A DNA stretch of 58,924 nt, counting the filler, from Candidatus Hydrogenedentota bacterium (GTDB lineage: Bacteria; JBFMHD01): the NCBI GenBank assembly GCA_040752395.1. It is 4 parts of 4 records of this genome, joined end to end, with 100 filler letters (N's around TTAATTAATTAA, not from the genome) between each part and the next. Parts side by side here need not be neighbours in the genome. Positions count along the whole stretch, not along the records: positions 15,505 to 30,780 come from JBFMHD010000055.1; 3 more parts are not named here. One strand, written 5' to 3'. The notes below the pieces were generated by a model that was given only the letters and a program-made list of their open reading frames with translations, made no database searches and was not told the origin of the DNA. Positions within the stretch are counted from its first letter, which is position 1; the number at the start of each line of letters is the position of its first letter. This document shows positions 1 to 58,924 of the stretch, one piece after another. A program made the position numbers and the translations under genes.

Positions 1-1511
1 ACTCCGGCATGAGGGTCTATACTTTCACTCCAGACATAAGGGTTATAAGAGAAAGCAACGCCGGAAAGCTGTGGATAGAATAAATTACCATACGTTGCAC
101 CTGAAACACGCTGGATAAGTAAAGCCATTTGTTCGTCTAACTCAAGGACACCGCGTTTGGCCCGATACTTCAGTGCTTCCTCACTCATTGTGCTCGCATA
201 GATAATGCGTACAGCCTTAAGTAATTCCTGTAATCGATGTTGCAGATCACCCTGATTAGCACAGAAGATACTTATATATTTACCAGGGAAAGCGTTCCCG
301 AAATTGTCTTCTAAAAGACTGCTGGAGCGAACTATAATCGGGGACTGACCAAAATAATCAAGCATATCAGAGAACCGCTTAATAATATAATCAGGGAACT
401 CACCTGTGAGAATCCGTTTCAAAACCACTTCTAAACCATCAAGAAATGTCTCTTTATTTTTTTGATGCTGTCGCATCTGCCAGCAGTTATTATAAACAAG
501 ATATGAATAGAAGACATCCGAACCTATAAAGAATGAATCATGTGACTCAAGTAAACCAGCCAAATCAGGCGACTCTTTATTAAGGATGGCGCGGCCAAGC
601 AGCATACCCACGGCCTTGCCTCCAATCATCCCTGTTCCTATCATACGTTTCCATATATAAATAATATCTGATAGAGTTAAGTATTTTTCTGCCAAAGAAA
701 GTATTGGTTCCTCGCGCGAGATTATAAGAGTTAATAGATGTTTGAAAATTTTATCGATCTCCTCTTTTGAACATAATCCATTTCTGTAAGAAACAAGCAT
801 CTCTTCAGCATGCATAAATAACCTATCCCAGGCACCAATCATTCGATAGGAAGCAGATTGTAAACCGGGCCAGGTTGAGGATGCAAGGATATCTGAGGTC
901 GAAGAACTATCTTTTATTGGTATGAAATCATTCATCTCCCATAGGTGCAGCATATACATAGTTCCTGAGTATCGTTTATCAACTTTCAGTGGATGGATGT
1001 AAATTTTATCTTTATATCTATATACATCGATAAGAATCTGTGTTGTCTGTTTTATTGGTTCTGCTGCGTGAAAAGAATGATAATTTCTAAATATAGAAAA
1101 ATAAGCGATAGTCTCAAGCTGATAGAGGTAGGGGCAACTGAGTATAAAAAAATTGCCTATCATTCGGTCACTATAGTAATCAAGTGTAATCGCTGAAAAC
1201 GAGTCAAAAACATAGTATGCACCCTTGCCTGTCTGCTCAATGACTTTATGGATTGATGTAATAAATGTTTCAAAACCTTCACGTGGATTGAGTCTATGAA
1301 TCTCAGCACCTTCTTCTTCCAAAACAAGTTCTTTATGTTCAGCAAACCGAAAATAAACAAGTTTTTCTTTTTTTGTTTTTGCATAGGCACAGAATGGCTT
1401 TACAAAAGCAAGGTAATTATCAATAGAATCGACCTGCCAGACAATATTATCCCCGGGCCTGATACCATTGAGTATTTTATCTAATGAAGTTAATCCTGTA
1501 CTTGGTTGCAT
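1..1511 (-). CDS. PEP/pyruvate-binding (PPDK_N / PEP synthase N-terminal-like) domain protein with N-terminal RecA/KaiC-like region; 3' end runs off the window
   Basis: Not in ORF track (no stop in window). Manual translation from ATG 1511 (GAGGT SD upstream): MQPSTGLTSLDKILNGIRPGDNIVWQ... and later SPIIVRSSSLLEDNFGNAFPGKY...MALLIQRVSG...SGVAFSYNPY, typical PPDK_N motifs. Confidence 0.85.
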   Translation of the reverse strand, partial: MQPSTGLTSLDKILNGIRPGDNIVWQVDSIDNYLAFVKPFCAYAKTKKEKLVYFRFAEHKELVLEEEGAEIHRLNPREGFETFITSIHKVIEQTGKGAYYVFDSFSAITLDYYSDRMIGNFFILSCPYLYQLETIAYFSIFRNYHSFHAAEPIKQTTQILIDVYRYKDKIYIHPLKVDKRYSGTMYMLHLWEMNDFIPIKDSSSTSDILASSTWPGLQSASYRMIGAWDRLFMHAEEMLVSYRNGLCSKEEIDKIFKHLLTLIISREEPILSLAEKYLTLSDIIYIWKRMIGTGMIGGKAVGMLLGRAILNKESPDLAGLLESHDSFFIGSDVFYSYLVYNNCWQMRQHQKNKETFLDGLEVVLKRILTGEFPDYIIKRFSDMLDYFGQSPIIVRSSSLLEDNFGNAFPGKYISIFCANQGDLQHRLQELLKAVRIIYASTMSEEALKYRAKRGVLELDEQMALLIQRVSGATYGNLFYPQLSGVAFSYNPYVWSESIDPHAG

Positions 1512-1570
1512 ATTTCACGATACCTCGTAATGCAGAGGTTCACTACATTCTTTTCACACGTTCAGTGTAA

Positions 1571-3151
1571 TTACTTATTAAGTATCTGTTCTGCTTCATC
1601 TTTGTCAGCATCCATTATATAAGAGATGCTGCTTATTTCAGTTGCTTCTTTTGTTAGTGATGCGATATCGTTGCGAGTAATACAGTCGAGTGCAAATTTA
1701 CGGCTGCCGCACATAAGCTGACGCAATCCTTGAGCAAGTCTTTGAATATATGTGTAAAGCCCGATTGCTCCTGGGGGGATTCGTTTAAAATCAGCACCGA
1801 ACCGTTGTTTTAATTCTGGTGCAGTAATAAAAATCTCATCTATGTTTGCTCCGAATCGCTCTACATATACGGGTAACTCTCCCTCTATAATGCGTTTCCC
1901 AATGGTTTTTCCGACCATAGCTGCGGCGAGTGGAGCTCTTGCCATCCCTATAATTTTGAAATATGGTGCACCTAAAGAAAGCGCTTTAAATATCTGGTCT
2001 TCAAGCGTAATCCCGCCTGCTATTGCGATATCAGGGATATATTCTCCTTTTTTTGCAAGCTTATCAACATATTTATAAAGTAATGACCATAACTCGATCT
2101 GAGGTATACCCCATTCATTCATCATTCTCCAGGGGGACATACCAGTTCCGCCGCCAGCTGCATCAACTGTGAGTAAATCAATCTTTGCTTTAGATGAATA
2201 CTTAACTGCTCTTGCGAGGTCATGTGGTCTGTAAGCACCTGTTTTTAAGAAAACATATTTTGCTCCGGCTTTTTTGAGCTCTTCTACTCTTTTTATAAAA
2301 CTTTCTTCTTCAACCATTCCGATTCTTGAATGCCGCTCGAATTCACGGAATATCCCTTTTTTAAATGCTTCTATTACAGAGAGTTCATCCGGGTCAGGGA
2401 GTACTACATAACCGCGTTTCTTGAGTAATTGTGCGGTTTCCAGACTTTTTATCTTAACCTCACCGCCTATATCTTTTGCACCCTGTCCCCATTTCAACTC
2501 AACTGTATCTACCCCGAGTTTCTCAATCACGTACTCCTGAACGCCTAATCTTGTATCCTCTACATTAGCCTGGACAATGATGGTTCCATAACCGTCTTGC
2601 TGCCACTCCTTATATAATTTTACCCGCATCTCCATATCTTTAGTCTCAACAACTTTACCGTTCTCAATTTTAGCTTCAGGGTCCATTCCGCAAACGTTTT
2701 CTCCTATGGTTAATGGTATTCCGGAAATTGATGCTCCTATTGCAAGTCCTTCCCAATTATTTTTTGCTACAGCAGTAGACCCAAGTCCAGGGATAATAAT
2801 CGGGAATTTTAGTTTTATTCCTTTATCGTGTCCGATTCTTCTTTCAGTATTTACGTTAGGGAATATTGCTTTGTCTGAATCTGCGTCTATGCCGGAGGCA
2901 CCGACACAAGAACCGAGAATAGTGAAATGTGATAAATCAAGAGGGTATATTTTTTCAGAAGCCGAGGTAATTATTCCAAAAGGCTGTGGATAGATAGCTT
3001 CTGGTCCACGATACGCAGATTTGCCGATCTCACACATACCAATACAGCCATCTACACAGGTGACACACATACCACTTATTGAAACTATCGAGTCTTCGGT
3101 CCTATTTTTTGATAAAGTAGCAGCTGATGCATTTAATTTTGTAAAACTCAT
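1571..3151 (-). CDS. Stand-alone FMN-binding glutamate synthase family protein (GltB domain 2-like)
   Basis: ELKWGQGAKDIGGE, DAAGGGTG, IAGG motifs; N-terminal CxxCxxxCxxxC; start moved to ATG 3151 (MSFTKLN), ATGA overlap with upstream stop. Confidence 0.85.
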   Translation of the reverse strand: MSFTKLNASAATLSKNRTEDSIVSISGMCVTCVDGCIGMCEIGKSAYRGPEAIYPQPFGIITSASEKIYPLDLSHFTILGSCVGASGIDADSDKAIFPNVNTERRIGHDKGIKLKFPIIIPGLGSTAVAKNNWEGLAIGASISGIPLTIGENVCGMDPEAKIENGKVVETKDMEMRVKLYKEWQQDGYGTIIVQANVEDTRLGVQEYVIEKLGVDTVELKWGQGAKDIGGEVKIKSLETAQLLKKRGYVVLPDPDELSVIEAFKKGIFREFERHSRIGMVEEESFIKRVEELKKAGAKYVFLKTGAYRPHDLARAVKYSSKAKIDLLTVDAAGGGTGMSPWRMMNEWGIPQIELWSLLYKYVDKLAKKGEYIPDIAIAGGITLEDQIFKALSLGAPYFKIIGMARAPLAAAMVGKTIGKRIIEGELPVYVERFGANIDEIFITAPELKQRFGADFKRIPPGAIGLYTYIQRLAQGLRQLMCGSRKFALDCITRNDIASLTKEATEISSISYIMDADKDEAEQILNK

Positions 3152-3843
3152 TTTTTCTTCTCCTTTTGTCTCTCTTTTTCTTCTAAGAGACAAGAAGCGC
3201 AGGGGTCAAGGTAACACAATGCTTTATCTTTTACATCAACGCATGGATACGAGATATTCAAGCAAGCATTACATAAAGTAGTTTGTATTTCTGTACCCTG
3301 ACATCTTAATTGGCAGGCTGGACAGATATAGATACAGCCGCCACAAGTCCTGCATACTTCTGATTTTATGTTAAATGGGGTAGTAACTTTTCTATACTTC
3401 CCGCGATTACTGAATCCGATCGCTCTTGCATCCATTTGTTCGTTGCATACACGAACACATAGCCCGCAAAGAACACAATTTACATATTTTGGTTTAAATC
3501 TTATTTTACTTACACCATGTTTTGATGCCAGGTCCTGTATAGTTTTAGAGCTTGGGCAGAGTGCGACAAGTAATTCTATTAATAGTTTTCTGGTCTGGAT
3601 TACTCTTTTAGAATGAGTTTTTATTATAAGTCCTGCATCAACTGGATACGTGCAGGAAGATACGAATCTGGTATTTTCACCCTCACCGATCTCAACTATA
3701 CAAAGCCTGCATGCGCCGTAAGGTTTAAGGCCTTCATTATAACAGAGCGTAGGGATAGGAACACCATATAATCTGCAAGCCTCAAGTATTGTTGAGCCTT
3801 CCCTCACTTGAACATCCACGCCATTGAGTCTTATGGTAATCAT
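3148..3843 (-). CDS. Fe-S subunit resembling N-terminus of NuoG/HydA/FdhA (2Fe-2S + 4Fe-4S clusters), Cys-rich tail, no catalytic domain
   Basis: IPTLC, GACRLCIVE, SSC, CVLCGLCVRVC, CRTCGGCIYICP; only 231 aa. Confidence 0.85.
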   Translation of the reverse strand: MITIRLNGVDVQVREGSTILEACRLYGVPIPTLCYNEGLKPYGACRLCIVEIGEGENTRFVSSCTYPVDAGLIIKTHSKRVIQTRKLLIELLVALCPSSKTIQDLASKHGVSKIRFKPKYVNCVLCGLCVRVCNEQMDARAIGFSNRGKYRKVTTPFNIKSEVCRTCGGCIYICPACQLRCQGTEIQTTLCNACLNISYPCVDVKDKALCYLDPCASCLLEEKERQKEKKK

Positions 3844-5699
3844 TCTATTTTTACTCCATTAAATTTGCAGATGTCATAGCAGATACCACATTTTATGCAC
3901 TTTGTTTGATCTATTTTATGTGGTTTTTGTTTTTCACCGGTTATTGCGTTTTGCGGGCAGGGTTTTACACATGCTGTACAACCCTTGCAATTCTCCGGGT
4001 CTATGTAATATTTAATTAATGCTTTACATACACCAGCAGGACATTTCTTATATCTGATATGAGCGATGTATTCATCTTTAAAATATCTTAGTGTTGATAA
4101 AAGTGGGTTAGGGGAAGTTTGTCCGAGTCCGCACATCGATGCGTTCTTGGTCATTTGTGCTAATTCCATAAGTAACTCAATATCATCTTCTTTAGCGTAG
4201 CCATCTGTTATCGCGGTCATAATCTCAATCATTCTATCTATCCCTTCACGACAGGAGAGACATTTACCACAGGATTCATCTTGAAGAAATTTCAGGAAAT
4301 ATTTTGCTATATCTACCATACAGGTTTTTTCATCCATTACAATCATACCGCCAGAACCCATTATTGAGCCTGCCTGTAGTAAGCTTTCATAATCTATTTG
4401 CAGATCAAGCATTTTCTCGGGGATGCACCCACCTGAAGGCCCACCGGTCTGAACCGCTTTAAATCTCTTTCCGTCCCGGATACCGCCACCGATATCATAT
4501 ATAATCTCTCTTAATGTTATACCCATTGGAACCTCAATGAGTCCGGTATTATTTATTTTACCGACAAGTGAGAATATTTTTGTACCTTTACTTTTATTGG
4601 TTCCGATTTTTGAATACCATTTGTCGCCATTATTAATAATAAGCGGGATATTAGCCCAGGTCTCTACATTATTTATGTTTGTTGGTTTACCCCATAATCC
4701 TTTTTGAGCCGGGAAAGGTGGTCTCTGTCTTGGGGTTCCTTTTTTCCCTTCAACCGAATAAATAAGTGCGGTCTCTTCGCCACATACAAAAGCGCCTGCG
4801 CCTCTTACTATTTTTATTTTAAAATTAAATCCGCAGCCGAATATATCATTACCTAAAAACCCGTATTTTTTTGCCTGTTCAATTGCTATACTGGCATTCT
4901 CTACTGCCAATGGGTATTCATTTCTTACATAAATAAATCCTTCAGTAGCACCGATAGCATAAGCTCCAATTACCATCCCTTCAATCACAGAATGGGGGTT
5001 ACCTTCTAATAAGCTGCGGTCCATATAAGCTCCGGGGTCTCCTTCATCAGCGTTACATATTATATATTTGGGTTCACCTTGAGCTTTTCTACAAAAACTC
5101 CATTTAAAGCCGGTAGGGAACCCGGCTCCTCCGCGACCGCGAAGTTTCGAATTCTTTATTTCAGTAATGAGTTCCTCTGGAGAATAATCTGCCAGGACTT
5201 TACAGAGTGCCCGATAACCACCTGATAAAATATAATCCTCAATATTACAAGGATCAAGGAACCTGTTATTCAGGGTTAGGAGTCTCTCCTGTTTTTTAAA
5301 GAAAGGGATATCAGTTTCATATGGAAATTTTTTGCCATTCTGCGGGTCTGTGAAGACAAGTCGTTCTATAATTTTTTTATTAAGAATAGTTTCCTCAATG
5401 ATTTCAGGAGCATCAGTCGGTTTTACTTTTTGATAAAATATCCCTTCAGGATATATAATTACATTAGGTTCAACCTCACAGAAACCATGGCAGCCTGTTA
5501 TTTTTAATCTAACCTTTTCATTTAATTTATTTTTCTTAATATATTTGCGGAAAGCCTGAATTATACTGATAGAGCCACGTACCTGGCCGCAGGTTCCTGA
5601 AGAGATAGATATAAATGGTATCTTCTGGCTCGGATCATTGACCAGTTTTTCCCGGAGAGATTTAAGTTCCCAGATACTTCTTATTTTTTTTTGCGTCAT
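3840..5699 (-). CDS. NuoF/HydB-like NAD(H)/FMN-binding subunit with N-terminal thioredoxin-like Fe-S domain and C-terminal 2x[4Fe-4S]
   Basis: LRGRGGAGFPTG, NADEGDPGAYMDR, GAFVCGEETAL, GGPSGG, ESCGKCLSCREG, two CxxCxxCxxxC ferredoxin motifs. Confidence 0.92.
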   Translation of the reverse strand: MTQKKIRSIWELKSLREKLVNDPSQKIPFISISSGTCGQVRGSISIIQAFRKYIKKNKLNEKVRLKITGCHGFCEVEPNVIIYPEGIFYQKVKPTDAPEIIEETILNKKIIERLVFTDPQNGKKFPYETDIPFFKKQERLLTLNNRFLDPCNIEDYILSGGYRALCKVLADYSPEELITEIKNSKLRGRGGAGFPTGFKWSFCRKAQGEPKYIICNADEGDPGAYMDRSLLEGNPHSVIEGMVIGAYAIGATEGFIYVRNEYPLAVENASIAIEQAKKYGFLGNDIFGCGFNFKIKIVRGAGAFVCGEETALIYSVEGKKGTPRQRPPFPAQKGLWGKPTNINNVETWANIPLIINNGDKWYSKIGTNKSKGTKIFSLVGKINNTGLIEVPMGITLREIIYDIGGGIRDGKRFKAVQTGGPSGGCIPEKMLDLQIDYESLLQAGSIMGSGGMIVMDEKTCMVDIAKYFLKFLQDESCGKCLSCREGIDRMIEIMTAITDGYAKEDDIELLMELAQMTKNASMCGLGQTSPNPLLSTLRYFKDEYIAHIRYKKCPAGVCKALIKYYIDPENCKGCTACVKPCPQNAITGEKQKPHKIDQTKCIKCGICYDICKFNGVKIE

Positions 5700-5809
5700 A
5701 TCTATTCTCTTTTAGTAACCCTTCAGTTATAGGTGATATAGAAGCAAGAAACGACACGAATTAGAAACAAGATAAAGAAACCACAACAAAGACTGAGGGA
5801 ATACCTGTT

Positions 5810-6205
5810 TTACAAAACTCCATGTGCATTATAGAATGCTCTGAGTTCAGTTTCAAGACGTTCAAACTCGATACAGTGGCGTTTACATCCGCGGCGTGAA
5901 CATATCTGCAAAATACCACCCTCCATAACATCTAATCTAACCATTGGAGCACCACATTCTTCGCATTTACGAGTAGAGGTTAATTCTTTTTTGCAATGAC
6001 AACAAAAAAATTTACCGATCTCACCCTTGGGACGCGGAAACTCATATTCAGTGTTATAGCTTCCGTAAAGTGCAGAGAGATAAGCCCATCCCTGCTTCTC
6101 TTTCCATTCTATTATTACTTTTATCCCTGGACAATTATCAATCAGATGCTCCTTGTCCATCAGGCTCTGACCACAAAAGGGGCACTTAATACTTAATTCA
6201 ATCAT
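5810..6205 (-). CDS. Cys-rich (probable Zn- or Fe-binding) hypothetical protein within the oxidoreductase operon
   Basis: CPFC, CCHC, CEEC, CSRRGC pairs; 2-nt gap after upstream nuoE-like gene. Confidence 0.75.
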   Translation of the reverse strand: MIELSIKCPFCGQSLMDKEHLIDNCPGIKVIIEWKEKQGWAYLSALYGSYNTEYEFPRPKGEIGKFFCCHCKKELTSTRKCEECGAPMVRLDVMEGGILQICSRRGCKRHCIEFERLETELRAFYNAHGVL

Positions 6206-6207
6206 AA

Positions 6208-6678
6208 TTAATTACCTTTTTTACATAATTTGGTTAAAAGAGCGTCAACCTTTTTAACGCTCATCTCACCATAATATTTATTATCAACCATTACAATCGG
6301 TCCAATAGCACAACAGCCAAGACAGTTAACAGTCTCGAGAGAGAAGATCAGATCAGACGTAGTTTCACCAGGCTTAATGCCGAGTTTTCTTGAAATCGCA
6401 TCTACAATAGACTGGGCATTACGTACATGACAGGCTGTTCCGAGACAGACTGTAATAATATGTTTTCCTCTTGGTTTAAGACTAAATGATTTATAAAATG
6501 TTGCAACCCCATAAACATAGACTAATGGAACATTTAATTTTTTAGCAACCTCAATAAGTGCTTCTTGTGGCAACCAATTGTACTCTTTCTGAATATCCTG
6601 CAACACAGATATTAATGCGCTCTGATTTTTTTCATTTTTATTAATAAAAGAATCAATTTTCGCAATATCAACGGTCAT
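6208..6678 (-). CDS. NuoE/HydC-like 2Fe-2S subunit
   Basis: VATFY, VCLGTACHV, VNCLGCCAIGP. Confidence 0.92.
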   Translation of the reverse strand: MTVDIAKIDSFINKNEKNQSALISVLQDIQKEYNWLPQEALIEVAKKLNVPLVYVYGVATFYKSFSLKPRGKHIITVCLGTACHVRNAQSIVDAISRKLGIKPGETTSDLIFSLETVNCLGCCAIGPIVMVDNKYYGEMSVKKVDALLTKLCKKGN

Positions 6679-6763
6679 ATCAGTACCTCGCTTTACGCTT
6701 TAGTTTCTATTTTTTTAAAAAAATATCAAGTAAAAATTTTATACAAATGTAATGCCTCAGAAT

Positions 6764-6781
6764 GTGTGAAATAATCAACAT
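6764..6781. promoter_or_regulatory. Possible Rex (NADH/NAD+ sensor) operator
   Basis: gTGTGAAataaTCAACAt resembles TTGTGAA-N4-TTCACAA; ~85 bp upstream of an NADH-linked operon. Confidence 0.35.
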
Positions 6782-6970
6782 TAATACCTGCTAACTTTTT
6801 TATTATCAGTCCCCATTTTCTAAAAAGTCTAATTTTTTTACACGTTCTCAGTTATAGGGGGAATGAAGAAGCAGGAGACAGATAACGGAAAAGAAAGGTT
6901 AAGGTTTAGGTTGAGGAACGGAAAGAAAGATAACGAACATCCTTAATCTTTCATCATCGGGAAGTTTACA

Positions 6971-7005
6971 GACATCGTATACCTCTTTAAGGGGTATACG
7001 ATGTC
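6971..7005. repeat. Perfect 13-bp inverted repeat in divergent intergenic region
   Basis: gacatcgtatacc / ggtatacgatgtc. Confidence 0.7.
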
Positions 7006-7037
7006 CGGGATACTTTCCATATCAAATAAAATATTTT

Positions 7038-7066
7038 CTTGACAAATTTTGTCAAGTTTACATAAT
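7038..7066 (+). promoter_or_regulatory. sigma70-type promoter for ftsY overlapping a 9-1-9 palindrome
   Basis: TTGACA(7039)-16-CATAAT; cttgacaaa-t-tttgtcaag places TTGACA on both strands. Confidence 0.55.
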
Positions 7067-7128
7067 TTTGAATATAGCAATTTTTGATTGGCAGAACAAG
7101 TTGAAGCTTGTTTTTCGAAGCAGGATTT

Positions 7129-8031
7129 ATGGCTGTATCTATATTAAAGAATGCATTAAAAAAAACGGCACAGGCTTTTATAGACAATGTAAGCAGAATA
7201 TTAAGCAGAAGAAAGATTGATGACAGCTTAAAAGATAGTCTTTTTGAAAATCTTATTTTATGGGATGTCGGCGTAGAGACCTCACAGGAAATAATAAAGG
7301 CGTTTGAAGAAAAATATAGCTCTATTAAAGAAGAAGTTGAACCGATAGAAGTTTTTAAAGGTGTACTCATTGATTTTTTACCCGATACTTTAAATATAAA
7401 ATTTAGCGAGAAGAAAGTATCTGTAATTATTATTATAGGAGTCAACGGGTCCGGGAAGACAACACTTTGTGCTAAATTATCAAAATATTTTGAAAAGAAC
7501 AATAATAGAAAAGTTTTACTTTCAGCTTGTGATACATTTAGAGCGGCTGCTATAAAGCAATTAAAAATATGGGCTGAGAGAGTTAATGTAAAAGTTATTG
7601 CAGGTGAGGAAGAGAGCGACCCTGCAAGTATCGCTTTTGATTCTACAAAAGCAGCACTATCAAGAGGTTATGATACTTTAATAATTGATACAGCCGGAAG
7701 ACTGCACAATAAAGAAAACCTTTTAAGAGAGCTTGAGAAAATAAAAAGAGTTATACTTAAGAATCAGGACGTAGATATAGTTGACATCCCGATAGTCCTC
7801 GATGCCACAAATGGTGTTAATGCGATACTTCAAGCAGAGATATTTACTCAAAGGATAGGTGCTACATCAATAATCATTACTAAACTTGATAGTTCATTCA
7901 AGGCGGGTTTTATTTTCGGTATTGAGAAAAAACTTAAATTGCCGATAAGGTTTATAAGTGCAGGTGAGACACCGGATGATTTAATAGTATTCGATAGAAC
8001 CGAATATGTTAAATTGTTATTTGAGGCTTAA
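7129..8031 (+). CDS. ftsY: Signal recognition particle receptor FtsY (short, NG domain only)
   Basis: GVNGSGKTT, DTFRAAA, DTAGR, TKLD; ATG 7129 preferred. Confidence 0.95.
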   Translation: MAVSILKNALKKTAQAFIDNVSRILSRRKIDDSLKDSLFENLILWDVGVETSQEIIKAFEEKYSSIKEEVEPIEVFKGVLIDFLPDTLNIKFSEKKVSVIIIIGVNGSGKTTLCAKLSKYFEKNNNRKVLLSACDTFRAAAIKQLKIWAERVNVKVIAGEEESDPASIAFDSTKAALSRGYDTLIIDTAGRLHNKENLLRELEKIKRVILKNQDVDIVDIPIVLDATNGVNAILQAEIFTQRIGATSIIITKLDSSFKAGFIFGIEKKLKLPIRFISAGETPDDLIVFDRTEYVKLLFEA

Positions 8032-8099
8032 GACTGAAGACTTTTCAAAAGATTGAAAGATTCACAGATTATTTCTGCATTCTGAATTTTTTAAAGGAT

Positions 8100-8242
8100 G
8101 TTGGCTTCAGGCTCCGGGCTTCGGGTTCCAGCCGGCTGTAGTCCGTAGCCTGTAGCCTGTCCTGATACTTCTCACTTCTTCCGTTATCTTGCTTCTTGCT
8201 TCTACTTGATATTATTATAGTTACAATGTTTTTCAGAGGAGG
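8100..8242 (+). repeat. Modular heptamer-based intergenic repeat, reference copy, ending in SD
   Basis: ggcttcaggctccgggcttcgg...gtagcctgtagcct...ctgatacttctcacttcttccgttatcttgcttcttgcttctacttgatattattatagttacaatgtttttcagaggagg; related copies at 17222, 25803, 34078, 49478, 56223. Confidence 0.9.
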
Positions 8243-8248
8243 TATCTT

Positions 8249-9442
8249 ATGGAACAGAACGTAAAAAACTATGCAAAAAATATGCAGGAAGTATACGAAA
8301 TTAAGTTTGAACCTGTAAAAAATCGAGAACTCGCAGATACGCTGTATCAATTCGAATCATTGAAAAAAATGAGCTATTATCTTCAAAAAGAAAAAGAGCG
8401 GCTGGAATTATGTATAAATCAATACAGAGATGAAATATCAAAAATTGAATTCAGACAGACTACTATAGATAACCAGAAAAGACTGCTAAGGAGTTTAGAA
8501 GACAAGATAAGAGACGCTAATGAACGGCTGAATAAACTTTTACAGGAAGAAATACCACAACAAGAGGAGAGATTACGATTTGCAAAAGAGGAGTTCAAGC
8601 GAGTTAAGATACGTACCGTGGAATATTACAAAAACATTGATAAAGCTAAAAAAGAGACAGAAAACATAAATTTTGAAAAAGAACAGACTGAAAACAAGTG
8701 GGAAAACCAAAAATCGAAGTTTATTACTGAGATGAAGAATATGAAACAAAAACTTGAAGAATTTAAAACAATACACCAGAAAGAGTTCAACAGGATGAAA
8801 GAATTTCACCAGCAAAAAAGAAAACTATCAAAAGAACTCGAAAATCTAAAAAGAGAGGTCTCAGAATTAAATACAGTAAAAGATAATTTAATAAAACAAA
8901 TAGAAGAGAGTTCATCGCAGGAAACCGAATTAAAAAGAGAAATAGAGGATAAAATCCATCAGAAAAAACTGCTGAAAGAAAAGTTAATAGAAATGACACA
9001 AGAGATTAATAGACTTACAGCCCGGAAGAATAGCGACATTAAGCAGGGTGAGAAGTTACGTGAAGAAATAGCTGAGTTATTATCCTCTAAAGATACGACC
9101 CTGAAGGAATTAAATGAAATAAGATTAGGAAGAGATAGACTAAAAGAAGAGGTGGAGAGATACAAAAAAGAGATATCCGAGATGGAGAAAAAATTAGAAG
9201 CTGAATTAAAACAACTAAGAGCCACCGCAGATAAAATAAAAGAGAAAAAAGAAGAGATCACTTATATCATCTCTTATAAAGGCAAAAATTATTTGCTAAA
9301 ACAGGAAGAATTAAGAGAATATCTAAAAATATCGAGAGTGGATAGAGATGAATGGGTCTGGAACGAACAAGAACAAGTCTGGGAACCAATCGAAAAATTC
9401 AGAAACAGATTACAAAAATTACACGAAACTCTACTCTGCTAA
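8249..9442 (+). CDS. Long coiled-coil protein with C-terminal GYF_2 (DUF4339)-like motif
   Basis: E/K/L heptads over ~340 aa; C-terminal EELREYLKISRVDRDEWVWNEQEQVWEPI. Confidence 0.75.
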   Translation: MEQNVKNYAKNMQEVYEIKFEPVKNRELADTLYQFESLKKMSYYLQKEKERLELCINQYRDEISKIEFRQTTIDNQKRLLRSLEDKIRDANERLNKLLQEEIPQQEERLRFAKEEFKRVKIRTVEYYKNIDKAKKETENINFEKEQTENKWENQKSKFITEMKNMKQKLEEFKTIHQKEFNRMKEFHQQKRKLSKELENLKREVSELNTVKDNLIKQIEESSSQETELKREIEDKIHQKKLLKEKLIEMTQEINRLTARKNSDIKQGEKLREEIAELLSSKDTTLKELNEIRLGRDRLKEEVERYKKEISEMEKKLEAELKQLRATADKIKEKKEEITYIISYKGKNYLLKQEELREYLKISRVDRDEWVWNEQEQVWEPIEKFRNRLQKLHETLLC

Positions 9443-9836
9443 TAAAATTTATATACCATTAAAACTTAGACTTAAAGCACGTAGAATATCAATAATACTT
9501 TTTATAATTGTTCTATCATTATTAACAGTATATTTTTATTTTGTTACCTATAAAAATAAAGCAGGTTTTAAAAAAATAAAAGAATACAATCCTTCTACTC
9601 TCGAAGAACAGCTAACAAATTGTGAGAGAGAAGTTGAATTTTTAAAGTATTTAAGCTATATATCAGCAAAAGAGAAGATTAATCTCGATGAATTATCTGA
9701 TACGTCAATATCTAAGTTGAAAGGAATGATTGATAAACACAGGGTTGATTTAGATGAAATAAGCAGGGAAGAACTAAAGAAATTCATAGAACTCATTTTG
9801 AAAGATATAGAGGAAAAGGGGAAAAGAGAAAAGTGA
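9348..9836 (+). CDS. Single-TM hypothetical protein, possibly a frameshifted continuation of 8249-9442
   Basis: TM ISIILFIIVLSLLTVYFYF; only standard start lies 95 nt inside upstream gene; GTGA overlap with recD2. Confidence 0.55.
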   Translation: MNGSGTNKNKSGNQSKNSETDYKNYTKLYSANKIYIPLKLRLKARRISIILFIIVLSLLTVYFYFVTYKNKAGFKKIKEYNPSTLEEQLTNCEREVEFLKYLSYISAKEKINLDELSDTSISKLKGMIDKHRVDLDEISREELKKFIELILKDIEEKGKREK

Positions 9837-12055
9837 TAGAGATAAGAGCACGGATAATAAAGAAGATATTCGAGAATAAAGATAATGGGTTTACTGTTCT
9901 TTGTGGTGAAAAATGTGATGATGGCGAGAGTGTGGTGATTGTCGGTTATATATTTCCTGTAAACACAGGTGAAGAGTATGAGTTCAGTGGTGAATGGGTC
10001 ACGGATAAGCGGTATGGACTACAATTCCAATGTGAATTTTTCAAGCAGATACCACCCTCGGACGAAGAAGCTTTGATCAGGTTTTTAAAGTCCGCATTAA
10101 AAGGGGTTGGAAATAAGACCGCAACAGCTATTGTGGCAAAGTTTGGGAAAGACACCTTGAACGTAATAGAGAATACGCCAGATCGACTCCTGGAGGTTCA
10201 CGGTATAAGAAAAAAAACAAAAGAAAGGATAATTAAGTCCTACAAAGAGTTATATGCTATACGTGACCTTATGCTATTTCTTTCAAAATATAATATCCCA
10301 ACACACTGGGCTTTTAAAATCTATAACTCGATTGGAGTTAATGCATTAGAGTTTATTGAAAGAGACCCGTTTGTTTTGATGTATTATGTAAAAGGAATAG
10401 GGTTTAAAAAAGCTGATGATATTTATAAAAGAATGGGGGGTAAAAATGAGGATGACGCAAGGATAAGGGCTGGGATGGTTTATTCGCTTGAAAATGCGCT
10501 CCAGGAAGGTGACCTTTTTCTTTATTCTAATGAATGGATAGAAGCCTCATCTAAAATATTGGATATAGAAAAGAACAAAGTTTTATCTTATTCAAAAAAC
10601 AAAATAGCTGAACTATATAAAAATATAGTTACAGAAGAAGACAAAATTTATCTTGGGTGGGTTTATCAGCTTGAGTGCAATGTATCAGAACTTCTCGCGA
10701 GAATATCAAAATGCCCATTAAAAAACAGGCCTGATTTTTCTTTTGACAGATTAAAATTTGATTTAGAGCTTGATAGTGAGCAGGTGCAGGCGTTAAATAA
10801 TGCATGGAAAGAAAAGATTTTTATTTTAACAGGCGGACCTGGAACAGGTAAAACAACAATATTAAAATATCTTGTTAGTTATGCAAAGCAAGCGGGCTTA
10901 ATAGTAAAACTTGCTTCGCCGACAGGCAGAGCTGCAAAAAGGTTACAGGAAGCAACAGGCTCATACGCATCTACTTTGCATAGACTGCTTGAATACGATG
11001 GTGAAACATTCGGACGCGATGCTGATAACAGGCTGCAGGGAGATATCTTTATAGTTGATGAAGCGTCGATGATAGATTTATTTTTGTTTTATCATTTTTT
11101 ATTAGCCTTCCCTTATGAAAGGGCATCTTTAATACTTGTGGGGGACCCCTATCAGTTGCCTCCTGTCGGAGCCGGCAACGTTCTTAATGAAATGATAAAG
11201 TCAAACAAATTTAATACAGTGTATTTAAAAAATATATACAGACAAGAGCAGGAGAGTATGATTATTGTAAATGCTCATAGAATACTTAATGGTAAAGAAC
11301 CCACGATAAATAATATCGAAGGTAAAGATTTTTTTTTCATAGAAGAAGAAACAGATAAAATAGAGGAAACAATCAAAGAATTATGCACCTCAAGATTGCC
11401 CTCTTACAAAGATTATAACCCGATGAAAGACATACAGGTTTTATCGCCCATGTACAAAGGCATAGCTGGTGTTCATAGACTGAATTATTTGCTTCAGAAA
11501 GCTATCAATAATTCAAAACTGAGCAAAGAAATACTTAATACACCGTTTAGATTAGGAGATAAAGTAATGCAGACAGTAAATGATTATAAAAAAGACGTTA
11601 CAAATGGTGAGATAGGTATAATTATAAGTGCAGGCTATAATTATGAAGAACTTAAAAATAATTGTAGATATATTACGGATAAAAAGAGGGTTATAGATTG
11701 GTACAGAGAACTTGATTATGAAACCCGGGAAATAGTTGACAGGGAGTTTAGTTTACTGATTGATTTTGACAATAAGATCGTGAGATATGCTGATTATGAG
11801 CTTGAGGAGCTCATTCTTGCATATTGCTGTACGGTTCACAAATCACAAGGCAGCGAATACAAAGCTGTAGTATTTCCGATTATTACCAGTCATTATATTA
11901 TGTTAAAAAGGAACTTATTTTACACAGCTGTAACACGTGCCCAGGAAGTGTGTGTCCTTGTAGGCAGTAGAGAAGCTATAGAGATTGCAGTAAAAGACGA
12001 CTCGATACCGAAAAAAAACTCTATTCTTTACAAACGTATCAGCGATAAATTCTAA
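9833..12055 (+). CDS. recD2: ATP-dependent RecD-like (RecD2) SF1B DNA helicase
   Basis: N-terminal OB/HhH region (YGLQF, KGVG), GGPGTGKTT, VDEASM, VGDPYQLPPVG, TVHKSQGSEY, YTAVTRA. Confidence 0.95.
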   Translation: MIEIRARIIKKIFENKDNGFTVLCGEKCDDGESVVIVGYIFPVNTGEEYEFSGEWVTDKRYGLQFQCEFFKQIPPSDEEALIRFLKSALKGVGNKTATAIVAKFGKDTLNVIENTPDRLLEVHGIRKKTKERIIKSYKELYAIRDLMLFLSKYNIPTHWAFKIYNSIGVNALEFIERDPFVLMYYVKGIGFKKADDIYKRMGGKNEDDARIRAGMVYSLENALQEGDLFLYSNEWIEASSKILDIEKNKVLSYSKNKIAELYKNIVTEEDKIYLGWVYQLECNVSELLARISKCPLKNRPDFSFDRLKFDLELDSEQVQALNNAWKEKIFILTGGPGTGKTTILKYLVSYAKQAGLIVKLASPTGRAAKRLQEATGSYASTLHRLLEYDGETFGRDADNRLQGDIFIVDEASMIDLFLFYHFLLAFPYERASLILVGDPYQLPPVGAGNVLNEMIKSNKFNTVYLKNIYRQEQESMIIVNAHRILNGKEPTINNIEGKDFFFIEEETDKIEETIKELCTSRLPSYKDYNPMKDIQVLSPMYKGIAGVHRLNYLLQKAINNSKLSKEILNTPFRLGDKVMQTVNDYKKDVTNGEIGIIISAGYNYEELKNNCRYITDKKRVIDWYRELDYETREIVDREFSLLIDFDNKIVRYADYELEELILAYCCTVHKSQGSEYKAVVFPIITSHYIMLKRNLFYTAVTRAQEVCVLVGSREAIEIAVKDDSIPKKNSILYKRISDKF

Positions 12056-12122
12056 GTAAATCCCCTGTCTTCGGTTTTAGTTTCTTAAGTTCGGTGTTAA
12101 ATTTTCGGTTTGGAGTATACAC

Positions 12123-15100
12123 TTGATTTATAAATTTATTAAAATATTTTTCATTCTTCTTTTTATTGTCGTTTTAATTTCAGGTATTTATTTATATTTT
12201 TTTGGTGATAAATTAATCAGCGGTCCTTATATAAAAAAAAGAATATCCAGAATTATAGATAAAGAAATAAATTTTACCAAAATAAGAATAAATATTTTAA
12301 GAGGATTAGAATTACAAGACCTTTCTATAAAAGATAACAATGAAAAATTTATTGAAGCTGATAAGTTAGTTCTCAGCTATGATTTATTTAAAATATTAAG
12401 TGGAAGGTTTGAAATAACAGAGATAAAGATTATCAAACCTACTTTCAAAGTTATTCAACTTGAACAAAATAAATACAATATATCAGATATTATAAAAAAG
12501 ATAGAAGAGAATAGAAAAGAAAAATCAGAGCTTAAAATTCGCAATGTAATTATAAAAGACTCTTCTCTGCTATTTAAGACCAGAGACAAAAAAACATTTA
12601 AATTTGATGAGATAAATCTTGAATTAACCGGTCTTACTGAAGGCATTAGAACCTTTGAGATGTCTGTAGGAAAATTTCAGGATATGGAAATTACAACAGA
12701 AATAGAAGGAACGATTGATAATGCAGACAGAATTAAAGTAAAAGGCGATCTCGATATCCCATCGCTTATTTTATCGCAATGGATAGAGAGAAAGTTCCTG
12801 GATAAATTTAAAAGACTTCAAGCAGAATTCGAAATCCATAGAGATGCTGAAACACTTAACTTAAAGGGTTTGAAATTTAAATTATCAGGATTTAATTATT
12901 ATCTAAAGAATATCCTTGATATCAAAAATGAGCAAATAGAAGGTTTTACAGCAGGAGTCATTAATAAAAGTTCTTTTAATATAAAGGAGTGTAGTTTTAA
13001 AATAAACAAAATACCTGTAAACATTCAAGGTAATGTAACTATCAGGGATAATAAACAGGAGTTCGATTTAAATATCGTCTCCAGGATAAATATCAATAAT
13101 TTAAAGGACTGGTTAATTTTACCGCAGTCTATAAAAGATATTAAAAAAGGGGATCTCAACCTTTATGTAAAATACCGGGGTAAGGACTTTTATATTAATG
13201 CTAATATAATGAATATGGAGATATCTTTAAAAGATACATCTTATGTTAAAACCATAAGAAATATTGAAGGCTCGATAGGTTATATTGATAAAAAAATAAA
13301 AATAAATAATTTATATGCAGAAATATTACAAGACGTAAAACTGCAGATTAACGGTGATGTAAATAATGACCTATCATCTGAAATAAATATAAGGTTTTAC
13401 CCGGCAGACCTGGCTATTATATTAAAAGAATTACCAGAAAAACAGAAAAACAGATTTAGTGATTATGAGATATCAGGTATGTTTGCGGCTAATACAATTT
13501 ATAAAGGCAAAATAAATGATGAGAAGCTTACAGATAAAATTATTTCAAACATAGAAATAAGCAATGTAAAAATATCGCCTAAAAGATTTGATGCTTTTTA
13601 TTTAACCGAACCTATTATAATTAGTTCTTCAACATTAAGCTATGATAAAGGCAAGTTCCGATTTGAGGATTTGAAGGGATATGCAGCGAAGTTGCCATTT
13701 GTTATGAATGGTGAGATAGATATATCGCAAAAAGAGCCATTTATTAATTTGAATACAGTGCTTAATAATATAAATTTTAGAGAGCTAATTAATGCTCTGA
13801 ATAAAAAATACACTGTAAATCTTTCTAATCTTGAATTAGAGGGACTGGTAAATGGTGTATTAAATTTTGAGGGCACCATCGATGATTTAAACTATAATGC
13901 CTCATTTGATATAGAAGACGGAACAATAAGCTCTCCACAAATTAATGAACCACTTAAAAAAGTCTCGTTAAATTTAAAGTTACAAAAAGATTTGATAAAA
14001 ATAAGAAAAGCAGGGTTCTCTATCGATAATACTTATTTAAATCTTCAAGGTGATATAACTGATTTTGATAAAAAAAACCTGAATCTTAAATTGACGGGTT
14101 CAAAAGTAGATTTAAAAACATTAAGAATGATTATTTTATCCGATACATCGATCGATTTCAGTGGAGATGCTGATCTAAATGTCACTATCAATGGAAGCAT
14201 AGATACTCCTTTTTTGGCAGGTAACCTTTCTTTTATAGATGGCTATATAGATTTAGCTAACCTTAATCTAAAAGCCAGGCTAAATGATTTAAAAGGCGAT
14301 GTAAACTTTAATAAAGACAGACTATTCTTTACCGGCCTTAAAGGCAGGATAGAAAACAGTGAGGTTTTGATTACTGGTGAGGTATCGAATATAAGTAAAA
14401 ACATTTCTAAAACCTGTCTTAATATGGATATCTTCTGTAAAAAGTTGTTTCTAAACGATCTAAAATCTATCTTTGGTGATAAAACACTCGGTGATGTTGA
14501 TGGATATATTTATGTAGATATCCATTCTGAGGGAAGTATTGATAACCTTCTTTGTAAGGGAAGAATTTCTGGTAGCCATATAAAGATTCACAATATTCCT
14601 TTTCTAACACTTGGCTGTAATTTTAATTATAGTAGTGAGACTCTCAATGTTTTTCAGATTGATGGTAATTCTTTTGGAGGCAGTATAGATGGCAAGGCTG
14701 AAATTAAGAGTCTTTTTAAAGATAAACCGCTATTCAATACAAATGTTTCTTTAAAAAATGCTGCATTATATGAGGTCTTCAGGCTTTATGGCAAAGAGTA
14801 TGCAGCAGGAATAGAGGGAACTATTAATTTAAAATTAAATTTAAGTGGGAATTTTTTAGAAAGTAAATCTATTACAGGAGAGGGGGAAATAGAACTACTT
14901 AAACCAAGGTTGAGAACATTACATCCGCTTATTAAGTTATCTGACCTTCTTGGTTTAAGTAAAACCCGACTCACTTATTATGATGATGTTAAAACAAAGA
15001 TATACATAAATGAGGGGCTGATTAAAACACCTGATTTAAAGTTCCAGAGTGATTACATCTACGGTGAAGGTGGTGGGAGTATCGGGTTTGATGGTAGCCT

Positions 15101-15386
15101 CGATTATAAAATCAATTTACGTATGACTGAGGAATCAGCACGTGAACATCTCGATTCAAAGTATGGTGCTAAACTCGAAGATAATAAATCTATCCTTGAT
15201 GAATATCTCAGCAATGTTCCTGTAATAATAAAAGGCAGTATAAACGAGCCCGAGGTTGAGTATGGCAAAGCAGGTTTCCCTGAGATGGTTATAAAATCTT
15301 TAATATTTTATCCAAAAAGATTTATTGAAAAAATCGGTGATGATCTTTTCAGAAATGGTTCGGACGAAAAACAAATAGATAAATAG
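12123..15386 (+). CDS. AsmA/TamB-like large periplasmic beta-rich protein
   Basis: N-terminal TM anchor, repeated amphipathic beta-strands, C-terminal GGGSIGFDGSLDY...VPVIIKGSINEP. Confidence 0.8.
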   Translation: MIYKFIKIFFILLFIVVLISGIYLYFFGDKLISGPYIKKRISRIIDKEINFTKIRINILRGLELQDLSIKDNNEKFIEADKLVLSYDLFKILSGRFEITEIKIIKPTFKVIQLEQNKYNISDIIKKIEENRKEKSELKIRNVIIKDSSLLFKTRDKKTFKFDEINLELTGLTEGIRTFEMSVGKFQDMEITTEIEGTIDNADRIKVKGDLDIPSLILSQWIERKFLDKFKRLQAEFEIHRDAETLNLKGLKFKLSGFNYYLKNILDIKNEQIEGFTAGVINKSSFNIKECSFKINKIPVNIQGNVTIRDNKQEFDLNIVSRININNLKDWLILPQSIKDIKKGDLNLYVKYRGKDFYINANIMNMEISLKDTSYVKTIRNIEGSIGYIDKKIKINNLYAEILQDVKLQINGDVNNDLSSEINIRFYPADLAIILKELPEKQKNRFSDYEISGMFAANTIYKGKINDEKLTDKIISNIEISNVKISPKRFDAFYLTEPIIISSSTLSYDKGKFRFEDLKGYAAKLPFVMNGEIDISQKEPFINLNTVLNNINFRELINALNKKYTVNLSNLELEGLVNGVLNFEGTIDDLNYNASFDIEDGTISSPQINEPLKKVSLNLKLQKDLIKIRKAGFSIDNTYLNLQGDITDFDKKNLNLKLTGSKVDLKTLRMIILSDTSIDFSGDADLNVTINGSIDTPFLAGNLSFIDGYIDLANLNLKARLNDLKGDVNFNKDRLFFTGLKGRIENSEVLITGEVSNISKNISKTCLNMDIFCKKLFLNDLKSIFGDKTLGDVDGYIYVDIHSEGSIDNLLCKGRISGSHIKIHNIPFLTLGCNFNYSSETLNVFQIDGNSFGGSIDGKAEIKSLFKDKPLFNTNVSLKNAALYEVFRLYGKEYAAGIEGTINLKLNLSGNFLESKSITGEGEIELLKPRLRTLHPLIKLSDLLGLSKTRLTYYDDVKTKIYINEGLIKTPDLKFQSDYIYGEGGGSIGFDGSLDYKINLRMTEESAREHLDSKYGAKLEDNKSILDEYLSNVPVIIKGSINEPEVEYGKAGFPEMVIKSLIFYPKRFIEKIGDDLFRNGSDEKQIDK

Positions 15387-15404
15387 GCTTCAGGCTCCAG
15401 CCGG

Positions 15405-15504
15405 NNNNNNNNNNNNNNNNNNNNNNNNNNNNNNNNNNNNNNNNNNNNTTAATTAATTAANNNNNNNNNNNNNNNNNNNNNNNNNNNNNNNNNNNNNNNN
15501 NNNN
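15405..15504. other. Artificial contig linker
   Basis: N44-TTAATTAATTAA-N44 (stops in all frames). Confidence 0.98.
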
Positions 15505-15505
15505 G

Positions 15506-16192
15506 ATTTTAGCTGATATTTTATATCCTGATAAATGTATTTATTGTGGTGTATGGGGAGAGACCGTGTGTGAAGAGTGTGTTAATAAATTTGAAAGATT
15601 AGAAGAACCATATTGCAGTATATGTATGCATCCAGTGAGTAAAAAATCTATAGGCGAGGCAAAGTATATAATATGTATACAATGTCAAAAACGACCGAGA
15701 TTTTTTAGAAAATTTTATGCACCGTTTGTTTATAGCGGCTATGTAAAAGAATTTATACACAGGTTAAAATACGGTAAAGACTATAGTTTGATACCATATT
15801 TTATAAGATTATTTACAGAAACTATTAAAGGTGTGATAGAGATAGATAAGATAGATTGGATTGTGCCGGTGCCGTTATCTAAAAAACATTTTAGAGTACG
15901 CGGGTTTAATATTGTAAAGATTATGGCTGAAAGAATCTCGTATAAGAAAACAAAAGAATTGATTACAAAAAAGGCTGAAGTCTTGCCTCAGGCAGGTCTT
16001 TCGCTTTCCCAGAGAATAAAAAATCCGATAAATGCTTTTAGTTGCAAAGAAGAGATTAAAGACAAAAATGTTCTTGTTGTAGATGACATTTTTACAACTG
16101 GTACAACGATAAACGAGTGCGCCAAAACACTTGTTTGTGCAGGTGCTAAAGAAGTAGAAGCGGTTGCGTTCGCTCGAAGCGTCATGGAATAG
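15506..16192 (+). CDS. comF: ComF family protein (double zinc ribbon + PRTase-like), 5' truncated by contig start
   Basis: Frame open back to contig edge (ILYPDKCIYCG...CEEC...CSIC...CIQC); VPVP, RGFN, VVDDIFTTGTT. Confidence 0.88.
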   Translation: MLADILYPDKCIYCGVWGETVCEECVNKFERLEEPYCSICMHPVSKKSIGEAKYIICIQCQKRPRFFRKFYAPFVYSGYVKEFIHRLKYGKDYSLIPYFIRLFTETIKGVIEIDKIDWIVPVPLSKKHFRVRGFNIVKIMAERISYKKTKELITKKAEVLPQAGLSLSQRIKNPINAFSCKEEIKDKNVLVVDDIFTTGTTINECAKTLVCAGAKEVEAVAFARSVME

Positions 16193-16249
16193 AAAAGCAG
16201 ACCGCTTACTACCTTCACCGATTCCGGATATGGATAAAGAATTATTATT

Positions 16250-17212
16250 ATGAAAGAGAAATTAGATATTGTATTTTTTGGGTTACCTGACTTGGGAGTT
16301 GAGGTCTTGTCCGGTATCATTGAACTAAAAGACCTTGTTGATGTAAAATGGCTTGTATCACCAGGACCAAGAGATGAAAATAATGACCCGCTCATATTAT
16401 TAGCTAAAAAAGAAAATATCCCTTATTATATTTTAAATAATATTAAAGATATATATTTAAAAGAGAGATTAATAGAATTAAGACCATTTGTTGTTATTGT
16501 TGCTGGTTTTGATTTCAAAATACTACCTGAATTATTGGTTTTACCTTCTTTCGGATTTATAAATATTCATCCATCACTACTCCCTGAATACAGGGGGGGT
16601 AACCCCTATTTCTGGGTTATAGCAAATGGCGAGAAGGAGACAGGAGTGACATTCCATAAAATGGATGAAAATTTTGATACCGGACCCATACTATATCAAG
16701 AAAAAATTGAGATACATCAAAGAGAAAGTTTAGGGACTTTGTTATTTAGATTAGGTATTTTAGCAAAGGAGATGGTTAAAAAACTCATTGTAGATTTATT
16801 TGTAAAAAGAAAAGAATTAGAATTTACTATTCAAGATAAAGAATGTACAAAATTCGCTCCTAAATTAAAGGATAAAGATTTAATACTTGATTTTAATAAA
16901 GATGCAGCAGTTGTGGATAGATTAACAAGAGCAGCTTCTCCTTATTATGGTATGGTAACAAAGTTAAATGGTTTATTAAATGTAAAGGTCTGGGAGACAG
17001 CGCCTCTCTTTGAAAATGAGGATGCAAAATCCAAAATCCCGATGGAACTAAAGCCAGGGACTATAAAATTGATTGATAATAAAGTTGTTATTATATGTTC
17101 TACTTCTTGTGTTGAGCTTAAGGTTATCCAGATAGAAAACATATTTTTAGGTAGTGGTTACAGAGCCTATGAATTAGGGCTGATTAGAGACGGCGACTGT
17201 TTCAGATTATAG
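16250..17212 (+). CDS. Methionyl-tRNA formyltransferase family protein (Fmt or Fmt-like sugar formyltransferase)
   Basis: INIHPSLLPEYRGG, ETGVTFH, DTGPI; N-terminus FFGLPD deviates from the usual FMGTP. Confidence 0.8.
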   Translation: MKEKLDIVFFGLPDLGVEVLSGIIELKDLVDVKWLVSPGPRDENNDPLILLAKKENIPYYILNNIKDIYLKERLIELRPFVVIVAGFDFKILPELLVLPSFGFINIHPSLLPEYRGGNPYFWVIANGEKETGVTFHKMDENFDTGPILYQEKIEIHQRESLGTLLFRLGILAKEMVKKLIVDLFVKRKELEFTIQDKECTKFAPKLKDKDLILDFNKDAAVVDRLTRAASPYYGMVTKLNGLLNVKVWETAPLFENEDAKSKIPMELKPGTIKLIDNKVVIICSTSCVELKVIQIENIFLGSGYRAYELGLIRDGDCFRL

Positions 17213-17221
17213 GTGGTATAA

Positions 17222-17475
17222 TAGAAGCAAGAAGCAAGATAACGGAAGAAGTAAGAAGTATCAGGACGGGCTACAGGCTACAGGCTACGGACTACAGCCA
17301 GCTGGAGCCCGAAGCCCGGAGCCTGCTGAAAAGTCTTAAGTCTTGAGTCTTGAGTCTCGAGACCTGTTTTGACTCACGACTCTCGACTCCCGACCCCTAA
17401 CCCCTAACCGACGCCCCCTAATATACCCCATCCCCTATGACCCATCCCCTAATATCCTTTGTGCCTTTGTGCCTC
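17222..17475 (-). repeat. Modular heptamer repeat (inverted copy of 8108-8203) plus further heptamer arrays
   Basis: tagaagcaagaagcaagataacggaagaagt...ggctacaggctacaggctacggactacagcc...; then (gagtctt)n, gactcac/gactctc/gactccc, (acccta-like)n, ctttgtgcctttgtgcc. Confidence 0.9.
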
Positions 17476-17498
17476 AAGTATAATATACTATCTTTTAA

Positions 17499-17526
17499 TA
17501 AAGAATATATATTTAAAAGACGATAA
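17499..17526 (+). promoter_or_regulatory. sigma28 (FliA/SigD) promoter of flgN-flgK-flgL
   Basis: TAAA-N16-GACGATAA vs consensus TAAA-N15-GCCGATAA. Confidence 0.7.
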
Positions 17527-17635
17527 ATAATATAGGGTAAAACCCCACATCAGGCGACATCCTTTTGAATGTCGCCCCAGCCTTTAAAAAGGCCGGGGGA
17601 GATTGGAAATTGAAAGTGTGGGAGTAAATAGTATT

Positions 17636-18130
17636 ATGAAAGAGTTACTATTATTGTTGCAACGGGTATTGGAAAAAGAAATAGAGATATACGATGAATT
17701 TTTAAATCTCGCCAATTTAAAAAATAAGGTTCTTATAGAGCAGAATATTGAAAAACTTGATACCATAACAAAAAAAGAAGAAGAGAAAATACTTGAACTT
17801 AAAATTTATGAGGAGAAAAGAGAAGAGATAATTAAAAAAATAAAAGAGAAGATAGGGTTAAAAGAAGGGGCAAAGCTTGAAGATATCTTAAAAGAAACAG
17901 GTGAAAAATGTGAAGATTTAATTGAAATCAGGGATAAACTAAAAAGTAAAATTTTAGAAGTAAAAGGATTAAACGATGAAAATATGAAGATGATAGAGAA
18001 TACATTATCTATAATTAATAAGACGATGAAAACATTGGGAGAACTTACTAAAACAGGTAAATCCTATACAAAAGAAGGCAAAGTCGAAAAAACAGGTGAA
18101 GAGACACGAACTTTTGATACAGAGGTCTAA
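17636..18130 (+). CDS. flgN: Flagellar export chaperone FlgN
   Basis: Helical ~165 aa directly before flgK; C-terminal YTKEG...FDTEV; ATG 17636 with GGGAG SD. Confidence 0.85.
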   Translation: MKELLLLLQRVLEKEIEIYDEFLNLANLKNKVLIEQNIEKLDTITKKEEEKILELKIYEEKREEIIKKIKEKIGLKEGAKLEDILKETGEKCEDLIEIRDKLKSKILEVKGLNDENMKMIENTLSIINKTMKTLGELTKTGKSYTKEGKVEKTGEETRTFDTEV

Positions 18131-18135
18131 CTTTT

Positions 18136-20052
18136 ATGGTGAGCCCATTTTTTGGACTGGAGATAGCTAAACGAGGACTTGAAGCATCTCGTAAAGCACT
18201 TGATGTCATAAGTCATAATATAGCAAATGCTAATAATCCTGACTACTCAAGACAGGAAATAACCTTATCAACAACCGATCCTGTATTTCTACCTGCATTA
18301 AGAAATAAGATAGACGCAGGGATGCTGGGGAGCGGTGTAGAAGTAGCTATGGTTGATAGAATTATAGACCCTTTACTCTCACAACGCATAGGTGATGCAT
18401 TACAGAAAAAATCAGGTTATGAAGAAGAAACTAATATATTAAAGCAACTTGAAGACATATTTGCAGAACCCTCAGATAATGGTATAAGAACAGCGATTGA
18501 TAATTTTTTCTTATCATGGAACGAGTTATCAAAGAATCCCGAGAGTATGGCTGCACGCGCAGCAGTAAGAGAGAGTGGTCAGACTTTAGGAGATGTATTC
18601 AGGGATATTTATACACGGATCCAGGATCTTGGTGGTGTTGGGATACCCGGGGATTCTGCTGTAGAAACAGCTATTTACGATGCTGTTGATGATATTAATA
18701 GAATAGGACTTGAACTCTCTGAGATTAATTCAAAGATAAAAGCTATAGAGATAACTGGTGATAACCCGAATGATTATCTTGACACAAGAGATGCCCTGAT
18801 TCGCGAGTTAAGCGAGATCGTTGATGTCTCAACATCTCAAACTGATGAGGATGAGTTCAGGGTGTTAATAGCTGGTCAGGTTCTTGTTCAGGGTAATCTT
18901 TTCAATGAAGTAAGTGCTATAAGAAACAGTGTCACTGACCATCTTGAAATATTTTCAAATCGCAGTAATTATCCTGTTTATGTAAAAGAAGGAAGACTCG
19001 CGATACTCCAGGAGATGGCTTATGAGTATATACCAGAAGTATTAAGTAAACTTGATACACTTGCTGAAAGCATTGTTACACGAGTGAACGATTTACATAG
19101 AGCAGGTTTTGGAATGGATGAACAGAGCCCAAGCACAGGGATCAATTTTTTTCAAGCATTTGATTCTGATCCTGATTCAGTAGAGGTATATTCTGTTACT
19201 GGCTCACAAACAATAATGTTTCCCGAGGTACCATTAAATGGAGATACTACAGACGCCTCGGTACCTGAGAATTTTGAGTATGACAATATAAATAGTGGTA
19301 GTTTACTTATTAATGGTTATCAGATAACTTATGATGCTGATAATGATACTATTTTAGATATAATCAGTAGAATAAACAGCAGTAATTCTGGGGTCATTGC
19401 ATGGCTTGACCCGTCAAACAGGCTTGTATTAAAAGCAACAAAAGATTCAAATTATGAGATACAGACATTAAGGGATACAGGTACACTACTTGAAAAATTA
19501 GGTATCACAGTGGCAAATGGGACTATCCCTGGCTCACAGGGACCTATTGTATCAAGAACCAATGATGGAGATATTATAAACGTAGCTCAACGAATCGAGA
19601 GACCGCCATCTTTAACTGGTCTTGCATTATATATAGAGATTAGCGACGAGGTGATGCAGGATTTATCAAAGATCGCTGCGGCGAAAGGAACAGATACAGA
19701 CCTTGATGGTGATTGGGATGAGACATTAGGCCCGACTGATGGGTCGAATGCACTTGCCATATCAGAGTTAAGGAACGAACTTGTTATGAGTGGGGATACC
19801 GCATCTTTTTCAACATATTATAATTCTCTGACCTCAGAGATAGCTGTAAAGAGTGCTACAGCTAAAAGCAATTATGAACGCAGTGAAGATGAGGTCCTCA
19901 GTCTTAAGAATTTACGAGAGTCTATAAGTGGGGTTTCGATAGATGAAGAACTAACAAACCTTATAAAATTTCAACGCGGGTTTGAGGCAAATGCACGAGT
20001 AATTCGTACTCAAAACGAGATACTTCAGATTTTGATGACAATTGGAGAATAA
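18136..20052 (+). CDS. flgK: Flagellar hook-associated protein FlgK
   Basis: SHNIANANNPDYSRQ N-terminus; SGVSIDEELTNLIKFQ C-terminus. Confidence 0.96.
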   Translation: MVSPFFGLEIAKRGLEASRKALDVISHNIANANNPDYSRQEITLSTTDPVFLPALRNKIDAGMLGSGVEVAMVDRIIDPLLSQRIGDALQKKSGYEEETNILKQLEDIFAEPSDNGIRTAIDNFFLSWNELSKNPESMAARAAVRESGQTLGDVFRDIYTRIQDLGGVGIPGDSAVETAIYDAVDDINRIGLELSEINSKIKAIEITGDNPNDYLDTRDALIRELSEIVDVSTSQTDEDEFRVLIAGQVLVQGNLFNEVSAIRNSVTDHLEIFSNRSNYPVYVKEGRLAILQEMAYEYIPEVLSKLDTLAESIVTRVNDLHRAGFGMDEQSPSTGINFFQAFDSDPDSVEVYSVTGSQTIMFPEVPLNGDTTDASVPENFEYDNINSGSLLINGYQITYDADNDTILDIISRINSSNSGVIAWLDPSNRLVLKATKDSNYEIQTLRDTGTLLEKLGITVANGTIPGSQGPIVSRTNDGDIINVAQRIERPPSLTGLALYIEISDEVMQDLSKIAAAKGTDTDLDGDWDETLGPTDGSNALAISELRNELVMSGDTASFSTYYNSLTSEIAVKSATAKSNYERSEDEVLSLKNLRESISGVSIDEELTNLIKFQRGFEANARVIRTQNEILQILMTIGE

Positions 20053-20055
20053 TGT

Positions 20056-22050
20056 ATGACTTTGCGGGTAACACAAAACAACCTTTTTAATAATTCGTTA
20101 TATTACATACAGCAGAATCAACGAGAATACGATGATCTTCAGCTTCAATTAGCAACAGGTAAAAAAATTCATAGACCATCAGATGACCCGGTAAACTCTG
20201 CAAGAATACTTGCTCTAAAGACTGATCTAAAAGAGATGGAAAAATATAAAGAGAATATAAAGAATGGGGTCGATTTGTTAAACATCTATGATTCTACTAT
20301 GGATAAAGCTCAAGAGATAGCAAAAAGAGCAAGAACTTTAGCTATCCAGGGCGGGAACGATACTTTAACACAAAGCGATCGAGAGTTAATAGCTACTGAG
20401 ATAGACCAGCTTATAGAAGAAGCTGTTAGTATAGCAAATACAAAATATGAAGGGAGATATATTTTTGCAGGCGGAGAACAGCTGGATCTACCGTTTAATG
20501 GCGACCCGTTTACAGTTACAAGAGATAATTCAAACAGGATTACCGATGTGCAGTTTGTGGGGAATAAAGCAGCTATATACAGGGAGTATCAAGAAAATAA
20601 AAATGTTCAGGTTAATATTTTTGGTGATGAAGCCTTTTATGCTCAAAATGAGGTTGTAACTACAGCCTCTACAATAATTAATCAGAGCGGGAACCCGGTT
20701 GTTGTTCAGAATGCTGCACGCGAACTGGATGTATATTTTCCTGATAGCCCGACTGAAGGCTATTTCAGGATAAATGGGGTCGATATTTATTATGACAAAG
20801 ATGGTCAGGGTATTACTCAGGGGGATTCTTTACTCGATATAGCAAACAGAATAACTCAATCAGAAGCTGGTGTCACAGCAAGGGTTGTAGGAGAACTTGA
20901 GGGTTATGCGGGTTTTGCTGACCCTGATGCTGCTATCGGGTTTCCACCAGCAGCTAATGGAGATAACAGTATCTCAATAAATGGTGTCAGTATAGAATTT
21001 AATGTTAATGATTCGCTTAATGATATTATTACAAGACTTAATAATGTTTCAGACAAGACAAATGTCACTGCATCAACTGAAGAGGATGCTTTAGGGAATT
21101 ATCATATAGTTTTAAGTGGCGGTGTGGAGATAGATGATGTTGCTGTACCGCCAAAAGCAGGTGTCTTTACAACGCTTGGTATAACAACAAGTGACCAGAC
21201 AGGTGTCTCGTATCCGAATAATCTTATAAAGCAGGTTATATCCTCCAATTCTGTAAATGATCCAACAGCTCCTTTAAACACACAATTTTCAGGTGCAATA
21301 AATGGGAACATTAACATAAATGGGGTTGATATAGCTGTTAATGTGAATAATAGTTTAATAGCGTTAGCTGCTCAGATCGATGCTTTAGCGGGTATAACCT
21401 CTTATGTTAATAATGATAATCAGCTTGTGATATCAGGTGCGAATATAAGTATAGATACATTAGCCCCACCACCGCCAGCAGCACCACAATCAAATATCTT
21501 TGATGAGAATAGACTCGGGATTATGAGTTCAACCGCTCAGGATATAGCTATTAATGGTCCAGCGTATCAGCTTTCCTTAACAACAAATAATCCGGGACAG
21601 ATATCGATGGAAGACATTAATGGAGGCAAGTTTTTAACACAGGATTTGATGCTTATAGATGAATTAAGAAAGCCTGCAAATAATTATTCGGATCAGGCAA
21701 CGCTTGAGAGGATAACTCTTTTCGAGGCTTTAATAAGATTGCGGGATGACTTGATAACTGGTGGTTCTGCACTTGATGACGTGCGAGGCAGAGATATAGA
21801 ATACCTTGATAATTATCTTAATAATTCAGGGGGGGTACGCACTACAGTTGGTGCGAGAGTAAATAGATTAGAGGAAGCAGAAAACCGACTTGAAGATTAT
21901 ACTATTACAACAACCGATGCATTAAGCAGATTAGAAGACGTGGATTTAGCAGAAGTTATAAGTGAGTTACAAAAACATAGTATTATGAGTCAGGCCTCTT
22001 TAGCTGCAAGTTCAAGAATATTTCAGACAAGTTTACTAAATTTTCTATGA
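20056..22050 (+). CDS. flgL: Flagellar hook-associated protein FlgL (large, 664 aa)
   Basis: QLATGKKIHRPSDDP, GRYIFAG, VGARVNRLE, SLLNFL. Confidence 0.95.
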   Translation: MTLRVTQNNLFNNSLYYIQQNQREYDDLQLQLATGKKIHRPSDDPVNSARILALKTDLKEMEKYKENIKNGVDLLNIYDSTMDKAQEIAKRARTLAIQGGNDTLTQSDRELIATEIDQLIEEAVSIANTKYEGRYIFAGGEQLDLPFNGDPFTVTRDNSNRITDVQFVGNKAAIYREYQENKNVQVNIFGDEAFYAQNEVVTTASTIINQSGNPVVVQNAARELDVYFPDSPTEGYFRINGVDIYYDKDGQGITQGDSLLDIANRITQSEAGVTARVVGELEGYAGFADPDAAIGFPPAANGDNSISINGVSIEFNVNDSLNDIITRLNNVSDKTNVTASTEEDALGNYHIVLSGGVEIDDVAVPPKAGVFTTLGITTSDQTGVSYPNNLIKQVISSNSVNDPTAPLNTQFSGAINGNININGVDIAVNVNNSLIALAAQIDALAGITSYVNNDNQLVISGANISIDTLAPPPPAAPQSNIFDENRLGIMSSTAQDIAINGPAYQLSLTTNNPGQISMEDINGGKFLTQDLMLIDELRKPANNYSDQATLERITLFEALIRLRDDLITGGSALDDVRGRDIEYLDNYLNNSGGVRTTVGARVNRLEEAENRLEDYTITTTDALSRLEDVDLAEVISELQKHSIMSQASLAASSRIFQTSLLNFL

Positions 22051-22059
22051 AATTAATGC

Positions 22060-22088
22060 TTGAATTAATATTTAAATTGTAGTAAAAT
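22060..22088 (+). promoter_or_regulatory. Internal sigma70-type promoter for fliW-csrA
   Basis: TTGAAT-17-TAAAAT. Confidence 0.6.
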
Positions 22089-22107
22089 AATAAATAGAAG
22101 TTCGGAG

Positions 22108-22150
22108 TTCTGATACTTCTCACTTCTTACTTCTTACTTTTTCAGAGGAG
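22108..22150 (+). repeat. Short copy of modular repeat supplying the fliW SD
   Basis: ctgatacttctcacttcttacttcttactttttcagaggag then TTG 22158. Confidence 0.8.
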
Positions 22151-22157
22151 TTACAAT

Positions 22158-22640
22158 TTGAGAATCAAAACTAAACCCTATGGTGAAGTTGAAATAAATG
22201 AAGCTAATATTATAAAAATAGTTGATGGTTTATTTGGGTTTCCTGGTCTTGAAAATTATGTATTTCTGGAGTCAAAAACAGAGGGTCCCTTTTTATGGCT
22301 GCAGAGTCTTGACGAGCCAGGATTGGCATTTGTGGTTATCAGACCCGAAGAATTTAAAGCAGATTATAAACTAAGCGTTGCACTTGAAGACATTAAATCA
22401 ATAGGTTTAGAATCACCGGATGAAGCTGTAAGCATTGCATTAGTTGTGATTCCTCCTGACCCGAAACAGATGACCGCAAATCTTCAAGGACCGATTGTGC
22501 TGAACGTACAATCCAAAATCGCAAGACAGATGATATCATTAAATCCTGAATATAAAATAAAACATCATATATTAGATGAGATGAAAGTTTTACTCGAGAA
22601 AACCAAAGAAGGAATGCATAAAGAGGAAGTGAAGGATTAA
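22158..22640 (+). CDS. fliW: Flagellar assembly factor / CsrA antagonist FliW
   Basis: [21 protein letters not shown]; directly upstream of csrA. Confidence 0.95.
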
Positions 22641-22885
22641 TGCTTGTTTTAGCAAGAAAGATTAATCAATCTATAATGATAGGTGATAATGTTGAAATTG
22701 TTATTGTTGATGTACAGGGTGACCAGGTAAAAGTTGGTATTCAGGCGCCTAAAGAAATTAAAATTTTTAGAAAAGAGATATATGATGAGATACAGCGAGA
22801 GAATATACTCGCAGCGAGCGCATCGGAAAAAGCACTTGAAAAAATAGAAGAATTACTACCTAAAAAGAAAGACAGAGAAAAGTAA
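22640..22885 (+). CDS. csrA: Carbon storage regulator CsrA with C-terminal extension
   Basis: MLVLARK...SIMIGD...[19 protein letters not shown]...ENILA. Confidence 0.97.
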
Positions 22886-22946
22886 TAACACAGGTATAGA
22901 TAGAAGACAGAAGTAAGAAGTGATACGAAAAAAAATAAAAAAATAT

Positions 22947-22973
22947 TAAAGTTTTAATAAAGTTTGTCGATAA
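22947..22973 (+). promoter_or_regulatory. sigma28 promoter for flagellin 1 (leader ~325 nt)
   Basis: TAAA-N15-GTCGATAA. Confidence 0.8.
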
Positions 22974-23093
22974 TATTAATGAATAGGCCTTGTAATGTTT
23001 TTATAATTCTTTTAATTACAAGGATTTTTTCGGTAAGGAAACCGGGAAACTAAAAAGTATTCCAGGGATGGTTTTAATTAAATTTGAATTCCC

Positions 23094-23131
23094 AAAACCC
23101 TGGTAAATAGAAAGTTTCCCAGGGTTTTTTT
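23094..23131 (+). terminator. Intrinsic terminator-like hairpin inside the flagellin 1 leader
   Basis: aaaaccctgg / ccagggtttt stem with T7 tract, between promoter and start codon. Confidence 0.65.
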
Positions 23132-23264
23132 ATTTTATAATGTAATTTTGTGTTCTTTCAAAACTAAATTATTTAAGAGGTAGTTAGACCAACTACCAGG
23201 ATATAGATAAAACTCAAGAAGTGACAGGAGTAGAAGTCCAAGGGAGAGAGCGAACTTACAGGAA

Positions 23265-23297
23265 TGACAAGGATGTCAAATTTATGAATCAAGGAGG
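23265..23297 (+). promoter_or_regulatory. CsrA-binding hairpin and SD-overlapping CsrA site of flagellin 1
   Basis: tgaca-AGGA-tgtca hairpin, then ATCAAGGAGG. Confidence 0.75.
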
Positions 23298-23306
23298 AAA
23301 AAAACC

Positions 23307-24269
23307 ATGGCATTTAGAGTTAATTCAAACATTCCCGCTCTCTTTGCTCAGAGACAACTCACAATAACAAACTTCAAAGTACAGAAGAATATTGAGCGAT
23401 TATCCTCTGGTTACCGCATCAATAGAGCAGCTGATGATGCAGCAGGGTTAGCAGTCAGTGAAAAATTAAGAACACAGATAAATGGTATAAAACAGGCAAG
23501 ACTGAATGTTCAGGATGGTATCTCTTTAATCCAGACAGCAGAAGGTGGTCTTCAAGAGATACAGGATAATTTACACAGATTACGAGTTTTAGCAATCCAA
23601 TCAGCAAACGATATCTTAACTACAGTTGATAGATATCTAATCCAGCTTGAGTTTAATCAGGTTCTTGATGAGATAGACAGAGCTGCTTCCTCAGTACAAT
23701 TTAACACCAAACAATTGTTAAGAGGAGCATATTCTCTGGATATGGTAAGTAATCCTTCAGGAACTAATAATACTTATCCAGGTAGTTTAGTGCTTCACGT
23801 AGGTGCGAATGCGAATGATACCATAGCTATTCATATACCGAGCATATCGACAGCAGCTTTGGGAACGGTTCATGGCCAGTTTAGCTCCCCTTCCGGTATA
23901 AAAATATCATCATTAAGGGTTGATAACGTAACAGGGTATAATACAAGATTATCGATACTTGCAGCGAATGCTGGTGTGATGACACGAAGAGCAGCTGAAT
24001 CAGCAATCGGTATAATAACAAGCGGTATAAATATGGTTTCTGAAGTAAGAGCGAACCTTGGTGCGTGTCAGAACAGATTAGAGTCAACATTTAATTTCTT
24101 GGGTGTTGTGCTTGAAAATATAACGAGTTCTGAATCAAGAATCAGAGATGTTGATGTAAGCGCAGAGGTGGTAGATTTTACTAAGAACCAGATATTAGTT
24201 CAGACAGGTACAGCAGCGTTAGCTCAAGCAAACGTAGCACCGCAGACCGTTTTGCAGTTGTTACAGTAA
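23307..24269 (+). CDS. fliC: Flagellin 1 (320 aa)
   Basis: ERLSSGYRINRAADDAAGLA, QNRLE, ESRIRDVD, LAQAN...VLQLLQ. Confidence 0.97.
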   Translation: MAFRVNSNIPALFAQRQLTITNFKVQKNIERLSSGYRINRAADDAAGLAVSEKLRTQINGIKQARLNVQDGISLIQTAEGGLQEIQDNLHRLRVLAIQSANDILTTVDRYLIQLEFNQVLDEIDRAASSVQFNTKQLLRGAYSLDMVSNPSGTNNTYPGSLVLHVGANANDTIAIHIPSISTAALGTVHGQFSSPSGIKISSLRVDNVTGYNTRLSILAANAGVMTRRAAESAIGIITSGINMVSEVRANLGACQNRLESTFNFLGVVLENITSSESRIRDVDVSAEVVDFTKNQILVQTGTAALAQANVAPQTVLQLLQ

Positions 24270-24296
24270 AACCAGTATTAAAGTAAGGGGTTAAAA

Positions 24297-24334
24297 GATC
24301 CTCTGATATTAGCTCAGAGGATCCCCCCTTTTTT
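24297..24334 (+). terminator. Terminator after flagellin 1
   Basis: gatcctctga / tcagaggatc then C-run and T6. Confidence 0.7.
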
Positions 24335-24350
24335 AAAATAAACTAATCAC

Positions 24351-24418
24351 AAAGCCTCATAAAACATTCTCTTAACCGTGAAAAACGGTTAAGAGACATA
24401 GTGATTTTATGAGGCTTT
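24351..24418. repeat. Long two-part inverted repeat
   Basis: aaagcctcataaaa/ttttatgaggcttt (14 bp) enclosing tctcttaaccgt/acggttaagaga (12 bp), loop gaaaa. Confidence 0.8.
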
Positions 24419-24810
24419 TGGCGTTCTTTGAAAAAATAATATTAACATTCATTGCCAAAATTAAGCTACAATGTTAGGCGAGATTCTTTTTTTGTCGAAT
24501 TGCAAATTGAAGATTGCAAAAATGAAATCAGTTGAACTTCTCAACTTTTTCGAAAGAGAGTGAATAAATTTGCAATTTACAATTGAGCGGAGCGACAAAT
24601 TGTTATGGGACCTATCCTGCAGATGACTTTCTTTATTAATCCCGGCCCCTGTCATAGATAAGGGGAGAAGAGGATTATGGCGAGATTCTCTTTTTATAAA
24701 AGAAAGTTAACCAGGATAAGGTTTTTTATAAAGGAGGAGTAAACCTCTAGTTAAAAAATCCGTGAGAGAAAGGCGTCTCTTACGAAAAAGAACATCAAGG
24801 AGGGTGTATT

Positions 24811-25632
24811 ATGGCTTTCCATTTAAGATCAAACATTGTTGCGGACTTTGCCCGCAGAAACCTTGGCTTAACAATAGCAAGACAGAACCTGGCTCTTGAA
24901 CGATTGACCTCTGGTCTTCGTATCAACCGTTCAGCTGATGATCCTGCGGGTCTGGCAGTGAGTGAACGGTTAAGAACGCAAGTTCTTGGGCTACATCAGG
25001 CACAGCGGAACTCGGAGGATGCTATAAGTCTCGTTCAGATAGCTGAAGGAGGTCTTCAGCAGATTGACGAGATTATTCAAAGAATGAGATCTCTCGCTAT
25101 CCAAGCAGCAAATGCTACTTTAACAAGTGCAGATAGAACATTGGTTCAGGTTGAGATTAATCAGCTGATAGATGAGATTGACCGTCAGGCGTCTTCAACC
25201 CAGTTCAATACCAAGAAGATATTTACACAGAATCAATCCTTAACATTTCACGTAGGTGCTAACCGAACAGATACTCTAACACTCCAGATTTCATCGGTTA
25301 CTGCTGCGGGTCTTGGGGTAGATACCGTAGATGTTACTGGTTCAAGTAACGTGAATGCGTTAAAGGCGATCTCACAGCTTGACACAGCGCTTGACAGGAT
25401 AAACACTCAGAGAGCAAATTTAGGAGCGTTCCAGAACAGACTTGAAAACGTTGTCAATTTCATTGGGATATCTAGTGAAAATATGGCTTCAGCATTAGCA
25501 AAGGTACGAGAAGCTGATATAGCTGAAGAAATAGTGAATTTCACAAGAGAGCAGATATTAGCTCAGACAGGTACTGCGCTACTTGCTCAAGCTAACCAGA
25601 CACCGGCAACAGTCTTAGCTTTGCTTACGTAA
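24811..25632 (+). CDS. fliC: Flagellin 2 (273 aa, minimal D0/D1)
   Basis: ERLTSGLRINRSADDPAGLA, LGAFQNRLE, LLAQAN. Confidence 0.96.
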   Translation: MAFHLRSNIVADFARRNLGLTIARQNLALERLTSGLRINRSADDPAGLAVSERLRTQVLGLHQAQRNSEDAISLVQIAEGGLQQIDEIIQRMRSLAIQAANATLTSADRTLVQVEINQLIDEIDRQASSTQFNTKKIFTQNQSLTFHVGANRTDTLTLQISSVTAAGLGVDTVDVTGSSNVNALKAISQLDTALDRINTQRANLGAFQNRLENVVNFIGISSENMASALAKVREADIAEEIVNFTREQILAQTGTALLAQANQTPATVLALLT

Positions 25633-25690
25633 CCTTTAAGTTCACTCGCCAGAATCAGTTCCAAGACAAAAAGTTGTCTTTTTTGAAAAT

Positions 25691-25728
25691 AAAACGAGCC
25701 AGGAGAACAGGGGCCTCCTGGCTGTTTT
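25691..25728 (+). terminator. Terminator after flagellin 2
   Basis: agccaggag / ctcctggct then gtttt. Confidence 0.6.
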
Positions 25729-25740
25729 AACACATCTAAT

Positions 25741-25903
25741 CAGTTATGGGTATAGAAGTAAGATAACGAAAGAAGCAAGAAGCAAGAGGCACAGAGGCAC
25801 AAAGTTGGTTTCAGGCTCCGGGCTTCGAGCTTCAGCCGGCTGTAGTCCGTAGCCTGTAGCCTGTACCCCGAATTATTAGAGTGACAGCGTTTTTCAGAGG
25901 AGG
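25741..25903 (+). repeat. Mosaic copy of modular heptamer repeat
   Basis: cagttatggg...agaagcaagaagcaagaggcacagaggcac...caggctccgggcttcgag...gtagcctgtagcctgt...gtttttcagaggagg. Confidence 0.9.
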
Positions 25904-26161
25904 TGAGAGGCGAAAAGATTCTTTTCATAGAACATAACAAGGAAATGCGGGATGTTATGGTGATGAAAGAACCACGGATGGTTCTGGTTCTTTTTAATCT
26001 TTCCTTAAAGACCCGCTGTTAAGATAGAAAACAGCAGTTTTCGATTGGCAGAATGGGTTTTGGTTCGCGGCGCGATGCCAGAACCACTTATAATTTCATA
26101 GTTTTATAACTTTAAATAAGGAAAGAGCGTAGTTTTCACTTAATCAAGGAGGGACTCATTT

Positions 26162-27076
26162 ATGGCATTTAGAATCAATACAAACATTCCCGCAATGTTT
26201 GCAGAACGTAATCTTACCATAACTAATAGGAACGTTGAAAAGAACATTGAGAAACTAAGTTCAGGTTTAAGAATCAATGTTGCAGCAGATGATGCTGCGG
26301 GTCTTGCGATTTCTGAAAGATTAAGAACTCAAGTAAATGGTTTGCGTCAGGCAAGACTGAATGTCCAGGATGGTATCTCATTAATCCAGACAGCAGAAGG
26401 TGGTATCTCAAATATCGGCAACTCGTTACAAAGATTAAGAACATTAGCGGTCCAGGCAGCGAATGATGTTATGACCACTATTGACCGTTATATGATTCAG
26501 CTTGAGTTTAACCAGCTGCTCGACGAAATAGACCGCCAGGTATCTTCAACTGAGTTTAACACCAAGAAATTGCTGACAGGTGTTTACAATACTGGTGGTA
26601 ATATAGGAAGTCTTGTCTTGCAGGTTGGAGCAAATAAAAACGATAAAATAAGCATACAGATTCCATCACTGTCCACGGCCAGTTTAGGTACGGTTCTTGG
26701 GTCAGGACAACCCGTGGGTGTTTATCTATCAGCTTTAAGAGTTACGGGTGATAGAAGTACAATATTAGGGACAAACCGCGGTGTGATGACTCGTGTTGCA
26801 GCGAACTCAACTATTTCTGTGCTTTCGAGCGCGATAAACTTAGTTTCTGAGACACGAGCAAAACTCGGCGCCTTACAAAACAGACTCCAGACAACTTTTG
26901 ATTTTCTTGGCATAGCGCTTGAAAACCAGGCTGCGAGTGAATCAAGAATCAGAGATCTGGATATAAGTTATGAGGTCGTTGAGTTCACCAAGAACCAGAT
27001 ATTAGTGCAGACAGGCGCGGCTGCATTAGCCCAGGCTAATGTTGCACCACAGTCTGTACTTCAGTTACTACAGTAA
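26162..27076 (+). CDS. fliC: Flagellin 3 (304 aa), closest to flagellin 1
   Basis: EKLSSGLRINVAADDAAGLA, LQNRL, ESRIRDLD; shares ARLNVQDGISLIQTAEGG and GVMTR with flagellin 1. Confidence 0.97.
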   Translation: MAFRINTNIPAMFAERNLTITNRNVEKNIEKLSSGLRINVAADDAAGLAISERLRTQVNGLRQARLNVQDGISLIQTAEGGISNIGNSLQRLRTLAVQAANDVMTTIDRYMIQLEFNQLLDEIDRQVSSTEFNTKKLLTGVYNTGGNIGSLVLQVGANKNDKISIQIPSLSTASLGTVLGSGQPVGVYLSALRVTGDRSTILGTNRGVMTRVAANSTISVLSSAINLVSETRAKLGALQNRLQTTFDFLGIALENQAASESRIRDLDISYEVVEFTKNQILVQTGAAALAQANVAPQSVLQLLQ

Positions 27077-27111
27077 TATATTTTTACTGTTACGCAACAG
27101 AAGAGGGGTTT

Positions 27112-27140
27112 AAGGCCGGTTTAAAAGACCGGCCTTTTTT
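27112..27140 (+). terminator. Terminator after flagellin 3
   Basis: aaggccggt / accggcctt + T tract. Confidence 0.8.
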
Positions 27141-27202
27141 ATTATCTTGCTCCCACGTGTCTCTTGATCTGGCTGGGTTTGGTACCAGCCCCTATGGCGT
27201 TT

Positions 27203-27264
27203 TTCCGTTATCTTGTTTCTTGCCTCTTGCCTCTTTTCCTTCCCTTTAAAGTGTCTCACGTTTT
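27203..27264 (+). repeat. Repeat module shared with 42330-42380
   Basis: ttccgttatcttgtttcttgcctcttgcctcttttccttccctttaaagtgtctcacgttt. Confidence 0.8.
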
Positions 27265-27474
27265 AGATGAAACTATTTAATTATTATATAAGTATATCCC
27301 GTTAATCAGTAAAAAACAATGCTAATATTTTTAGGGTTCAAATGAGAATGCTTAAGGCATTTATTAGACACGAAGGTACACAGGCACAGATGCACAAAGA
27401 AGAAAAAACAAGCTTAAAGTTTTTTAGGGGGAAAGTGTGAAAACCACCCTTTTTTCAAAAAAAAAGTGGGTTTT

Positions 27475-28944
27475 TCAGAGACTTCGATTTTTATCAAAAG
27501 CTGGACCTATGATATAACTTAATAAAAAAGTGATGGCTGTGCCTATAACAATAAGCCAGCTCCAGCCAAGCGGGATTATCTTTTTATCGATCCATACAAG
27601 TAAAATTATCATAATAACTGAGTTGATAACCATAGCTAAAATATTTCCTCTGTTAATTTTTCGTTTACTCAAAAGTCCAAGCAGAAATACGCCAAGCAAA
27701 CTGCTGCCAGTTATAGCGATAATTTTAAAACCAAACCATAGTATCCGGTCAAAACTTTTACAGCTAAAAGCAAGCACAGCTAATAATAGACCGAATACAA
27801 TCACACCAACACGAGAGACCCAGAGATAATGTCTCTCACTCGCATTTTTATTGATTAATGGTCGATAAATATCAGTAACAAAAGACGAGGTCAGTGAGCT
27901 TAATGGCGAATCAATACTTGCCATAATAATCGCAACTAAAACCATTCCTTTTAATCCTACCGGTAAAACATTGATAGTAAAAAAAGATAAAATCTCATCT
28001 GTTTTACTTGGTAAAACAAACTGTGGGTTCTGTGTAAAGTATACAAATAATAGCGTACCAACGAGTATATACATTAAAGTAACTGGAAAACTTGCAATAA
28101 TTGTATATAATAACGCCTTCTGACTTGAACCTCGGGTCTTAACAGTAAGCAATCTCTGCATCAGTTCCTGGTCTGTTCCAAAAGCAGCTAACCCTGTAAA
28201 AAAAGCATTCAGTATTGCGGCAATCAATGTATTTGGGTCAGCAAGATTAAATTTTAGATTCCATAAATCTAATCTGCCGCACTCACCCGCGATACGCCAT
28301 GCCTCAGTAATGCCACCATCTATATTGAAAATCAAATAACCTATTAATATTATGCCTGCAACATAAAAAATAATAGCCTGATAAGCACCATTCCATACAA
28401 CAGCTTTAATCCCGCCAAACGCTATAAAGATTATGCTGACAAGCGTGAAGAGTAGTAGCGTCTGCATCAATGACCAGCCAAGAATAATTGATACGCCAAG
28501 GCAGGCAACATATAGCCGAACACCAGATGCAAGTAATCGCATAATAAAAAAGTAGATTGAACCTGTATATTGTGTTTCAATACCAAATCTGTGTTTAAGA
28601 AATTCATATATTGTTGTGCAATTAAACTTGTAAAAAAACGGGATAAACAAAAATGCAACTACAACCTTTGAAAGCGCTGAACCTATATAGAATTGTAGAT
28701 ACTGCAAATTTTCTCTATAGCCTGTTGCGGGGACTCCTACAATAGTCATTGCGCTGATCTCAGTAGCTACGAATGAGAGACACGCTATCCATTGCGGAAC
28801 CTGTCTGGCACCAAGAAAATAGTCCTCTGTATCTTTTTCTTCTTTACCTGTGAAATAGGCGATAAGTAACAAAATAATAAATGATAATGCAACTAAACAA
28901 TAATCTAAGAAACTAAGTCCTATAAATCTGTCTAAAGATCCCAT
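27475..28944 (-). CDS. Sodium:solute symporter (SSS) family transporter
   Basis: DYFLGAR, SFVATEISA, YEFLKHRFG, GGIKAVVW, GTDQELMQR; many TM helices. Confidence 0.92.
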   Translation of the reverse strand: MGSLDRFIGLSFLDYCLVALSFIILLLIAYFTGKEEKDTEDYFLGARQVPQWIACLSFVATEISAMTIVGVPATGYRENLQYLQFYIGSALSKVVVAFLFIPFFYKFNCTTIYEFLKHRFGIETQYTGSIYFFIMRLLASGVRLYVACLGVSIILGWSLMQTLLLFTLVSIIFIAFGGIKAVVWNGAYQAIIFYVAGIILIGYLIFNIDGGITEAWRIAGECGRLDLWNLKFNLADPNTLIAAILNAFFTGLAAFGTDQELMQRLLTVKTRGSSQKALLYTIIASFPVTLMYILVGTLLFVYFTQNPQFVLPSKTDEILSFFTINVLPVGLKGMVLVAIIMASIDSPLSSLTSSFVTDIYRPLINKNASERHYLWVSRVGVIVFGLLLAVLAFSCKSFDRILWFGFKIIAITGSSLLGVFLLGLLSKRKINRGNILAMVINSVIMIILLVWIDKKIIPLGWSWLIVIGTAITFLLSYIIGPAFDKNRSL

Positions 28945-29034
28945 ATAAAAATTCCTATTTTCTCCTTTTTTATATCTTCGGTGATAAACAAAAAATTCTT
29001 GACCAGAAATTAATAGTATGGTCTTTGTATTTTA

Positions 29035-30210
29035 ATGAAAAAGGTATTAACAGGGCTTGATCGGATCGCTAATGGTGAATATAGAAAAGAACTGAAACAA
29101 TTAAAGATTGGGTTACTTGCTCACCCTGCTTCTGTTAACTCAAATCTCGTCCACTCTTTTGATATCTTCAAGAAACTTTTTGCCAGGAATATTTTTGTAT
29201 TATTCGGACCTCAACACGGCTTCTTTGGTTCAACCCAGGATAATATGATAGAATGTAAGTCAAAAACCATCCAGATAAACTCGATTAGAATACCTTTATA
29301 TAGTCTTTATAGTAAAGAGCGCCAACCCACCTCTTTAATGCTAAAAAATATTGATGCAGTGGTTATTGATTTGCAGGATATTGGAACCCGGGTCTATACG
29401 TTTATTCAGACTTTATACCTTGTGATGAAAGTATGTGCTAAAGAAAAGAAAAAAGTTATTGTTCTTGATAGACCAAATCCTATCTCAGGTAAAGTTGAAG
29501 GTCCACTGCTTGAAAGTAGTTACACCTCGTTTGTTGGTTTCACATCTATACCTCTGCGTCATGGTATGACTATCGGTGAACTCGCCCTGTTTTATAATGA
29601 TATATTCAAATGCGAGTTAATGGTTATAGAGATGGTTGGTTGGAAACGACAAATGTATTTTGAAGATACAGGTTTGCCATGGGTTATGCCGAGTCCGAAC
29701 ATACCAACAATTGATACTGCGCTTGTTTATTCAGGGACAGTAATTTTCGAGGGAACAAATGTTTCTGAGGGCCGTGGGACCACAAGACCTTTTGAAATTA
29801 TAGGTTCGTCAGGTATAAAAAATCCATATCAACTCGCTTACTATTTAAATAACTTACATCTTAAAGGTGTAATATTCAGACCTTTATTTTTTGAACCTAC
29901 ATTTAATAAATACACGGGTAAATTATGTGGCGGCGTACAAATACATATAACAGATATAAAAACTTATGAATCTGTTCTCTGTGGTATCGCACTCCTTCTT
30001 GCATTTAAAAGATATGACAAAAATTTTTCCTGGAGAAAACCACCGTACGAATACGAATATAAAAAATTACCAATCGATATACTTTCAGGTTCTCCTAAAT
30101 TACGCAAAATGGTGGATTCTTTAAAAACTCTTGACGAATTTATTGCCTGGTTTGAGAAAGATATTTCAATTTTTAAAAAGAAGTGTAAAAAATACCAAAT
30201 ATATATGTAA
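29035..30210 (+). CDS. DUF1343 / NamZ (YbbC) exo-beta-N-acetylmuramidase family
   Basis: LFGPQHG, DLQDIGTRVYTF, LDRPNP, RHGMTIGE, PSPNIP, SEGRGTTRPFE; no signal peptide. Confidence 0.92.
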   Translation: MKKVLTGLDRIANGEYRKELKQLKIGLLAHPASVNSNLVHSFDIFKKLFARNIFVLFGPQHGFFGSTQDNMIECKSKTIQINSIRIPLYSLYSKERQPTSLMLKNIDAVVIDLQDIGTRVYTFIQTLYLVMKVCAKEKKKVIVLDRPNPISGKVEGPLLESSYTSFVGFTSIPLRHGMTIGELALFYNDIFKCELMVIEMVGWKRQMYFEDTGLPWVMPSPNIPTIDTALVYSGTVIFEGTNVSEGRGTTRPFEIIGSSGIKNPYQLAYYLNNLHLKGVIFRPLFFEPTFNKYTGKLCGGVQIHITDIKTYESVLCGIALLLAFKRYDKNFSWRKPPYEYEYKKLPIDILSGSPKLRKMVDSLKTLDEFIAWFEKDISIFKKKCKKYQIYM

Positions 30211-30339
30211 CCTCTCATCTGAACAAAGGCGAATACCGGCACTTAAACCCAACTTCAAAATTTTAGGGGCTAAAATTTTGGGCTCTTCTCCAATTTGATA
30301 CAGTAAAATACTAACTAAAACCAGATGCTTGAAATATCT

Positions 30340-30666
30340 TTAAGATGAAGTAATGTTGATCATGGAAACCATAAGCTTTTCTTCGTAAATATTCAGTTCC
30401 ACTTTAGAATCATAAATCTGTTCAATAATTCCGGCTGTATGATAATTATCAATATACGAGTTCTTTGTATTTGTGGTATAATACCATACATACTCCTTTG
30501 TAGTATTATTAAGCACGAAATTTATCAGCTTTATAGAATTTATTTTATATCTCTCATCTTTTGTTTCTTTATAAAGTTTAGATAAAAAAGCAGAAGCCAT
30601 AGAATTGATGTTAATTACCCTTTCCTTAACTTCACCCGGTATATAACCTATACGGTCCTCTGTGAC
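30340..30666 (-). pseudogene. Fragment of an (alpha/alpha)-barrel protein of the type found in polysaccharide loci
   Basis: GYIP...VININSMASAFL...WYY...YIDNYHTAG; bounded by stops on both sides near contig end. Confidence 0.45.
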
Positions 30667-30780
30667 TTAAAATCTCAGACATTTTATTTAATAAATTTTT
30701 ATTATTTGTAGAGGTAAAGCCGAAGATACCACACAATTAATTTGATAATCCAACTTTATAATTTGATTTATGAAGAAAAT

Positions 30781-30880
30781 NNNNNNNNNNNNNNNNNNNN
30801 NNNNNNNNNNNNNNNNNNNNNNNNTTAATTAATTAANNNNNNNNNNNNNNNNNNNNNNNNNNNNNNNNNNNNNNNNNNNN
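30781..30880. other. Artificial contig linker
   Basis: N44-TTAATTAATTAA-N44. Confidence 0.98.
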
Positions 30881-31552
30881 TGGTTTATTATAATAAAGAT
30901 TAGCAGCGGCACAAAAATTACATCTATAAACGCATCCTCGTGAAGCATAAGCTTGTATCTCACGGTACTCGCAATTTGGTTCCCCTTGTAGAGCGTATTT
31001 ATACCTTGATACATCGTTATCCTCAGGCCATGGTAGTTTATTAAAATCTACAAGTTTTGTATTTCTGTTTCCATCAAAACCCGGGATAGTAGCTATGGCT
31101 TTCCCTTTGATAAATTCAAGGATGCTTTCTTCATATTCGCCTGATACAGTATGGTCTATTATTCTCTTTTCAAGCAGGTCTTTATAAAAAAATGTTGCAT
31201 AAGCGCCTGTAAATATGACTATACAATTAGTATCCCTCTTTACATAATTTGCTACTTTTAAATCTTCGGTAATTGTTCTTGCTGAAGGTTCCATTATAAG
31301 GATATCAGGTTTAATGTTCAGTATAACAGAGTAGAGAACCTCAGCATCTAATTTATTAAGACAGCCATCAATAAATCTGACATTATGATTAGTTTCTTTT
31401 TTTAAAAGAGATGATGTATAAGCAAGTTCCCAGGGATAATAAGTAAAGACTTCAGAATAATTTTTCACACCAAACGACCACCTGGATGGACTGTGAACGA
31501 TGTAATACCCATTAGAATCAATACCTATTGAATTAGCAAGGACTATATTCAT
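30881..31552 (-). CDS. B12-binding domain radical SAM protein, 3' truncated
   Basis: PWELAY, TGAYAT, GEYE, SRGCVYRCNFC (CxxxCxxC). Confidence 0.88.
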
Positions 31553-31650
31553 TGGCTTGTTTTTCTCCTTCTGAGTTACCCGGGTTCGCAGAGTCGGATA
31601 AACCCCCTTTTGCCTGGATAAATCCGCTCCTTTGTGAGGGATACATCATT

Positions 31651-33018
31651 TTAAAGATACACACTACTTCTTTCTTCAAACGCACAGCAAACCTGATTTC
31701 TGCCCTGTTTTTTGGCTTTATAGAGCATTTTATCAGCTCGTTCAATAAATAGTTCCATATTCGTTGCATCGTCAGGATAAGTTGCTACACCTATACTGAT
31801 AGTTATTTTTATCTTTTTATTATCGCCTATGTCGAACTCAGTCTCCTCTACCTTTCTCCTTAATCTTTCTGCCACAGCTCTGCCACCAATAGAATCAGTT
31901 TCTGGTAATAATAAAGCGAACTCTTCACCACCATATCTACAGGGGATATCAATATCACGCAAACCATTCTTTATTATAGAACCTATCTTTGAGAGTATTC
32001 TATCGCCTGCGCGATGGCCATATTCATCATTTGCTGGCTTAAAGTGGTCGAGGTCGACCATAAGCAATGTTAATCTGTGACTATATCTCTCAGCTCTATG
32101 CATTTCTATCCTGAGTCTATCAATGAAATATCTTCTCAAATAAAGATAAGTAAGGGTATCTGTAATTGATTGTATATACAGCATAGCATTAGCTAATGAT
32201 ACAGCGACCTGTCTTGATGCTGCTTTAATCAGTCTCTCATCATCTTTTGAAAAAATATATCCTTCTTTTGAAATAACACTCAGATATCCAAACTTTCTGT
32301 CGCCGAGTTCGATTACTTGAATATTAAAATCTTTATTTTCTTCTTCTCGCACAGATGCCCAGAACTCATTCACCCATCTGGCCAGTACAGTAAATTCATC
32401 TTCGGACTCTCTCCTGTATTCCTCAATATCATTAATATTAATATTAAATTCTCCTATCTCCCCTTCTTTTTTTATCTTGCTTAGGACAAGAATGTTTTTT
32501 GTATCCGTGTCTATCGTTATCAACGATACTGAGCCTGGGTCAAGCATTTCATAGAGTCCCGAGACCACTGCTTTTCTTAAGGTGGTAATGTCAAGTGACA
32601 TACCTATATACTCAAGAAATCTATAAAGTTTCAATATCTCAAAATTATCTTTTTCAAGTTTGTTTATCTTTTTTAAAAGACTAAAAATCTCTTTGAAATA
32701 TACCAGATAACCATTAAATTTGTTAATATCCTGTTCATCAAAATGAAATTCATCATTAAAAACAATTCCAAGGCTCATAGTTTCTTCTTCATAGCTCAAA
32801 TCTACCTCAAAATAATTTTTAAAGGTTTTAATATTATCCAATCTTATATCTTTTCTGTTTTGATAATGTATCATCCCATTATAATCATAAACAATCATTT
32901 TGACTGATTTATCCAGTTTAGTAAGAACCATATTTAATATTCTATATAAATCATTGATATCTTTTGTTTTTATAAGAGATTCCTGTGCCACATTCAAAAA
33001 TAACTCAGTGAAAATCAT
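31651..33018 (-). CDS. GAF-like + GGDEF diguanylate cyclase
   Basis: DLDHFK, RDID I-site, RYGGEEF, ISIGVA, ADKMLYKAK. Confidence 0.93.
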   Translation of the reverse strand: MIFTELFLNVAQESLIKTKDINDLYRILNMVLTKLDKSVKMIVYDYNGMIHYQNRKDIRLDNIKTFKNYFEVDLSYEEETMSLGIVFNDEFHFDEQDINKFNGYLVYFKEIFSLLKKINKLEKDNFEILKLYRFLEYIGMSLDITTLRKAVVSGLYEMLDPGSVSLITIDTDTKNILVLSKIKKEGEIGEFNININDIEEYRRESEDEFTVLARWVNEFWASVREEENKDFNIQVIELGDRKFGYLSVISKEGYIFSKDDERLIKAASRQVAVSLANAMLYIQSITDTLTYLYLRRYFIDRLRIEMHRAERYSHRLTLLMVDLDHFKPANDEYGHRAGDRILSKIGSIIKNGLRDIDIPCRYGGEEFALLLPETDSIGGRAVAERLRRKVEETEFDIGDNKKIKITISIGVATYPDDATNMELFIERADKMLYKAKKQGRNQVCCAFEERSSVYL

Positions 33019-33024
33019 TTATTT

Positions 33025-33429
33025 TTACTCTTCAATAGTTTTCGTAGCTATTGATATTCTCCTTATACCGCTCTGTTTAGCTATATCCATTATCTCAACG
33101 ACCAGACCATGCGGAATACTTCTATCAGCCCGTAGTACAAGAGGGATCTCTCTTTTGACGTTAACAATCTCTTTAATCATATCGCCGAGTTCATCGAGGT
33201 TAACAAGATTTGTTTCAAAATAGATATTCCCATTCTTATCAACACTGATATTTATATTATTAGCATCTTTATCAGCCTTTTGATGAGAGCCGGGTAACTC
33301 AAGTTTCATACCGGAAAATTTATCAAAAGTTGTAGCAACTGCAAAAAATATAAGCAGCTGAAATATAACATCAATAAGAGGTGTAATATTAATGCCCAGT
33401 AATTTTGTCTTCTGCCATTTAAACCTCAT
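33025..33429 (-). CDS. exbD: ExbD/TolR family protein
   Basis: INITPLIDVIFQLLIFF, LRAD. Confidence 0.9.
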   Translation of the reverse strand: MRFKWQKTKLLGINITPLIDVIFQLLIFFAVATTFDKFSGMKLELPGSHQKADKDANNINISVDKNGNIYFETNLVNLDELGDMIKEIVNVKREIPLVLRADRSIPHGLVVEIMDIAKQSGIRRISIATKTIEE

Positions 33430-34072
33430 CCTCTCTCTTTTTCCTTAACCTCCTTAAAACAGTAGACGAACATTTTTCCATCTCAAGAACTATTATGGAT
33501 ACCCTGCTCTCAAAATAATTATAAAATACAAGTGACGGTATGCCTATAGCAAGTCCGAATACTGTAGTTATTAAAGCCTCATATATACCACCTGATAATC
33601 TGCTTGGGTCACCAATTCCACCAGCAGCTATCTCAGTATAAACCTTCTGAAGTCCAAGCACAGTGCCAAGTAGTCCAAGAAGCGGTGCGGCAGTAGCTAT
33701 GGTTTCCAGTAAACCTAACCCCCGCTCAAGCGAAGCAACCTCTCTCCTCGCCTGCTCCTCAATATATTCCCGGGATAAATCCGGGGAGGAATCACACTCT
33801 TCTATGGCTACATTTAATATATTTGAGAGACAGCAATGATTATTATTGATAATTTCTTTCAAAATATTTATATCTTCCATACCTCGCATCGTAGAGATAA
33901 ATGTTAATATCTCAGGAGGGAATACTTTTTTTCGTCGTAGAGATATATATTTTTCTATAACAATAGCTAACGCTAATATTGAACATATAAGCAAAGGATA
34001 CATACAGATCCCGCCTAATCTGAACCATTCAAATGTATAATCCATCCATTGAATAAGTACATCACGCATCAA
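33419..34072 (-). CDS. exbB: ExbB/TolQ/MotA proton channel protein
   Basis: APLLGLLGTV, GIYEALITTVFGL. Confidence 0.9.
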   Translation of the reverse strand: MMRDVLIQWMDYTFEWFRLGGICMYPLLICSILALAIVIEKYISLRRKKVFPPEILTFISTMRGMEDINILKEIINNNHCCLSNILNVAIEECDSSPDLSREYIEEQARREVASLERGLGLLETIATAAPLLGLLGTVLGLQKVYTEIAAGGIGDPSRLSGGIYEALITTVFGLAIGIPSLVFYNYFESRVSIIVLEMEKCSSTVLRRLRKKREDEV

Positions 34073-34077
34073 TTAAG

Positions 34078-34222
34078 CCTCCTCTGAAAAACATTGTAAC
34101 TATAATAATATCAAGTAGAAGCAAGAAGCAAGAGGCAAGAAGCAAGATAACGGAANNNNNNNNNNATAACGGAAGAAGTGAGAAGTATCAGGACAGGCTT
34201 TAGATTGCAGGCTACAGGCTCC
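34078..34222 (-). repeat. Modular repeat copy supplying the exbB SD; contains a 10-N scaffold gap
   Basis: Reverse complement matches 8155-8242, including ttgatattattatagttacaatgtttttcagaggagg. Confidence 0.9.
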
Positions 34223-34253
34223 TTCGAAAAAGTTCGAGGTTCGAAATTAGAAG

Positions 34254-36176
34254 TTAACTCAATTTATGAATACTTGCCTCAATAAAAATTCTAAATAAAT
34301 CTTCGTCTATATTACCTGCTTTTACCTCATTCTCCATTATCTGAACAGCTTTCTCAGCAGGTATCGCTTTTTTATATGGTCTATCCCTGGCTGTAAGAGC
34401 ATCAAAGACATCAGCGATAGCCATAATCCTTGATTGTAAGCATAGTTCATCACCTTTTTTACCAGTTGGATAACCTTTACCTGTCAGTTTTTCATGATGG
34501 CCATAAGCAATTTCAGGAACATTCTTTAAATCTTTGGTCCATGGTATCTTTGACAAAAACTCGTAAGTATGAACAACGTGTGATTCTATTTCTTTACGTT
34601 CTTTGTCGCTTAAACTACCCTTTTTAATAGATAGATACGTTGCTTCATCTTCTGTCAAATATGGTTTTGTGCTATTATCAATATCAGTATATTCTTTTGT
34701 TTTTATATCATTAATAATATTAATATTCTCATTGGGTAAAACAGTAGGTTCATTCGCCATCTCAATAATTTTTAGATATACTTCAAGTTGATCGTGCTCC
34801 TTTTTTATAATATCATTAATTTCTTCGCTTATGTAAGTAATTTTATCTGATGGTATTATGTTATTAATGATTTTTTTAATATTTGAAAGTTCAATGGTAC
34901 GTTTTATAAATTTGAATCTTTCTTTAATTAATTCAAATTGCCAGGGGTATAATTTTTTTGCTTTTACCAGGATATCTTCTTTTACTCCGATCTTGCCGAA
35001 GTCATGCAATATCGCAGCATATCTCAATTCTCTTATCTGTTCATCTGTAAAATAAACTTCTTTATATTTTCCTGTTGTAGTTCTATTCACAGCTTCAGCC
35101 AGTGCAACACAATACAAAGCCACACGTTCAGAATGGCCCGAGGTAGTTGGGTCACGTGATTCAATAGCGGTCATAGATGCTTTTATAAAACCCTCAAACA
35201 ACTTCTTTATATTTTCATATAGCAAAGTGTTTTCATAAACTACTGCAGCCTGATTCGTAAGTGATAATAATATTTTCTGGTCATCCCTTGTAAATGGTAA
35301 TATCCACTGTTCAACTTCAGGGAGGTCATTTTTTATAGGAGTGGTATATCCTTCTGAACGTTTATTTATCAATTGAACTACACCTAATATCTCATTATCT
35401 TTGTTTTTCATTGGAACAGTAATCATAGATTTCGAGCGATACCCTGTTATTTTATCGAATTCTTTATTGAACGAAAATCCCGGTGTTTCATCCATTTCAT
35501 AGACATCAGCAATGTTTAAAGGCTCGCCTGTTAATGCCACATAGCCTGATATACTTTTATCACTTACCGGTACAACAAATTCTTTTGATTCGATTTTTAT
35601 AGAATCATTCTGAGTTAATTTTGCTTTTAAGACTTTTTTCCCATCCTCTGATTCTTCTATTAAATATAAAGTACCTGCATCAGCATTAGTAATCTCTCTG
35701 CATTTTTCAAGTATAAGGTATAATAACTTATTTATATCTTTTTCACTTATTAAAGAGATACCTATATTTTGTAATTTATATAATTTCTCTGTTTGTTCTT
35801 TCTGGCCTTTGTCTACCCTTTCTAAGGTAATACTATATTTAAGTTTTTCCATTATCAATTTTATATAACTGCACATAACATCAGGAGAAATATCCAAAGG
35901 CAGACAATACACTTCTTTAAACTCTTTCCAAATTGAGCTTTTATCATCTCCAAGAATAACAACTGGATTATCTTTGATTTTGTTAATCAGGGTAGCTTTA
36001 TCCTCATCAAAATTACCATCACCCCCAAATATAATAATGAATCTATCTTTTGAAATGTCTTTAATCTTCTGGATATGTTTAAAAGTAATATTTTCTTTTT
36101 GAAAAATATTAGTCAGTTCACTTTTTACATTATCAGACAACCTGTACAAATATAAAGTATATAAAGAATAAAACAT
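34254..36176 (-). CDS. GAF + HD-GYP c-di-GMP phosphodiesterase
   Basis: TGYRSKSM GAF motif, ESRDPTTSGHSERV, HDFGK, HHEKLTGKGYP, RPYK; start ATG 36176 preferred. Confidence 0.92.
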   Translation of the reverse strand: MFYSLYTLYLYRLSDNVKSELTNIFQKENITFKHIQKIKDISKDRFIIIFGGDGNFDEDKATLINKIKDNPVVILGDDKSSIWKEFKEVYCLPLDISPDVMCSYIKLIMEKLKYSITLERVDKGQKEQTEKLYKLQNIGISLISEKDINKLLYLILEKCREITNADAGTLYLIEESEDGKKVLKAKLTQNDSIKIESKEFVVPVSDKSISGYVALTGEPLNIADVYEMDETPGFSFNKEFDKITGYRSKSMITVPMKNKDNEILGVVQLINKRSEGYTTPIKNDLPEVEQWILPFTRDDQKILLSLTNQAAVVYENTLLYENIKKLFEGFIKASMTAIESRDPTTSGHSERVALYCVALAEAVNRTTTGKYKEVYFTDEQIRELRYAAILHDFGKIGVKEDILVKAKKLYPWQFELIKERFKFIKRTIELSNIKKIINNIIPSDKITYISEEINDIIKKEHDQLEVYLKIIEMANEPTVLPNENINIINDIKTKEYTDIDNSTKPYLTEDEATYLSIKKGSLSDKERKEIESHVVHTYEFLSKIPWTKDLKNVPEIAYGHHEKLTGKGYPTGKKGDELCLQSRIMAIADVFDALTARDRPYKKAIPAEKAVQIMENEVKAGNIDEDLFRIFIEASIHKLS

Positions 36177-36181
36177 CTCTT

Positions 36182-36313
36182 TTATATCTCTCCCCCGCCA
36201 ACCGGCAATAATATCTTTACACTGTCTCCATTGTAAAGCCTTTCGTCCCATTTTAACTGAACATTGACAAAGGGGCTCTTTAACCCGGCAAACATCTCTA
36301 CTTCTACTCTCAT
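36182..36313 (-). CDS. 43-aa truncated MoaD/ThiS-like (beta-grasp) ORF
   Basis: Manual translation MRVEVEMFAGLKSPFVNVQLKWDERLYNGDSVKILLPVGGGEI; below ORF-track cutoff. Confidence 0.6.
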   Translation of the reverse strand: MRVEVEMFAGLKSPFVNVQLKWDERLYNGDSVKILLPVGGGEI

Positions 36314-36372
36314 AATAAATCTTTACTTATTATAGTTTTATCATTCATTTTTTGGCAACAAAAATTCTACTA

Positions 36373-36398
36373 TAAATTTATAAAACAACTGCCGATTA
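36373..36398 (+). promoter_or_regulatory. Possible sigma28 promoter, near-leaderless, for the serine hydrolase
   Basis: TAAA-N14-GCCGATTA ending 10 nt before ATG 36409; no SD. Confidence 0.4.
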
Positions 36399-36408
36399 AA
36401 ATAATACA

Positions 36409-37440
36409 ATGAGAGGAATTATATTTTATATTCTCCTGGCGAGTGTCCCGATATATTATTCTATTCTATCATTATCCTGTAATAATTCTATTATCGCAGA
36501 TCCATCGAGCCCATTTTCAGAAATCTCAACTATTTCTAAATACGATATTAAAGAAGAAAGTAATACTGCTAATTTAAGACCATTCTCTGTTCCTGAACTC
36601 GATCTCCCATCTTTTCCCGGGACGCAATCAAAAAAAATAGATTGGAATAGCGCTGAGACCAGAATAAAAAAAATAATAACGAAATATAAAAAGGCACGAA
36701 TTGGATTGGTAGTAAAAGACCTCAATACAGGTTATACTATAAAACACAATGCTGATGCCTCTTTTGCATCAGCTTCGCTTGTTAAAATACCCATTGCTAT
36801 AACTCTATTTAACGAAATCGCTAATGGTACCATCCCGCCAAACATAACCCCACTTTATGAAGAGAAACATCGGGCAGGCGGTAGCGGCGTTCTAAGAACA
36901 GAAAAAGCCGGCCAAAAAATTCACCTCCAGGATTTAGTCTATCTTATGCTCGCAAAAAGTGATAATACCGCTACTAATATTCTCACCGACTTTATAGGTA
37001 TGGATAAAATTAATAAAATATGTAAAAAATATGGTTGGAATAATACGAACATTGTACGACAAGTGATGGACCTTAAGGAACGCAAAAATGGGGTTGAAAA
37101 TTGGACCACAGCAAGAGATATGGCTTCTATGCTGGAAGCGCTTTATAATGGTAAGGTTGTCTCGCGAAATACTTCTAATATCATTCTGAGATTTATGTTG
37201 AACCCACCTATAGATGATAGACTCCCTCGTAAACTACCCTCAAGTATCGATGTTATCCATAAAACAGGTCTTATTTATGATAACGCCCACGATGTTGGTA
37301 TTCTCTATTTACCCGGTAATCAACCTGTTATTGTCTCAGCACTGGTTGATAACATCCGCAGTGATTATCGTTATGCAAAATATTTAATAGCTAATATTGC
37401 AAGAATAATATACGAGGAATCAGTACCGAAATCTGTCTAA
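36409..37440 (+). CDS. Class A beta-lactamase-like serine hydrolase (possible lipoprotein)
   Basis: SLVK (SxxK), SDN, KTG; signal-like N-terminus ending LSLSC; no ExxLN omega-loop motif. Confidence 0.85.
   Translation: MRGIIFYILLASVPIYYSILSLSCNNSIIADPSSPFSEISTISKYDIKEESNTANLRPFSVPELDLPSFPGTQSKKIDWNSAETRIKKIITKYKKARIGLVVKDLNTGYTIKHNADASFASASLVKIPIAITLFNEIANGTIPPNITPLYEEKHRAGGSGVLRTEKAGQKIHLQDLVYLMLAKSDNTATNILTDFIGMDKINKICKKYGWNNTNIVRQVMDLKERKNGVENWTTARDMASMLEALYNGKVVSRNTSNIILRFMLNPPIDDRLPRKLPSSIDVIHKTGLIYDNAHDVGILYLPGNQPVIVSALVDNIRSDYRYAKYLIANIARIIYEESVPKSV
37358..37439 (+). repeat. Direct repeat 1a (82 bp, 3' end of serine hydrolase gene)
   Basis: Identical to 38246-38327. Confidence 0.97.
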
Positions 37441-37452
37441 TAAAAAGCTTTA

Positions 37453-37481
37453 TTGACATAAATTAAAATTTTTAGTAGAAT
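37453..37481 (+). promoter_or_regulatory. sigma70 promoter of cassette A
   Basis: TTGACA-17-TAGAAT. Confidence 0.8.
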
Positions 37482-37619
37482 ATTTTTTATAATGAGAAAA
37501 GAATTATCCTTAATTAATTTCAGGAGAAAGTATATCCCAAATGCCAATTCTTATCAGTGCTGGAAACGAAATGGGAGTGAATTCTCCTATCATAACTATT
37601 TTACAGAGGTATTCACAAA

Positions 37620-37841
37620 ATGGATAGCCAACTTGAAATAAAAGACATAACAAGGTTATATAAAGATGAATGGGTTTTACTTATATCTCCTAAGGTGGAG
37701 AAGGCAAAGATAAAAGAAGGGAAAGTAGTATTTCATAGCAAAGATCGAGGTGAAGTTCATAGAAAGCTACAAAGCTTCAAAGGGAATAAAGCATTAGTCT
37801 ACACAGGCAAAGTTCCTGAAAATGTAGAGGTAATTTTATGA
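37620..37841 (+). CDS. Small DUF5678-like protein
   Basis: YKDEWVLL...KVVFHSKDR; ATGA overlap with protease. Confidence 0.65.
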   Translation: MDSQLEIKDITRLYKDEWVLLISPKVEKAKIKEGKVVFHSKDRGEVHRKLQSFKGNKALVYTGKVPENVEVIL

Positions 37842-38239
37842 CAACTATCGAATTTGATGCTACAAAGAAACTTATATTTTTAGATGCTGGTATTATTTCT
37901 ATAGATGGTTCGGAGATATTCTATGTGCCAGTAGTTATGGATACAGGCGCAACAGTTACTATTTTGTCTCCTGACCTTCTTGTAAATTTGGGATATGATC
38001 CAGCGTCTCCCAATTTACCTAGAATAAGAATGATAACCGGAAGTGGAGTAGAATATGCTCCTTGTCTGATTGTTTCGGGACTGGTTGTTGGAGAAGAAAG
38101 GGTGAATAATATTGAGATTTTATGTCATGATCTGCCAGTGGAAGCAGGCATCGATGGTCTGCTTGGAATGAACTTTCTTAATAAGTTTGATGTTATTGTA
38201 GAACACAGTTCAAGTCAATTTCACCTTAAGCCAATATAA
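37838..38239 (+). CDS. Retropepsin-like (clan AA) aspartyl protease
   Basis: MDTGAT catalytic motif, DGLLGMNFL. Confidence 0.88.
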   Translation: MTTIEFDATKKLIFLDAGIISIDGSEIFYVPVVMDTGATVTILSPDLLVNLGYDPASPNLPRIRMITGSGVEYAPCLIVSGLVVGEERVNNIEILCHDLPVEAGIDGLLGMNFLNKFDVIVEHSSSQFHLKPI

Positions 38240-38245
38240 TCATAG

Positions 38246-38327
38246 GCAGTGATTATCGTTATGCAAAATATTTAATAGCTAATATTGCAAGAATAATATA
38301 CGAGGAATCAGTACCGAAATCTGTCTA
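38246..38327 (+). repeat. Direct repeat 1b
   Basis: Identical to 37358-37439. Confidence 0.97.
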
Positions 38328-38351
38328 TAAAAAGACACTTCATTAGCTTCT

Positions 38352-39962
38352 TCATTCCTCTATTCCACAGAGTTCTACGTTGCCCTCTTCCATAACTAAT
38401 TTGATTTTCTCTTTTTTTAAAATATTATGTATCATATTTAATCTCTCTTCTGTTAAAGCTGTTCGATGAATTACTATATATTTTATATCTTTCTTTTTTA
38501 AAATATCAAGCCATTCGTTTTCTTTAAAATTTAATAAACAAAAATATTCGTTTTCATAATCTTTTGGTATAAATCCTGAATATCCATTATACAACCCCAT
38601 CCAGTGGAACGAACTAAAATAAAGATAATAACCAGAATAAATTGAGTGTAATGGTAGCATTATTACCCCTGTATTTTTAGAGAGATTAGAAAGAAAGTAA
38701 TTTATTTTACTTTTCTCTGTTAAAAGTGGTATTTGCTGAGTATTAATCTTGATATAGGGGAATATCATAAACTGAACTATTAAGATAATTGTAACAATTA
38801 TCCTTCTGTATTTTAATTCTAATATTTTATTGAGCATAATCCCTGATAATATACTCATCAAAAATACAGCCAATACATAAGCTCTCCATACAGCACGCAT
38901 CCTTTTTAATGGTTCGAAATATTTATAGAAAAATATATAGGGACCATTCGTACCAAAAGAAACCACTATATAAAATATTAATAAAGAAGAAATTAATATC
39001 CCATAATGTTTATCAGTTTTAAAAGAAAGGTACAGCCCTGCAATACTTAATAGAATCAGAATAAACCCTGGAAATAGATGAAGTGGCCGTGGATATAAAA
39101 GTTCTCCATCGCTAAAGTTTTTTTTGTACGAGGATAAATATTGCGTAAAATTTAATGAATCATTAGCAACTTCTTGTATGCTCCGTTCCATATTATGCTC
39201 TTCCATCACTTTGGAATAGAGTTTATATACCGGATAATTAAGTACAAAAGTCAGAATAAGTGATAATAAATAATGATGAGCAGCCGGCCGCTTAAATAAA
39301 AAAATGATTAAAAAGATAAGGTAGCCAAAAATTAAAAATATAAAATAATACCCGGCCTGTATATATTGACAGAAAAGTATCACATTCGAATAAATCAACC
39401 ACCTGAGTTTTAATGTATCATTATATCTGAACAAACACAGAAAGAATAAACTTATAAACCCGGTGAATATCAACTGCGGTGAAGCAAAAAAATTATATCT
39501 GACAGGCGTTAATAAAAATAATAAGCTCACAATAAGAGATGTAGTAGGATTTCTAAAAAGATATTTTGCAAGAATATAGTGAAATACACCTGAGACTACT
39601 AAAGAAAGAAACAATATAAAATTATACGTCAAAACATCAGACCATTTAAATAGTTTAATAAGGATAGCAGCTATAAACCCGTTAAAAAATTCTATATCAG
39701 AAAATAATAAAGTATGTTTATTTGGATAAAAATTATTGGTATTTAATAGATTAAAAGGATTATGAAACAATGTTTTAGCATACCATTTATACAGCCAGAG
39801 ATGTAAAAAGTGGTCGCCTGTCTTAAGATATATTACGGAATGAAAGAAAGATGGGAGAACCCAATAAAAATAAAGAAAAATTAAAAGAGAAAAAAATAAA
39901 ATAACCAGAAAATATTCTAAAAATACTTTTTTATTGATTTCTTTATCTAAGAGGTGACTCAT
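38352..39962 (-). CDS. Multi-pass membrane protein, GT-C / YfhO-like glycosyltransferase
   Basis: GDH...W, FYP...LLFSD, many TMs, MRAVWRA, NGYSGFIP. Confidence 0.7.
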   Translation of the reverse strand: MSHLLDKEINKKVFLEYFLVILFFSLLIFLYFYWVLPSFFHSVIYLKTGDHFLHLWLYKWYAKTLFHNPFNLLNTNNFYPNKHTLLFSDIEFFNGFIAAILIKLFKWSDVLTYNFILFLSLVVSGVFHYILAKYLFRNPTTSLIVSLLFLLTPVRYNFFASPQLIFTGFISLFFLCLFRYNDTLKLRWLIYSNVILFCQYIQAGYYFIFLIFGYLIFLIIFLFKRPAAHHYLLSLILTFVLNYPVYKLYSKVMEEHNMERSIQEVANDSLNFTQYLSSYKKNFSDGELLYPRPLHLFPGFILILLSIAGLYLSFKTDKHYGILISSLLIFYIVVSFGTNGPYIFFYKYFEPLKRMRAVWRAYVLAVFLMSILSGIMLNKILELKYRRIIVTIILIVQFMIFPYIKINTQQIPLLTEKSKINYFLSNLSKNTGVIMLPLHSIYSGYYLYFSSFHWMGLYNGYSGFIPKDYENEYFCLLNFKENEWLDILKKKDIKYIVIHRTALTEERLNMIHNILKKEKIKLVMEEGNVELCGIEE

Positions 39963-39994
39963 TTTTCAATAAGTATAGTTTCTACAATATCACC
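39952..39994 (-). repeat. Direct repeat 2a (43 bp)
   Basis: 42/43 identical to 40723-40765. Confidence 0.95.
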
Positions 39995-40028
39995 CTGCAC
40001 GTCATCAAGTATCAGAATTCCCATGGTT

Positions 40029-40271
40029 TTATAATTCCGTTTCTAATAATATATTTACTATTTCGGTGATTACTTTTTGAATATATGGCATATCCGATGC
40101 AACAACTTTATCTTTAATATGAAGTTCACTATTATCCCTGAAAACAATTTTCCCTTTTATTCTGAATATTATTCCGCCACGATCTTCTATTTCAAGTTTA
40201 CTGGTTAATCTATATGGTGCTTCATTGATACAATTTTCAAAATCTGTTAAATAGTCTTTTATCCCCGGCAT
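40029..40271 (-). pseudogene. DUF6516/TumE-like toxin with apparent in-frame internal deletion
   Basis: N-terminal IKGKIVFRDNSEL joined directly to C-terminal HIKDKVVASDMP...VITEI; RYDN..HH/PHHKH core absent. Confidence 0.55.
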
Positions 40272-40558
40272 ATTTCAATACTTGAAATCGCTTTAAGTTT
40301 CCGTTCTATTTCTTTTGCAGCCTTGCATTCGGCAAACCAATCAAAAGTCTCTTCTGTTTCTTCAATCTCGCCTTTTTTAAGTTTCTTAATAAAATCATTC
40401 GATTTAATCTTAAACTTTTTTTCGAACTGTTTTATAATTTTTGCCGTTTTCTTATACGCGTACCTGAGTTTCCTCTTTTCTTCATCAAGACTCTCAGCAA
40501 CAAATCCCTTCACAAATTCAAAGTCATCAGTGATACTTCTTATTTTAAAACTAATCAT
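40259..40558 (-). CDS. Putative antitoxin (TumA-like)
   Basis: FEKKFKIKSNDF...GEI...FDW pattern; overlaps the toxin-like gene. Confidence 0.6.
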   Translation of the reverse strand: MISFKIRSITDDFEFVKGFVAESLDEEKRKLRYAYKKTAKIIKQFEKKFKIKSNDFIKKLKKGEIEETEETFDWFAECKAAKEIERKLKAISSIEICRG

Positions 40559-40722
40559 TTTATATCGCCCCCTGTTAATTTTTTAATTTATTAAGTATTG
40601 CCTTAATTTTGTCAATCATAATGTTTTCTGACTATGTATCATTACTGATTTCTATTCAAAAAACTCTATAATGGTCTTCTCTTTTAAGATATATTAGAGA
40701 ATGAAAAAAAGAAAGGGACACC

Positions 40723-40765
40723 AGGTGACTCATTTCTCAATAAGTATAGTTTCTACAATATCACC
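40723..40765 (-). repeat. Direct repeat 2b (3' end of moeA)
   Basis: 42/43 identical to 39952-39994. Confidence 0.95.
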
Positions 40766-41953
40766 TTTTTTGAAAATACTATCCCCTTCTGGTATCACAG
40801 CAAACCCATGCGCAGAAACCATAGATTTTATTCTTCCTGACCCTTGTGCTCCGGTCTGATATGCTTGTGGAATATTATTATCCCAGCTAAGTCTTACCCT
40901 TAATAAATTAACCCTATCACGCGTGGTTTTAAAATCAAATCCGAGTCGAGAAAATATAACTTTGGGTAAAACATCCTTTATACCAAGCATCTTTTTCATC
41001 GCAGGCCTTACAAAAATTTCAAAAGAAACCATACAAGAGGCTTGATTGCCCGGTAACCCAAAGACCGGTATCCTGTTATCCAGCACACCAAATGTGAATG
41101 GTTTACCCGGCTTCATATTAACCCCTGAGAAAAGAACCTTTATCCCTGCCTTATTAAAAGCATCTTTAACAAAATCATAATCTCCAATAGATACCCCACC
41201 AGTAGTTATTATACCATCAAAATCAGTTAACCTTTTTAAAACTCTATTTAATTGTTTTATATCATCCTTTACAATCCCGAAATCAAAAGCACTACCCAAA
41301 GAAGAGATAACAAGTGAAGATATAGAATAACTATTCGAGTTTCTTACACAAAAATTGGGTAGTGGAAAAATACTAACAGGTACAACCTCATCACCAGTTG
41401 ATATAATAGCGATTTTTGGTCTTTTTTTAACTCTTACTTTATCAATGCCGCAGCAAGCTAAAAGCCCAATAAAAGGGGCATCTAAAACCTCACCCTTTTC
41501 AATAATCTTTTGACCTTTTCTGATATCCTCACCTTTGAGTCTTATATTTTCGCCTCTTTTTGGTTTATATTTTATCTTCACTCTATCTCCACTAACCTCT
41601 GTATATTCTTTCATTACCACAGCATCTGCACCCGGGGGTAGCATCGCACCTGTCATTATTCTAACTGTTTCGCCGATTCTAATACGCCTGAAGTAAAGTG
41701 ATGATTGTCCAGCTTGTATCGTTGCGACAATCTTTAACTCAATATATGCCTTTTTATAGAAATCTTTAAAATCACTGCACCTAACAGCAAAACCATCCAT
41801 AGCAGAATTATTATACGCTGGCAGGTCTTCTCTGCAAATAAGGGTCTCACTTATAACCCTTTTGTATGCTTCTTTTAAAAAGACGAGCTCTGTCTCTTTT
41901 AATTCATTAATACTATTTAAAATTATTTTGCGTGCCCTATCTATCGTAATCAT
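40730..41953 (-). CDS. moeA: Molybdopterin molybdotransferase MoeA
   Basis: SAMDGFA, IMTGAMLP, STGDE, TGGVSIGDYD, MKPGKP, GLPGN. Confidence 0.95.
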   Translation of the reverse strand: MITIDRARKIILNSINELKETELVFLKEAYKRVISETLICREDLPAYNNSAMDGFAVRCSDFKDFYKKAYIELKIVATIQAGQSSLYFRRIRIGETVRIMTGAMLPPGADAVVMKEYTEVSGDRVKIKYKPKRGENIRLKGEDIRKGQKIIEKGEVLDAPFIGLLACCGIDKVRVKKRPKIAIISTGDEVVPVSIFPLPNFCVRNSNSYSISSLVISSLGSAFDFGIVKDDIKQLNRVLKRLTDFDGIITTGGVSIGDYDFVKDAFNKAGIKVLFSGVNMKPGKPFTFGVLDNRIPVFGLPGNQASCMVSFEIFVRPAMKKMLGIKDVLPKVIFSRLGFDFKTTRDRVNLLRVRLSWDNNIPQAYQTGAQGSGRIKSMVSAHGFAVIPEGDSIFKKGDIVETILIEK

Positions 41954-42290
41954 TCTTTAATGTTGTAGTGCTCCCTGTTTGTCGAGACATTTTTTAGTAA
42001 ATTTTCGGCACATTTTGACCTGACCATTCTAAAAACAATTCATCCTGACATTATTCCGGCTGACATCCTGTCAGTCTCTCTTCCTTCTCCAACTTCCTAC
42101 CAAAACACCATCTCCCACCCCAAAACAATTTTACGCTGCTAACTCTTCACACCTCTCATAAATTAATTGCTCAAACTCAACTTTTACTACCAAATTTTCG
42201 TCCTCTGCTTTCTTTTTGGAGCCCCGCAATTCATTTGAACTGTTTTTATCAGCATCCATCTTTTTGATACACTTTAATTTTTCTACCATT

Positions 42291-42384
42291 AGGCACAGAG
42301 TATCAAAGACACACACAAGAAAAAACTTTGTGCCTTTGTGCCTCTTTTCCTCCCCTTTAAAGTGTCTCACGTTTCAGGGGAGCA
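42291..42384 (+). repeat. Repeat modules (ggcacaa/ttgtgcc heptamers + segment shared with 27225-27262)
   Basis: ctttgtgcctttgtgcctcttttcctcccctttaaagtgtctcacgtttcaggggag. Confidence 0.8.
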
Positions 42385-42402
42385 GTATAATGCCTTCTTA
42401 TC

Positions 42403-43029
42403 TCAAGTGTCCGTATCTCGATGCTGAATCTTTATAATAGTTTCTGCTGCAAAAAGTCTTCTTAAATTATTAATCATTATAAAGATGTTTTTCCCCCTGT
42501 ATTTAATGATAAAAATAGATAATACAATAGAAATAGCAGTAATTAAGAGACTTATAACAGGTGATATACATAGAAGAGATACGTTAATCATAACAAATAA
42601 TATCTCAAGTATGCTAAAGATCCAGTTTTTAAAACAATGAGGTGATAGATTTATACTTGAACGAATACTTAATTTAGTAAAAAGGCTGGTCAGAGTTATT
42701 ATCATTGCTATAAAATATACAATAAATTTAAAAGCAAAAATCTTATGTGGATACGCAAGGTAAAAAATTAATACAGAGATAGCGGGTCTGATTGGTATGT
42801 GAAATATTTCCCAGATAACATCAACCCATGGGTTTTTATCCACGATAAATTCAACCAGAAACAAGACAATCATAAATAAAAAGATGATGGGCGAAAACGC
42901 AATGAAACCTCCCACACTCAGCCATCCCTTGATCACAACTACAAATAAAAGAATAAAAGTGATATAAGAATTGATGCCTGTTATAAAAGGTACAACTATA
43001 ATAAAAGATAGGTTTAATAAAGCATTCAT
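42403..43029 (-). CDS. DUF4126-like membrane protein
   Basis: GINSY, VEFIVDKNPWVD, HIPIRP. Confidence 0.75.
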   Translation of the reverse strand: MNALLNLSFIIVVPFITGINSYITFILLFVVVIKGWLSVGGFIAFSPIIFLFMIVLFLVEFIVDKNPWVDVIWEIFHIPIRPAISVLIFYLAYPHKIFAFKFIVYFIAMIITLTSLFTKLSIRSSINLSPHCFKNWIFSILEILFVMINVSLLCISPVISLLITAISIVLSIFIIKYRGKNIFIMINNLRRLFAAETIIKIQHRDTDT

Positions 43030-44973
43030 CTGTCTTGTTTGTCTGTTCTACCCTGGTATAAAATAGTTTTAATAATATTTTCTAATTTTGCATCTTTATT
43101 TTCACTTAATTTCAGTGCTTTTTCAAGATAAATTATACCCTCTCTATCCCCTGACTTAAGTAACGAAATCCCGGTATGATATAAATAATGTGGGTCCAGT
43201 GGGTTCAAAACAGATGCTTTTACAAAATAAACCTTAGCTTCTGCAAACTTATTTCTAATGAAGTTTATCATACCTAACCTGTAATAAGTTTTATGGTCAG
43301 ATATATTCATTTTTATAATTTCAGAATATAATCTTTCACTTTCTTCTAATCTGTTCATATAAAATAAAGTTTCAGCGATCTCATTGAGCACATTTTCGCT
43401 TGTTGTAAATCTAAGAGCCTCTATTAAGTGATTGATAAATAAAATATCATTCTTCTCCTGTGCATATTTCAGGACAAGCGAGATATTTTCAGGATACATA
43501 TAATTTTTCTTTAATAATTTCAAGCAGATTTCTTTTATGCCCTGATAATTACCTTGATTCCAGTATATCTTTAAAACCGTATCAATGGTGGTTTTATCAG
43601 GTTTTACTCTGAACAAAGCTTTTTTGAATAATTGTGTCCCATATTCTTGTTGGATGCCTTTATAAACAGAAGCAGCAACATTAAGATAAGGTTCTAAAGC
43701 TCCGGAACGTAATCTGTGCGAGATATAATACCATTTAGAAGCTTCAAAATATCTCTCTGTTGTAAAAAAAACTTCACCAAGATGATAAATAGCATTAACA
43801 AAATATGGGTCTATCTTCCTTACTTTATGATAAACTTCCACTGCTTCTTGTATGTTTTTATTGTCTTCATAAATCAAGCCTTTTTGAAAAATAGTAAATG
43901 AGTCATCATCTTTTAATGCGGTTGAGTTACTGTAATATGTTAAAGCCTCGTTCTTCTCACCTCTATCTCTTAATGAATCAGCTATCTTTATATAAGAAGT
44001 AGCAATGAATTGTTTTGTAAATGTGAAGAATAATAATATAGATAAAACAATAAGAATTAAGATTCGCATGTTATTCTTATAGCCTTTGTCTTTCAAAGTG
44101 CAGGAATTGATTGATACTGGTGAACTTGCAAGAAGTCCCAGGATATAAAAGAACATCCATCTGGAAACAGGAACCCTGAAATTAAAATTAAAAAAAGAAT
44201 CGACAAGCGAGGCAATCACCCCAACAATAAGAAAATAAAAAATACCGCCATTATACCTTGCTAATTTTATCCCTTTATAAAAATAACTTAAAATAAACAC
44301 ATAAAATATCGCTGAAGCAAAAAAACCAAACTCGCAAAAGTTCTGCAGATGGTCATTGTGGGCTCTAACAACCGTGATAATACCAAGAAAATCTATGTCT
44401 TTTTCAGCCCAGATGTCCCTGTAATACCTGTAATGTAAAAAGAAATTAGCACCACCTACACCAGTTAAAAAATTATCCCTGAAAATATCAAGCCCATCTT
44501 TCATTAACCTCAACCGAACCTGTATGTTAAAATCTGATCTCACCCTTGTTATAAAACGCTCATACTTTATAATCGAAAACAAAATCAAAGTAATAACAAG
44601 TAAAATCATCAAAATACCAAAATATCTTCTTTTTAGATTATTAAAAACAAAGATAAGAAGTGAGATGGCTGTCCCGATACCAATACCAAGAATAGCACCC
44701 CTTGTTGAAGCTAATTTTAAAGCATATAACGTGATAAGCATAGCTGTTAAAGAAAGTATTCTAATAATAAAAATTCTCTCTTTCATAACAAGGAATAAAG
44801 CCATAGGTAAAGCAAGTTCAAGATAATGAGATAAAACATTCGGGTTTCCAAGCCCTGATTGTACAGTATATCCAAATAATGGTATATTCTTTGTCTTTAA
44901 TATATGAAATCCAGCATTAATAGAGGCTGCTAACACAAAAATAAAAAGAAGATATTTATCTCTTGCCTCTTTT
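43026..44973 (-). CDS. O-antigen ligase (Wzy_C) family protein with C-terminal TPRs, 5' truncated
   Basis: GNPN, STRG, GVGGANF, RAHNDHLQ; TPR helices; frame open to contig edge. Confidence 0.85.
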
Positions 44974-45073
44974 NNNNNNNNNNNNNNNNNNNNNNNNNNN
45001 NNNNNNNNNNNNNNNNNTTAATTAATTAANNNNNNNNNNNNNNNNNNNNNNNNNNNNNNNNNNNNNNNNNNNN
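44974..45073. other. Artificial contig linker
   Basis: N44-TTAATTAATTAA-N44. Confidence 0.98.
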
Positions 45074-45074
45074 A

Positions 45075-46385
45075 GGACCAACAGTAACACAATTCGAAGT
45101 ACAGGTAACACCAGGAACAAAATTAAGCAACCTCACTGCACGCTCAGGCGAGATTGCTTATGCTATGGCTTGCTCGAGTGTTAGGATTGAAGCGCCTATC
45201 CCTGGTAAAACCGCTATTGGTATAGAGATACCCAATAAAGAAAAAATTACGGTAAATTTAAGAGAGCTTATTGATAAAGATGAGTTCAGAAAGAATGAGG
45301 GTAAATTATTTTTTACCCTGGGAAAAAGTATAAATGGGATACCACAGTATGCAAATTTAGAACAGATGCCGCATTTATTAATAGCCGGTGCAACTGGTAG
45401 CGGTAAGAGTGTATGTATTCATACTATAATAATGTCTATACTATATCGTGCGCGACCGGATGAGGTGAAGATGGTGTTGATTGATCCTAAGATGGTTGAA
45501 CTTAAAATTTATAATGGGATACCGCATCTTGTGCATCCAGTAGTAACTGACCCGCGTAAAGCAGCCCGCGCATTAAAATGGGCGGTTAATGAAATGGATA
45601 GTAGATACAGACTTTTTGCTGAGGTCGGTGCACGAGATATAAGAAGTTATAATTTAATGGAGAAACCAAAAACAATTAGACGAATTGATGGTACGGAGCT
45701 GGATGTACGCTCAAAACTACCATATATAGTTGTTATTGTTGACGAACTCGCTGATTTAATGGTTGTGTCGAGCAAAGATTGTGAAGATGCTGTGATGAGA
45801 CTCTCGCAGATGGCACGTGCTGTCGGCATCCATCTTGTGCTTGCTACACAGAGACCGAGTGTCGATGTTGTCACAGGTGTGATTAAAGCAAATCTGCCTT
45901 ATAGAATAGCATTCTCTGTATTATCAAAAGTTGATTCAAGAACAATACTTGATAGAGATGGCGCTGATAAGCTTCTGGGGCTAGGTGATATGCTGTATCT
46001 TGCAGGCGATAGACCACAAGCTATAAGAATTCAGGGCGCATACATCTCGCCACAGGAAGTGCAACGTATTATAGATTTTATAACTGACCAGGGGTTCGGT
46101 CAAACCACAGAGGATATATTTGTTTCAAAACTTACAGACCCAAATGAGAACGTTGTCTTAGATGATGATTTAGGTGATGATGAAGAATTATTTGAGGATG
46201 CGTTTGCTCTCTGTAAACAGGCAGGTTATGCATCTACCTCGCTTATACAACGTAGATTGCGGATAGGGTATAATCGGGCTGCAAGGTTAGTTGATATAAT
46301 GGAAGCAAGGGGGCTTATAGGCCCAGCTGATGGCGCAAGACCAAGAAAAATTCTTATTTCCTCTGAGAAAGAGACGAATTTTTGA
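45075..46385 (+). CDS. ftsK: DNA translocase FtsK/SpoIIIE, 5' truncated
   Basis: GPTVTQFE, PHLLIAGATGSGKS, VDELADLM, LATQRPSVDV, QRRLRIGYNRAARL. Confidence 0.96.
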   Translation, partial: GPTVTQFEVQVTPGTKLSNLTARSGEIAYAMACSSVRIEAPIPGKTAIGIEIPNKEKITVNLRELIDKDEFRKNEGKLFFTLGKSINGIPQYANLEQMPHLLIAGATGSGKSVCIHTIIMSILYRARPDEVKMVLIDPKMVELKIYNGIPHLVHPVVTDPRKAARALKWAVNEMDSRYRLFAEVGARDIRSYNLMEKPKTIRRIDGTELDVRSKLPYIVVIVDELADLMVVSSKDCEDAVMRLSQMARAVGIHLVLATQRPSVDVVTGVIKANLPYRIAFSVLSKVDSRTILDRDGADKLLGLGDMLYLAGDRPQAIRIQGAYISPQEVQRIIDFITDQGFGQTTEDIFVSKLTDPNENVVLDDDLGDDEELFEDAFALCKQAGYASTSLIQRRLRIGYNRAARLVDIMEARGLIGPADGARPRKILISSEKETNF

Positions 46386-46628
46386 TCAAAACATATCTAT
46401 CATAGCTATATCAGTGGATTCAACACGCGTGAAAAGCAGACTGTATCACATTGAAAGCCTTTTTGTTGGTCATAATTAGTCGAAGTATCAGAAAAACGGC
46501 GAAAACCGGGACGGTGCAAATTTATTTGTCTTTTGAAAACCAGTGTCTAAATTACAGAACCATGATACAAATATCTTGACTGAATAGGTCAAGAGAGATA
46601 CCATTACTTTTAATTGGAGATGATTAAC

Positions 46629-47153
46629 TTGAGTAAAGCTATATATCCTGGAAGTTTTGATCCGCCAACATTGGGACACCTCGATATAATTTACAGAGCA
46701 AGCAGGATATTTGGTAGTTTAGTAATCGGTGTTGTCGAAAATCCAGCGAAGAACGCTTTGTTTTCTTTAGAAGAAAGGGTTTCCTTGATAAAGAAAGAGG
46801 TTAAATCTTTAAAAAATGTAAGTGTTTGCAGTTTCAATGGTTTACTTGTAGATTTTGTAAGAAAAAAAGGATGTAATGTAGTAATAAGAGGGTTGAGATT
46901 TGTTTCTGATTTTGAAGCAGAGTTCCAGATGACTCTGATGAATAAAAAATTATATCCACAACTTGAAACTGTCTTTATTTTTACTGATGAGAAATATTCG
47001 TATATCAGTTCAAGCCTTGTAAAAGAGGTGGCTTCATTTGGTGGTAATATAGATGAGTTTGTAAGTAAAAATGTTAAAAATGCGCTTGCTAAAAAAAGAA
47101 GATTGTTAATAGGAGAAAGAAGAGATGGGAGTCTTGGACGATATACTGAGTAA
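46629..47153 (+). CDS. coaD: Phosphopantetheine adenylyltransferase
   Basis: AIYPGSFDPPTLGHLDII, IRGLR, ISSSLVKE; TTG 46629 with GGAG SD (ATG 46620 alternative). Confidence 0.96.
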   Translation: MSKAIYPGSFDPPTLGHLDIIYRASRIFGSLVIGVVENPAKNALFSLEERVSLIKKEVKSLKNVSVCSFNGLLVDFVRKKGCNVVIRGLRFVSDFEAEFQMTLMNKKLYPQLETVFIFTDEKYSYISSSLVKEVASFGGNIDEFVSKNVKNALAKKRRLLIGERRDGSLGRYTE

Positions 47154-48114
47154 AGCAAAGAAAGACAAGAAAAGAATAATTTATTCTGAAAGTAATGAAC
47201 CACGCATATTAAAGGCATCAAGAAAAGCTATGGATGATGGGGTCATTGAACAGGCGATTTTAGTAGGAGAAAAAAATAGTATTGAAAAAGCCTGTAAAGA
47301 TAATGATGTATCATTGAAAGGCTATGAAATTATTGAACCACAAAATGATAGTGATTTTAACAAACTCGCACAGGAATTATATCACTTAAGAAAGCATAAA
47401 GGGATGACAGAAGATGAAGCTGTTAATTTAAGTAAAACATCGTTAATTTATGCCAATTTACTTTTAAGGAGCGGTCGGGGTGATGGGATTGTTACAGGGA
47501 GTGTTACAACAACTGGTGATGTGGTAAAAGCAGCTGTGACCATAGTTAAACCACGTGAAGGAGTAAAGGCTGTGTCAAGCTGTTTTATAATGGAAACACC
47601 TAATTGTCACTATGGTAATGTCTATATATTTGCTGATGCTGGCGTTATACCAAATCCTGACCCTGAACAATTGTCTGATATCGCAATAGCAAGTTATGGG
47701 TTATATAATAAACTTATCGGCGGTGACGCTGTTATAGCTTTTTTATCATTCTCAACAAAAGGGAGTGCAGAACACGAGCACGTAGATAAAGTTAAAAAAG
47801 CTTATGAGATTTTTAAAAGTAAATATCCAGAGATACCAGCTGATGGTGAACTACAGGGAGATGCAGCTATAGTACCTGATGTCGGCAAACGAAAAGCACC
47901 GGAAAGTAAATTTGCAGGTAAAGCGAATATCTTAATATTCCCTGACCTCGATGCAGCTAATATCTGTTACAAACTTGTTGAACGTATGGGTGGGGCAAAA
48001 GCACTGGGACCAATTTTGCAGGGGCTATCAAAACCTGTGAATGATTTATCACGAGGTTGCAGTGTTTCTGATATTTATGGTGTTACCGCCATAACCTCAC
48101 TACTTGCTGATTAA
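47125..48114 (+). CDS. pta: Phosphate acetyltransferase
   Basis: LSFSTKGSA, DGELQGDAA, IFPDLDAANI, KPVNDLSRGCS. Confidence 0.95.
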   Translation: MGVLDDILSKAKKDKKRIIYSESNEPRILKASRKAMDDGVIEQAILVGEKNSIEKACKDNDVSLKGYEIIEPQNDSDFNKLAQELYHLRKHKGMTEDEAVNLSKTSLIYANLLLRSGRGDGIVTGSVTTTGDVVKAAVTIVKPREGVKAVSSCFIMETPNCHYGNVYIFADAGVIPNPDPEQLSDIAIASYGLYNKLIGGDAVIAFLSFSTKGSAEHEHVDKVKKAYEIFKSKYPEIPADGELQGDAAIVPDVGKRKAPESKFAGKANILIFPDLDAANICYKLVERMGGAKALGPILQGLSKPVNDLSRGCSVSDIYGVTAITSLLAD

Positions 48115-48165
48115 TACCACATCATCATTGTTGATGTAGTGGCGAATAATTATTTGCTACTACTC

Positions 48166-49461
48166 TTAAAGAAAATATGTCTCAAGAAAAGCTGAAATAA
48201 TCAATAAAGGGAAGAGTATAATTAAATAAAGATAGTAACGTTTAAGTAACGGGATACCAGCATTTAGAAAACCAGGATTTTTATCTGAAAATACTTTTAA
48301 ACCTGTTTCGGTTGATAGTATCATTAAAAATATAAATAGCGGGATCTCTACAATGAGAAACAGAATATTTTTAGGGAACAAGGGTATGAAAACAGAGACT
48401 GTTAATAAATTTGTTTGAGTATTATTAAGTGTAGAAAATATTAATATCCCTGTGATAACACCTGTAAAGAAGGATGAAACACAGGGTATAACACCAAAAC
48501 TTATTAAAGACAGGATTCCAAGCGCAATAAAAGCTCTGATATTATGTTTCAGGATCGCATAAAATATATTGATTTTACTAATAGAGCTGCTATAGGATAA
48601 AATATCAGGGGTTATATCGTTAAGATACAGATATGCGATTGTTCCTACAAAGCCTATTATAGATGAGATTAGAACAATAGAGATTGAAGATTTCGAGATA
48701 TTTTTTATAGAAATATTTTTTAGGAATAAATTCTTTAAAAAACTAAGCTCATTTTTGAAAATAATCTGGTCTTCACGATTAAATGTTTTTAGACCAAGAC
48801 ATATAAATAAAAGGGCATACAAAAAAATAGATATTATATAACAGGCAAGCAATTTTAATCTACCTGTATATAATAGATAGCTTTCAAGTCCGAGAAGCAG
48901 GGTTCCGGGTAAAATAACAAGGCTGCTTGCAACGTTTGCTGCTCTTATGGTTGATGTACCGATTGAAATAATACACGATGAAGAGACAAGAAGAACGGAT
49001 TTGATTAATAAAAGTGTAAAAATAAGAAGAATATAAGGCTGATACGGCAGGCTTAAATTATAAAACAATGTTAAAACATAGAATAGCAAAAGAGAGCATA
49101 AACCCAGTGTTGCAGGTATAATGAATGCTGAGAAGAGTTTTGAGATATAAAGTTCTTTTTCTGATACAGGCAGAGATAAAAGTATCTCAAAAGTCTTTCT
49201 TTCTTTTTCGCCTACGAAACTTTCAAGTGCAATCGGGATAGTTAATGAGAGCGGGAAACTCGATACAAACAAAAAACAAAGGTAATAAAGTTTTTTAAGT
49301 GGTATCTCATAAACAGGCTCTGTGAATAAAACAAAAAGTATATTAATAAATGTTACTGCCAAACAGGGAACGAATATACACATCAGTATTGAGGGCAGAC
49401 TTAATCTTATATCGCTGAAAAATTCTTTCAACTCTTTATAAATAATAACTCTGTTTAACAT
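48166..49461 (-). CDS. ABC-2-type permease fused to SpoIIM (DUF95)-like membrane domain
   Basis: VGEKERKTFEILLSLP; C-terminal ILKHNIR...EIP...SAFLETY. Confidence 0.75.
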   Translation of the reverse strand: MLNRVIIYKELKEFFSDIRLSLPSILMCIFVPCLAVTFINILFVLFTEPVYEIPLKKLYYLCFLFVSSFPLSLTIPIALESFVGEKERKTFEILLSLPVSEKELYISKLFSAFIIPATLGLCSLLLFYVLTLFYNLSLPYQPYILLIFTLLLIKSVLLVSSSCIISIGTSTIRAANVASSLVILPGTLLLGLESYLLYTGRLKLLACYIISIFLYALLFICLGLKTFNREDQIIFKNELSFLKNLFLKNISIKNISKSSISIVLISSIIGFVGTIAYLYLNDITPDILSYSSSISKINIFYAILKHNIRAFIALGILSLISFGVIPCVSSFFTGVITGILIFSTLNNTQTNLLTVSVFIPLFPKNILFLIVEIPLFIFLMILSTETGLKVFSDKNPGFLNAGIPLLKRYYLYLIILFPLLIISAFLETYFL

Positions 49462-49462
49462 A

Positions 49463-49635
49463 TCTAACTATAATAATCAGGCTTCGGACTTCGGGCTCTT
49501 CTGGCTTCAGGCTACGGGCTACAGCCAGCTGGAGCCTGTAGTCTGTATCCTGAAGCCAACTTATCATCTTATGCTTTCTTCATTCATTTTACATTTTACA
49601 ATTTACAATTTCCAATCTTCAATTCTCAATTCGAC
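49463..49635 (-). repeat. Modular repeat copy plus (caattt/cattttt-like) heptamer array related to 24494-24527
   Basis: ggcttcaggctacgggctacagccagctggagcctgtag...; revcomp gtcgaattgagaattgaagattgg vs gtcgaattgcaaattgaagattgc. Confidence 0.85.
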
Positions 49636-49652
49636 ATTCAAAAGAATGTCGC

Positions 49653-50498
49653 CTAAGGTGTCGTGAATTTAAAGAAGTTTTTAAGTAAATCTTTTCTTGC
49701 CGGTTCTATACCCACTGGGAAAATATCTTCTTTGTAATATTTTTTTAGAATATCAGGGATCTCATTGTGATAATTTTTTATAAAATAATTTTTTATATAA
49801 TCTGAAAATTCAAAACTATAATGTATGTTATTTTTTAATAAATAAAGGAATTCCTGTTTTGTGCCCTGAAATATTTTTTTACCTGATTTAATTAAAACCA
49901 ATTCATCAGCGAGATGAAATATCTCATCAAGATTATGACTTGCAACAAGCACATAACAATCCCTGCTAACATCTCTAATTAAATCACGGATACAGACAGC
50001 ACTTTCAGGATCAAGTGTGCTTGTGGGCTCATCAAGAAAAAGAAAAAGGGGTTTATGCTGTAAAACCCGTATAATTGAGACTTTCTGTGACATACCTTTT
50101 GAGAAACTGCCAAGCTGTGCGTTTTTGTATTCAGTTAAAGAAGTTTTATCTAAGAGATATTCACGAAAAGAAAGATGCTCTTTGTCTCTCTTTGAATATA
50201 TTGATAAAAAGATGTCAAGATACTCACTTAAAGTGAACCTGTCATAATATGAAGAAAATTCACTTAAGAAGCCTATGGTTCGCCGAAAAGCGTTATCATA
50301 GCTTAGAATCTCTTCATTTAAATATATAGCCCCAGAATCAGGAACATATAGACCTGTAAGTAAACGCAAGAGAGTAGTTTTACCTGCACCATTTGGACCA
50401 ACAACAACATTTAAACTACCCTTATTTAAATTAAAAGACAACGCGTTAAGAACTCTATTTGTTATGAGAAATTTGGTAACTGAGTTGACCCTTAACAT
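49653..50498 (-). CDS. ABC transporter ATP-binding protein
   Basis: GPNGAGKTT, FSKGM, LDEPT, SH. Confidence 0.92.
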   Translation of the reverse strand: MLRVNSVTKFLITNRVLNALSFNLNKGSLNVVVGPNGAGKTTLLRLLTGLYVPDSGAIYLNEEILSYDNAFRRTIGFLSEFSSYYDRFTLSEYLDIFLSIYSKRDKEHLSFREYLLDKTSLTEYKNAQLGSFSKGMSQKVSIIRVLQHKPLFLFLDEPTSTLDPESAVCIRDLIRDVSRDCYVLVASHNLDEIFHLADELVLIKSGKKIFQGTKQEFLYLLKNNIHYSFEFSDYIKNYFIKNYHNEIPDILKKYYKEDIFPVGIEPARKDLLKNFFKFTTP

Positions 50499-50681
50499 TT
50501 AATACCCAAGAAAGAATAAGATAGACCCAATACTAATGATTACAAAGATACTTACTACCTATAACTGAGGAATTAGCCACGGGGTATCATAAAAACAATT
50601 GACCTTCCTACAATAAAAAACATATTATTAAAAGATAAAAGTAGGGTCAAGAAAGAAGAAGAAAAAAGACAGGAGTTATTT

Positions 50682-52349
50682 ATGCCTGCTGACGATGATT
50701 TTAAAAGTGTAGCTTCGTTTTTACAAGAAGGCAAAGGGCTCTCATTTGATGAAGCCTTAAAGATGTCTGAGATTGAACCTGCAGTTAAGAAAGAAAGAAC
50801 CCCGCTTGAAAAATTCAAAGTTTACGTTGAACGAGATTTTACAGTAAGGAGTAGAATAGAAAAATATTATTGGGACATCAAATATGGTAAACGTCCCTAT
50901 TATTATGCTGCTTTTGTTTTAGGAATGATTGCCGTAGTAGCGTGGGGTATCGTTTATAACCAACAATTTTCTAAACGCGCAAGAATAGAGAAAAATCTTA
51001 ATTCTGCTGAATTAGCCTTAAAAAATAAAGAGTATGATAAACTTGATGGATATTTAGCCAACACAGTTTCTTTAGGTGCTGATAGGCAGACCATTTATAC
51101 GAATTTTGGTTTAAAAGCCCTTGATAATGATTTGATAGACCTTGCTGAAAAATATTTAAATAAAGCCATTGAGGAACAGGGTAGTCTAATAGAAGGGAAA
51201 ACTCTTTTTGTTTTAGCTAAAGTCGCATATAGAAAAAAGAATTATACTGAAGCAAGAAAAAAATTAGAGGAGGTCATTGCAACTGATCCTGCTAATATTG
51301 AAGCAAGAAAATTGTTTGGTATTCTTATGTATATGGATGGCAATTTATTAAAAGCAGAGGAAGCATTTAATGATGTTATAGCTTTAAGAACAAATGATTT
51401 CGGTAGTCTATATTACCTTTATAAAATATATAAAACCAGGGGTGAATGGGATAGACTGAAAAGGATTTACGATTTAATGATCGGACTTGATTATAAAGAA
51501 GTAGAAGAAATTCAGGAATTAGAAGATTTAGGTGAGATACTTGCTAATTCTGAAAATTATAAAACAGCTATTAATGTTTTTAGCAGGGTACTTGAACTTA
51601 AACCAGAATCCATAAAGAGTATCTATAATTTAGCGCTTATTTACACAGGTCAGGGGAAAAGCAAAGAGGCTATAAATCTTGTAAATAATGCTATAAGATT
51701 AGCGCCGCATCATTATTTGAGTTATAATTTACGTGGAGAGATATATTATTATAAATTGAATGACCCTGTAAGAGCACTTGAAGATTTTAATACCTGCATA
51801 AGGATTAATCCTTTATATCATAAAGTTCATTATAATCTCGCTCAAATTTATTTTTATGAAACAAATGATTACGAATCAGCTATAAAAGAATATTTGAAAA
51901 CTATCAAATTAGGGCTTCATCCCGAGGATGACGATATAGTTTTATATAATATAGCTTATTCTTATTATCAATTAAAAGATTATAATAATGCTTTTGTTTA
52001 TTTTAAGAGACTTTACGAGAAAAGGAAAGGTGATTTAGACCTCGCTCTTATTTGTGGAAATACAGCCTTTCTTTTTAAAGATTATAAAACAGCGCTTGAT
52101 TACTATCGAATAATCATATCAACTATTCCTAAAACGCCGTATCTTGTGAATAATATGAGTATCACATATTTTATGATGAATAACAAAAAAGAAGCGCTAA
52201 AACTTATGTGGGAAGCTATTAAAATGTCATCGCAGGATTCTAAAGAAATGGAGTTTTATTCTAAAAATCTTAATTATCTTATAAGCAATAATTTACCTGA
52301 TGATGTTTCTACGTTATTATATCAGAAGATGGAGAAAAACTTAAGATAG
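50682..52349 (+). CDS. Membrane-anchored TPR protein
   Basis: One TM (YAAFVLGMIAVVAWGIVY) then many TPR-like repeats; CAGGAG SD. Confidence 0.85.
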   Translation: MPADDDFKSVASFLQEGKGLSFDEALKMSEIEPAVKKERTPLEKFKVYVERDFTVRSRIEKYYWDIKYGKRPYYYAAFVLGMIAVVAWGIVYNQQFSKRARIEKNLNSAELALKNKEYDKLDGYLANTVSLGADRQTIYTNFGLKALDNDLIDLAEKYLNKAIEEQGSLIEGKTLFVLAKVAYRKKNYTEARKKLEEVIATDPANIEARKLFGILMYMDGNLLKAEEAFNDVIALRTNDFGSLYYLYKIYKTRGEWDRLKRIYDLMIGLDYKEVEEIQELEDLGEILANSENYKTAINVFSRVLELKPESIKSIYNLALIYTGQGKSKEAINLVNNAIRLAPHHYLSYNLRGEIYYYKLNDPVRALEDFNTCIRINPLYHKVHYNLAQIYFYETNDYESAIKEYLKTIKLGLHPEDDDIVLYNIAYSYYQLKDYNNAFVYFKRLYEKRKGDLDLALICGNTAFLFKDYKTALDYYRIIISTIPKTPYLVNNMSITYFMMNNKKEALKLMWEAIKMSSQDSKEMEFYSKNLNYLISNNLPDDVSTLLYQKMEKNLR

Positions 52350-52350
52350 T

Positions 52351-53301
52351 ATGAAGGATAAAATAAAAGTTGGTGTTATAGGTGTGGGTTATTTAGGTCA
52401 GCATCATGCAAGAATCCTATCAAGTATTAAAGGAGTAGATTTAGAGACCATTGTAGATATTGATAAGAAACGAGGAGAAAGTATTGCAAAACAGTATAAT
52501 GCAAAATTTGTCAGGGATTATAGAGAATTAAAAAATATAGATGCTGTCTCTGTAGCTATACCAACTGAGTCCCATTTTGAGGTCGCATCATATTTTTTGA
52601 AAAACAGGATAGATGTTTTAGTAGAAAAGCCTATTACTAATAATCTTGAGCAGGCAAGTAATCTTGTTAAAACCGCAGAAAAAAATGGATGCATTCTTCA
52701 GGTGGGCCATGTCGAGAGGTTTAATGGTGCTGTTTTAGAACTGAAAAAATATGTAAAAAATCCGTTGTTTATTGAGATACATAGATTGAGTTCCTTCCCA
52801 CAGAGAGCTATTGATGTCGGCGTTGTTCTTGATATAATGATACATGACCTTGATATAGTTTTATATCTTGTAAAAAGTGAAATAAAAAAAATTCAGGCTT
52901 ACGGAGCTAAAGTACTTACTGATAAAGAAGACATAGCTAATGTTAGACTGGAATTTGAGAATGGGTGTATCGCTAATATTACGGCGAGCAGAATCTCATG
53001 GGAAGTTCAAAGAAGACTGAGAATTTTCGAAAAAGATAGCTATTTCTCATTAGATTACAAGAATCAGACCCTGTATAGATTTAAGTTTCCAGCGAAGATG
53101 AAGAAGTGTGGAATACCAGCACAGCAAGATATTGAGGTTATATCGGTACCAGTTCAAAAAAATGAACCGCTAAGATTAGAACTTGAAAATTTTATTTATG
53201 CTGTCCGAAAAAGAAAAAAAACAGAAGTATCGGGTGAGGAAGGTAGAGATGTTTTACATCTTGCTTTGAAAATTTTATCGTGTATAAAAACAAATAGATG
53301 A
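52351..53301 (+). CDS. Gfo/Idh/MocA oxidoreductase, GnnA-like by context
   Basis: GVGYLG, VEKP, VGHVERFN, DIMIHDLD; overlaps lpxB. Confidence 0.88.
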   Translation: MKDKIKVGVIGVGYLGQHHARILSSIKGVDLETIVDIDKKRGESIAKQYNAKFVRDYRELKNIDAVSVAIPTESHFEVASYFLKNRIDVLVEKPITNNLEQASNLVKTAEKNGCILQVGHVERFNGAVLELKKYVKNPLFIEIHRLSSFPQRAIDVGVVLDIMIHDLDIVLYLVKSEIKKIQAYGAKVLTDKEDIANVRLEFENGCIANITASRISWEVQRRLRIFEKDSYFSLDYKNQTLYRFKFPAKMKKCGIPAQQDIEVISVPVQKNEPLRLELENFIYAVRKRKKTEVSGEEGRDVLHLALKILSCIKTNR

Positions 53302-54413
53302 CTAAAAGATTATTTTTTTCTGTCGGAGACTTCTCTTCTGATTTACATACCTCTGAAATAATAACAGAGCTTTTTAAAATAGATAAAGATTTAAAAATTT
53401 TTGCTGTTGGCGGAGATAAAATGAAAGAGAGTGGCGCTGAGATTCTTGAGTATACGGTGGGACATGCAACCGTAGGATTTATCGAGGCTTTTTTTAATTT
53501 ACCTTATTTTTATTATCTTGATAAAATGGTTAAGAGATTTATATTTAAAAATAAACCCGCTCTCGTTGTTCTTGTTGATAATCCCGGATTTAATTTAAGA
53601 TTAGCTGAATATTGTTATGAATTAAATATACCGGTAATTTATTTTATACCGCCTCAGGTTTGGGCGTGGTATTATAAAAGAATAAAGACAATAAAAAGGT
53701 GCGTTAAAAAGGTGCTCTTTATATTCCCTTTTGAAGAGAAATTATATAAAGACGAAAAAATAGAGGCTAAATATGTTGGAAATCCTCTCTTTATGAAGAT
53801 AAAAAAATTTCTCCAGAAAAAGCAAGAAATAGAGAACTCTAAAGAGAAAAATGATATCGCCATATTACCAGGAAGCAGATTATCAGAATGGCTATATCAT
53901 ATACCGATAATTAAAAACTTTATCAGAAATAGAAAAGATAAAAATTTCGTTATATCCATAGCCGAAACGTTAAAAGATATTCATAAGGTAATTAAAGATA
54001 TAGAAGAATTAAAAAAAATAGAAAATTTAATCGTCAGTTATGACAATGTTTACAATCTAATATCTAATAGTGAAAAGGTTTTATGCTCAAGCGGCACTGT
54101 GTCTTTAGAATCTGCATTGCTTGAGAAACCAGGTCTCTCTTTTTATAAAACTTCTTTATTAAACTATTATCTCGCAAAAAAAATTGCAAAACTACCCTAC
54201 ATTTCTTTGCCAAATTTAATATTATATTTTGCTAACGAAAAAGATATAATATATAAAGAATTGATACAGCAAAATTTTAATATTGAAGAACTTAATAAAA
54301 ATTTAGATAATATTATTTGTAATAAAGAGATATTTAAAAGATTAAAAGAATTGATTAGAGAGTTACCTACTTCAAAAATTGTAGCAAATGAAATTTATGG
54401 TTTGTTAGGATAG
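53298..54413 (+). CDS. lpxB: Lipid-A-disaccharide synthase
   Basis: DNPGFNL, PPQVWAW, FPFE, LPGSR, SGTVSLE, ISLPNLI. Confidence 0.94.
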   Translation: MTKRLFFSVGDFSSDLHTSEIITELFKIDKDLKIFAVGGDKMKESGAEILEYTVGHATVGFIEAFFNLPYFYYLDKMVKRFIFKNKPALVVLVDNPGFNLRLAEYCYELNIPVIYFIPPQVWAWYYKRIKTIKRCVKKVLFIFPFEEKLYKDEKIEAKYVGNPLFMKIKKFLQKKQEIENSKEKNDIAILPGSRLSEWLYHIPIIKNFIRNRKDKNFVISIAETLKDIHKVIKDIEELKKIENLIVSYDNVYNLISNSEKVLCSSGTVSLESALLEKPGLSFYKTSLLNYYLAKKIAKLPYISLPNLILYFANEKDIIYKELIQQNFNIEELNKNLDNIICNKEIFKRLKELIRELPTSKIVANEIYGLLG

Positions 54414-54423
54414 GAAATTTTAC

Positions 54424-56211
54424 ATGAGGTTGTATTTGCGATTACTTAAATACTGGAAGCCTTATATCGGCAGATTGGCTTTATCAGTATTATGTATGAT
54501 AATGTATGCGGTTTTCAGTTCGATCTCTATAATTTCCTTAAAACCATTAATAGATAAAATTTTAACCCCAACGGATATAACCGTGAATATTACCTTACCT
54601 GTAATAAATTATGTGATTTCTGGCTCGCCTTTATATCTATTAAACATTCTATGCATAACACTTGTTATAGTTTTTATCCTGAGAGGCTTTACAGGTTACG
54701 GCCAGACATATTTTATGATCCGTGCAGGACAGGAAGCTTCTTTTGATTTAAGAAATGATGTCTTTAGACATTTAATGTCTTTATCACTGGATTATTATGA
54801 ATCGAAAAAAACCGGGGACTTAATATCAAGACTGACAAACGATATGCTTATAATTCAGAACGCCATATCAAATGCTTTGATAGATATGGTTGGTAAACCT
54901 ATTGAGGTGATATTCTTTTTGGGAATTTTGTTTTATATTTCGTGGAAACTTACTCTTATTACTTTGATAGGTGTTCCGCTTATAGGATTTCTTATTTATT
55001 ACACAGGGAAAAAATGTAGAAAATTAATGTTAACAGGTCAGGCAAGGCTCAGTGATTTGACTGTAATAGTTCAAGAAGCAGTAAGTAATATAAGAATAAT
55101 TAAAGCATTTTCAACTGAAATCTACGAGAGCGATAAATTCAGAAGAGAATCAAGAAAAATATTTGATACTATAATGAGACTTGTTCGCATCTCTGTTATG
55201 TCCCCTTATTTGATGGAATTCATCGGTGGAATGATTGCTGCTTTATTATTGTGGGCTGGAGGGTATTTTATAGTAGTACAGAAAAAATTATCCGCAGGTG
55301 ATTTGTTTGTTTTTATATTTGCTTTATTAAGTTCTTACCGGCCTGCCAAAGCGTTTTTACAGATTAATAATTTAGTACAGCAAGCAATGGCTTCTGTTTC
55401 CAGAGTTATGGACATCTTAAATTCGAGACCTAAAGTAGTAGAAAAGACTAATCCGCTCTCTAAACTATCTTTTCAGAAAAGAATAATATATCAAAACGTC
55501 TCATTCGGTTATAATGATTCACTTGTATTAAAGGATATAAATATAGATTTAGAAAAAGGTAAAATTCTGGCTGTGGTCGGTCCAAGCGGCTGCGGAAAAA
55601 CAACTCTTGTCTCGTTATTACCAAGATTTTACGATGTGAAACAAGGATGTATATTAATTGACAATGTGGATATAAGGGATGTGGGACTTAAGACTTTACG
55701 TAGTATTATGGGTATAGTTACTCAAGAGGTAGTTTTATTTAATGATAATGTTTATAATAATATACTCTACGGATTGGACCATAAACCAAAAGAAGAAGAT
55801 GTGATTTCTGCAGCACAGATGGCTAATGCACACAACTTTATTATATCCTTGCCTGATTCCTATAATACAGAGATTGGTGATCGCGGGATGAAACTCTCTG
55901 GTGGTGAGAGACAGAGAATCGCTATAGCAAGGGCTATTTTAAGAAACCCTGAAATTTTAATACTTGATGAAGCTACAAGCGCACTTGATACTGAAAGTGA
56001 AAAACTTGTTCAAGAAGCTATATGCAATCTTATGAAAGGAAGAACTACACTCGTTATAGCTCATAGATTATCTACAATTACAAACTCTGATGAAATAATT
56101 ATTCTTGATTACATAGATTCAAATAAACACACTGCAACAATTGTTGACCGCGGAGACCACAAAACATTGCTTGATACCTGTCCGAGATATAAAAGATTTT
56201 ATGAATTATAG
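54424..56211 (+). CDS. msbA: Lipid A export ABC transporter MsbA-like
   Basis: TMD + GPSGCGKTT, LSGGERQR, LDEATSALD; between lpxB and lpxK. Confidence 0.88.
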   Translation: MRLYLRLLKYWKPYIGRLALSVLCMIMYAVFSSISIISLKPLIDKILTPTDITVNITLPVINYVISGSPLYLLNILCITLVIVFILRGFTGYGQTYFMIRAGQEASFDLRNDVFRHLMSLSLDYYESKKTGDLISRLTNDMLIIQNAISNALIDMVGKPIEVIFFLGILFYISWKLTLITLIGVPLIGFLIYYTGKKCRKLMLTGQARLSDLTVIVQEAVSNIRIIKAFSTEIYESDKFRRESRKIFDTIMRLVRISVMSPYLMEFIGGMIAALLLWAGGYFIVVQKKLSAGDLFVFIFALLSSYRPAKAFLQINNLVQQAMASVSRVMDILNSRPKVVEKTNPLSKLSFQKRIIYQNVSFGYNDSLVLKDINIDLEKGKILAVVGPSGCGKTTLVSLLPRFYDVKQGCILIDNVDIRDVGLKTLRSIMGIVTQEVVLFNDNVYNNILYGLDHKPKEEDVISAAQMANAHNFIISLPDSYNTEIGDRGMKLSGGERQRIAIARAILRNPEILILDEATSALDTESEKLVQEAICNLMKGRTTLVIAHRLSTITNSDEIIILDYIDSNKHTATIVDRGDHKTLLDTCPRYKRFYEL

Positions 56212-56222
56212 TTTGATGACAG

Positions 56223-56285
56223 CTGATACTTCCCACTTCTTGCTTCTACTTGATATCATTAGAGTTACAAAGTTTTTCAGAGGAG
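56223..56285 (+). repeat. Short modular repeat copy supplying the SD of the DUF374 gene
   Basis: ctgatacttcccacttcttgcttctacttgatatcattagagttacaaagtttttcagaggag. Confidence 0.85.
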
Positions 56286-56293
56286 ATACAAAA

Positions 56294-56923
56294 TTGCTAT
56301 TATGGATTTATGGTTTAATTGGCAGTATGATAATCAGATTTCTTGGTTTCTCAGCAAGAAAATGTGTTGAAATAGATGATGAAGCAGAAAAATTGTTAAA
56401 AGAAAATAAACCTCTGATATTTTCGCTTTTTCATTCACAAATTATTTTTCCAATATTCTATCACAGGAATTCTAACATAGATATTCTTGTCAGTAACAGT
56501 AAAGACGGTGAGATAATATCAAAGATTGTATCATTTTTAGGTTATGGCTCCTGTACGGGTTCTGCAAGAAAAGGTGGAACCGAAGCCGCGTTATCTATGA
56601 TTTCTGCTGTTGATAATAATCGAAAAATAGGGTTTACTGTTGATGGACCCCTTGGACCAAAATTTATTGTTAAACAGGGGATTATCTGGCTTGCTTCCTA
56701 CAAACAGATACCTATACTTCCCATAACTTACTCTGCAAAACCATCAATAGTTTTTAACTCGTGGGATAACTTTATTCTACCATTACCCTTCGCAAAAATA
56801 AAATATAAAGTTGATAAACCATTTTATGTCCCGCAAATATTTAACGATGAACAAAAGATAGAAGAATACAGATTAAAACTTGAAAAAATTATGTTAGAGC
56901 TGACAGATAAAATACAACAATGA
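56294..56923 (+). CDS. DUF374 (LpxJ-like) acyltransferase
   Basis: FHSQ, LVSNSKDGE, GSARKGG, TVDGPLGP, SWDNF..PLPF; TTG 56294 8 nt after GAGGAG. Confidence 0.85.
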   Translation: MLLWIYGLIGSMIIRFLGFSARKCVEIDDEAEKLLKENKPLIFSLFHSQIIFPIFYHRNSNIDILVSNSKDGEIISKIVSFLGYGSCTGSARKGGTEAALSMISAVDNNRKIGFTVDGPLGPKFIVKQGIIWLASYKQIPILPITYSAKPSIVFNSWDNFILPLPFAKIKYKVDKPFYVPQIFNDEQKIEEYRLKLEKIMLELTDKIQQ

Positions 56924-57939
56924 AAGAAAAAATAATCAAGTGGTGGTATAAAATAATAGATAGCAAAAAGGGTATAATCTATCTATTTTTTAAAATTCTA
57001 TCGATTTTTTATACTTTTATTAATAGTTTACATAAAAATATGACTAAAAAGAAAAAACTGAACTCCATAGTGATTAGTATAGGGGATATTACGCTTGGTG
57101 GCACGGGAAAGACACCATTTGTAATTGAGTTGAGTAATAGATTAAAACAGAGATATAAATCAGGTATTTTATCAAGGGGTTATAAAAGTCATAGAAAAAC
57201 AGAGCCGATAATTGTTTACAAAGATTATTCTTTAGATGTTAAAGAAACAGGTGACGAACCTCTTCTTATATATTCAGAAACCGGTCTTCCAGTTGGTGTT
57301 TATCCTGATAGATTTAAAGCCGGGGAACTACTTATAGATAGTTTTGATATTAATCTTTTAATACTTGATGATGGATTTCAGCATTATGCATTACATAGAG
57401 ATATAGATATTGTTCTTATAGATTTACATAAAGACCCTTCGCAATTAAATATTTTTCCAGCAGGTGATTTACGCGAACCTTTAGCCTGCCTCTCGAGAGC
57501 TAACTATATCGCAGGAGTAAGAAGGGGGTACGAAGAAAAAAAATATCTTAAAGAATGGGAAGATATAAGTAATAAAAAAATTTATATAATAGATTATAAA
57601 ATTGATGGGGTTTATAGAAGCGGGGTTAAAGTTGATAATATCAAAGAACCAGTGTATGTCTTATGCGGTATTGGGAACCCTGATTATTTTTTGAAAATAA
57701 TTCAGGCTATGAAAATAAGCATTGCCAACACATGGATTAGAGAAGACCATGCAGACTATACTGATAAAGATTTACAAATGTTAAAAGAGATTATACAAAA
57801 AGGGTATAGTATTATAACTACAGAAAAGGATTTTATAAAACTTAAAATTTTAGAAGATGAATTATATACTTTGAAAATTAAAATTAAAGCTGATGAGTTG
57901 ATAGATGAAATTTTTCGAAAGATTGAAGTTTGTAATTGA
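56920..57939 (+). CDS. lpxK: Tetraacyldisaccharide 4'-kinase
   Basis: GGTGKTP, SRGY, GDEP, LDDGFQH, LREP, TTEKD. Confidence 0.95.
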   Translation: MKEKIIKWWYKIIDSKKGIIYLFFKILSIFYTFINSLHKNMTKKKKLNSIVISIGDITLGGTGKTPFVIELSNRLKQRYKSGILSRGYKSHRKTEPIIVYKDYSLDVKETGDEPLLIYSETGLPVGVYPDRFKAGELLIDSFDINLLILDDGFQHYALHRDIDIVLIDLHKDPSQLNIFPAGDLREPLACLSRANYIAGVRRGYEEKKYLKEWEDISNKKIYIIDYKIDGVYRSGVKVDNIKEPVYVLCGIGNPDYFLKIIQAMKISIANTWIREDHADYTDKDLQMLKEIIQKGYSIITTEKDFIKLKILEDELYTLKIKIKADELIDEIFRKIEVCN

Positions 57940-58822
57940 ATACATTCCTTTTTTTATCCTTTGCTATATATTTTCAAGATTACCAGATAATTATAGGATA
58001 AAAGTATCATCTTTTCTAGGTAATCTATTTTATATTATACTTCCTCTAAGGAAAAACGTTGCTGTTAAAAATATTAATAAAGTATTTCCAGATAAAGATA
58101 ATAAGTTAAAAAAAAATATTTTAAGAGATACTTATAAACATTTTGCTTTGTTTTTCTCTCAATTCGCATATTTAAGCCTTAATCCCGAGTTACTACCTGA
58201 AATCGTTGACGGTACTGAAGTAGAAAAGATTGAAAGGATTTATTCTGGAAATAATTCATTGATAATTGTTACAGGTCACATTGGAGTCTGGGAGATAGGC
58301 GGTTTATATTTAAACATCAGAGGACTGCCCGTAACTATTTTAGTAAAAAGACAGAAAAACAGCTATGTCGCTTCTAAACTTGATAAGCTGAGATGGACCC
58401 AAGAGGTTGATGTGTTAAATAGGGGTGATGGATTAAGACAGCTCGTTAAATCAGTTAAAGAAAATAAAATACCTGTAATGGTAGGCGACCAGGATGGTGG
58501 CACCGGCGGTGAGATGATACCTTTTTTTAATAAGGAAGCCTCGATGACAAAAGGGTTCGCTGTTTTGTCATATAAATATAAGATACCGGTTATCCCTGTC
58601 TTTGCTGTTGTAAACTGGCTACCGGGGACTAAAGACTACAAAATAAAAATGATAGTAGATGAACCCATTCAGCCTGATTTTAAGCTACCCAAGGAAGAAT
58701 TTGTGAAGAGTATTCTTCTTAATTATAATAAAGTTCTCGAAAAGATGATAAACAGGTATCCTGACCAGTATTTCTGGTTTCATAAACGATGGAAGACAGT
58801 CTCTCCAGAGTTATATAAATAA
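57905..58822 (+). CDS. Lipid A late acyltransferase (LpxL/HtrB family)
   Basis: GHIGVWE, GDQD, PDQYFWFHKRWK. Confidence 0.9.
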   Translation: MKFFERLKFVIEYIPFFILCYIFSRLPDNYRIKVSSFLGNLFYIILPLRKNVAVKNINKVFPDKDNKLKKNILRDTYKHFALFFSQFAYLSLNPELLPEIVDGTEVEKIERIYSGNNSLIIVTGHIGVWEIGGLYLNIRGLPVTILVKRQKNSYVASKLDKLRWTQEVDVLNRGDGLRQLVKSVKENKIPVMVGDQDGGTGGEMIPFFNKEASMTKGFAVLSYKYKIPVIPVFAVVNWLPGTKDYKIKMIVDEPIQPDFKLPKEEFVKSILLNYNKVLEKMINRYPDQYFWFHKRWKTVSPELYK

Positions 58823-58855
58823 TGAAAATATTCTCCCGATCCTCAAGTTTTTAAG

Positions 58856-58924
58856 CTTGCTTCTTGCTTCTTGCTTCTTTCGTTATCTTTCTTTCCGTTA
58901 TCTTGCTTCTTGCTTCTTGCTTCT
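58856..58924 (+). repeat. (cttcttg)n heptamer module of the repeat family at window end
   Basis: cttgcttcttgcttcttgcttct...ttccgttatcttgcttcttgcttcttgcttct. Confidence 0.9.

Follow-up and report, generated by a model that had tools for sequence, protein, structure and literature searches.

In the Hag-FliW-CsrA switch of Bacillus subtilis, CsrA is the repressor of flagellin (PMC7652899). The same source describes the E. coli pgaA leader, where CsrA bound at two sites remodels the RNA, resulting in premature Rho-dependent termination. In Campylobacter jejuni, the sigma-28-driven flaA leader of a FliW-type system carries ANGGA hairpins and is both a target and a titrator of CsrA (PMC4894983); this leader is 45 nt long and has no terminator, and the titrator is the full mRNA, not a prematurely ended RNA. 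C. jejuni also has sigma-28-dependent sRNAs, FlmE/CJnc170 (PMC11187230). RNAs of this kind are made from FliA promoters, some of them derived from flagellar 5' UTRs, and act by base pairing; none has been reported to involve CsrA sites or a terminator switch. In E. coli, they include MotR, FliX, and others transcribed from FliA promoters. Protein-mediated attenuation is known from the trp leader of B. subtilis (TRAP) and from pyr leaders (PyrR), where the bound protein covers the 5' strand of an antiterminator and the overlapping intrinsic terminator forms. We found no report in the literature of CsrA acting in this TRAP/PyrR-like manner; the modes described in the literature searched are control of translation, of mRNA stability, and of Rho-dependent termination.

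We analyzed a window of 58,924 nt (the whole stretch of DNA under study) from a Candidatus Hydrogenedentota bacterium; the features given below from fliW to flagellin 1 lie on its plus strand. By Pfam, a flgN-flgK-flgL-fliW-csrA array is followed there by three flagellin genes. The fliW (22158..22640; PF02623, E = 1.6e-35) and csrA (22640..22885; PF02599, E = 1.1e-24) genes stand directly 5' of a 330-nt sigma-28 leader, which lies between csrA and flagellin 1 (23307..24269; 320 aa, Flagellin_N and Flagellin_C). The csrA product has 81 aa and a long C-terminal tail, presumably the tail seen in FliW-partnered CsrA. The locus resembles B. subtilis hag in its flgK-flgL-fliW-csrA-flagellin order and in having a sigma-D/sigma-28 promoter ahead of the flagellin gene that adjoins fliW-csrA. 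It also has one CsrA-type GGA in a hairpin loop upstream of the Shine-Dalgarno (SD) sequence (gac-AAGGAU-guc, 23267-78, a hairpin formed in the leader minimum free energy [MFE] structure) and one within the SD itself (caAGGAGGA, AAGGAGGA, 23290-98), as hag does. To our knowledge, the hag leader is short and has no internal terminator. The present leader differs in that this translational operator comes after 150 nt holding two more CsrA-type sites and a pair of terminator and antiterminator.

The promoter, TAAAGTTT-N11-GTCGATAA (22947..22973), was recognized by sequence pattern and matches 15 of the 16 bases of the enteric sigma-28 consensus; transcription would start near 22979-22981. A FliA/WhiG sigma factor is encoded in the genome (TIGR02479, 290 bits against a cut-off of 189.6), and the same promoter form followed by TATTAATG recurs at two further places in it, C113 and C291. 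The loose pattern TAAA-N15-17-CGATA occurs twice in the window against 3.16 expected occurrences and is thus not enriched; the full 16-base form alone is informative. A promoter scan found no sigma-70-like site on the plus strand from 22758 to 26247, and a pattern scan together with reading of the sequence found no CGATA-type -10 element 3' of the terminator (after 23131); the sigma-28 promoter is thus the sole recognizable promoter for flagellin 1. A TATAAT at 23136 was considered as a second flagellin-1 promoter and set aside, as it has no -35 partner by the scan criteria, although an unusual promoter may have escaped these scans.

Downstream of the start site, the leader folds into several elements, and the promoter, hairpins, and terminator listed in an earlier note on this DNA were all recovered where it had placed them, beyond chance expectation. 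P1, near the 5' end (22988..23023; -9.4 kcal/mol), is a 9-bp hairpin (ccttgtaat/attacaagg, 22988-22996 with 23015-23023) that closes an AU loop of 18 nt; UUACAAGGAU lies in its 3' arm, and both G residues of the GGA at 23022 lie inside the stem. It is followed by hpA (23026..23049; cggt-AAGGAA-accg), a putative CsrA site delimited by prefix folds and masks, whose 9-bp stem (23026-23034 with 23041-23049) presents the hexaloop AAGGAA at 23035-23040. Site B (23062..23071; cca-GGGA-tgg, CCAGGGAUGG, read as CAGGGAUG, with its GGA at 23066-68) forms a hairpin that is weak by itself (-1.0 kcal/mol); folds and masks mark it as a putative site for CsrA and as the putative 5' strand of an antiterminator. 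The intrinsic terminator C:D (23094..23136; -15.9 kcal/mol) has canonical form, with 23094-103 paired to 23119-128, an inner 4 bp (23105-08 with 23114-17), and a tail of seven U residues (23125-31) followed by A and UUUU; having a loop of more than 8 nt, it escaped a simple terminator scan. The remaining 175 nt, the proximal flagellin-1 leader (23132..23306, delimited by sequence, MFE, and motif count), contain a hairpin at 23179-23197, uuACAGGAAUg at 23257-67, and the two hag-like sites described above.

The terminator competes with a second structure. The earlier note had proposed that site B and the bases after it pair with the terminator 5' arm. The core of this pairing is real, namely, CCAGGG (23062-67) with CCCUGG (23098-103) in an antiterminator hairpin B:C (23062..23103; -14.0 kcal/mol), while the proposed guuuu:aaaac extension did not hold up; the additional pairs are UGG:CCA (23069-71 with 23092-94) and UUUAA:UUGAA (23073-77 with 23084-88). 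B:C and C:D are mutually exclusive, sharing the strand 23098-23103. A further helix, absent from the earlier note, joins segment A (23032..23051) to 23113-23134 in the MFE structure, and folding indicates that this outer helix A:D is incompatible with the terminator and with hpA alike. The antiterminator plus the outer helix therefore make up the MFE structure of the whole element (-47.1 kcal/mol, z = -4.45, with none of 200 shuffles as low). At equilibrium, the free RNA forms the antiterminator, with a probability of the terminator pairs of 0.000; when the upstream part alone was dinucleotide shuffled, the median P(terminator) was 0.97, and none of 200 shuffles fell as low as 0.000. The upstream part thus out-competes the terminator.

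The bases on which this competition depends coincide with GGA motifs. Masking the triplets 23037-39 and 23066-68, and nothing else, flipped the fold cleanly: P(terminator) was 0.00 for the free RNA and 0.94 for the masked one. For the prefix that ends at 23124, the decision-relevant length, the B:C core forms with a probability of 1.0 in the free RNA; blocking 23066-68 alone lowered it to 0.12 and brought the terminator core, at 0.00 without the block, to 0.81. A scan with 3-nt masks identified 14 of 111 that flip the fold, every one on AAGGAAACCGGGAAA or CCAGGGA, together spanning three of the four upstream GGA motifs. A CsrA-type motif hence overlaps the antiterminator strand, and masking it selects the terminator in silico. 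We note that equilibrium folding approximates cotranscriptional folding poorly and that the terminator (-15.9 kcal/mol) and antiterminator (-14.0 kcal/mol) are close in energy, so that strand displacement could yield substantial protein-free termination.

These similar energies would also suit an unremarkable element: a plain terminator of the flgK-flgL-fliW-csrA operon that doubles as a leaky insulator with fixed read-through from the sigma-28 promoter, CsrA acting only on translation at 23257-23298 and the alternative folds serving as stability or processing structures without a role for CsrA. It is true that csrA is the last gene of the operon, that the stretch from 22885 to 23094 has no other terminator, and that gac-AAGGAU-guc and the SD, the best of the CsrA sites, are 3' of the terminator, in the manner of the B. 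subtilis hag leader (PMC7652899). This explanation nonetheless appears unlikely to us. A loss of terminator pairing that none of 200 shuffles reached, with the sensitive bases falling on GGA motifs, is not what it predicts, and a plain operon terminator should have the flagellin promoter downstream. To see where the promoter lies elsewhere, we turn to 15 distinct csrA-flagellin spacers, from other uncultured lineages. A terminator is present in 12 of these, and in 10 of the 12 it is preceded by a sigma-28-type promoter, with at least two ANGGA motifs in between, so that the order csrA, sigma-28 promoter, CsrA sites, terminator, leader, flagellin is found in 10 of the 15 spacers.

The switch-like behavior recurs in two of them. 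L110 and L114 represent two genera of one candidate phylum, and in both a CsrA-like site (CACAGGGAUG/UACAAGGAUGU) base pairs to the loop of the terminator and to its inner 3' arm. P(terminator) is 0.01 in L110 and 0.11 in L114 (none of 200 shuffles as low in either), and masking GGA alone restores it to 0.99 and 0.89, a GGA-dependent flip as in the window. All 20 antiterminator cells of these two sequences are paired; with L118 added, 26 of 30 are, the four misses all being in L118, and three sequences offer weak covariation. The L110/L114 switch and that of the window are analogous, not homologous. Conditional termination is not family-wide, since for five of the seven other family members the predictions give a terminator that is unconditional or does not depend on GGA (L140 to L142 were outside these tests): P(terminator) is 0.98 in L102 and 0.99 in L118, stable whatever the upstream sequence, and the mask test revealed no GGA-specific effect on the terminator in L068 or L073. 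For the window itself, a search of 61 genomes for close DNA relatives returned only chance-level short matches outside its own genome, and a FliW search of genome contigs returned one locus, which was spurious; the nearest FliW is 65% identical (P0002). As no alignable relative was found, the B:C pairing of the window rests on one sequence. The nearest lineage with DNA compared (L088, L092, and L129; FliW, ~52% identity; flagellin, 57 to 66%) has no terminator in its leaders.

An arrangement of promoter, CsrA sites, and terminator is also the layout of an sRNA gene. The region could encode a stand-alone, sigma-28-dependent, CsrA-binding sRNA of ~155 nt (22979 to ~23133) with a constitutive terminator, flagellin 1 being transcribed from its own unrecognized downstream promoter; such an RNA would titrate CsrA when the late flagellar genes switch on, adding an RNA antagonist to the FliW system. 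Elsewhere in this genome, C113 is a stand-alone sigma-28 promoter with a short RNA and a terminator, and the C. jejuni flaA leader RNA titrates CsrA (PMC4894983). In the G119 family (four genera), the corresponding RNA forms two hairpins whose loops are invariably AAGGAW/AAGGAU; the first hairpin is paired in 24 of 24 cells, with compensatory changes at four of seven pairs, the GGA motifs have unpaired probabilities of 0.58 to 1.0, and the terminators are strong and unrelated in sequence. The decoy reading fits better there. L140 to L142 likewise combine strong terminators with exposed GGA loops, and with an unconditional terminator and exposed GGA, the short RNA of some other lineages resembles a decoy. 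L102 and L140 to L142 fit the description of CsrB, CsrC, and RsmX/Y/Z as short noncoding RNAs with their own promoter and terminator and GGA in loops.

The RNA of the window differs from CsrB, CsrC, and RsmX/Y/Z in having four GGA motifs, mostly paired, in lacking an Rfam match, and in its sigma-28 promoter, where theirs are of the GacA/UvrY type. The earlier note had suggested a CsrB-like decoy here, a suggestion that loses ground because the released RNA buries its GGA motifs (unpaired probabilities at equilibrium, 0.00 to 0.33 for all four). No promoter is recognizable in 23132-23306, and the strong, nonrandom competition between upstream site and terminator would be purposeless if termination were constitutive. 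We consider the sRNA explanation improbable for the window. The motif counts are in keeping with this assessment in that the 153 nt from the start site to the terminator hold 4 GGA where 1.5 are expected (P of ~0.07), making this part alone only mildly GGA rich. The earlier note had counted at least six further GGA before the start codon, and there are seven between the terminator and the ATG (at 23199, 23227, 23243, 23261, 23271, 23293, and 23296), where 1.7 are expected. More specific motifs stand out over the whole 328 nt, with 4 CARGGA (0.16 expected; at least 4 occur in 6 of 109,502 sliding genome windows) and 3 CARGGAU (0.06 expected).

At gathering score, Rfam yielded 0 matches in the window and 0 in seven related loci. 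CsrB, CsrC, RsmX, RsmY, and RsmZ were absent among the 19 Rfam matches at E values up to 10. A flagellin-leader module (GAGG-AGUAAA-CCUC / UAAAAA / AGGGAG hairpin) is present in L110, L114, L118, L078, L068, L073, and the flagellin-2 leader of the window. A covariance model of this module, R1, gives the flagellin-2 leader (24733-85), a training member, 49.3 bits, and found no other convincing match across the genome. Homology of hpA and site B to the module was considered and rejected: R1 scores 23045-23077 at just 8.2 bits (E = 2), and the resemblance is by eye only.

Could something other than CsrA operate the switch? A leaderless 24-codon frame (22979-23053) begins with an ATG exactly at the predicted start site and stops 9 nt before site B; a ribosome at this stop would cover B and favor the terminator. 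Temperature or another factor would be further candidates. The best sub-threshold Rfam matches are leader-peptide and protein attenuators, His_leader (28.6 bits, gathering 49) and PyrR (27.4 bits, gathering 54), and we rejected both as chance-level. The frame has no SD and is not kept, being reduced to 7 codons in L068 and 4 in L073 and missing from L102. TATTAATG also follows the sigma-28 promoters at C113 and C291, so that the ATG may be part of the promoter context. A real switch with a non-CsrA operator thus seems very improbable, and CsrA is the likely operator.

We therefore favor, at a probability of about 0.45, a reading of the sigma-28 leader of flagellin 1 as a TRAP-like, CsrA-promoted transcription attenuator. 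The corresponding claim of the earlier note is supported as far as computation goes, by the GGA masks, the prefix test, and the same logic in L110 and L114. In this model, transcription would begin near 22979, and P1 and hpA would fold. Segment C (23092-23103), on emerging, would pair with site B (23062-23071) to form the antiterminator, leaving the terminator 3' arm without a partner until it pairs with segment A, and polymerase would continue into the proximal leader and flagellin 1. Free CsrA would be expected in FliW systems when FliW is bound up with flagellin that has not been secreted. The hpA loop AAGGAA and site B, whose GGA motifs are spaced 29 nt apart, could then be bound by a CsrA dimer; B could no longer pair with C, hpA would be kept closed, and C:D would form, stopping transcription at ~23131. 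Transcripts that escape would still meet the usual repression of translation, exerted at gac-AAGGAU-guc and the SD. CsrA binding, termination, and the direction of control are predictions of this folding model. As proposed, it is like TRAP and PyrR in placing a protein on the 5' strand of an antiterminator that overlaps an intrinsic terminator; it is unlike them in the protein and the motif and bears no sequence relation to either. It likewise differs from pgaA, where CsrA exposes rut sites for Rho; the signal here is a predicted hairpin-plus-U intrinsic terminator.

Taken more broadly, it is conceivable, and we put it forward tentatively, that FliW-type CsrA also controls elongation of flagellin transcription through GGA sites on antiterminator strands, switching on an intrinsic terminator, and that this design arose at least twice, in the lineage of the window and in the G321/G401 lineage. 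Both would be part of a broader, so far undescribed class of RNAs located between csrA and flagellin that are driven by sigma-28, bear CsrA sites, and end prematurely; in other lineages, these RNAs would act as decoys. The order of promoter, CsrA sites, and terminator in several deep uncultured lineages is a comparative result that is independent of the switch reading and points to an RNA-element family covered by no Rfam model. CsrA is among the most widespread bacterial RNA-binding regulators. If the decoy reading holds in those other lineages, CsrA, until now thought to be antagonized only by FliW and full-length flagellin mRNA, would also be met by RNA decoys. If the attenuator reading is true, a CsrA-operated intrinsic terminator would be a new mode of CsrA action, placing CsrA beside TRAP and PyrR among attenuator proteins, and the flagellin-FliW-CsrA loop would, beyond blocking translation, spare the cell the expense of producing one of its most abundant mRNAs.

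The source genome is metagenome assembled (2.84 Mb, 34.8% G+C), and the leader studied here lies on its contig C301, in a flagellar neighborhood assigned by Pfam: flgN (17603-18130), flgK (18136-20052), flgL (20056-22050), fliW (22158-22640), and csrA (22640-22885), followed by flagellins 1 (23307-24269), 2 (24811-25632), and 3 (26162-27076). Scanning both strands of the 421-nt spacer between csrA and flagellin 1 (22886-23306) revealed no ORF of at least 50 aa. Among the genomes compared, the nearest kinship is only "same domain," and the best FliW match among the collected proteins reaches 65% identity. The promoter TAAAGTTT-N11-GTCGATAA (22947-22973) matches the enteric sigma-28 consensus at 15 of 16 positions, in agreement with the earlier note, and a FliA/WhiG gene is encoded in the genome. 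A loose sigma-28 pattern has 163 matches genome-wide; the best of these, at 22947-22973 and on contigs C113 and C291, share TATTAATG after the -10 element. Downstream of the C291 promoter, a 45-nt leader with GGA leads into a 233-aa ORF; further matches lacking TATTAATG belong, by eye only, to a FliD-like (C46) and a MotA-like (C50) gene.

The C113 promoter (L002:1519-1645, equivalent to G000:C113:10058-10184) is a second perfect TAAAGTTT-N11-GTCGATAA, and its start context, TATTAATGAA, is shared with the flagellin 1 promoter. Next comes a short terminated RNA of ~90 nt with no GGA, whose strong terminator consists of agagccgggt/acccggctct and a T run; no downstream ORF is present on that strand, and the RNA is a candidate sigma-28-dependent small RNA. 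At G000:C171:3131-3290, a sigma-28-like promoter, TCAACTTT-N12-GCCGATAA, is followed by ~115 nt holding a C-rich, anti-SD-like CCCCUCCC and by a terminator; this may be another small RNA of the flagellar regulon.

The elements proposed earlier for the flagellin 1 leader, a 5' hairpin (P1, 22988-23023), a hairpin with an AAGGAA loop (hpA), a second putative CsrA site (site B), and an intrinsic terminator (23094-23131), all fold as described; a simple terminator scan missed the last solely through its 8-nt loop limit. Segment B (23062-71) can pair with segment C (23092-103) to form an antiterminator (-14.0 kcal/mol), and C can pair with segment D (23113-34) to form the terminator (-15.9 kcal/mol), the two being mutually exclusive. 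The hpA loop is part of segment A (23032-51), which can pair with D over 8 + 12 bp; A:D is incompatible with hpA (23026-34 paired with 23041-49) and with C:D, and B:C is nested inside it. In this analysis, an equilibrium folding of one single sequence, the minimum free energy structure of the whole element combines P1, A:D, and B:C (-47.1 kcal/mol, z score of -4.45). Prefix folds place hpA first, B:C once C emerges, and A:D last, and none of those of the free RNA contained the terminator. When the terminator was kept fixed and the upstream part alone was dinucleotide shuffled, the median probability of the terminator pairs was 0.97, versus 0.000 for the native sequence, and none of 200 shuffles was as low.

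As the earlier note had anticipated, the fold responds to the GGA triplets: with pairing barred at both (23037-39 and 23066-68), the terminator probability was 0.94, and masking either site singly gave 0.93 to 0.94 in the whole element. In the free prefix to 23124, which stops short of the U tract, the B:C core stands at 1.0 and the terminator core at 0.0. Masking 23066-68 alone shifted these values to 0.12 and 0.81, respectively, whereas masking 23037-39 alone had no effect, which points to site B as the primary sensor. When a 3-nt mask was moved along the sequence that precedes the terminator, 14 of 111 positions flipped the fold, all on AAGGAAACCGGGAAA or CCAGGGA.

Judged by its sequence, site B is both a good CsrA word (CAGGGAUG), with the SELEX-type consensus RUACARGGAUGU as the yardstick, and the antiterminator strand. 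The hpA hexaloop, AAGGAA on a 9-bp stem, lies 29 nt 5' of the site B GGA, a spacing that presumably suits one bridging CsrA dimer. The whole transcript contains four CARGGA (0.16 expected) and three CARGGAU (0.06 expected); four CARGGA is the genome-wide maximum, attained in 6 of 109,502 sliding windows. GGA itself is only mildly enriched 5' of the terminator (4 versus 1.5 expected), and the leader 3' of it has 7 versus 1.7 expected, bearing out the claim of at least six further motifs before the start. The proximal half of the leader (23257-23298) has the features of a conventional hag-type operator for translational control by CsrA.

With a FliW alignment as query, a metagenome scan yielded 80 loci with flgL-fliW-csrA synteny, among which a sigma-28 promoter right after csrA was found only where a flagellin follows (L068, L073/L074, and L078). 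Genome searches brought in G119 with three sister genera (L102/L139, L140, L141, and L142), G321, G401, and G415 (L110, L114, and L118, respectively) of a 25-genome candidate phylum, and G132 (L131). We surveyed 15 distinct spacers with a flagellin directly after csrA, leaving out L074, L088, L129, L115, and L139 as duplicates, L091, L126, and L132 because an additional gene or over 1 kb intervenes, and L125, in which csrA was not found. A hairpin-plus-U terminator lies within 12 of the 15 spacers and was not found in L092, L103, and L120; 10 of the 12 have a sigma-28-type promoter 5' of the terminator with at least two ANGGA between. These counts are not independent, since the spacers represent about nine lineage groups, of which six have the layout and three lack it; the L092 group, the closest retrievable lineage, is without a terminator. 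The hairpin could simply end the csrA operon, as the earlier note allowed. Such a terminator would be expected before the next promoter, yet in those 10 of 12 spacers the promoter precedes it.

Several other features were seen in these regions. A 24-codon frame (MNRPCNVFIILLITRIFSVRKPGN, 22979-23053) has its first base right at the inferred transcription start, stops 9 nt before site B, and is not retained by the related loci. Between csrA and the sigma-28 promoter of L068 (4270-4340), tandem 7-mers, five GAGGATA and then four GATAATA, place five GGA in the would-be csrA 3' UTR. The flagellin 2 leader (24733-24803) contains GAGG-AGUAAA-CCUC, UAAAAAA, a second hairpin, and then AAGAACAUCAAGGAGG; this module is near-identical in flagellin leaders of G321, G401, and G415, related in L078, L068, and L073, and looks like an uncatalogued element conserved in flagellin leaders. 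Upstream of flagellin 2 are two copies of GGCGAGATTCT(C)TTTTT (24477-24496 and 24679-24697). For flagellins 2 and 3, neither a sigma-28 promoter nor a clear sigma-70 promoter was seen. The ~100-nt intergenic repeat between these genes (25735-25905) looks REP- or MITE-like, with 598 BLAST hits on 247 of the 349 contigs of the source genome.

In the window, L110, and L114, a CsrA-type site 5' of the terminator is complementary to a portion of it; in the latter two, the predicted partners of the site (CACAGGGAUG and UACAAGGAUGU, respectively) are the loop and the inner 3' arm of the terminator. Their terminator probabilities are 0.01 (L110) and 0.11 (L114), with none of 200 shuffles as low for either, and masking the GGA alone raised them to 0.99 and 0.89; fold-flipping masks are centered on the CsrA-type sites. 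In all three loci, the released RNA is predicted to keep its GGA buried. A three-sequence alignment of L110, L114, and L118 has the terminator helix paired in 30 of 30 cells, with two compensatory pairs, and the antiterminator paired in 26 of 30; the four unpaired cells of the antiterminator all belong to L118, and this helix shows little covariation. For most family members, conditional termination is not predicted.

A second class, with L102, L140 to L142, and L118 as members and L068 and L073 as less clear cases, has strong terminators, GGA independent where tested, and GGA in open hairpin loops. L102 has a terminator probability of 0.98, and L118 has one of 0.99; L140 to L142 are assigned strong terminators from hairpin folds, the probability and mask tests having covered other loci. 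In G119 and its sister genera, GGA is unpaired with a probability of 0.58 to 1.0, and the first hairpin keeps an AAGGAW loop on a covarying stem (24 of 24 cells paired, 4 of 7 pairs compensatory). Terminator sequences are unrelated from genus to genus, so that the terminator persists despite sequence drift; by eye, no conserved promoter-like block was seen 3' of the terminators in this class. Upstream of the short RNA, L140 (1100-1330, minus strand), L102, L141, and L142 have near-consensus sigma-70 (TTGACA-N17-TATAAT) and sigma-28 promoters in tandem. The proximal leader of the G119 family has a conserved hairpin with a GGGUGA loop and a CAUUAG(C/U)A:U(G/A)CUAAUG pairing that spans the start codon and shows compensatory changes from genus to genus.

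On these modeled folds, the short RNA of the exposed class looks like a CsrA decoy, the nearest precedent being the Campylobacter jejuni flaA leader, which titrates CsrA (PMC4894983). A decoy role for the window RNA, which the earlier note had tentatively added to attenuation, is unlikely, because after termination this RNA is expected to refold into A:D plus B:C, hiding its GGAs. The attenuator part of that interpretation remains plausible given the flip upon GGA masking and is the best-fitting reading for the window; we put the probability that this leader is a CsrA-operated transcription attenuator at roughly 0.45. Its distal half would work like the TRAP and PyrR attenuators. It also resembles in spirit the Rho-dependent effect of CsrA at pgaA (PMC7652899), with the difference that the predicted switch uses an intrinsic terminator. 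A full-text literature search found no CsrA-operated intrinsic-terminator switch in the portions retrieved, including those of PMC7652899, PMC4894983, and PMC8060035; in the review PMC7652899, "terminator" is used once, for CsrB, and "attenuation" is absent. At the gathering score, no Rfam family matched in the window or in seven related loci. In the proposed switch, free CsrA would cause termination in the flagellin 1 leader, in agreement with CsrA acting as a flagellin repressor when unsecreted flagellin holds FliW (PMC7652899).

Follow-up and report, generated by a model that had tools for sequence, protein, structure and literature searches.

Small gene pairs of putative toxin-antitoxin type between duplicated gene ends in a Candidatus Hydrogenedentota genome, with a layout resembling insertion with long target duplication

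Integron gene cassettes are small and compact, are sometimes self-promoted, as is the case for toxin-antitoxin cassettes in chromosomal arrays, and have their 3' boundary near a stop codon. The minimal mobile elements of Neisseria are exchanged between strains by allelic replacement without target duplication and are thought to be moved by transformation and flanking homology. In homology-facilitated illegitimate recombination, one homologous anchor and one illegitimate joint can insert foreign DNA. A layout in which a cassette lies between direct repeats of host gene ends is to our knowledge described for one route only, insertion with long target duplication, which has been without an accepted mechanism since 2000; Nobusato et al. 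reportedly described in that year the insertion of restriction-modification gene complexes in this manner. Furuta, Abe and Kobayashi (2010, PMC2853133), who describe 'insertion with long target duplication' for restriction-modification genes, remark that a start or stop codon is often included in the repeats. Johnston et al. (2013, PMC3784515) describe how tandem duplications arise in transformation when integration takes place between sister chromatids.

The window analysed here is a stretch of 58,924 nucleotides (filler included) from the Candidatus Hydrogenedentota bacterium GCA_040752395.1 and consists of four contigs joined by N spacers, one of which (C305) wholly contains both inserts under study. 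The genome is a 2.8-Mb draft of 349 contigs that is 94% complete. No close relative was present among 40 genomes compared, for which kinship was at the domain level only and matches were short stretches, and two metagenome scans yielded no relative. A repeat search of the window recovered both repeat pairs of the original prediction, which delimit inserts of 0.73 and 0.79 kb. The region of the first insert comprises the following features:

36409..37440, plus strand: host gene 1, beta-lactamase-family protein of 343 aa (Pfam Beta-lactamase2, E 1.2e-60)
37353..37445, no strand: repeat 1 copy 1, the functional 3' end of host gene 1 with its stop codon (two copies in the genome)
37453..37481, plus strand: promoter-like site of cassette 1, TTGACA, 17 nt, TAGAAT (11/12 positions match)
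37620..37841, plus strand: cassette 1 gene 1, 73 aa, putative antitoxin or partner protein, weakly DUF5678-like
37838..38239, plus strand: cassette 1 gene 2, retropepsin-like aspartic protease of 133 aa (Pfam Asp_protease_2, E 1.2e-11)
38241..38333, no strand: repeat 1 copy 2, redundant 3' end of host gene 1 (repeat search)

The two 93-nt copies of repeat 1 (D1) are 96% identical at a spacing of 888 nt and share an exact core of 82 nt (37358-37439), and the last 88 nt of host gene 1 fall within copy 1. A 1-nt indel is located at the stop codon and is followed by TAAAAAG in either copy; the 1-nt deletion removes the stop codon of copy 2. The insert begins 5 nt past the stop codon of the beta-lactamase-family gene and ends 1-2 nt short of copy 2. 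Its promoter-like site is the top-scoring one within 37300-40800. The match of gene 1 to Pfam DUF5678 (E 0.0025) is below the curated cut-off. Gene 2, which overlaps gene 1 by 4 nt, matches Asp_protease_2 above the cut-off and the NCBIfam family clan_AA_DTGA below it, and it also matches PADLOC PDC-M08B (E 4.4e-13), which is listed solely as a defence candidate.

The second insert is oriented on the minus strand and is located between moeA and the gene of a membrane protein:

38352..39962, minus strand: host gene 2, multi-pass membrane protein of 536 aa with its start codon inside repeat 2 copy 1 (ORF)
39952..39994, no strand: repeat 2 copy 1, host gene 2 start and upstream region in functional form, with the redundant last 36 nt of moeA
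40029..40271, minus strand: cassette 2 gene 2, 80 aa, TumE-like putative toxin (structure match)
40259..40558, minus strand: cassette 2 gene 1, 99 aa, TumA-like putative antitoxin (NCBIfam, PADLOC)
40672..40712, minus strand: host gene 2 remnant, decayed, from its 5' coding region (83% identical to 39811-39851, E 2.4e-8)
40723..40765, no strand: repeat 2 copy 2, functional 3' end of moeA with the redundant start of host gene 2
40730..41953, minus strand: host gene 3, moeA, molybdopterin molybdenumtransferase of 407 aa (Pfam MoeA_N, MoCF_biosynth, MoeA_C)

The copies of repeat 2 (D2) are 43 nt long and 98% identical at a spacing of 771 nt, and each combines the final 36 nt of moeA with the start of the downstream gene, which overlaps at ATGA. 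A GT-C glycosyltransferase had been proposed as the product of host gene 2, a label that found no sequence match in Pfam, NCBIfam or PDB. Genes 1 and 2 of the cassette overlap by 13 nt. Gene 1 matches NCBIfam TumA (E 9.3e-6, 25.8 bits against a cut-off of 100) and PADLOC PDC-M44A (E 2.4e-6), and gene 2 matches PADLOC PDC-M44B (E 0.0017) and, by structure, a TumE-family cluster of the Atlas with a TM score of 0.71, the pLDDT of its own model being 0.66. Host-derived DNA apparently resumes 2 nt past the stop codon of gene 2, a start point that was judged by eye. The duplication at this site was once longer than originally proposed, since a third repeat is formed by 39811-39851 and 40672-40712. 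The remnant lies 90 nt nearer to the repeat than its counterpart, which implies a deletion of 90 nt in the redundant copy. Simple neutral decay does not account for a 43-nt core of high identity next to this decayed 41-nt extension of 83% identity.

Each of the two repeats is present in two copies genome-wide, the median depth of other self-BLAST hits being 1 or less (the partner only), and no interior multi-copy matches were found within either insert. No recombinase domain was detected in the cassette genes by Pfam and NCBIfam searches, and no terminal inverted repeat is located at the cassette ends among the 12 repeat pairs listed for the window. The duplicated sequences are mutually unrelated, and the proposed lack of a shared att site thus holds. 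The two cassettes are best described from their sequences as small two-gene modules that are candidates for type II toxin-antitoxin systems, with a promoter-like site seen for cassette 1.

This arrangement had not been recognised as a named element class, but in layout the inserts fit insertion with long target duplication as described in PMC2853133. In common with the cases described there, both inserts are cassettes of a few kb or less without a mobility gene, and they are flanked by unique direct repeats of variable length (PMC2853133). The described repeats exceed 30 bp, are of the order of 100 bp and in many cases span start or stop codons (PMC2853133), so that the neighbours of such inserts stay intact. 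Of the criteria applied to this class, repeats longer than 30 bp, a unique repeat, an insert below 20 kb and the lack of a mobility gene are found in both inserts of the window; restriction-modification cargo is not what these two inserts carry. Cargo of addiction type, putative for the two window inserts, would be a further likeness, and two restriction-modification cases occur elsewhere in the genome (C304, C315). The differences concern the cargo, which here consists of toxin-antitoxin modules with mostly RNase-type toxins, and the density, with about 25 cases in a genome of 2.8 Mb versus nine cases from intraspecific comparisons in the published account (PMC2853133). Such RNase-type cargo speaks against the published idea that cargo-made DNA breakage drives insertion. 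The class is defined by comparison with an empty site that bears one copy of the repeat in a related genome; judged on layout in one genome, the inserts would be placed with insertion with long target duplication; what is new here is the toxin-antitoxin cargo and the density.

Other described systems resemble the inserts in part. Integron cassettes share the compact size, the 3' edge near a stop codon, the chromosomal location and the lack of a recombinase of their own. They differ in being arrayed next to intI, whereas the inserts are scattered among housekeeping genes with no IntI-sized recombinase nearby; this class was rejected, as there is no shared attC-like site, the bounding repeats are unrelated copies of host genes and no recombinase is encoded on the contig. 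The minimal mobile elements of Neisseria are likewise whole-gene cassettes between conserved housekeeping genes without a mobility gene, and they differ from the inserts in lacking target duplication. A tyrosine-recombinase island or CIME is unlikely, as contig C305 carries no integrase and no core is common to the catalogued repeats, although an integrase lost in this lineage is conceivable. A DDE transposon, IS or MITE was rejected, since no inverted repeat is found at the cassette ends among the 12 pairs listed and the duplications measure 43 and 93 nt, in contrast to a short duplication of fixed length.

The two inserts of the window are not alone, in agreement with the general occurrence that had been anticipated, and about two dozen more were detected in the genome. 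A self-BLAST of the genome (length of at least 30 nt, identity of at least 85%, gap of 200-4000 nt) yielded 30 unique direct repeat pairs versus a single unique inverted pair, an imbalance for which chance does not account. The direct pairs collapse to 28 loci, and a k-mer scan added the loci C168, C228, C341 and C212b. The cargo of the 28 loci, sorted as toxin-antitoxin-type by Pfam at E <= 1e-4, comprises 19 toxin-antitoxin-type cases, to which the two window cassettes are assigned more weakly than the loci meeting this threshold, two restriction-modification cases, one two-gene module of unknown function and six others. The cargo is thus enriched in toxin-antitoxin modules, with random segments of 0.7-2.5 kb wholly containing a toxin-antitoxin-homologous block in 1.8% of cases. 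Cargo without addictive function is also present, including a LacI regulator and sugar-modification genes, which fits a route of insertion that is independent of the cargo.

The inserts range from 0.55 to 2.9 kb across the genome, and their repeats, of about 30-206 nt, are variable in both length and sequence, no shared junction motif or common core being found among the repeats of the catalogued inserts. Since the repeats span the 3' ends, the 5' ends or both of the flanking genes, both neighbours remain intact. Two aspects of the original prediction are not general: the duplicated piece is not simply the last 43-82 bp of a host gene, being a junction of two genes in which 5' ends can be included (C58, C295 and insert 2), and cassettes need not be co-oriented with the host gene, those in C80, C296 and C57 pointing against their neighbours. 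Internal deletions were detected in redundant copies, with 90 nt in the window, 246 nt in C16, 286 nt in C58, 727 nt in C279 and 103 nt in C317b. These deletions suggest that the duplications began far longer than they appear at present, with at least some 0.4-0.9 kb, which is in the range typical for substrates of homologous recombination. The 3' ends of the cassettes are located within 10 nt of the last stop codon in 9/20 cases, compared with 0/19 for the 5' side. Such sharp ends, together with the left end of cassette 1, which coincides within 3 nt in two genomes, could point to a defined step of excision or insertion in place of imprecise recombination. Flanking repeats were found at about a third of the toxin-antitoxin loci of the genome (11/28 HEPN loci), and two of these 11 repeat-flanked HEPN loci are bounded by multi-copy repeats.

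A counterpart of cassette 1 with 83% amino acid identity was identified in an unrelated Nitrospirota MAG, where it adjoins a different host gene and is again located between direct repeats. Gene 1 is 86% identical at the nucleotide level to the L040 copy, the homology with which begins at the -35 box, and the left ends coincide within 3 nt in two genomes. The comparison of these sequences demonstrates horizontal transfer of cassette 1. The repeat flanking the L040 copy has a third copy elsewhere in its genome and is therefore not unique, and the repeat flanking the L055 copy belongs to a multi-copy family spanning several genomes.

The inserts had been called recombinase-free, and the contig carrying them indeed encodes no recombinase; no integrase, transposase, reverse transcriptase or Ku gene is located near them. 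The search of the whole genome covered seven families only and gave three Phage_integrase matches, two of them of Xer-like size, and three DDE_Tnp_1 matches, all on other contigs. Ku, RVT_1 and the TnpB zinc-ribbon had no match in the genome, of which 94% is represented. The RNA-templated route suggested originally finds no support, as there is no RVT_1 match and the transferred unit of cassette 1 brings along a -35 box. ComEC (two matches) and DprA were found in the genome; both are near-universal and also match in 10-11 of 14 control genomes, so that they provide little information on competence.

With moderate confidence, we propose that host recombination made the insertions, that deletions trimmed the redundant copies and that easy loss via the repeats favours addictive cargo. 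The recombination route, the insertion direction of the events and the retention by addiction are what we infer from the observations above. A cassette would enter between two host genes by means of host recombination enzymes, without an enzyme encoded by the cassette itself. Either a circle in which the cassette is linked to a copy of the gene junction present at the site would integrate via a single crossover, a viable form of the circle integration suggested originally, or a linear fragment, probably of external origin, would pair homologously at one end and form an illegitimate joint at the other, across sister chromosomes. Both routes would leave the junction sequence on either side of the insert, and a complete end would be left to each neighbouring gene. 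In both copies, the redundant halves would then shrink by deletion and mutation while the needed parts stay, and deletional trimming is offered as a proposal for the sharp cassette ends. Recombination between the flanking direct repeats could remove the insert, and the cargo that persists would mainly be of a kind that kills losers, namely toxin-antitoxin and restriction-modification genes; ease of loss through the repeats combined with a block of loss by addiction would explain the cargo bias. Two diverged HEPN genes at locus C341 have an identical 92-nt 3' end, which is expected if a homologous anchor was used. The linear route would resemble transformation-triggered duplication, in which host recombination acts on incoming DNA and non-collinear pairing across sister chromatids leads to tandem duplication, and would differ in scale, as the duplications described (PMC3784515) are 100-900 kb long and lie between IS copies, compared with 0.05-0.9 kb around a cassette here. 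The sharp cassette ends, the high identity of the 43-nt core of repeat 2, the non-unique repeats at L040 and L055 and the presence of repeats at only about a third of the toxin-antitoxin loci count against the recombination proposal.

The coincidence of the left end of cassette 1 in two unrelated genomes, the 3' junctions close to a stop codon and the very high density of inserts in one genome would also be expected from a dedicated machinery that has gone unrecognised, host-encoded or acting in trans, and inserts promoter-to-stop cassettes at gene boundaries. Working in a transposition-like or Cas1-like mode, it might cut the two strands at widely spaced positions, and fill-in of these staggered cuts would give target-site duplications that are long and variable in length. 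We consider such a machinery unlikely, because no shared end motif and no terminal inverted repeat were seen at the inserts, ordinary genes are among the cargo, no candidate enzyme was found among the seven families searched, and the repeats of about 30 to more than 200 nt, originally at least 0.4-0.9 kb, are far past known staggered cuts. Quite unlikely is also the broader claim that one dedicated, sequence-independent process with promoter-to-stop ends and insertion at gene boundaries makes both the approximately 25 inserts and the events reported since 2000; if true, this process would amount to a mobility enzyme of a new class or to a repair pathway put to a new use.

Integration by integrases often duplicates the 3' end of a gene, and the inserts might therefore be remnants of site-specific islands targeting such ends, with the integrase deleted or acting in trans as in a CIME. 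The restriction-modification cassette of C304 starts within the final 19 nt of a tRNA-Pro gene, and a broken integrase gene lies 1.8 kb from it. This origin is nevertheless very doubtful for the inserts as a group, since about 25 unrelated targets would require about 25 specificities and the genome has just the three tyrosine-recombinase matches mentioned, some repeats are located over gene 5' ends or between two convergent genes, and no island remains are present in the inserts. Alternatively, slippage or unequal crossing-over may first have produced a tandem duplication of the junction, at whose joint foreign DNA was then captured by illegitimate recombination, the duplication being a precondition and not a product of insertion. 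This order of events predicts an identical end structure, fits the redundant copies with deletions and requires no circle with host DNA. It is very improbable in our view, as two rare events per spot would have had to occur about 25 times and no insert-free junction duplications turned up in the set of unique direct pairs, although these would have been missed by a scan that demanded a gap of 200 nt or more. Finally, repeats made by the assembly, through a small circular episome threaded into a contig or misjoined strain variants, are hardly credible: exact 127-nt repeats in the draft were read as assembly artefacts and the second repeat copy is at a contig end in two cases (C194, C315), but substitutions and indels separate the two copies in most repeat pairs (86-99% identity), the redundant copies carry deletions, and the apparent k-mer of 127 exceeds the length of most repeats, which means that junction-spanning k-mers must exist.

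The preferred reading, insertion by host recombination, bears on the old question of how toxin-antitoxin and defence modules reach ordinary chromosomal sites without a carrier element. With about 25 independent junction pairs and mostly RNase-type toxins, the route is separated from DNA breaks made by the cargo. The data further suggest a simple explanation of the cargo bias, in that the repeats ease loss and addiction stops it. For genome annotation, short duplicates of gene ends beside small gene pairs can mark recent acquisition.

The draft genome comprises 349 contigs (2.84 Mb, 34.8% GC, 94% complete). Four of them, linked by N spacers, make up the 58.9-kb window, and both inserts are confined to a single contig, C305, which corresponds to positions 30881-44973 of the window. 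Intergenic repeats containing the heptamer are present in 100-220 copies in this genome and account for many contig ends. The prediction that two repeat pairs bracket two-gene inserts was confirmed in both cases, and a third repeat was detected next to the second pair:

37353-37445 and 38241-38333: repeat pair D1 around insert 1 (plus strand), 93 nt, 96% identity, exact core of 82 nt
39952-39994 and 40723-40765: repeat pair D2 around insert 2 (minus strand), 43 nt, 98% identity
39811-39851 and 40672-40712: third repeat, 83% identity, distance to the core repeat 90 nt shorter in the second copy

Insert 1 (0.79 kb) starts 5 nt past the stop codon of the beta-lactamase-family gene and ends 1-2 nt short of the second repeat copy. 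It contains the region's best promoter-like site (TTGACA, 17 nt, TAGAAT), followed by a gene for a weakly DUF5678-like protein of 73 aa and an overlapping gene encoding a retropepsin-like aspartic protease of 133 aa. Insert 2 (0.73 kb) is flanked by moeA and the gene of a 536-aa membrane protein, and the 43-nt repeat is exactly the junction between the moeA stop codon and the start of the 536-aa gene, which originally overlapped as ATGA. Its cassette consists of two overlapping genes, one of them TumA-like (NCBIfam E value of 9e-6, yet far under the cut-off) and the other TumE-like according to a structure match (TM 0.71). The third repeat indicates that the original duplication extended 150 nt or more into the downstream gene and that 90 nt have since disappeared from the redundant copy. 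A 'moeA remnant' between the stop codon of cassette 2 and the first repeat copy (39995-40026) was seen by eye only and was discarded, as BLAST remained silent at E <= 0.05. The designation of the 536-aa protein as a GT-C glycosyltransferase received no support from Pfam, NCBIfam and PDB sequence searches.

The genome-wide occurrence of such inserts was analyzed by a self-BLAST for repeat pairs of at least 30 nt with at least 85% identity that are separated by 200-4000 nt and occur nowhere else in the genome. This approach yielded 30 direct pairs versus a single inverted one, and inclusion of multi-copy families resulted in 164 direct versus 34 inverted pairs. The 30 direct pairs represent 28 loci, demonstrating that further cases exist beyond the pair in the window. 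According to Pfam, 19 of these loci carry toxin-antitoxin-type modules, including ParE with an addiction antitoxin, Phd/YafQ, three PIN modules, nine HEPN or HepT nucleotidyltransferase pairs, two DUF4160/DUF2442 pairs, HicAB, DUF6036 and, more weakly assigned, both window inserts. The other loci contain restriction-modification systems (two loci, on contigs C304 and C315), a two-gene module of no assigned family (one locus, C57, whose cassette is unrelated to cassette 2 with E values of 0.16 and 1.3) or other cargo (six loci: a LacI regulator, a sulfatase with a methyltransferase, paralogous genes and ambiguous cases). A k-mer scan added the loci C168 (PIN), C228 (HEPN), C341 and C212b. Sequence homologous to the cassette proteins makes up 1.2% of the genome, a lower bound on its toxin-antitoxin content because the set was built from the cassettes themselves, and such a block is fully contained in 1.8% of random segments of 0.7-2.5 kb. 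Several candidates were removed from the catalogue, namely C3 (paralogous binding-protein genes), C114 and C235 (repeats within one gene), C297 (tandem paralogues) and C292 (multi-copy repeat).

In all cases, the duplicated piece is the local junction of two host genes. It covers the 3' end of a gene (bla, queC, hisF, chorismate synthase), the 3' end along with the next start (moaA/moaC, moeA and the next gene), the 5' end (GNAT gene, C58) or the ends of convergent genes. The proposed co-orientation of cassette and host gene turned out not to be a rule, since the cassettes of C80, C296 and C57 are opposed to their neighbours. Five redundant copies carry internal deletions (246 nt in C16, 286 nt in C58, 727 nt in C279, 103 nt in C317b and 90 nt at window positions 40672-40712), from which it follows that the original duplications measured at least 0.4-0.9 kb and that the present repeat lengths understate them. 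In 9 of 20 cases, no more than 10 nt separate the 3' boundary of the cassette from the last stop codon, and in three the boundary overlaps host-derived DNA, whereas the 5' sides retain 30-391 nt and lie within 10 nt in none of 19 (Fisher p = 0.001). The junction sequences of 27 cases were also viewed by eye for the shared motifs that the original prediction had proposed to look for, and no common motif was seen. Likewise, an association with the heptamer or mosaic repeats was not borne out in the window, where both inserts gave no interior hits; 10 of the 27 catalogued inserts have a short interior match to repeats common to many other contigs, and the repeats that bound the inserts are unique. 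The insert's GC content is lower than that of the flank in 18 of 27 cases, higher in eight and tied in one, and is thus uninformative.

On C341 (943-2426), two HEPN/nucleotidyltransferase modules with clearly diverged HEPN N-termini are arranged in tandem and share an identical 92-nt stretch, comprising the 3' end of the HEPN gene plus the next 16 nt, as expected if one module entered with the 3' end of the other as homologous anchor. On C315 (3675-6468), a methyltransferase-nuclease fusion and an MjaI-family restriction enzyme are located between 205-nt direct repeats with 90% identity. These repeats correspond to the 3' portion of a ParB-HTH gene, and the second of them runs up to the contig end.

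Cassette 1 was also detected in a Nitrospirota metagenome-assembled genome (locus L040), where the nucleotide identity of the two genes amounts to 86% and 83% and the protease gene is frameshifted. As this genome is devoid of the 536-aa gene, cassette 1 has moved horizontally. In both genomes, the homology begins at the -35 box, directly past the first copy of the repeat, and extends to the stop codon of the protease gene. The leader that separates the promoter from the first gene is unalignable, and a 49-aa ORF within it (window positions 37492-37641) is probably not a gene, since it is not conserved in L040. There, the cassette follows an unrelated TPR gene, past its stop codon, and lies between 121-nt direct repeats (87% identity), a third copy of which is present in the same genome. 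In 25 genomes of the phylum, flanking direct repeats were found at 2 of 18 protease-homologue loci, and the repeat bounding the second one (L055) is multi-copy and occurs in several genomes. Both loci were rejected as clean target duplications because their repeats have further copies. A plasmid origin of the cassettes was tried as well, and tblastn searches of a plasmid collection with the protease and the 99-aa protein of cassette 2 gave no match. The 40 'relatives' have only the domain in common with the studied genome and provided short chance-like DNA matches only; one metagenome scan each with the 536-aa protein and the protease did not reveal a relative.

HEPN loci were scored by one procedure in this genome and in 14 unrelated ones. 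Direct repeats flank 11 of 28 loci in the former, two of them by multi-copy repeats, and 5 of 27 in the latter, only two with at least 84% identity. The genome contains 27-28 HEPN-domain matches, compared with no more than five per genome in 40 others that were searched. In another genome, an array upstream of a histidine-kinase gene (L105, 2240-3702) has the order repeat, HicAB-like pair, repeat, MazEF-like pair, repeat. The three copies of the 75-nt repeat (92% and 81% identity, spacing of 689 and 699 nt) contain a ribosome-binding site, an ATG and a DUF2442-like N-terminal word, and the repeat is multi-copy across several genomes of that phylum. Its appearance suggests either that cassettes were inserted serially at a single target or that a gene-start fragment delimits an array of cassettes.

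With respect to the mechanism, we lean towards host recombination as the source of the inserts. A circle consisting of the cassette and a copy of the junction might be integrated by a single crossover; alternatively, an incoming fragment might be integrated across sister chromatids by one homologous and one illegitimate joint. Transformation is known to generate duplications through integration between chromatids (PMC3784515). ComEC (two matches) and DprA are present in the genome and near-universal in control genomes. Host recombination fits several features: the duplications were originally long and decayed by deletion, motifs and mobility enzymes are lacking, ordinary cargo occurs occasionally, and 92 nt are shared on C341. 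The sharp cassette ends speak against it, as they could mark a defined step. Insertion by dedicated machinery of no recognised family is judged unlikely. Ku, RVT_1 and the TnpB zinc-ribbon gave no match in the genome, and the three DDE_Tnp_1 matches are all located off C305. Intragenomic copy-and-paste is ruled against by the uniqueness of the cassette coding regions, for which no near-identical copies were found elsewhere in the genome.

Decayed integrase islands are an improbable source. Only three Phage_integrase matches were detected, two of them of Xer-like size. The third, a broken tyrosine-recombinase gene, lies at a distance of 1.8 kb from the tRNA-Pro gene in which the C304 cassette begins, on the other side of it. 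This restriction-modification cassette (1465-4634; a methyltransferase and a 409-aa protein without Pfam match) is bounded by 121-124-nt direct repeats, the first of which begins in the last 19 nt of tRNA-Pro, and this one insertion may be integrase-mediated. That duplication came first and the cassettes were captured afterwards is equally doubtful. An assembly artefact is very improbable as an explanation; the loci C198, C232, C61, C96 and C281, with repeats of 121-127 nt, were read as such artefacts and dropped.

Under host recombination, the cargo bias is ascribed to survival: flanking repeats would invite loss of the insert and addiction modules would punish it. Since the toxins in this genome are mostly RNases, it is unlikely that insertion is driven by cargo that cuts DNA. 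Within this genome, the general recombinase-free route that had been proposed is supported. The element class had been regarded as unnamed, but Furuta et al. (2010; PMC2853133) already name it insertion with long target duplication, with a repeat criterion of >30 bp. A 2013 review (PMC3874152) restates it for restriction-modification systems only, and no paper describing toxin-antitoxin cargo inserted in this way was found among titles and abstract openings. The inserts of this genome are a variant of this class, which is known for restriction-modification cargo, and differ from it by cargo that is mostly of toxin-antitoxin type and by their high density.
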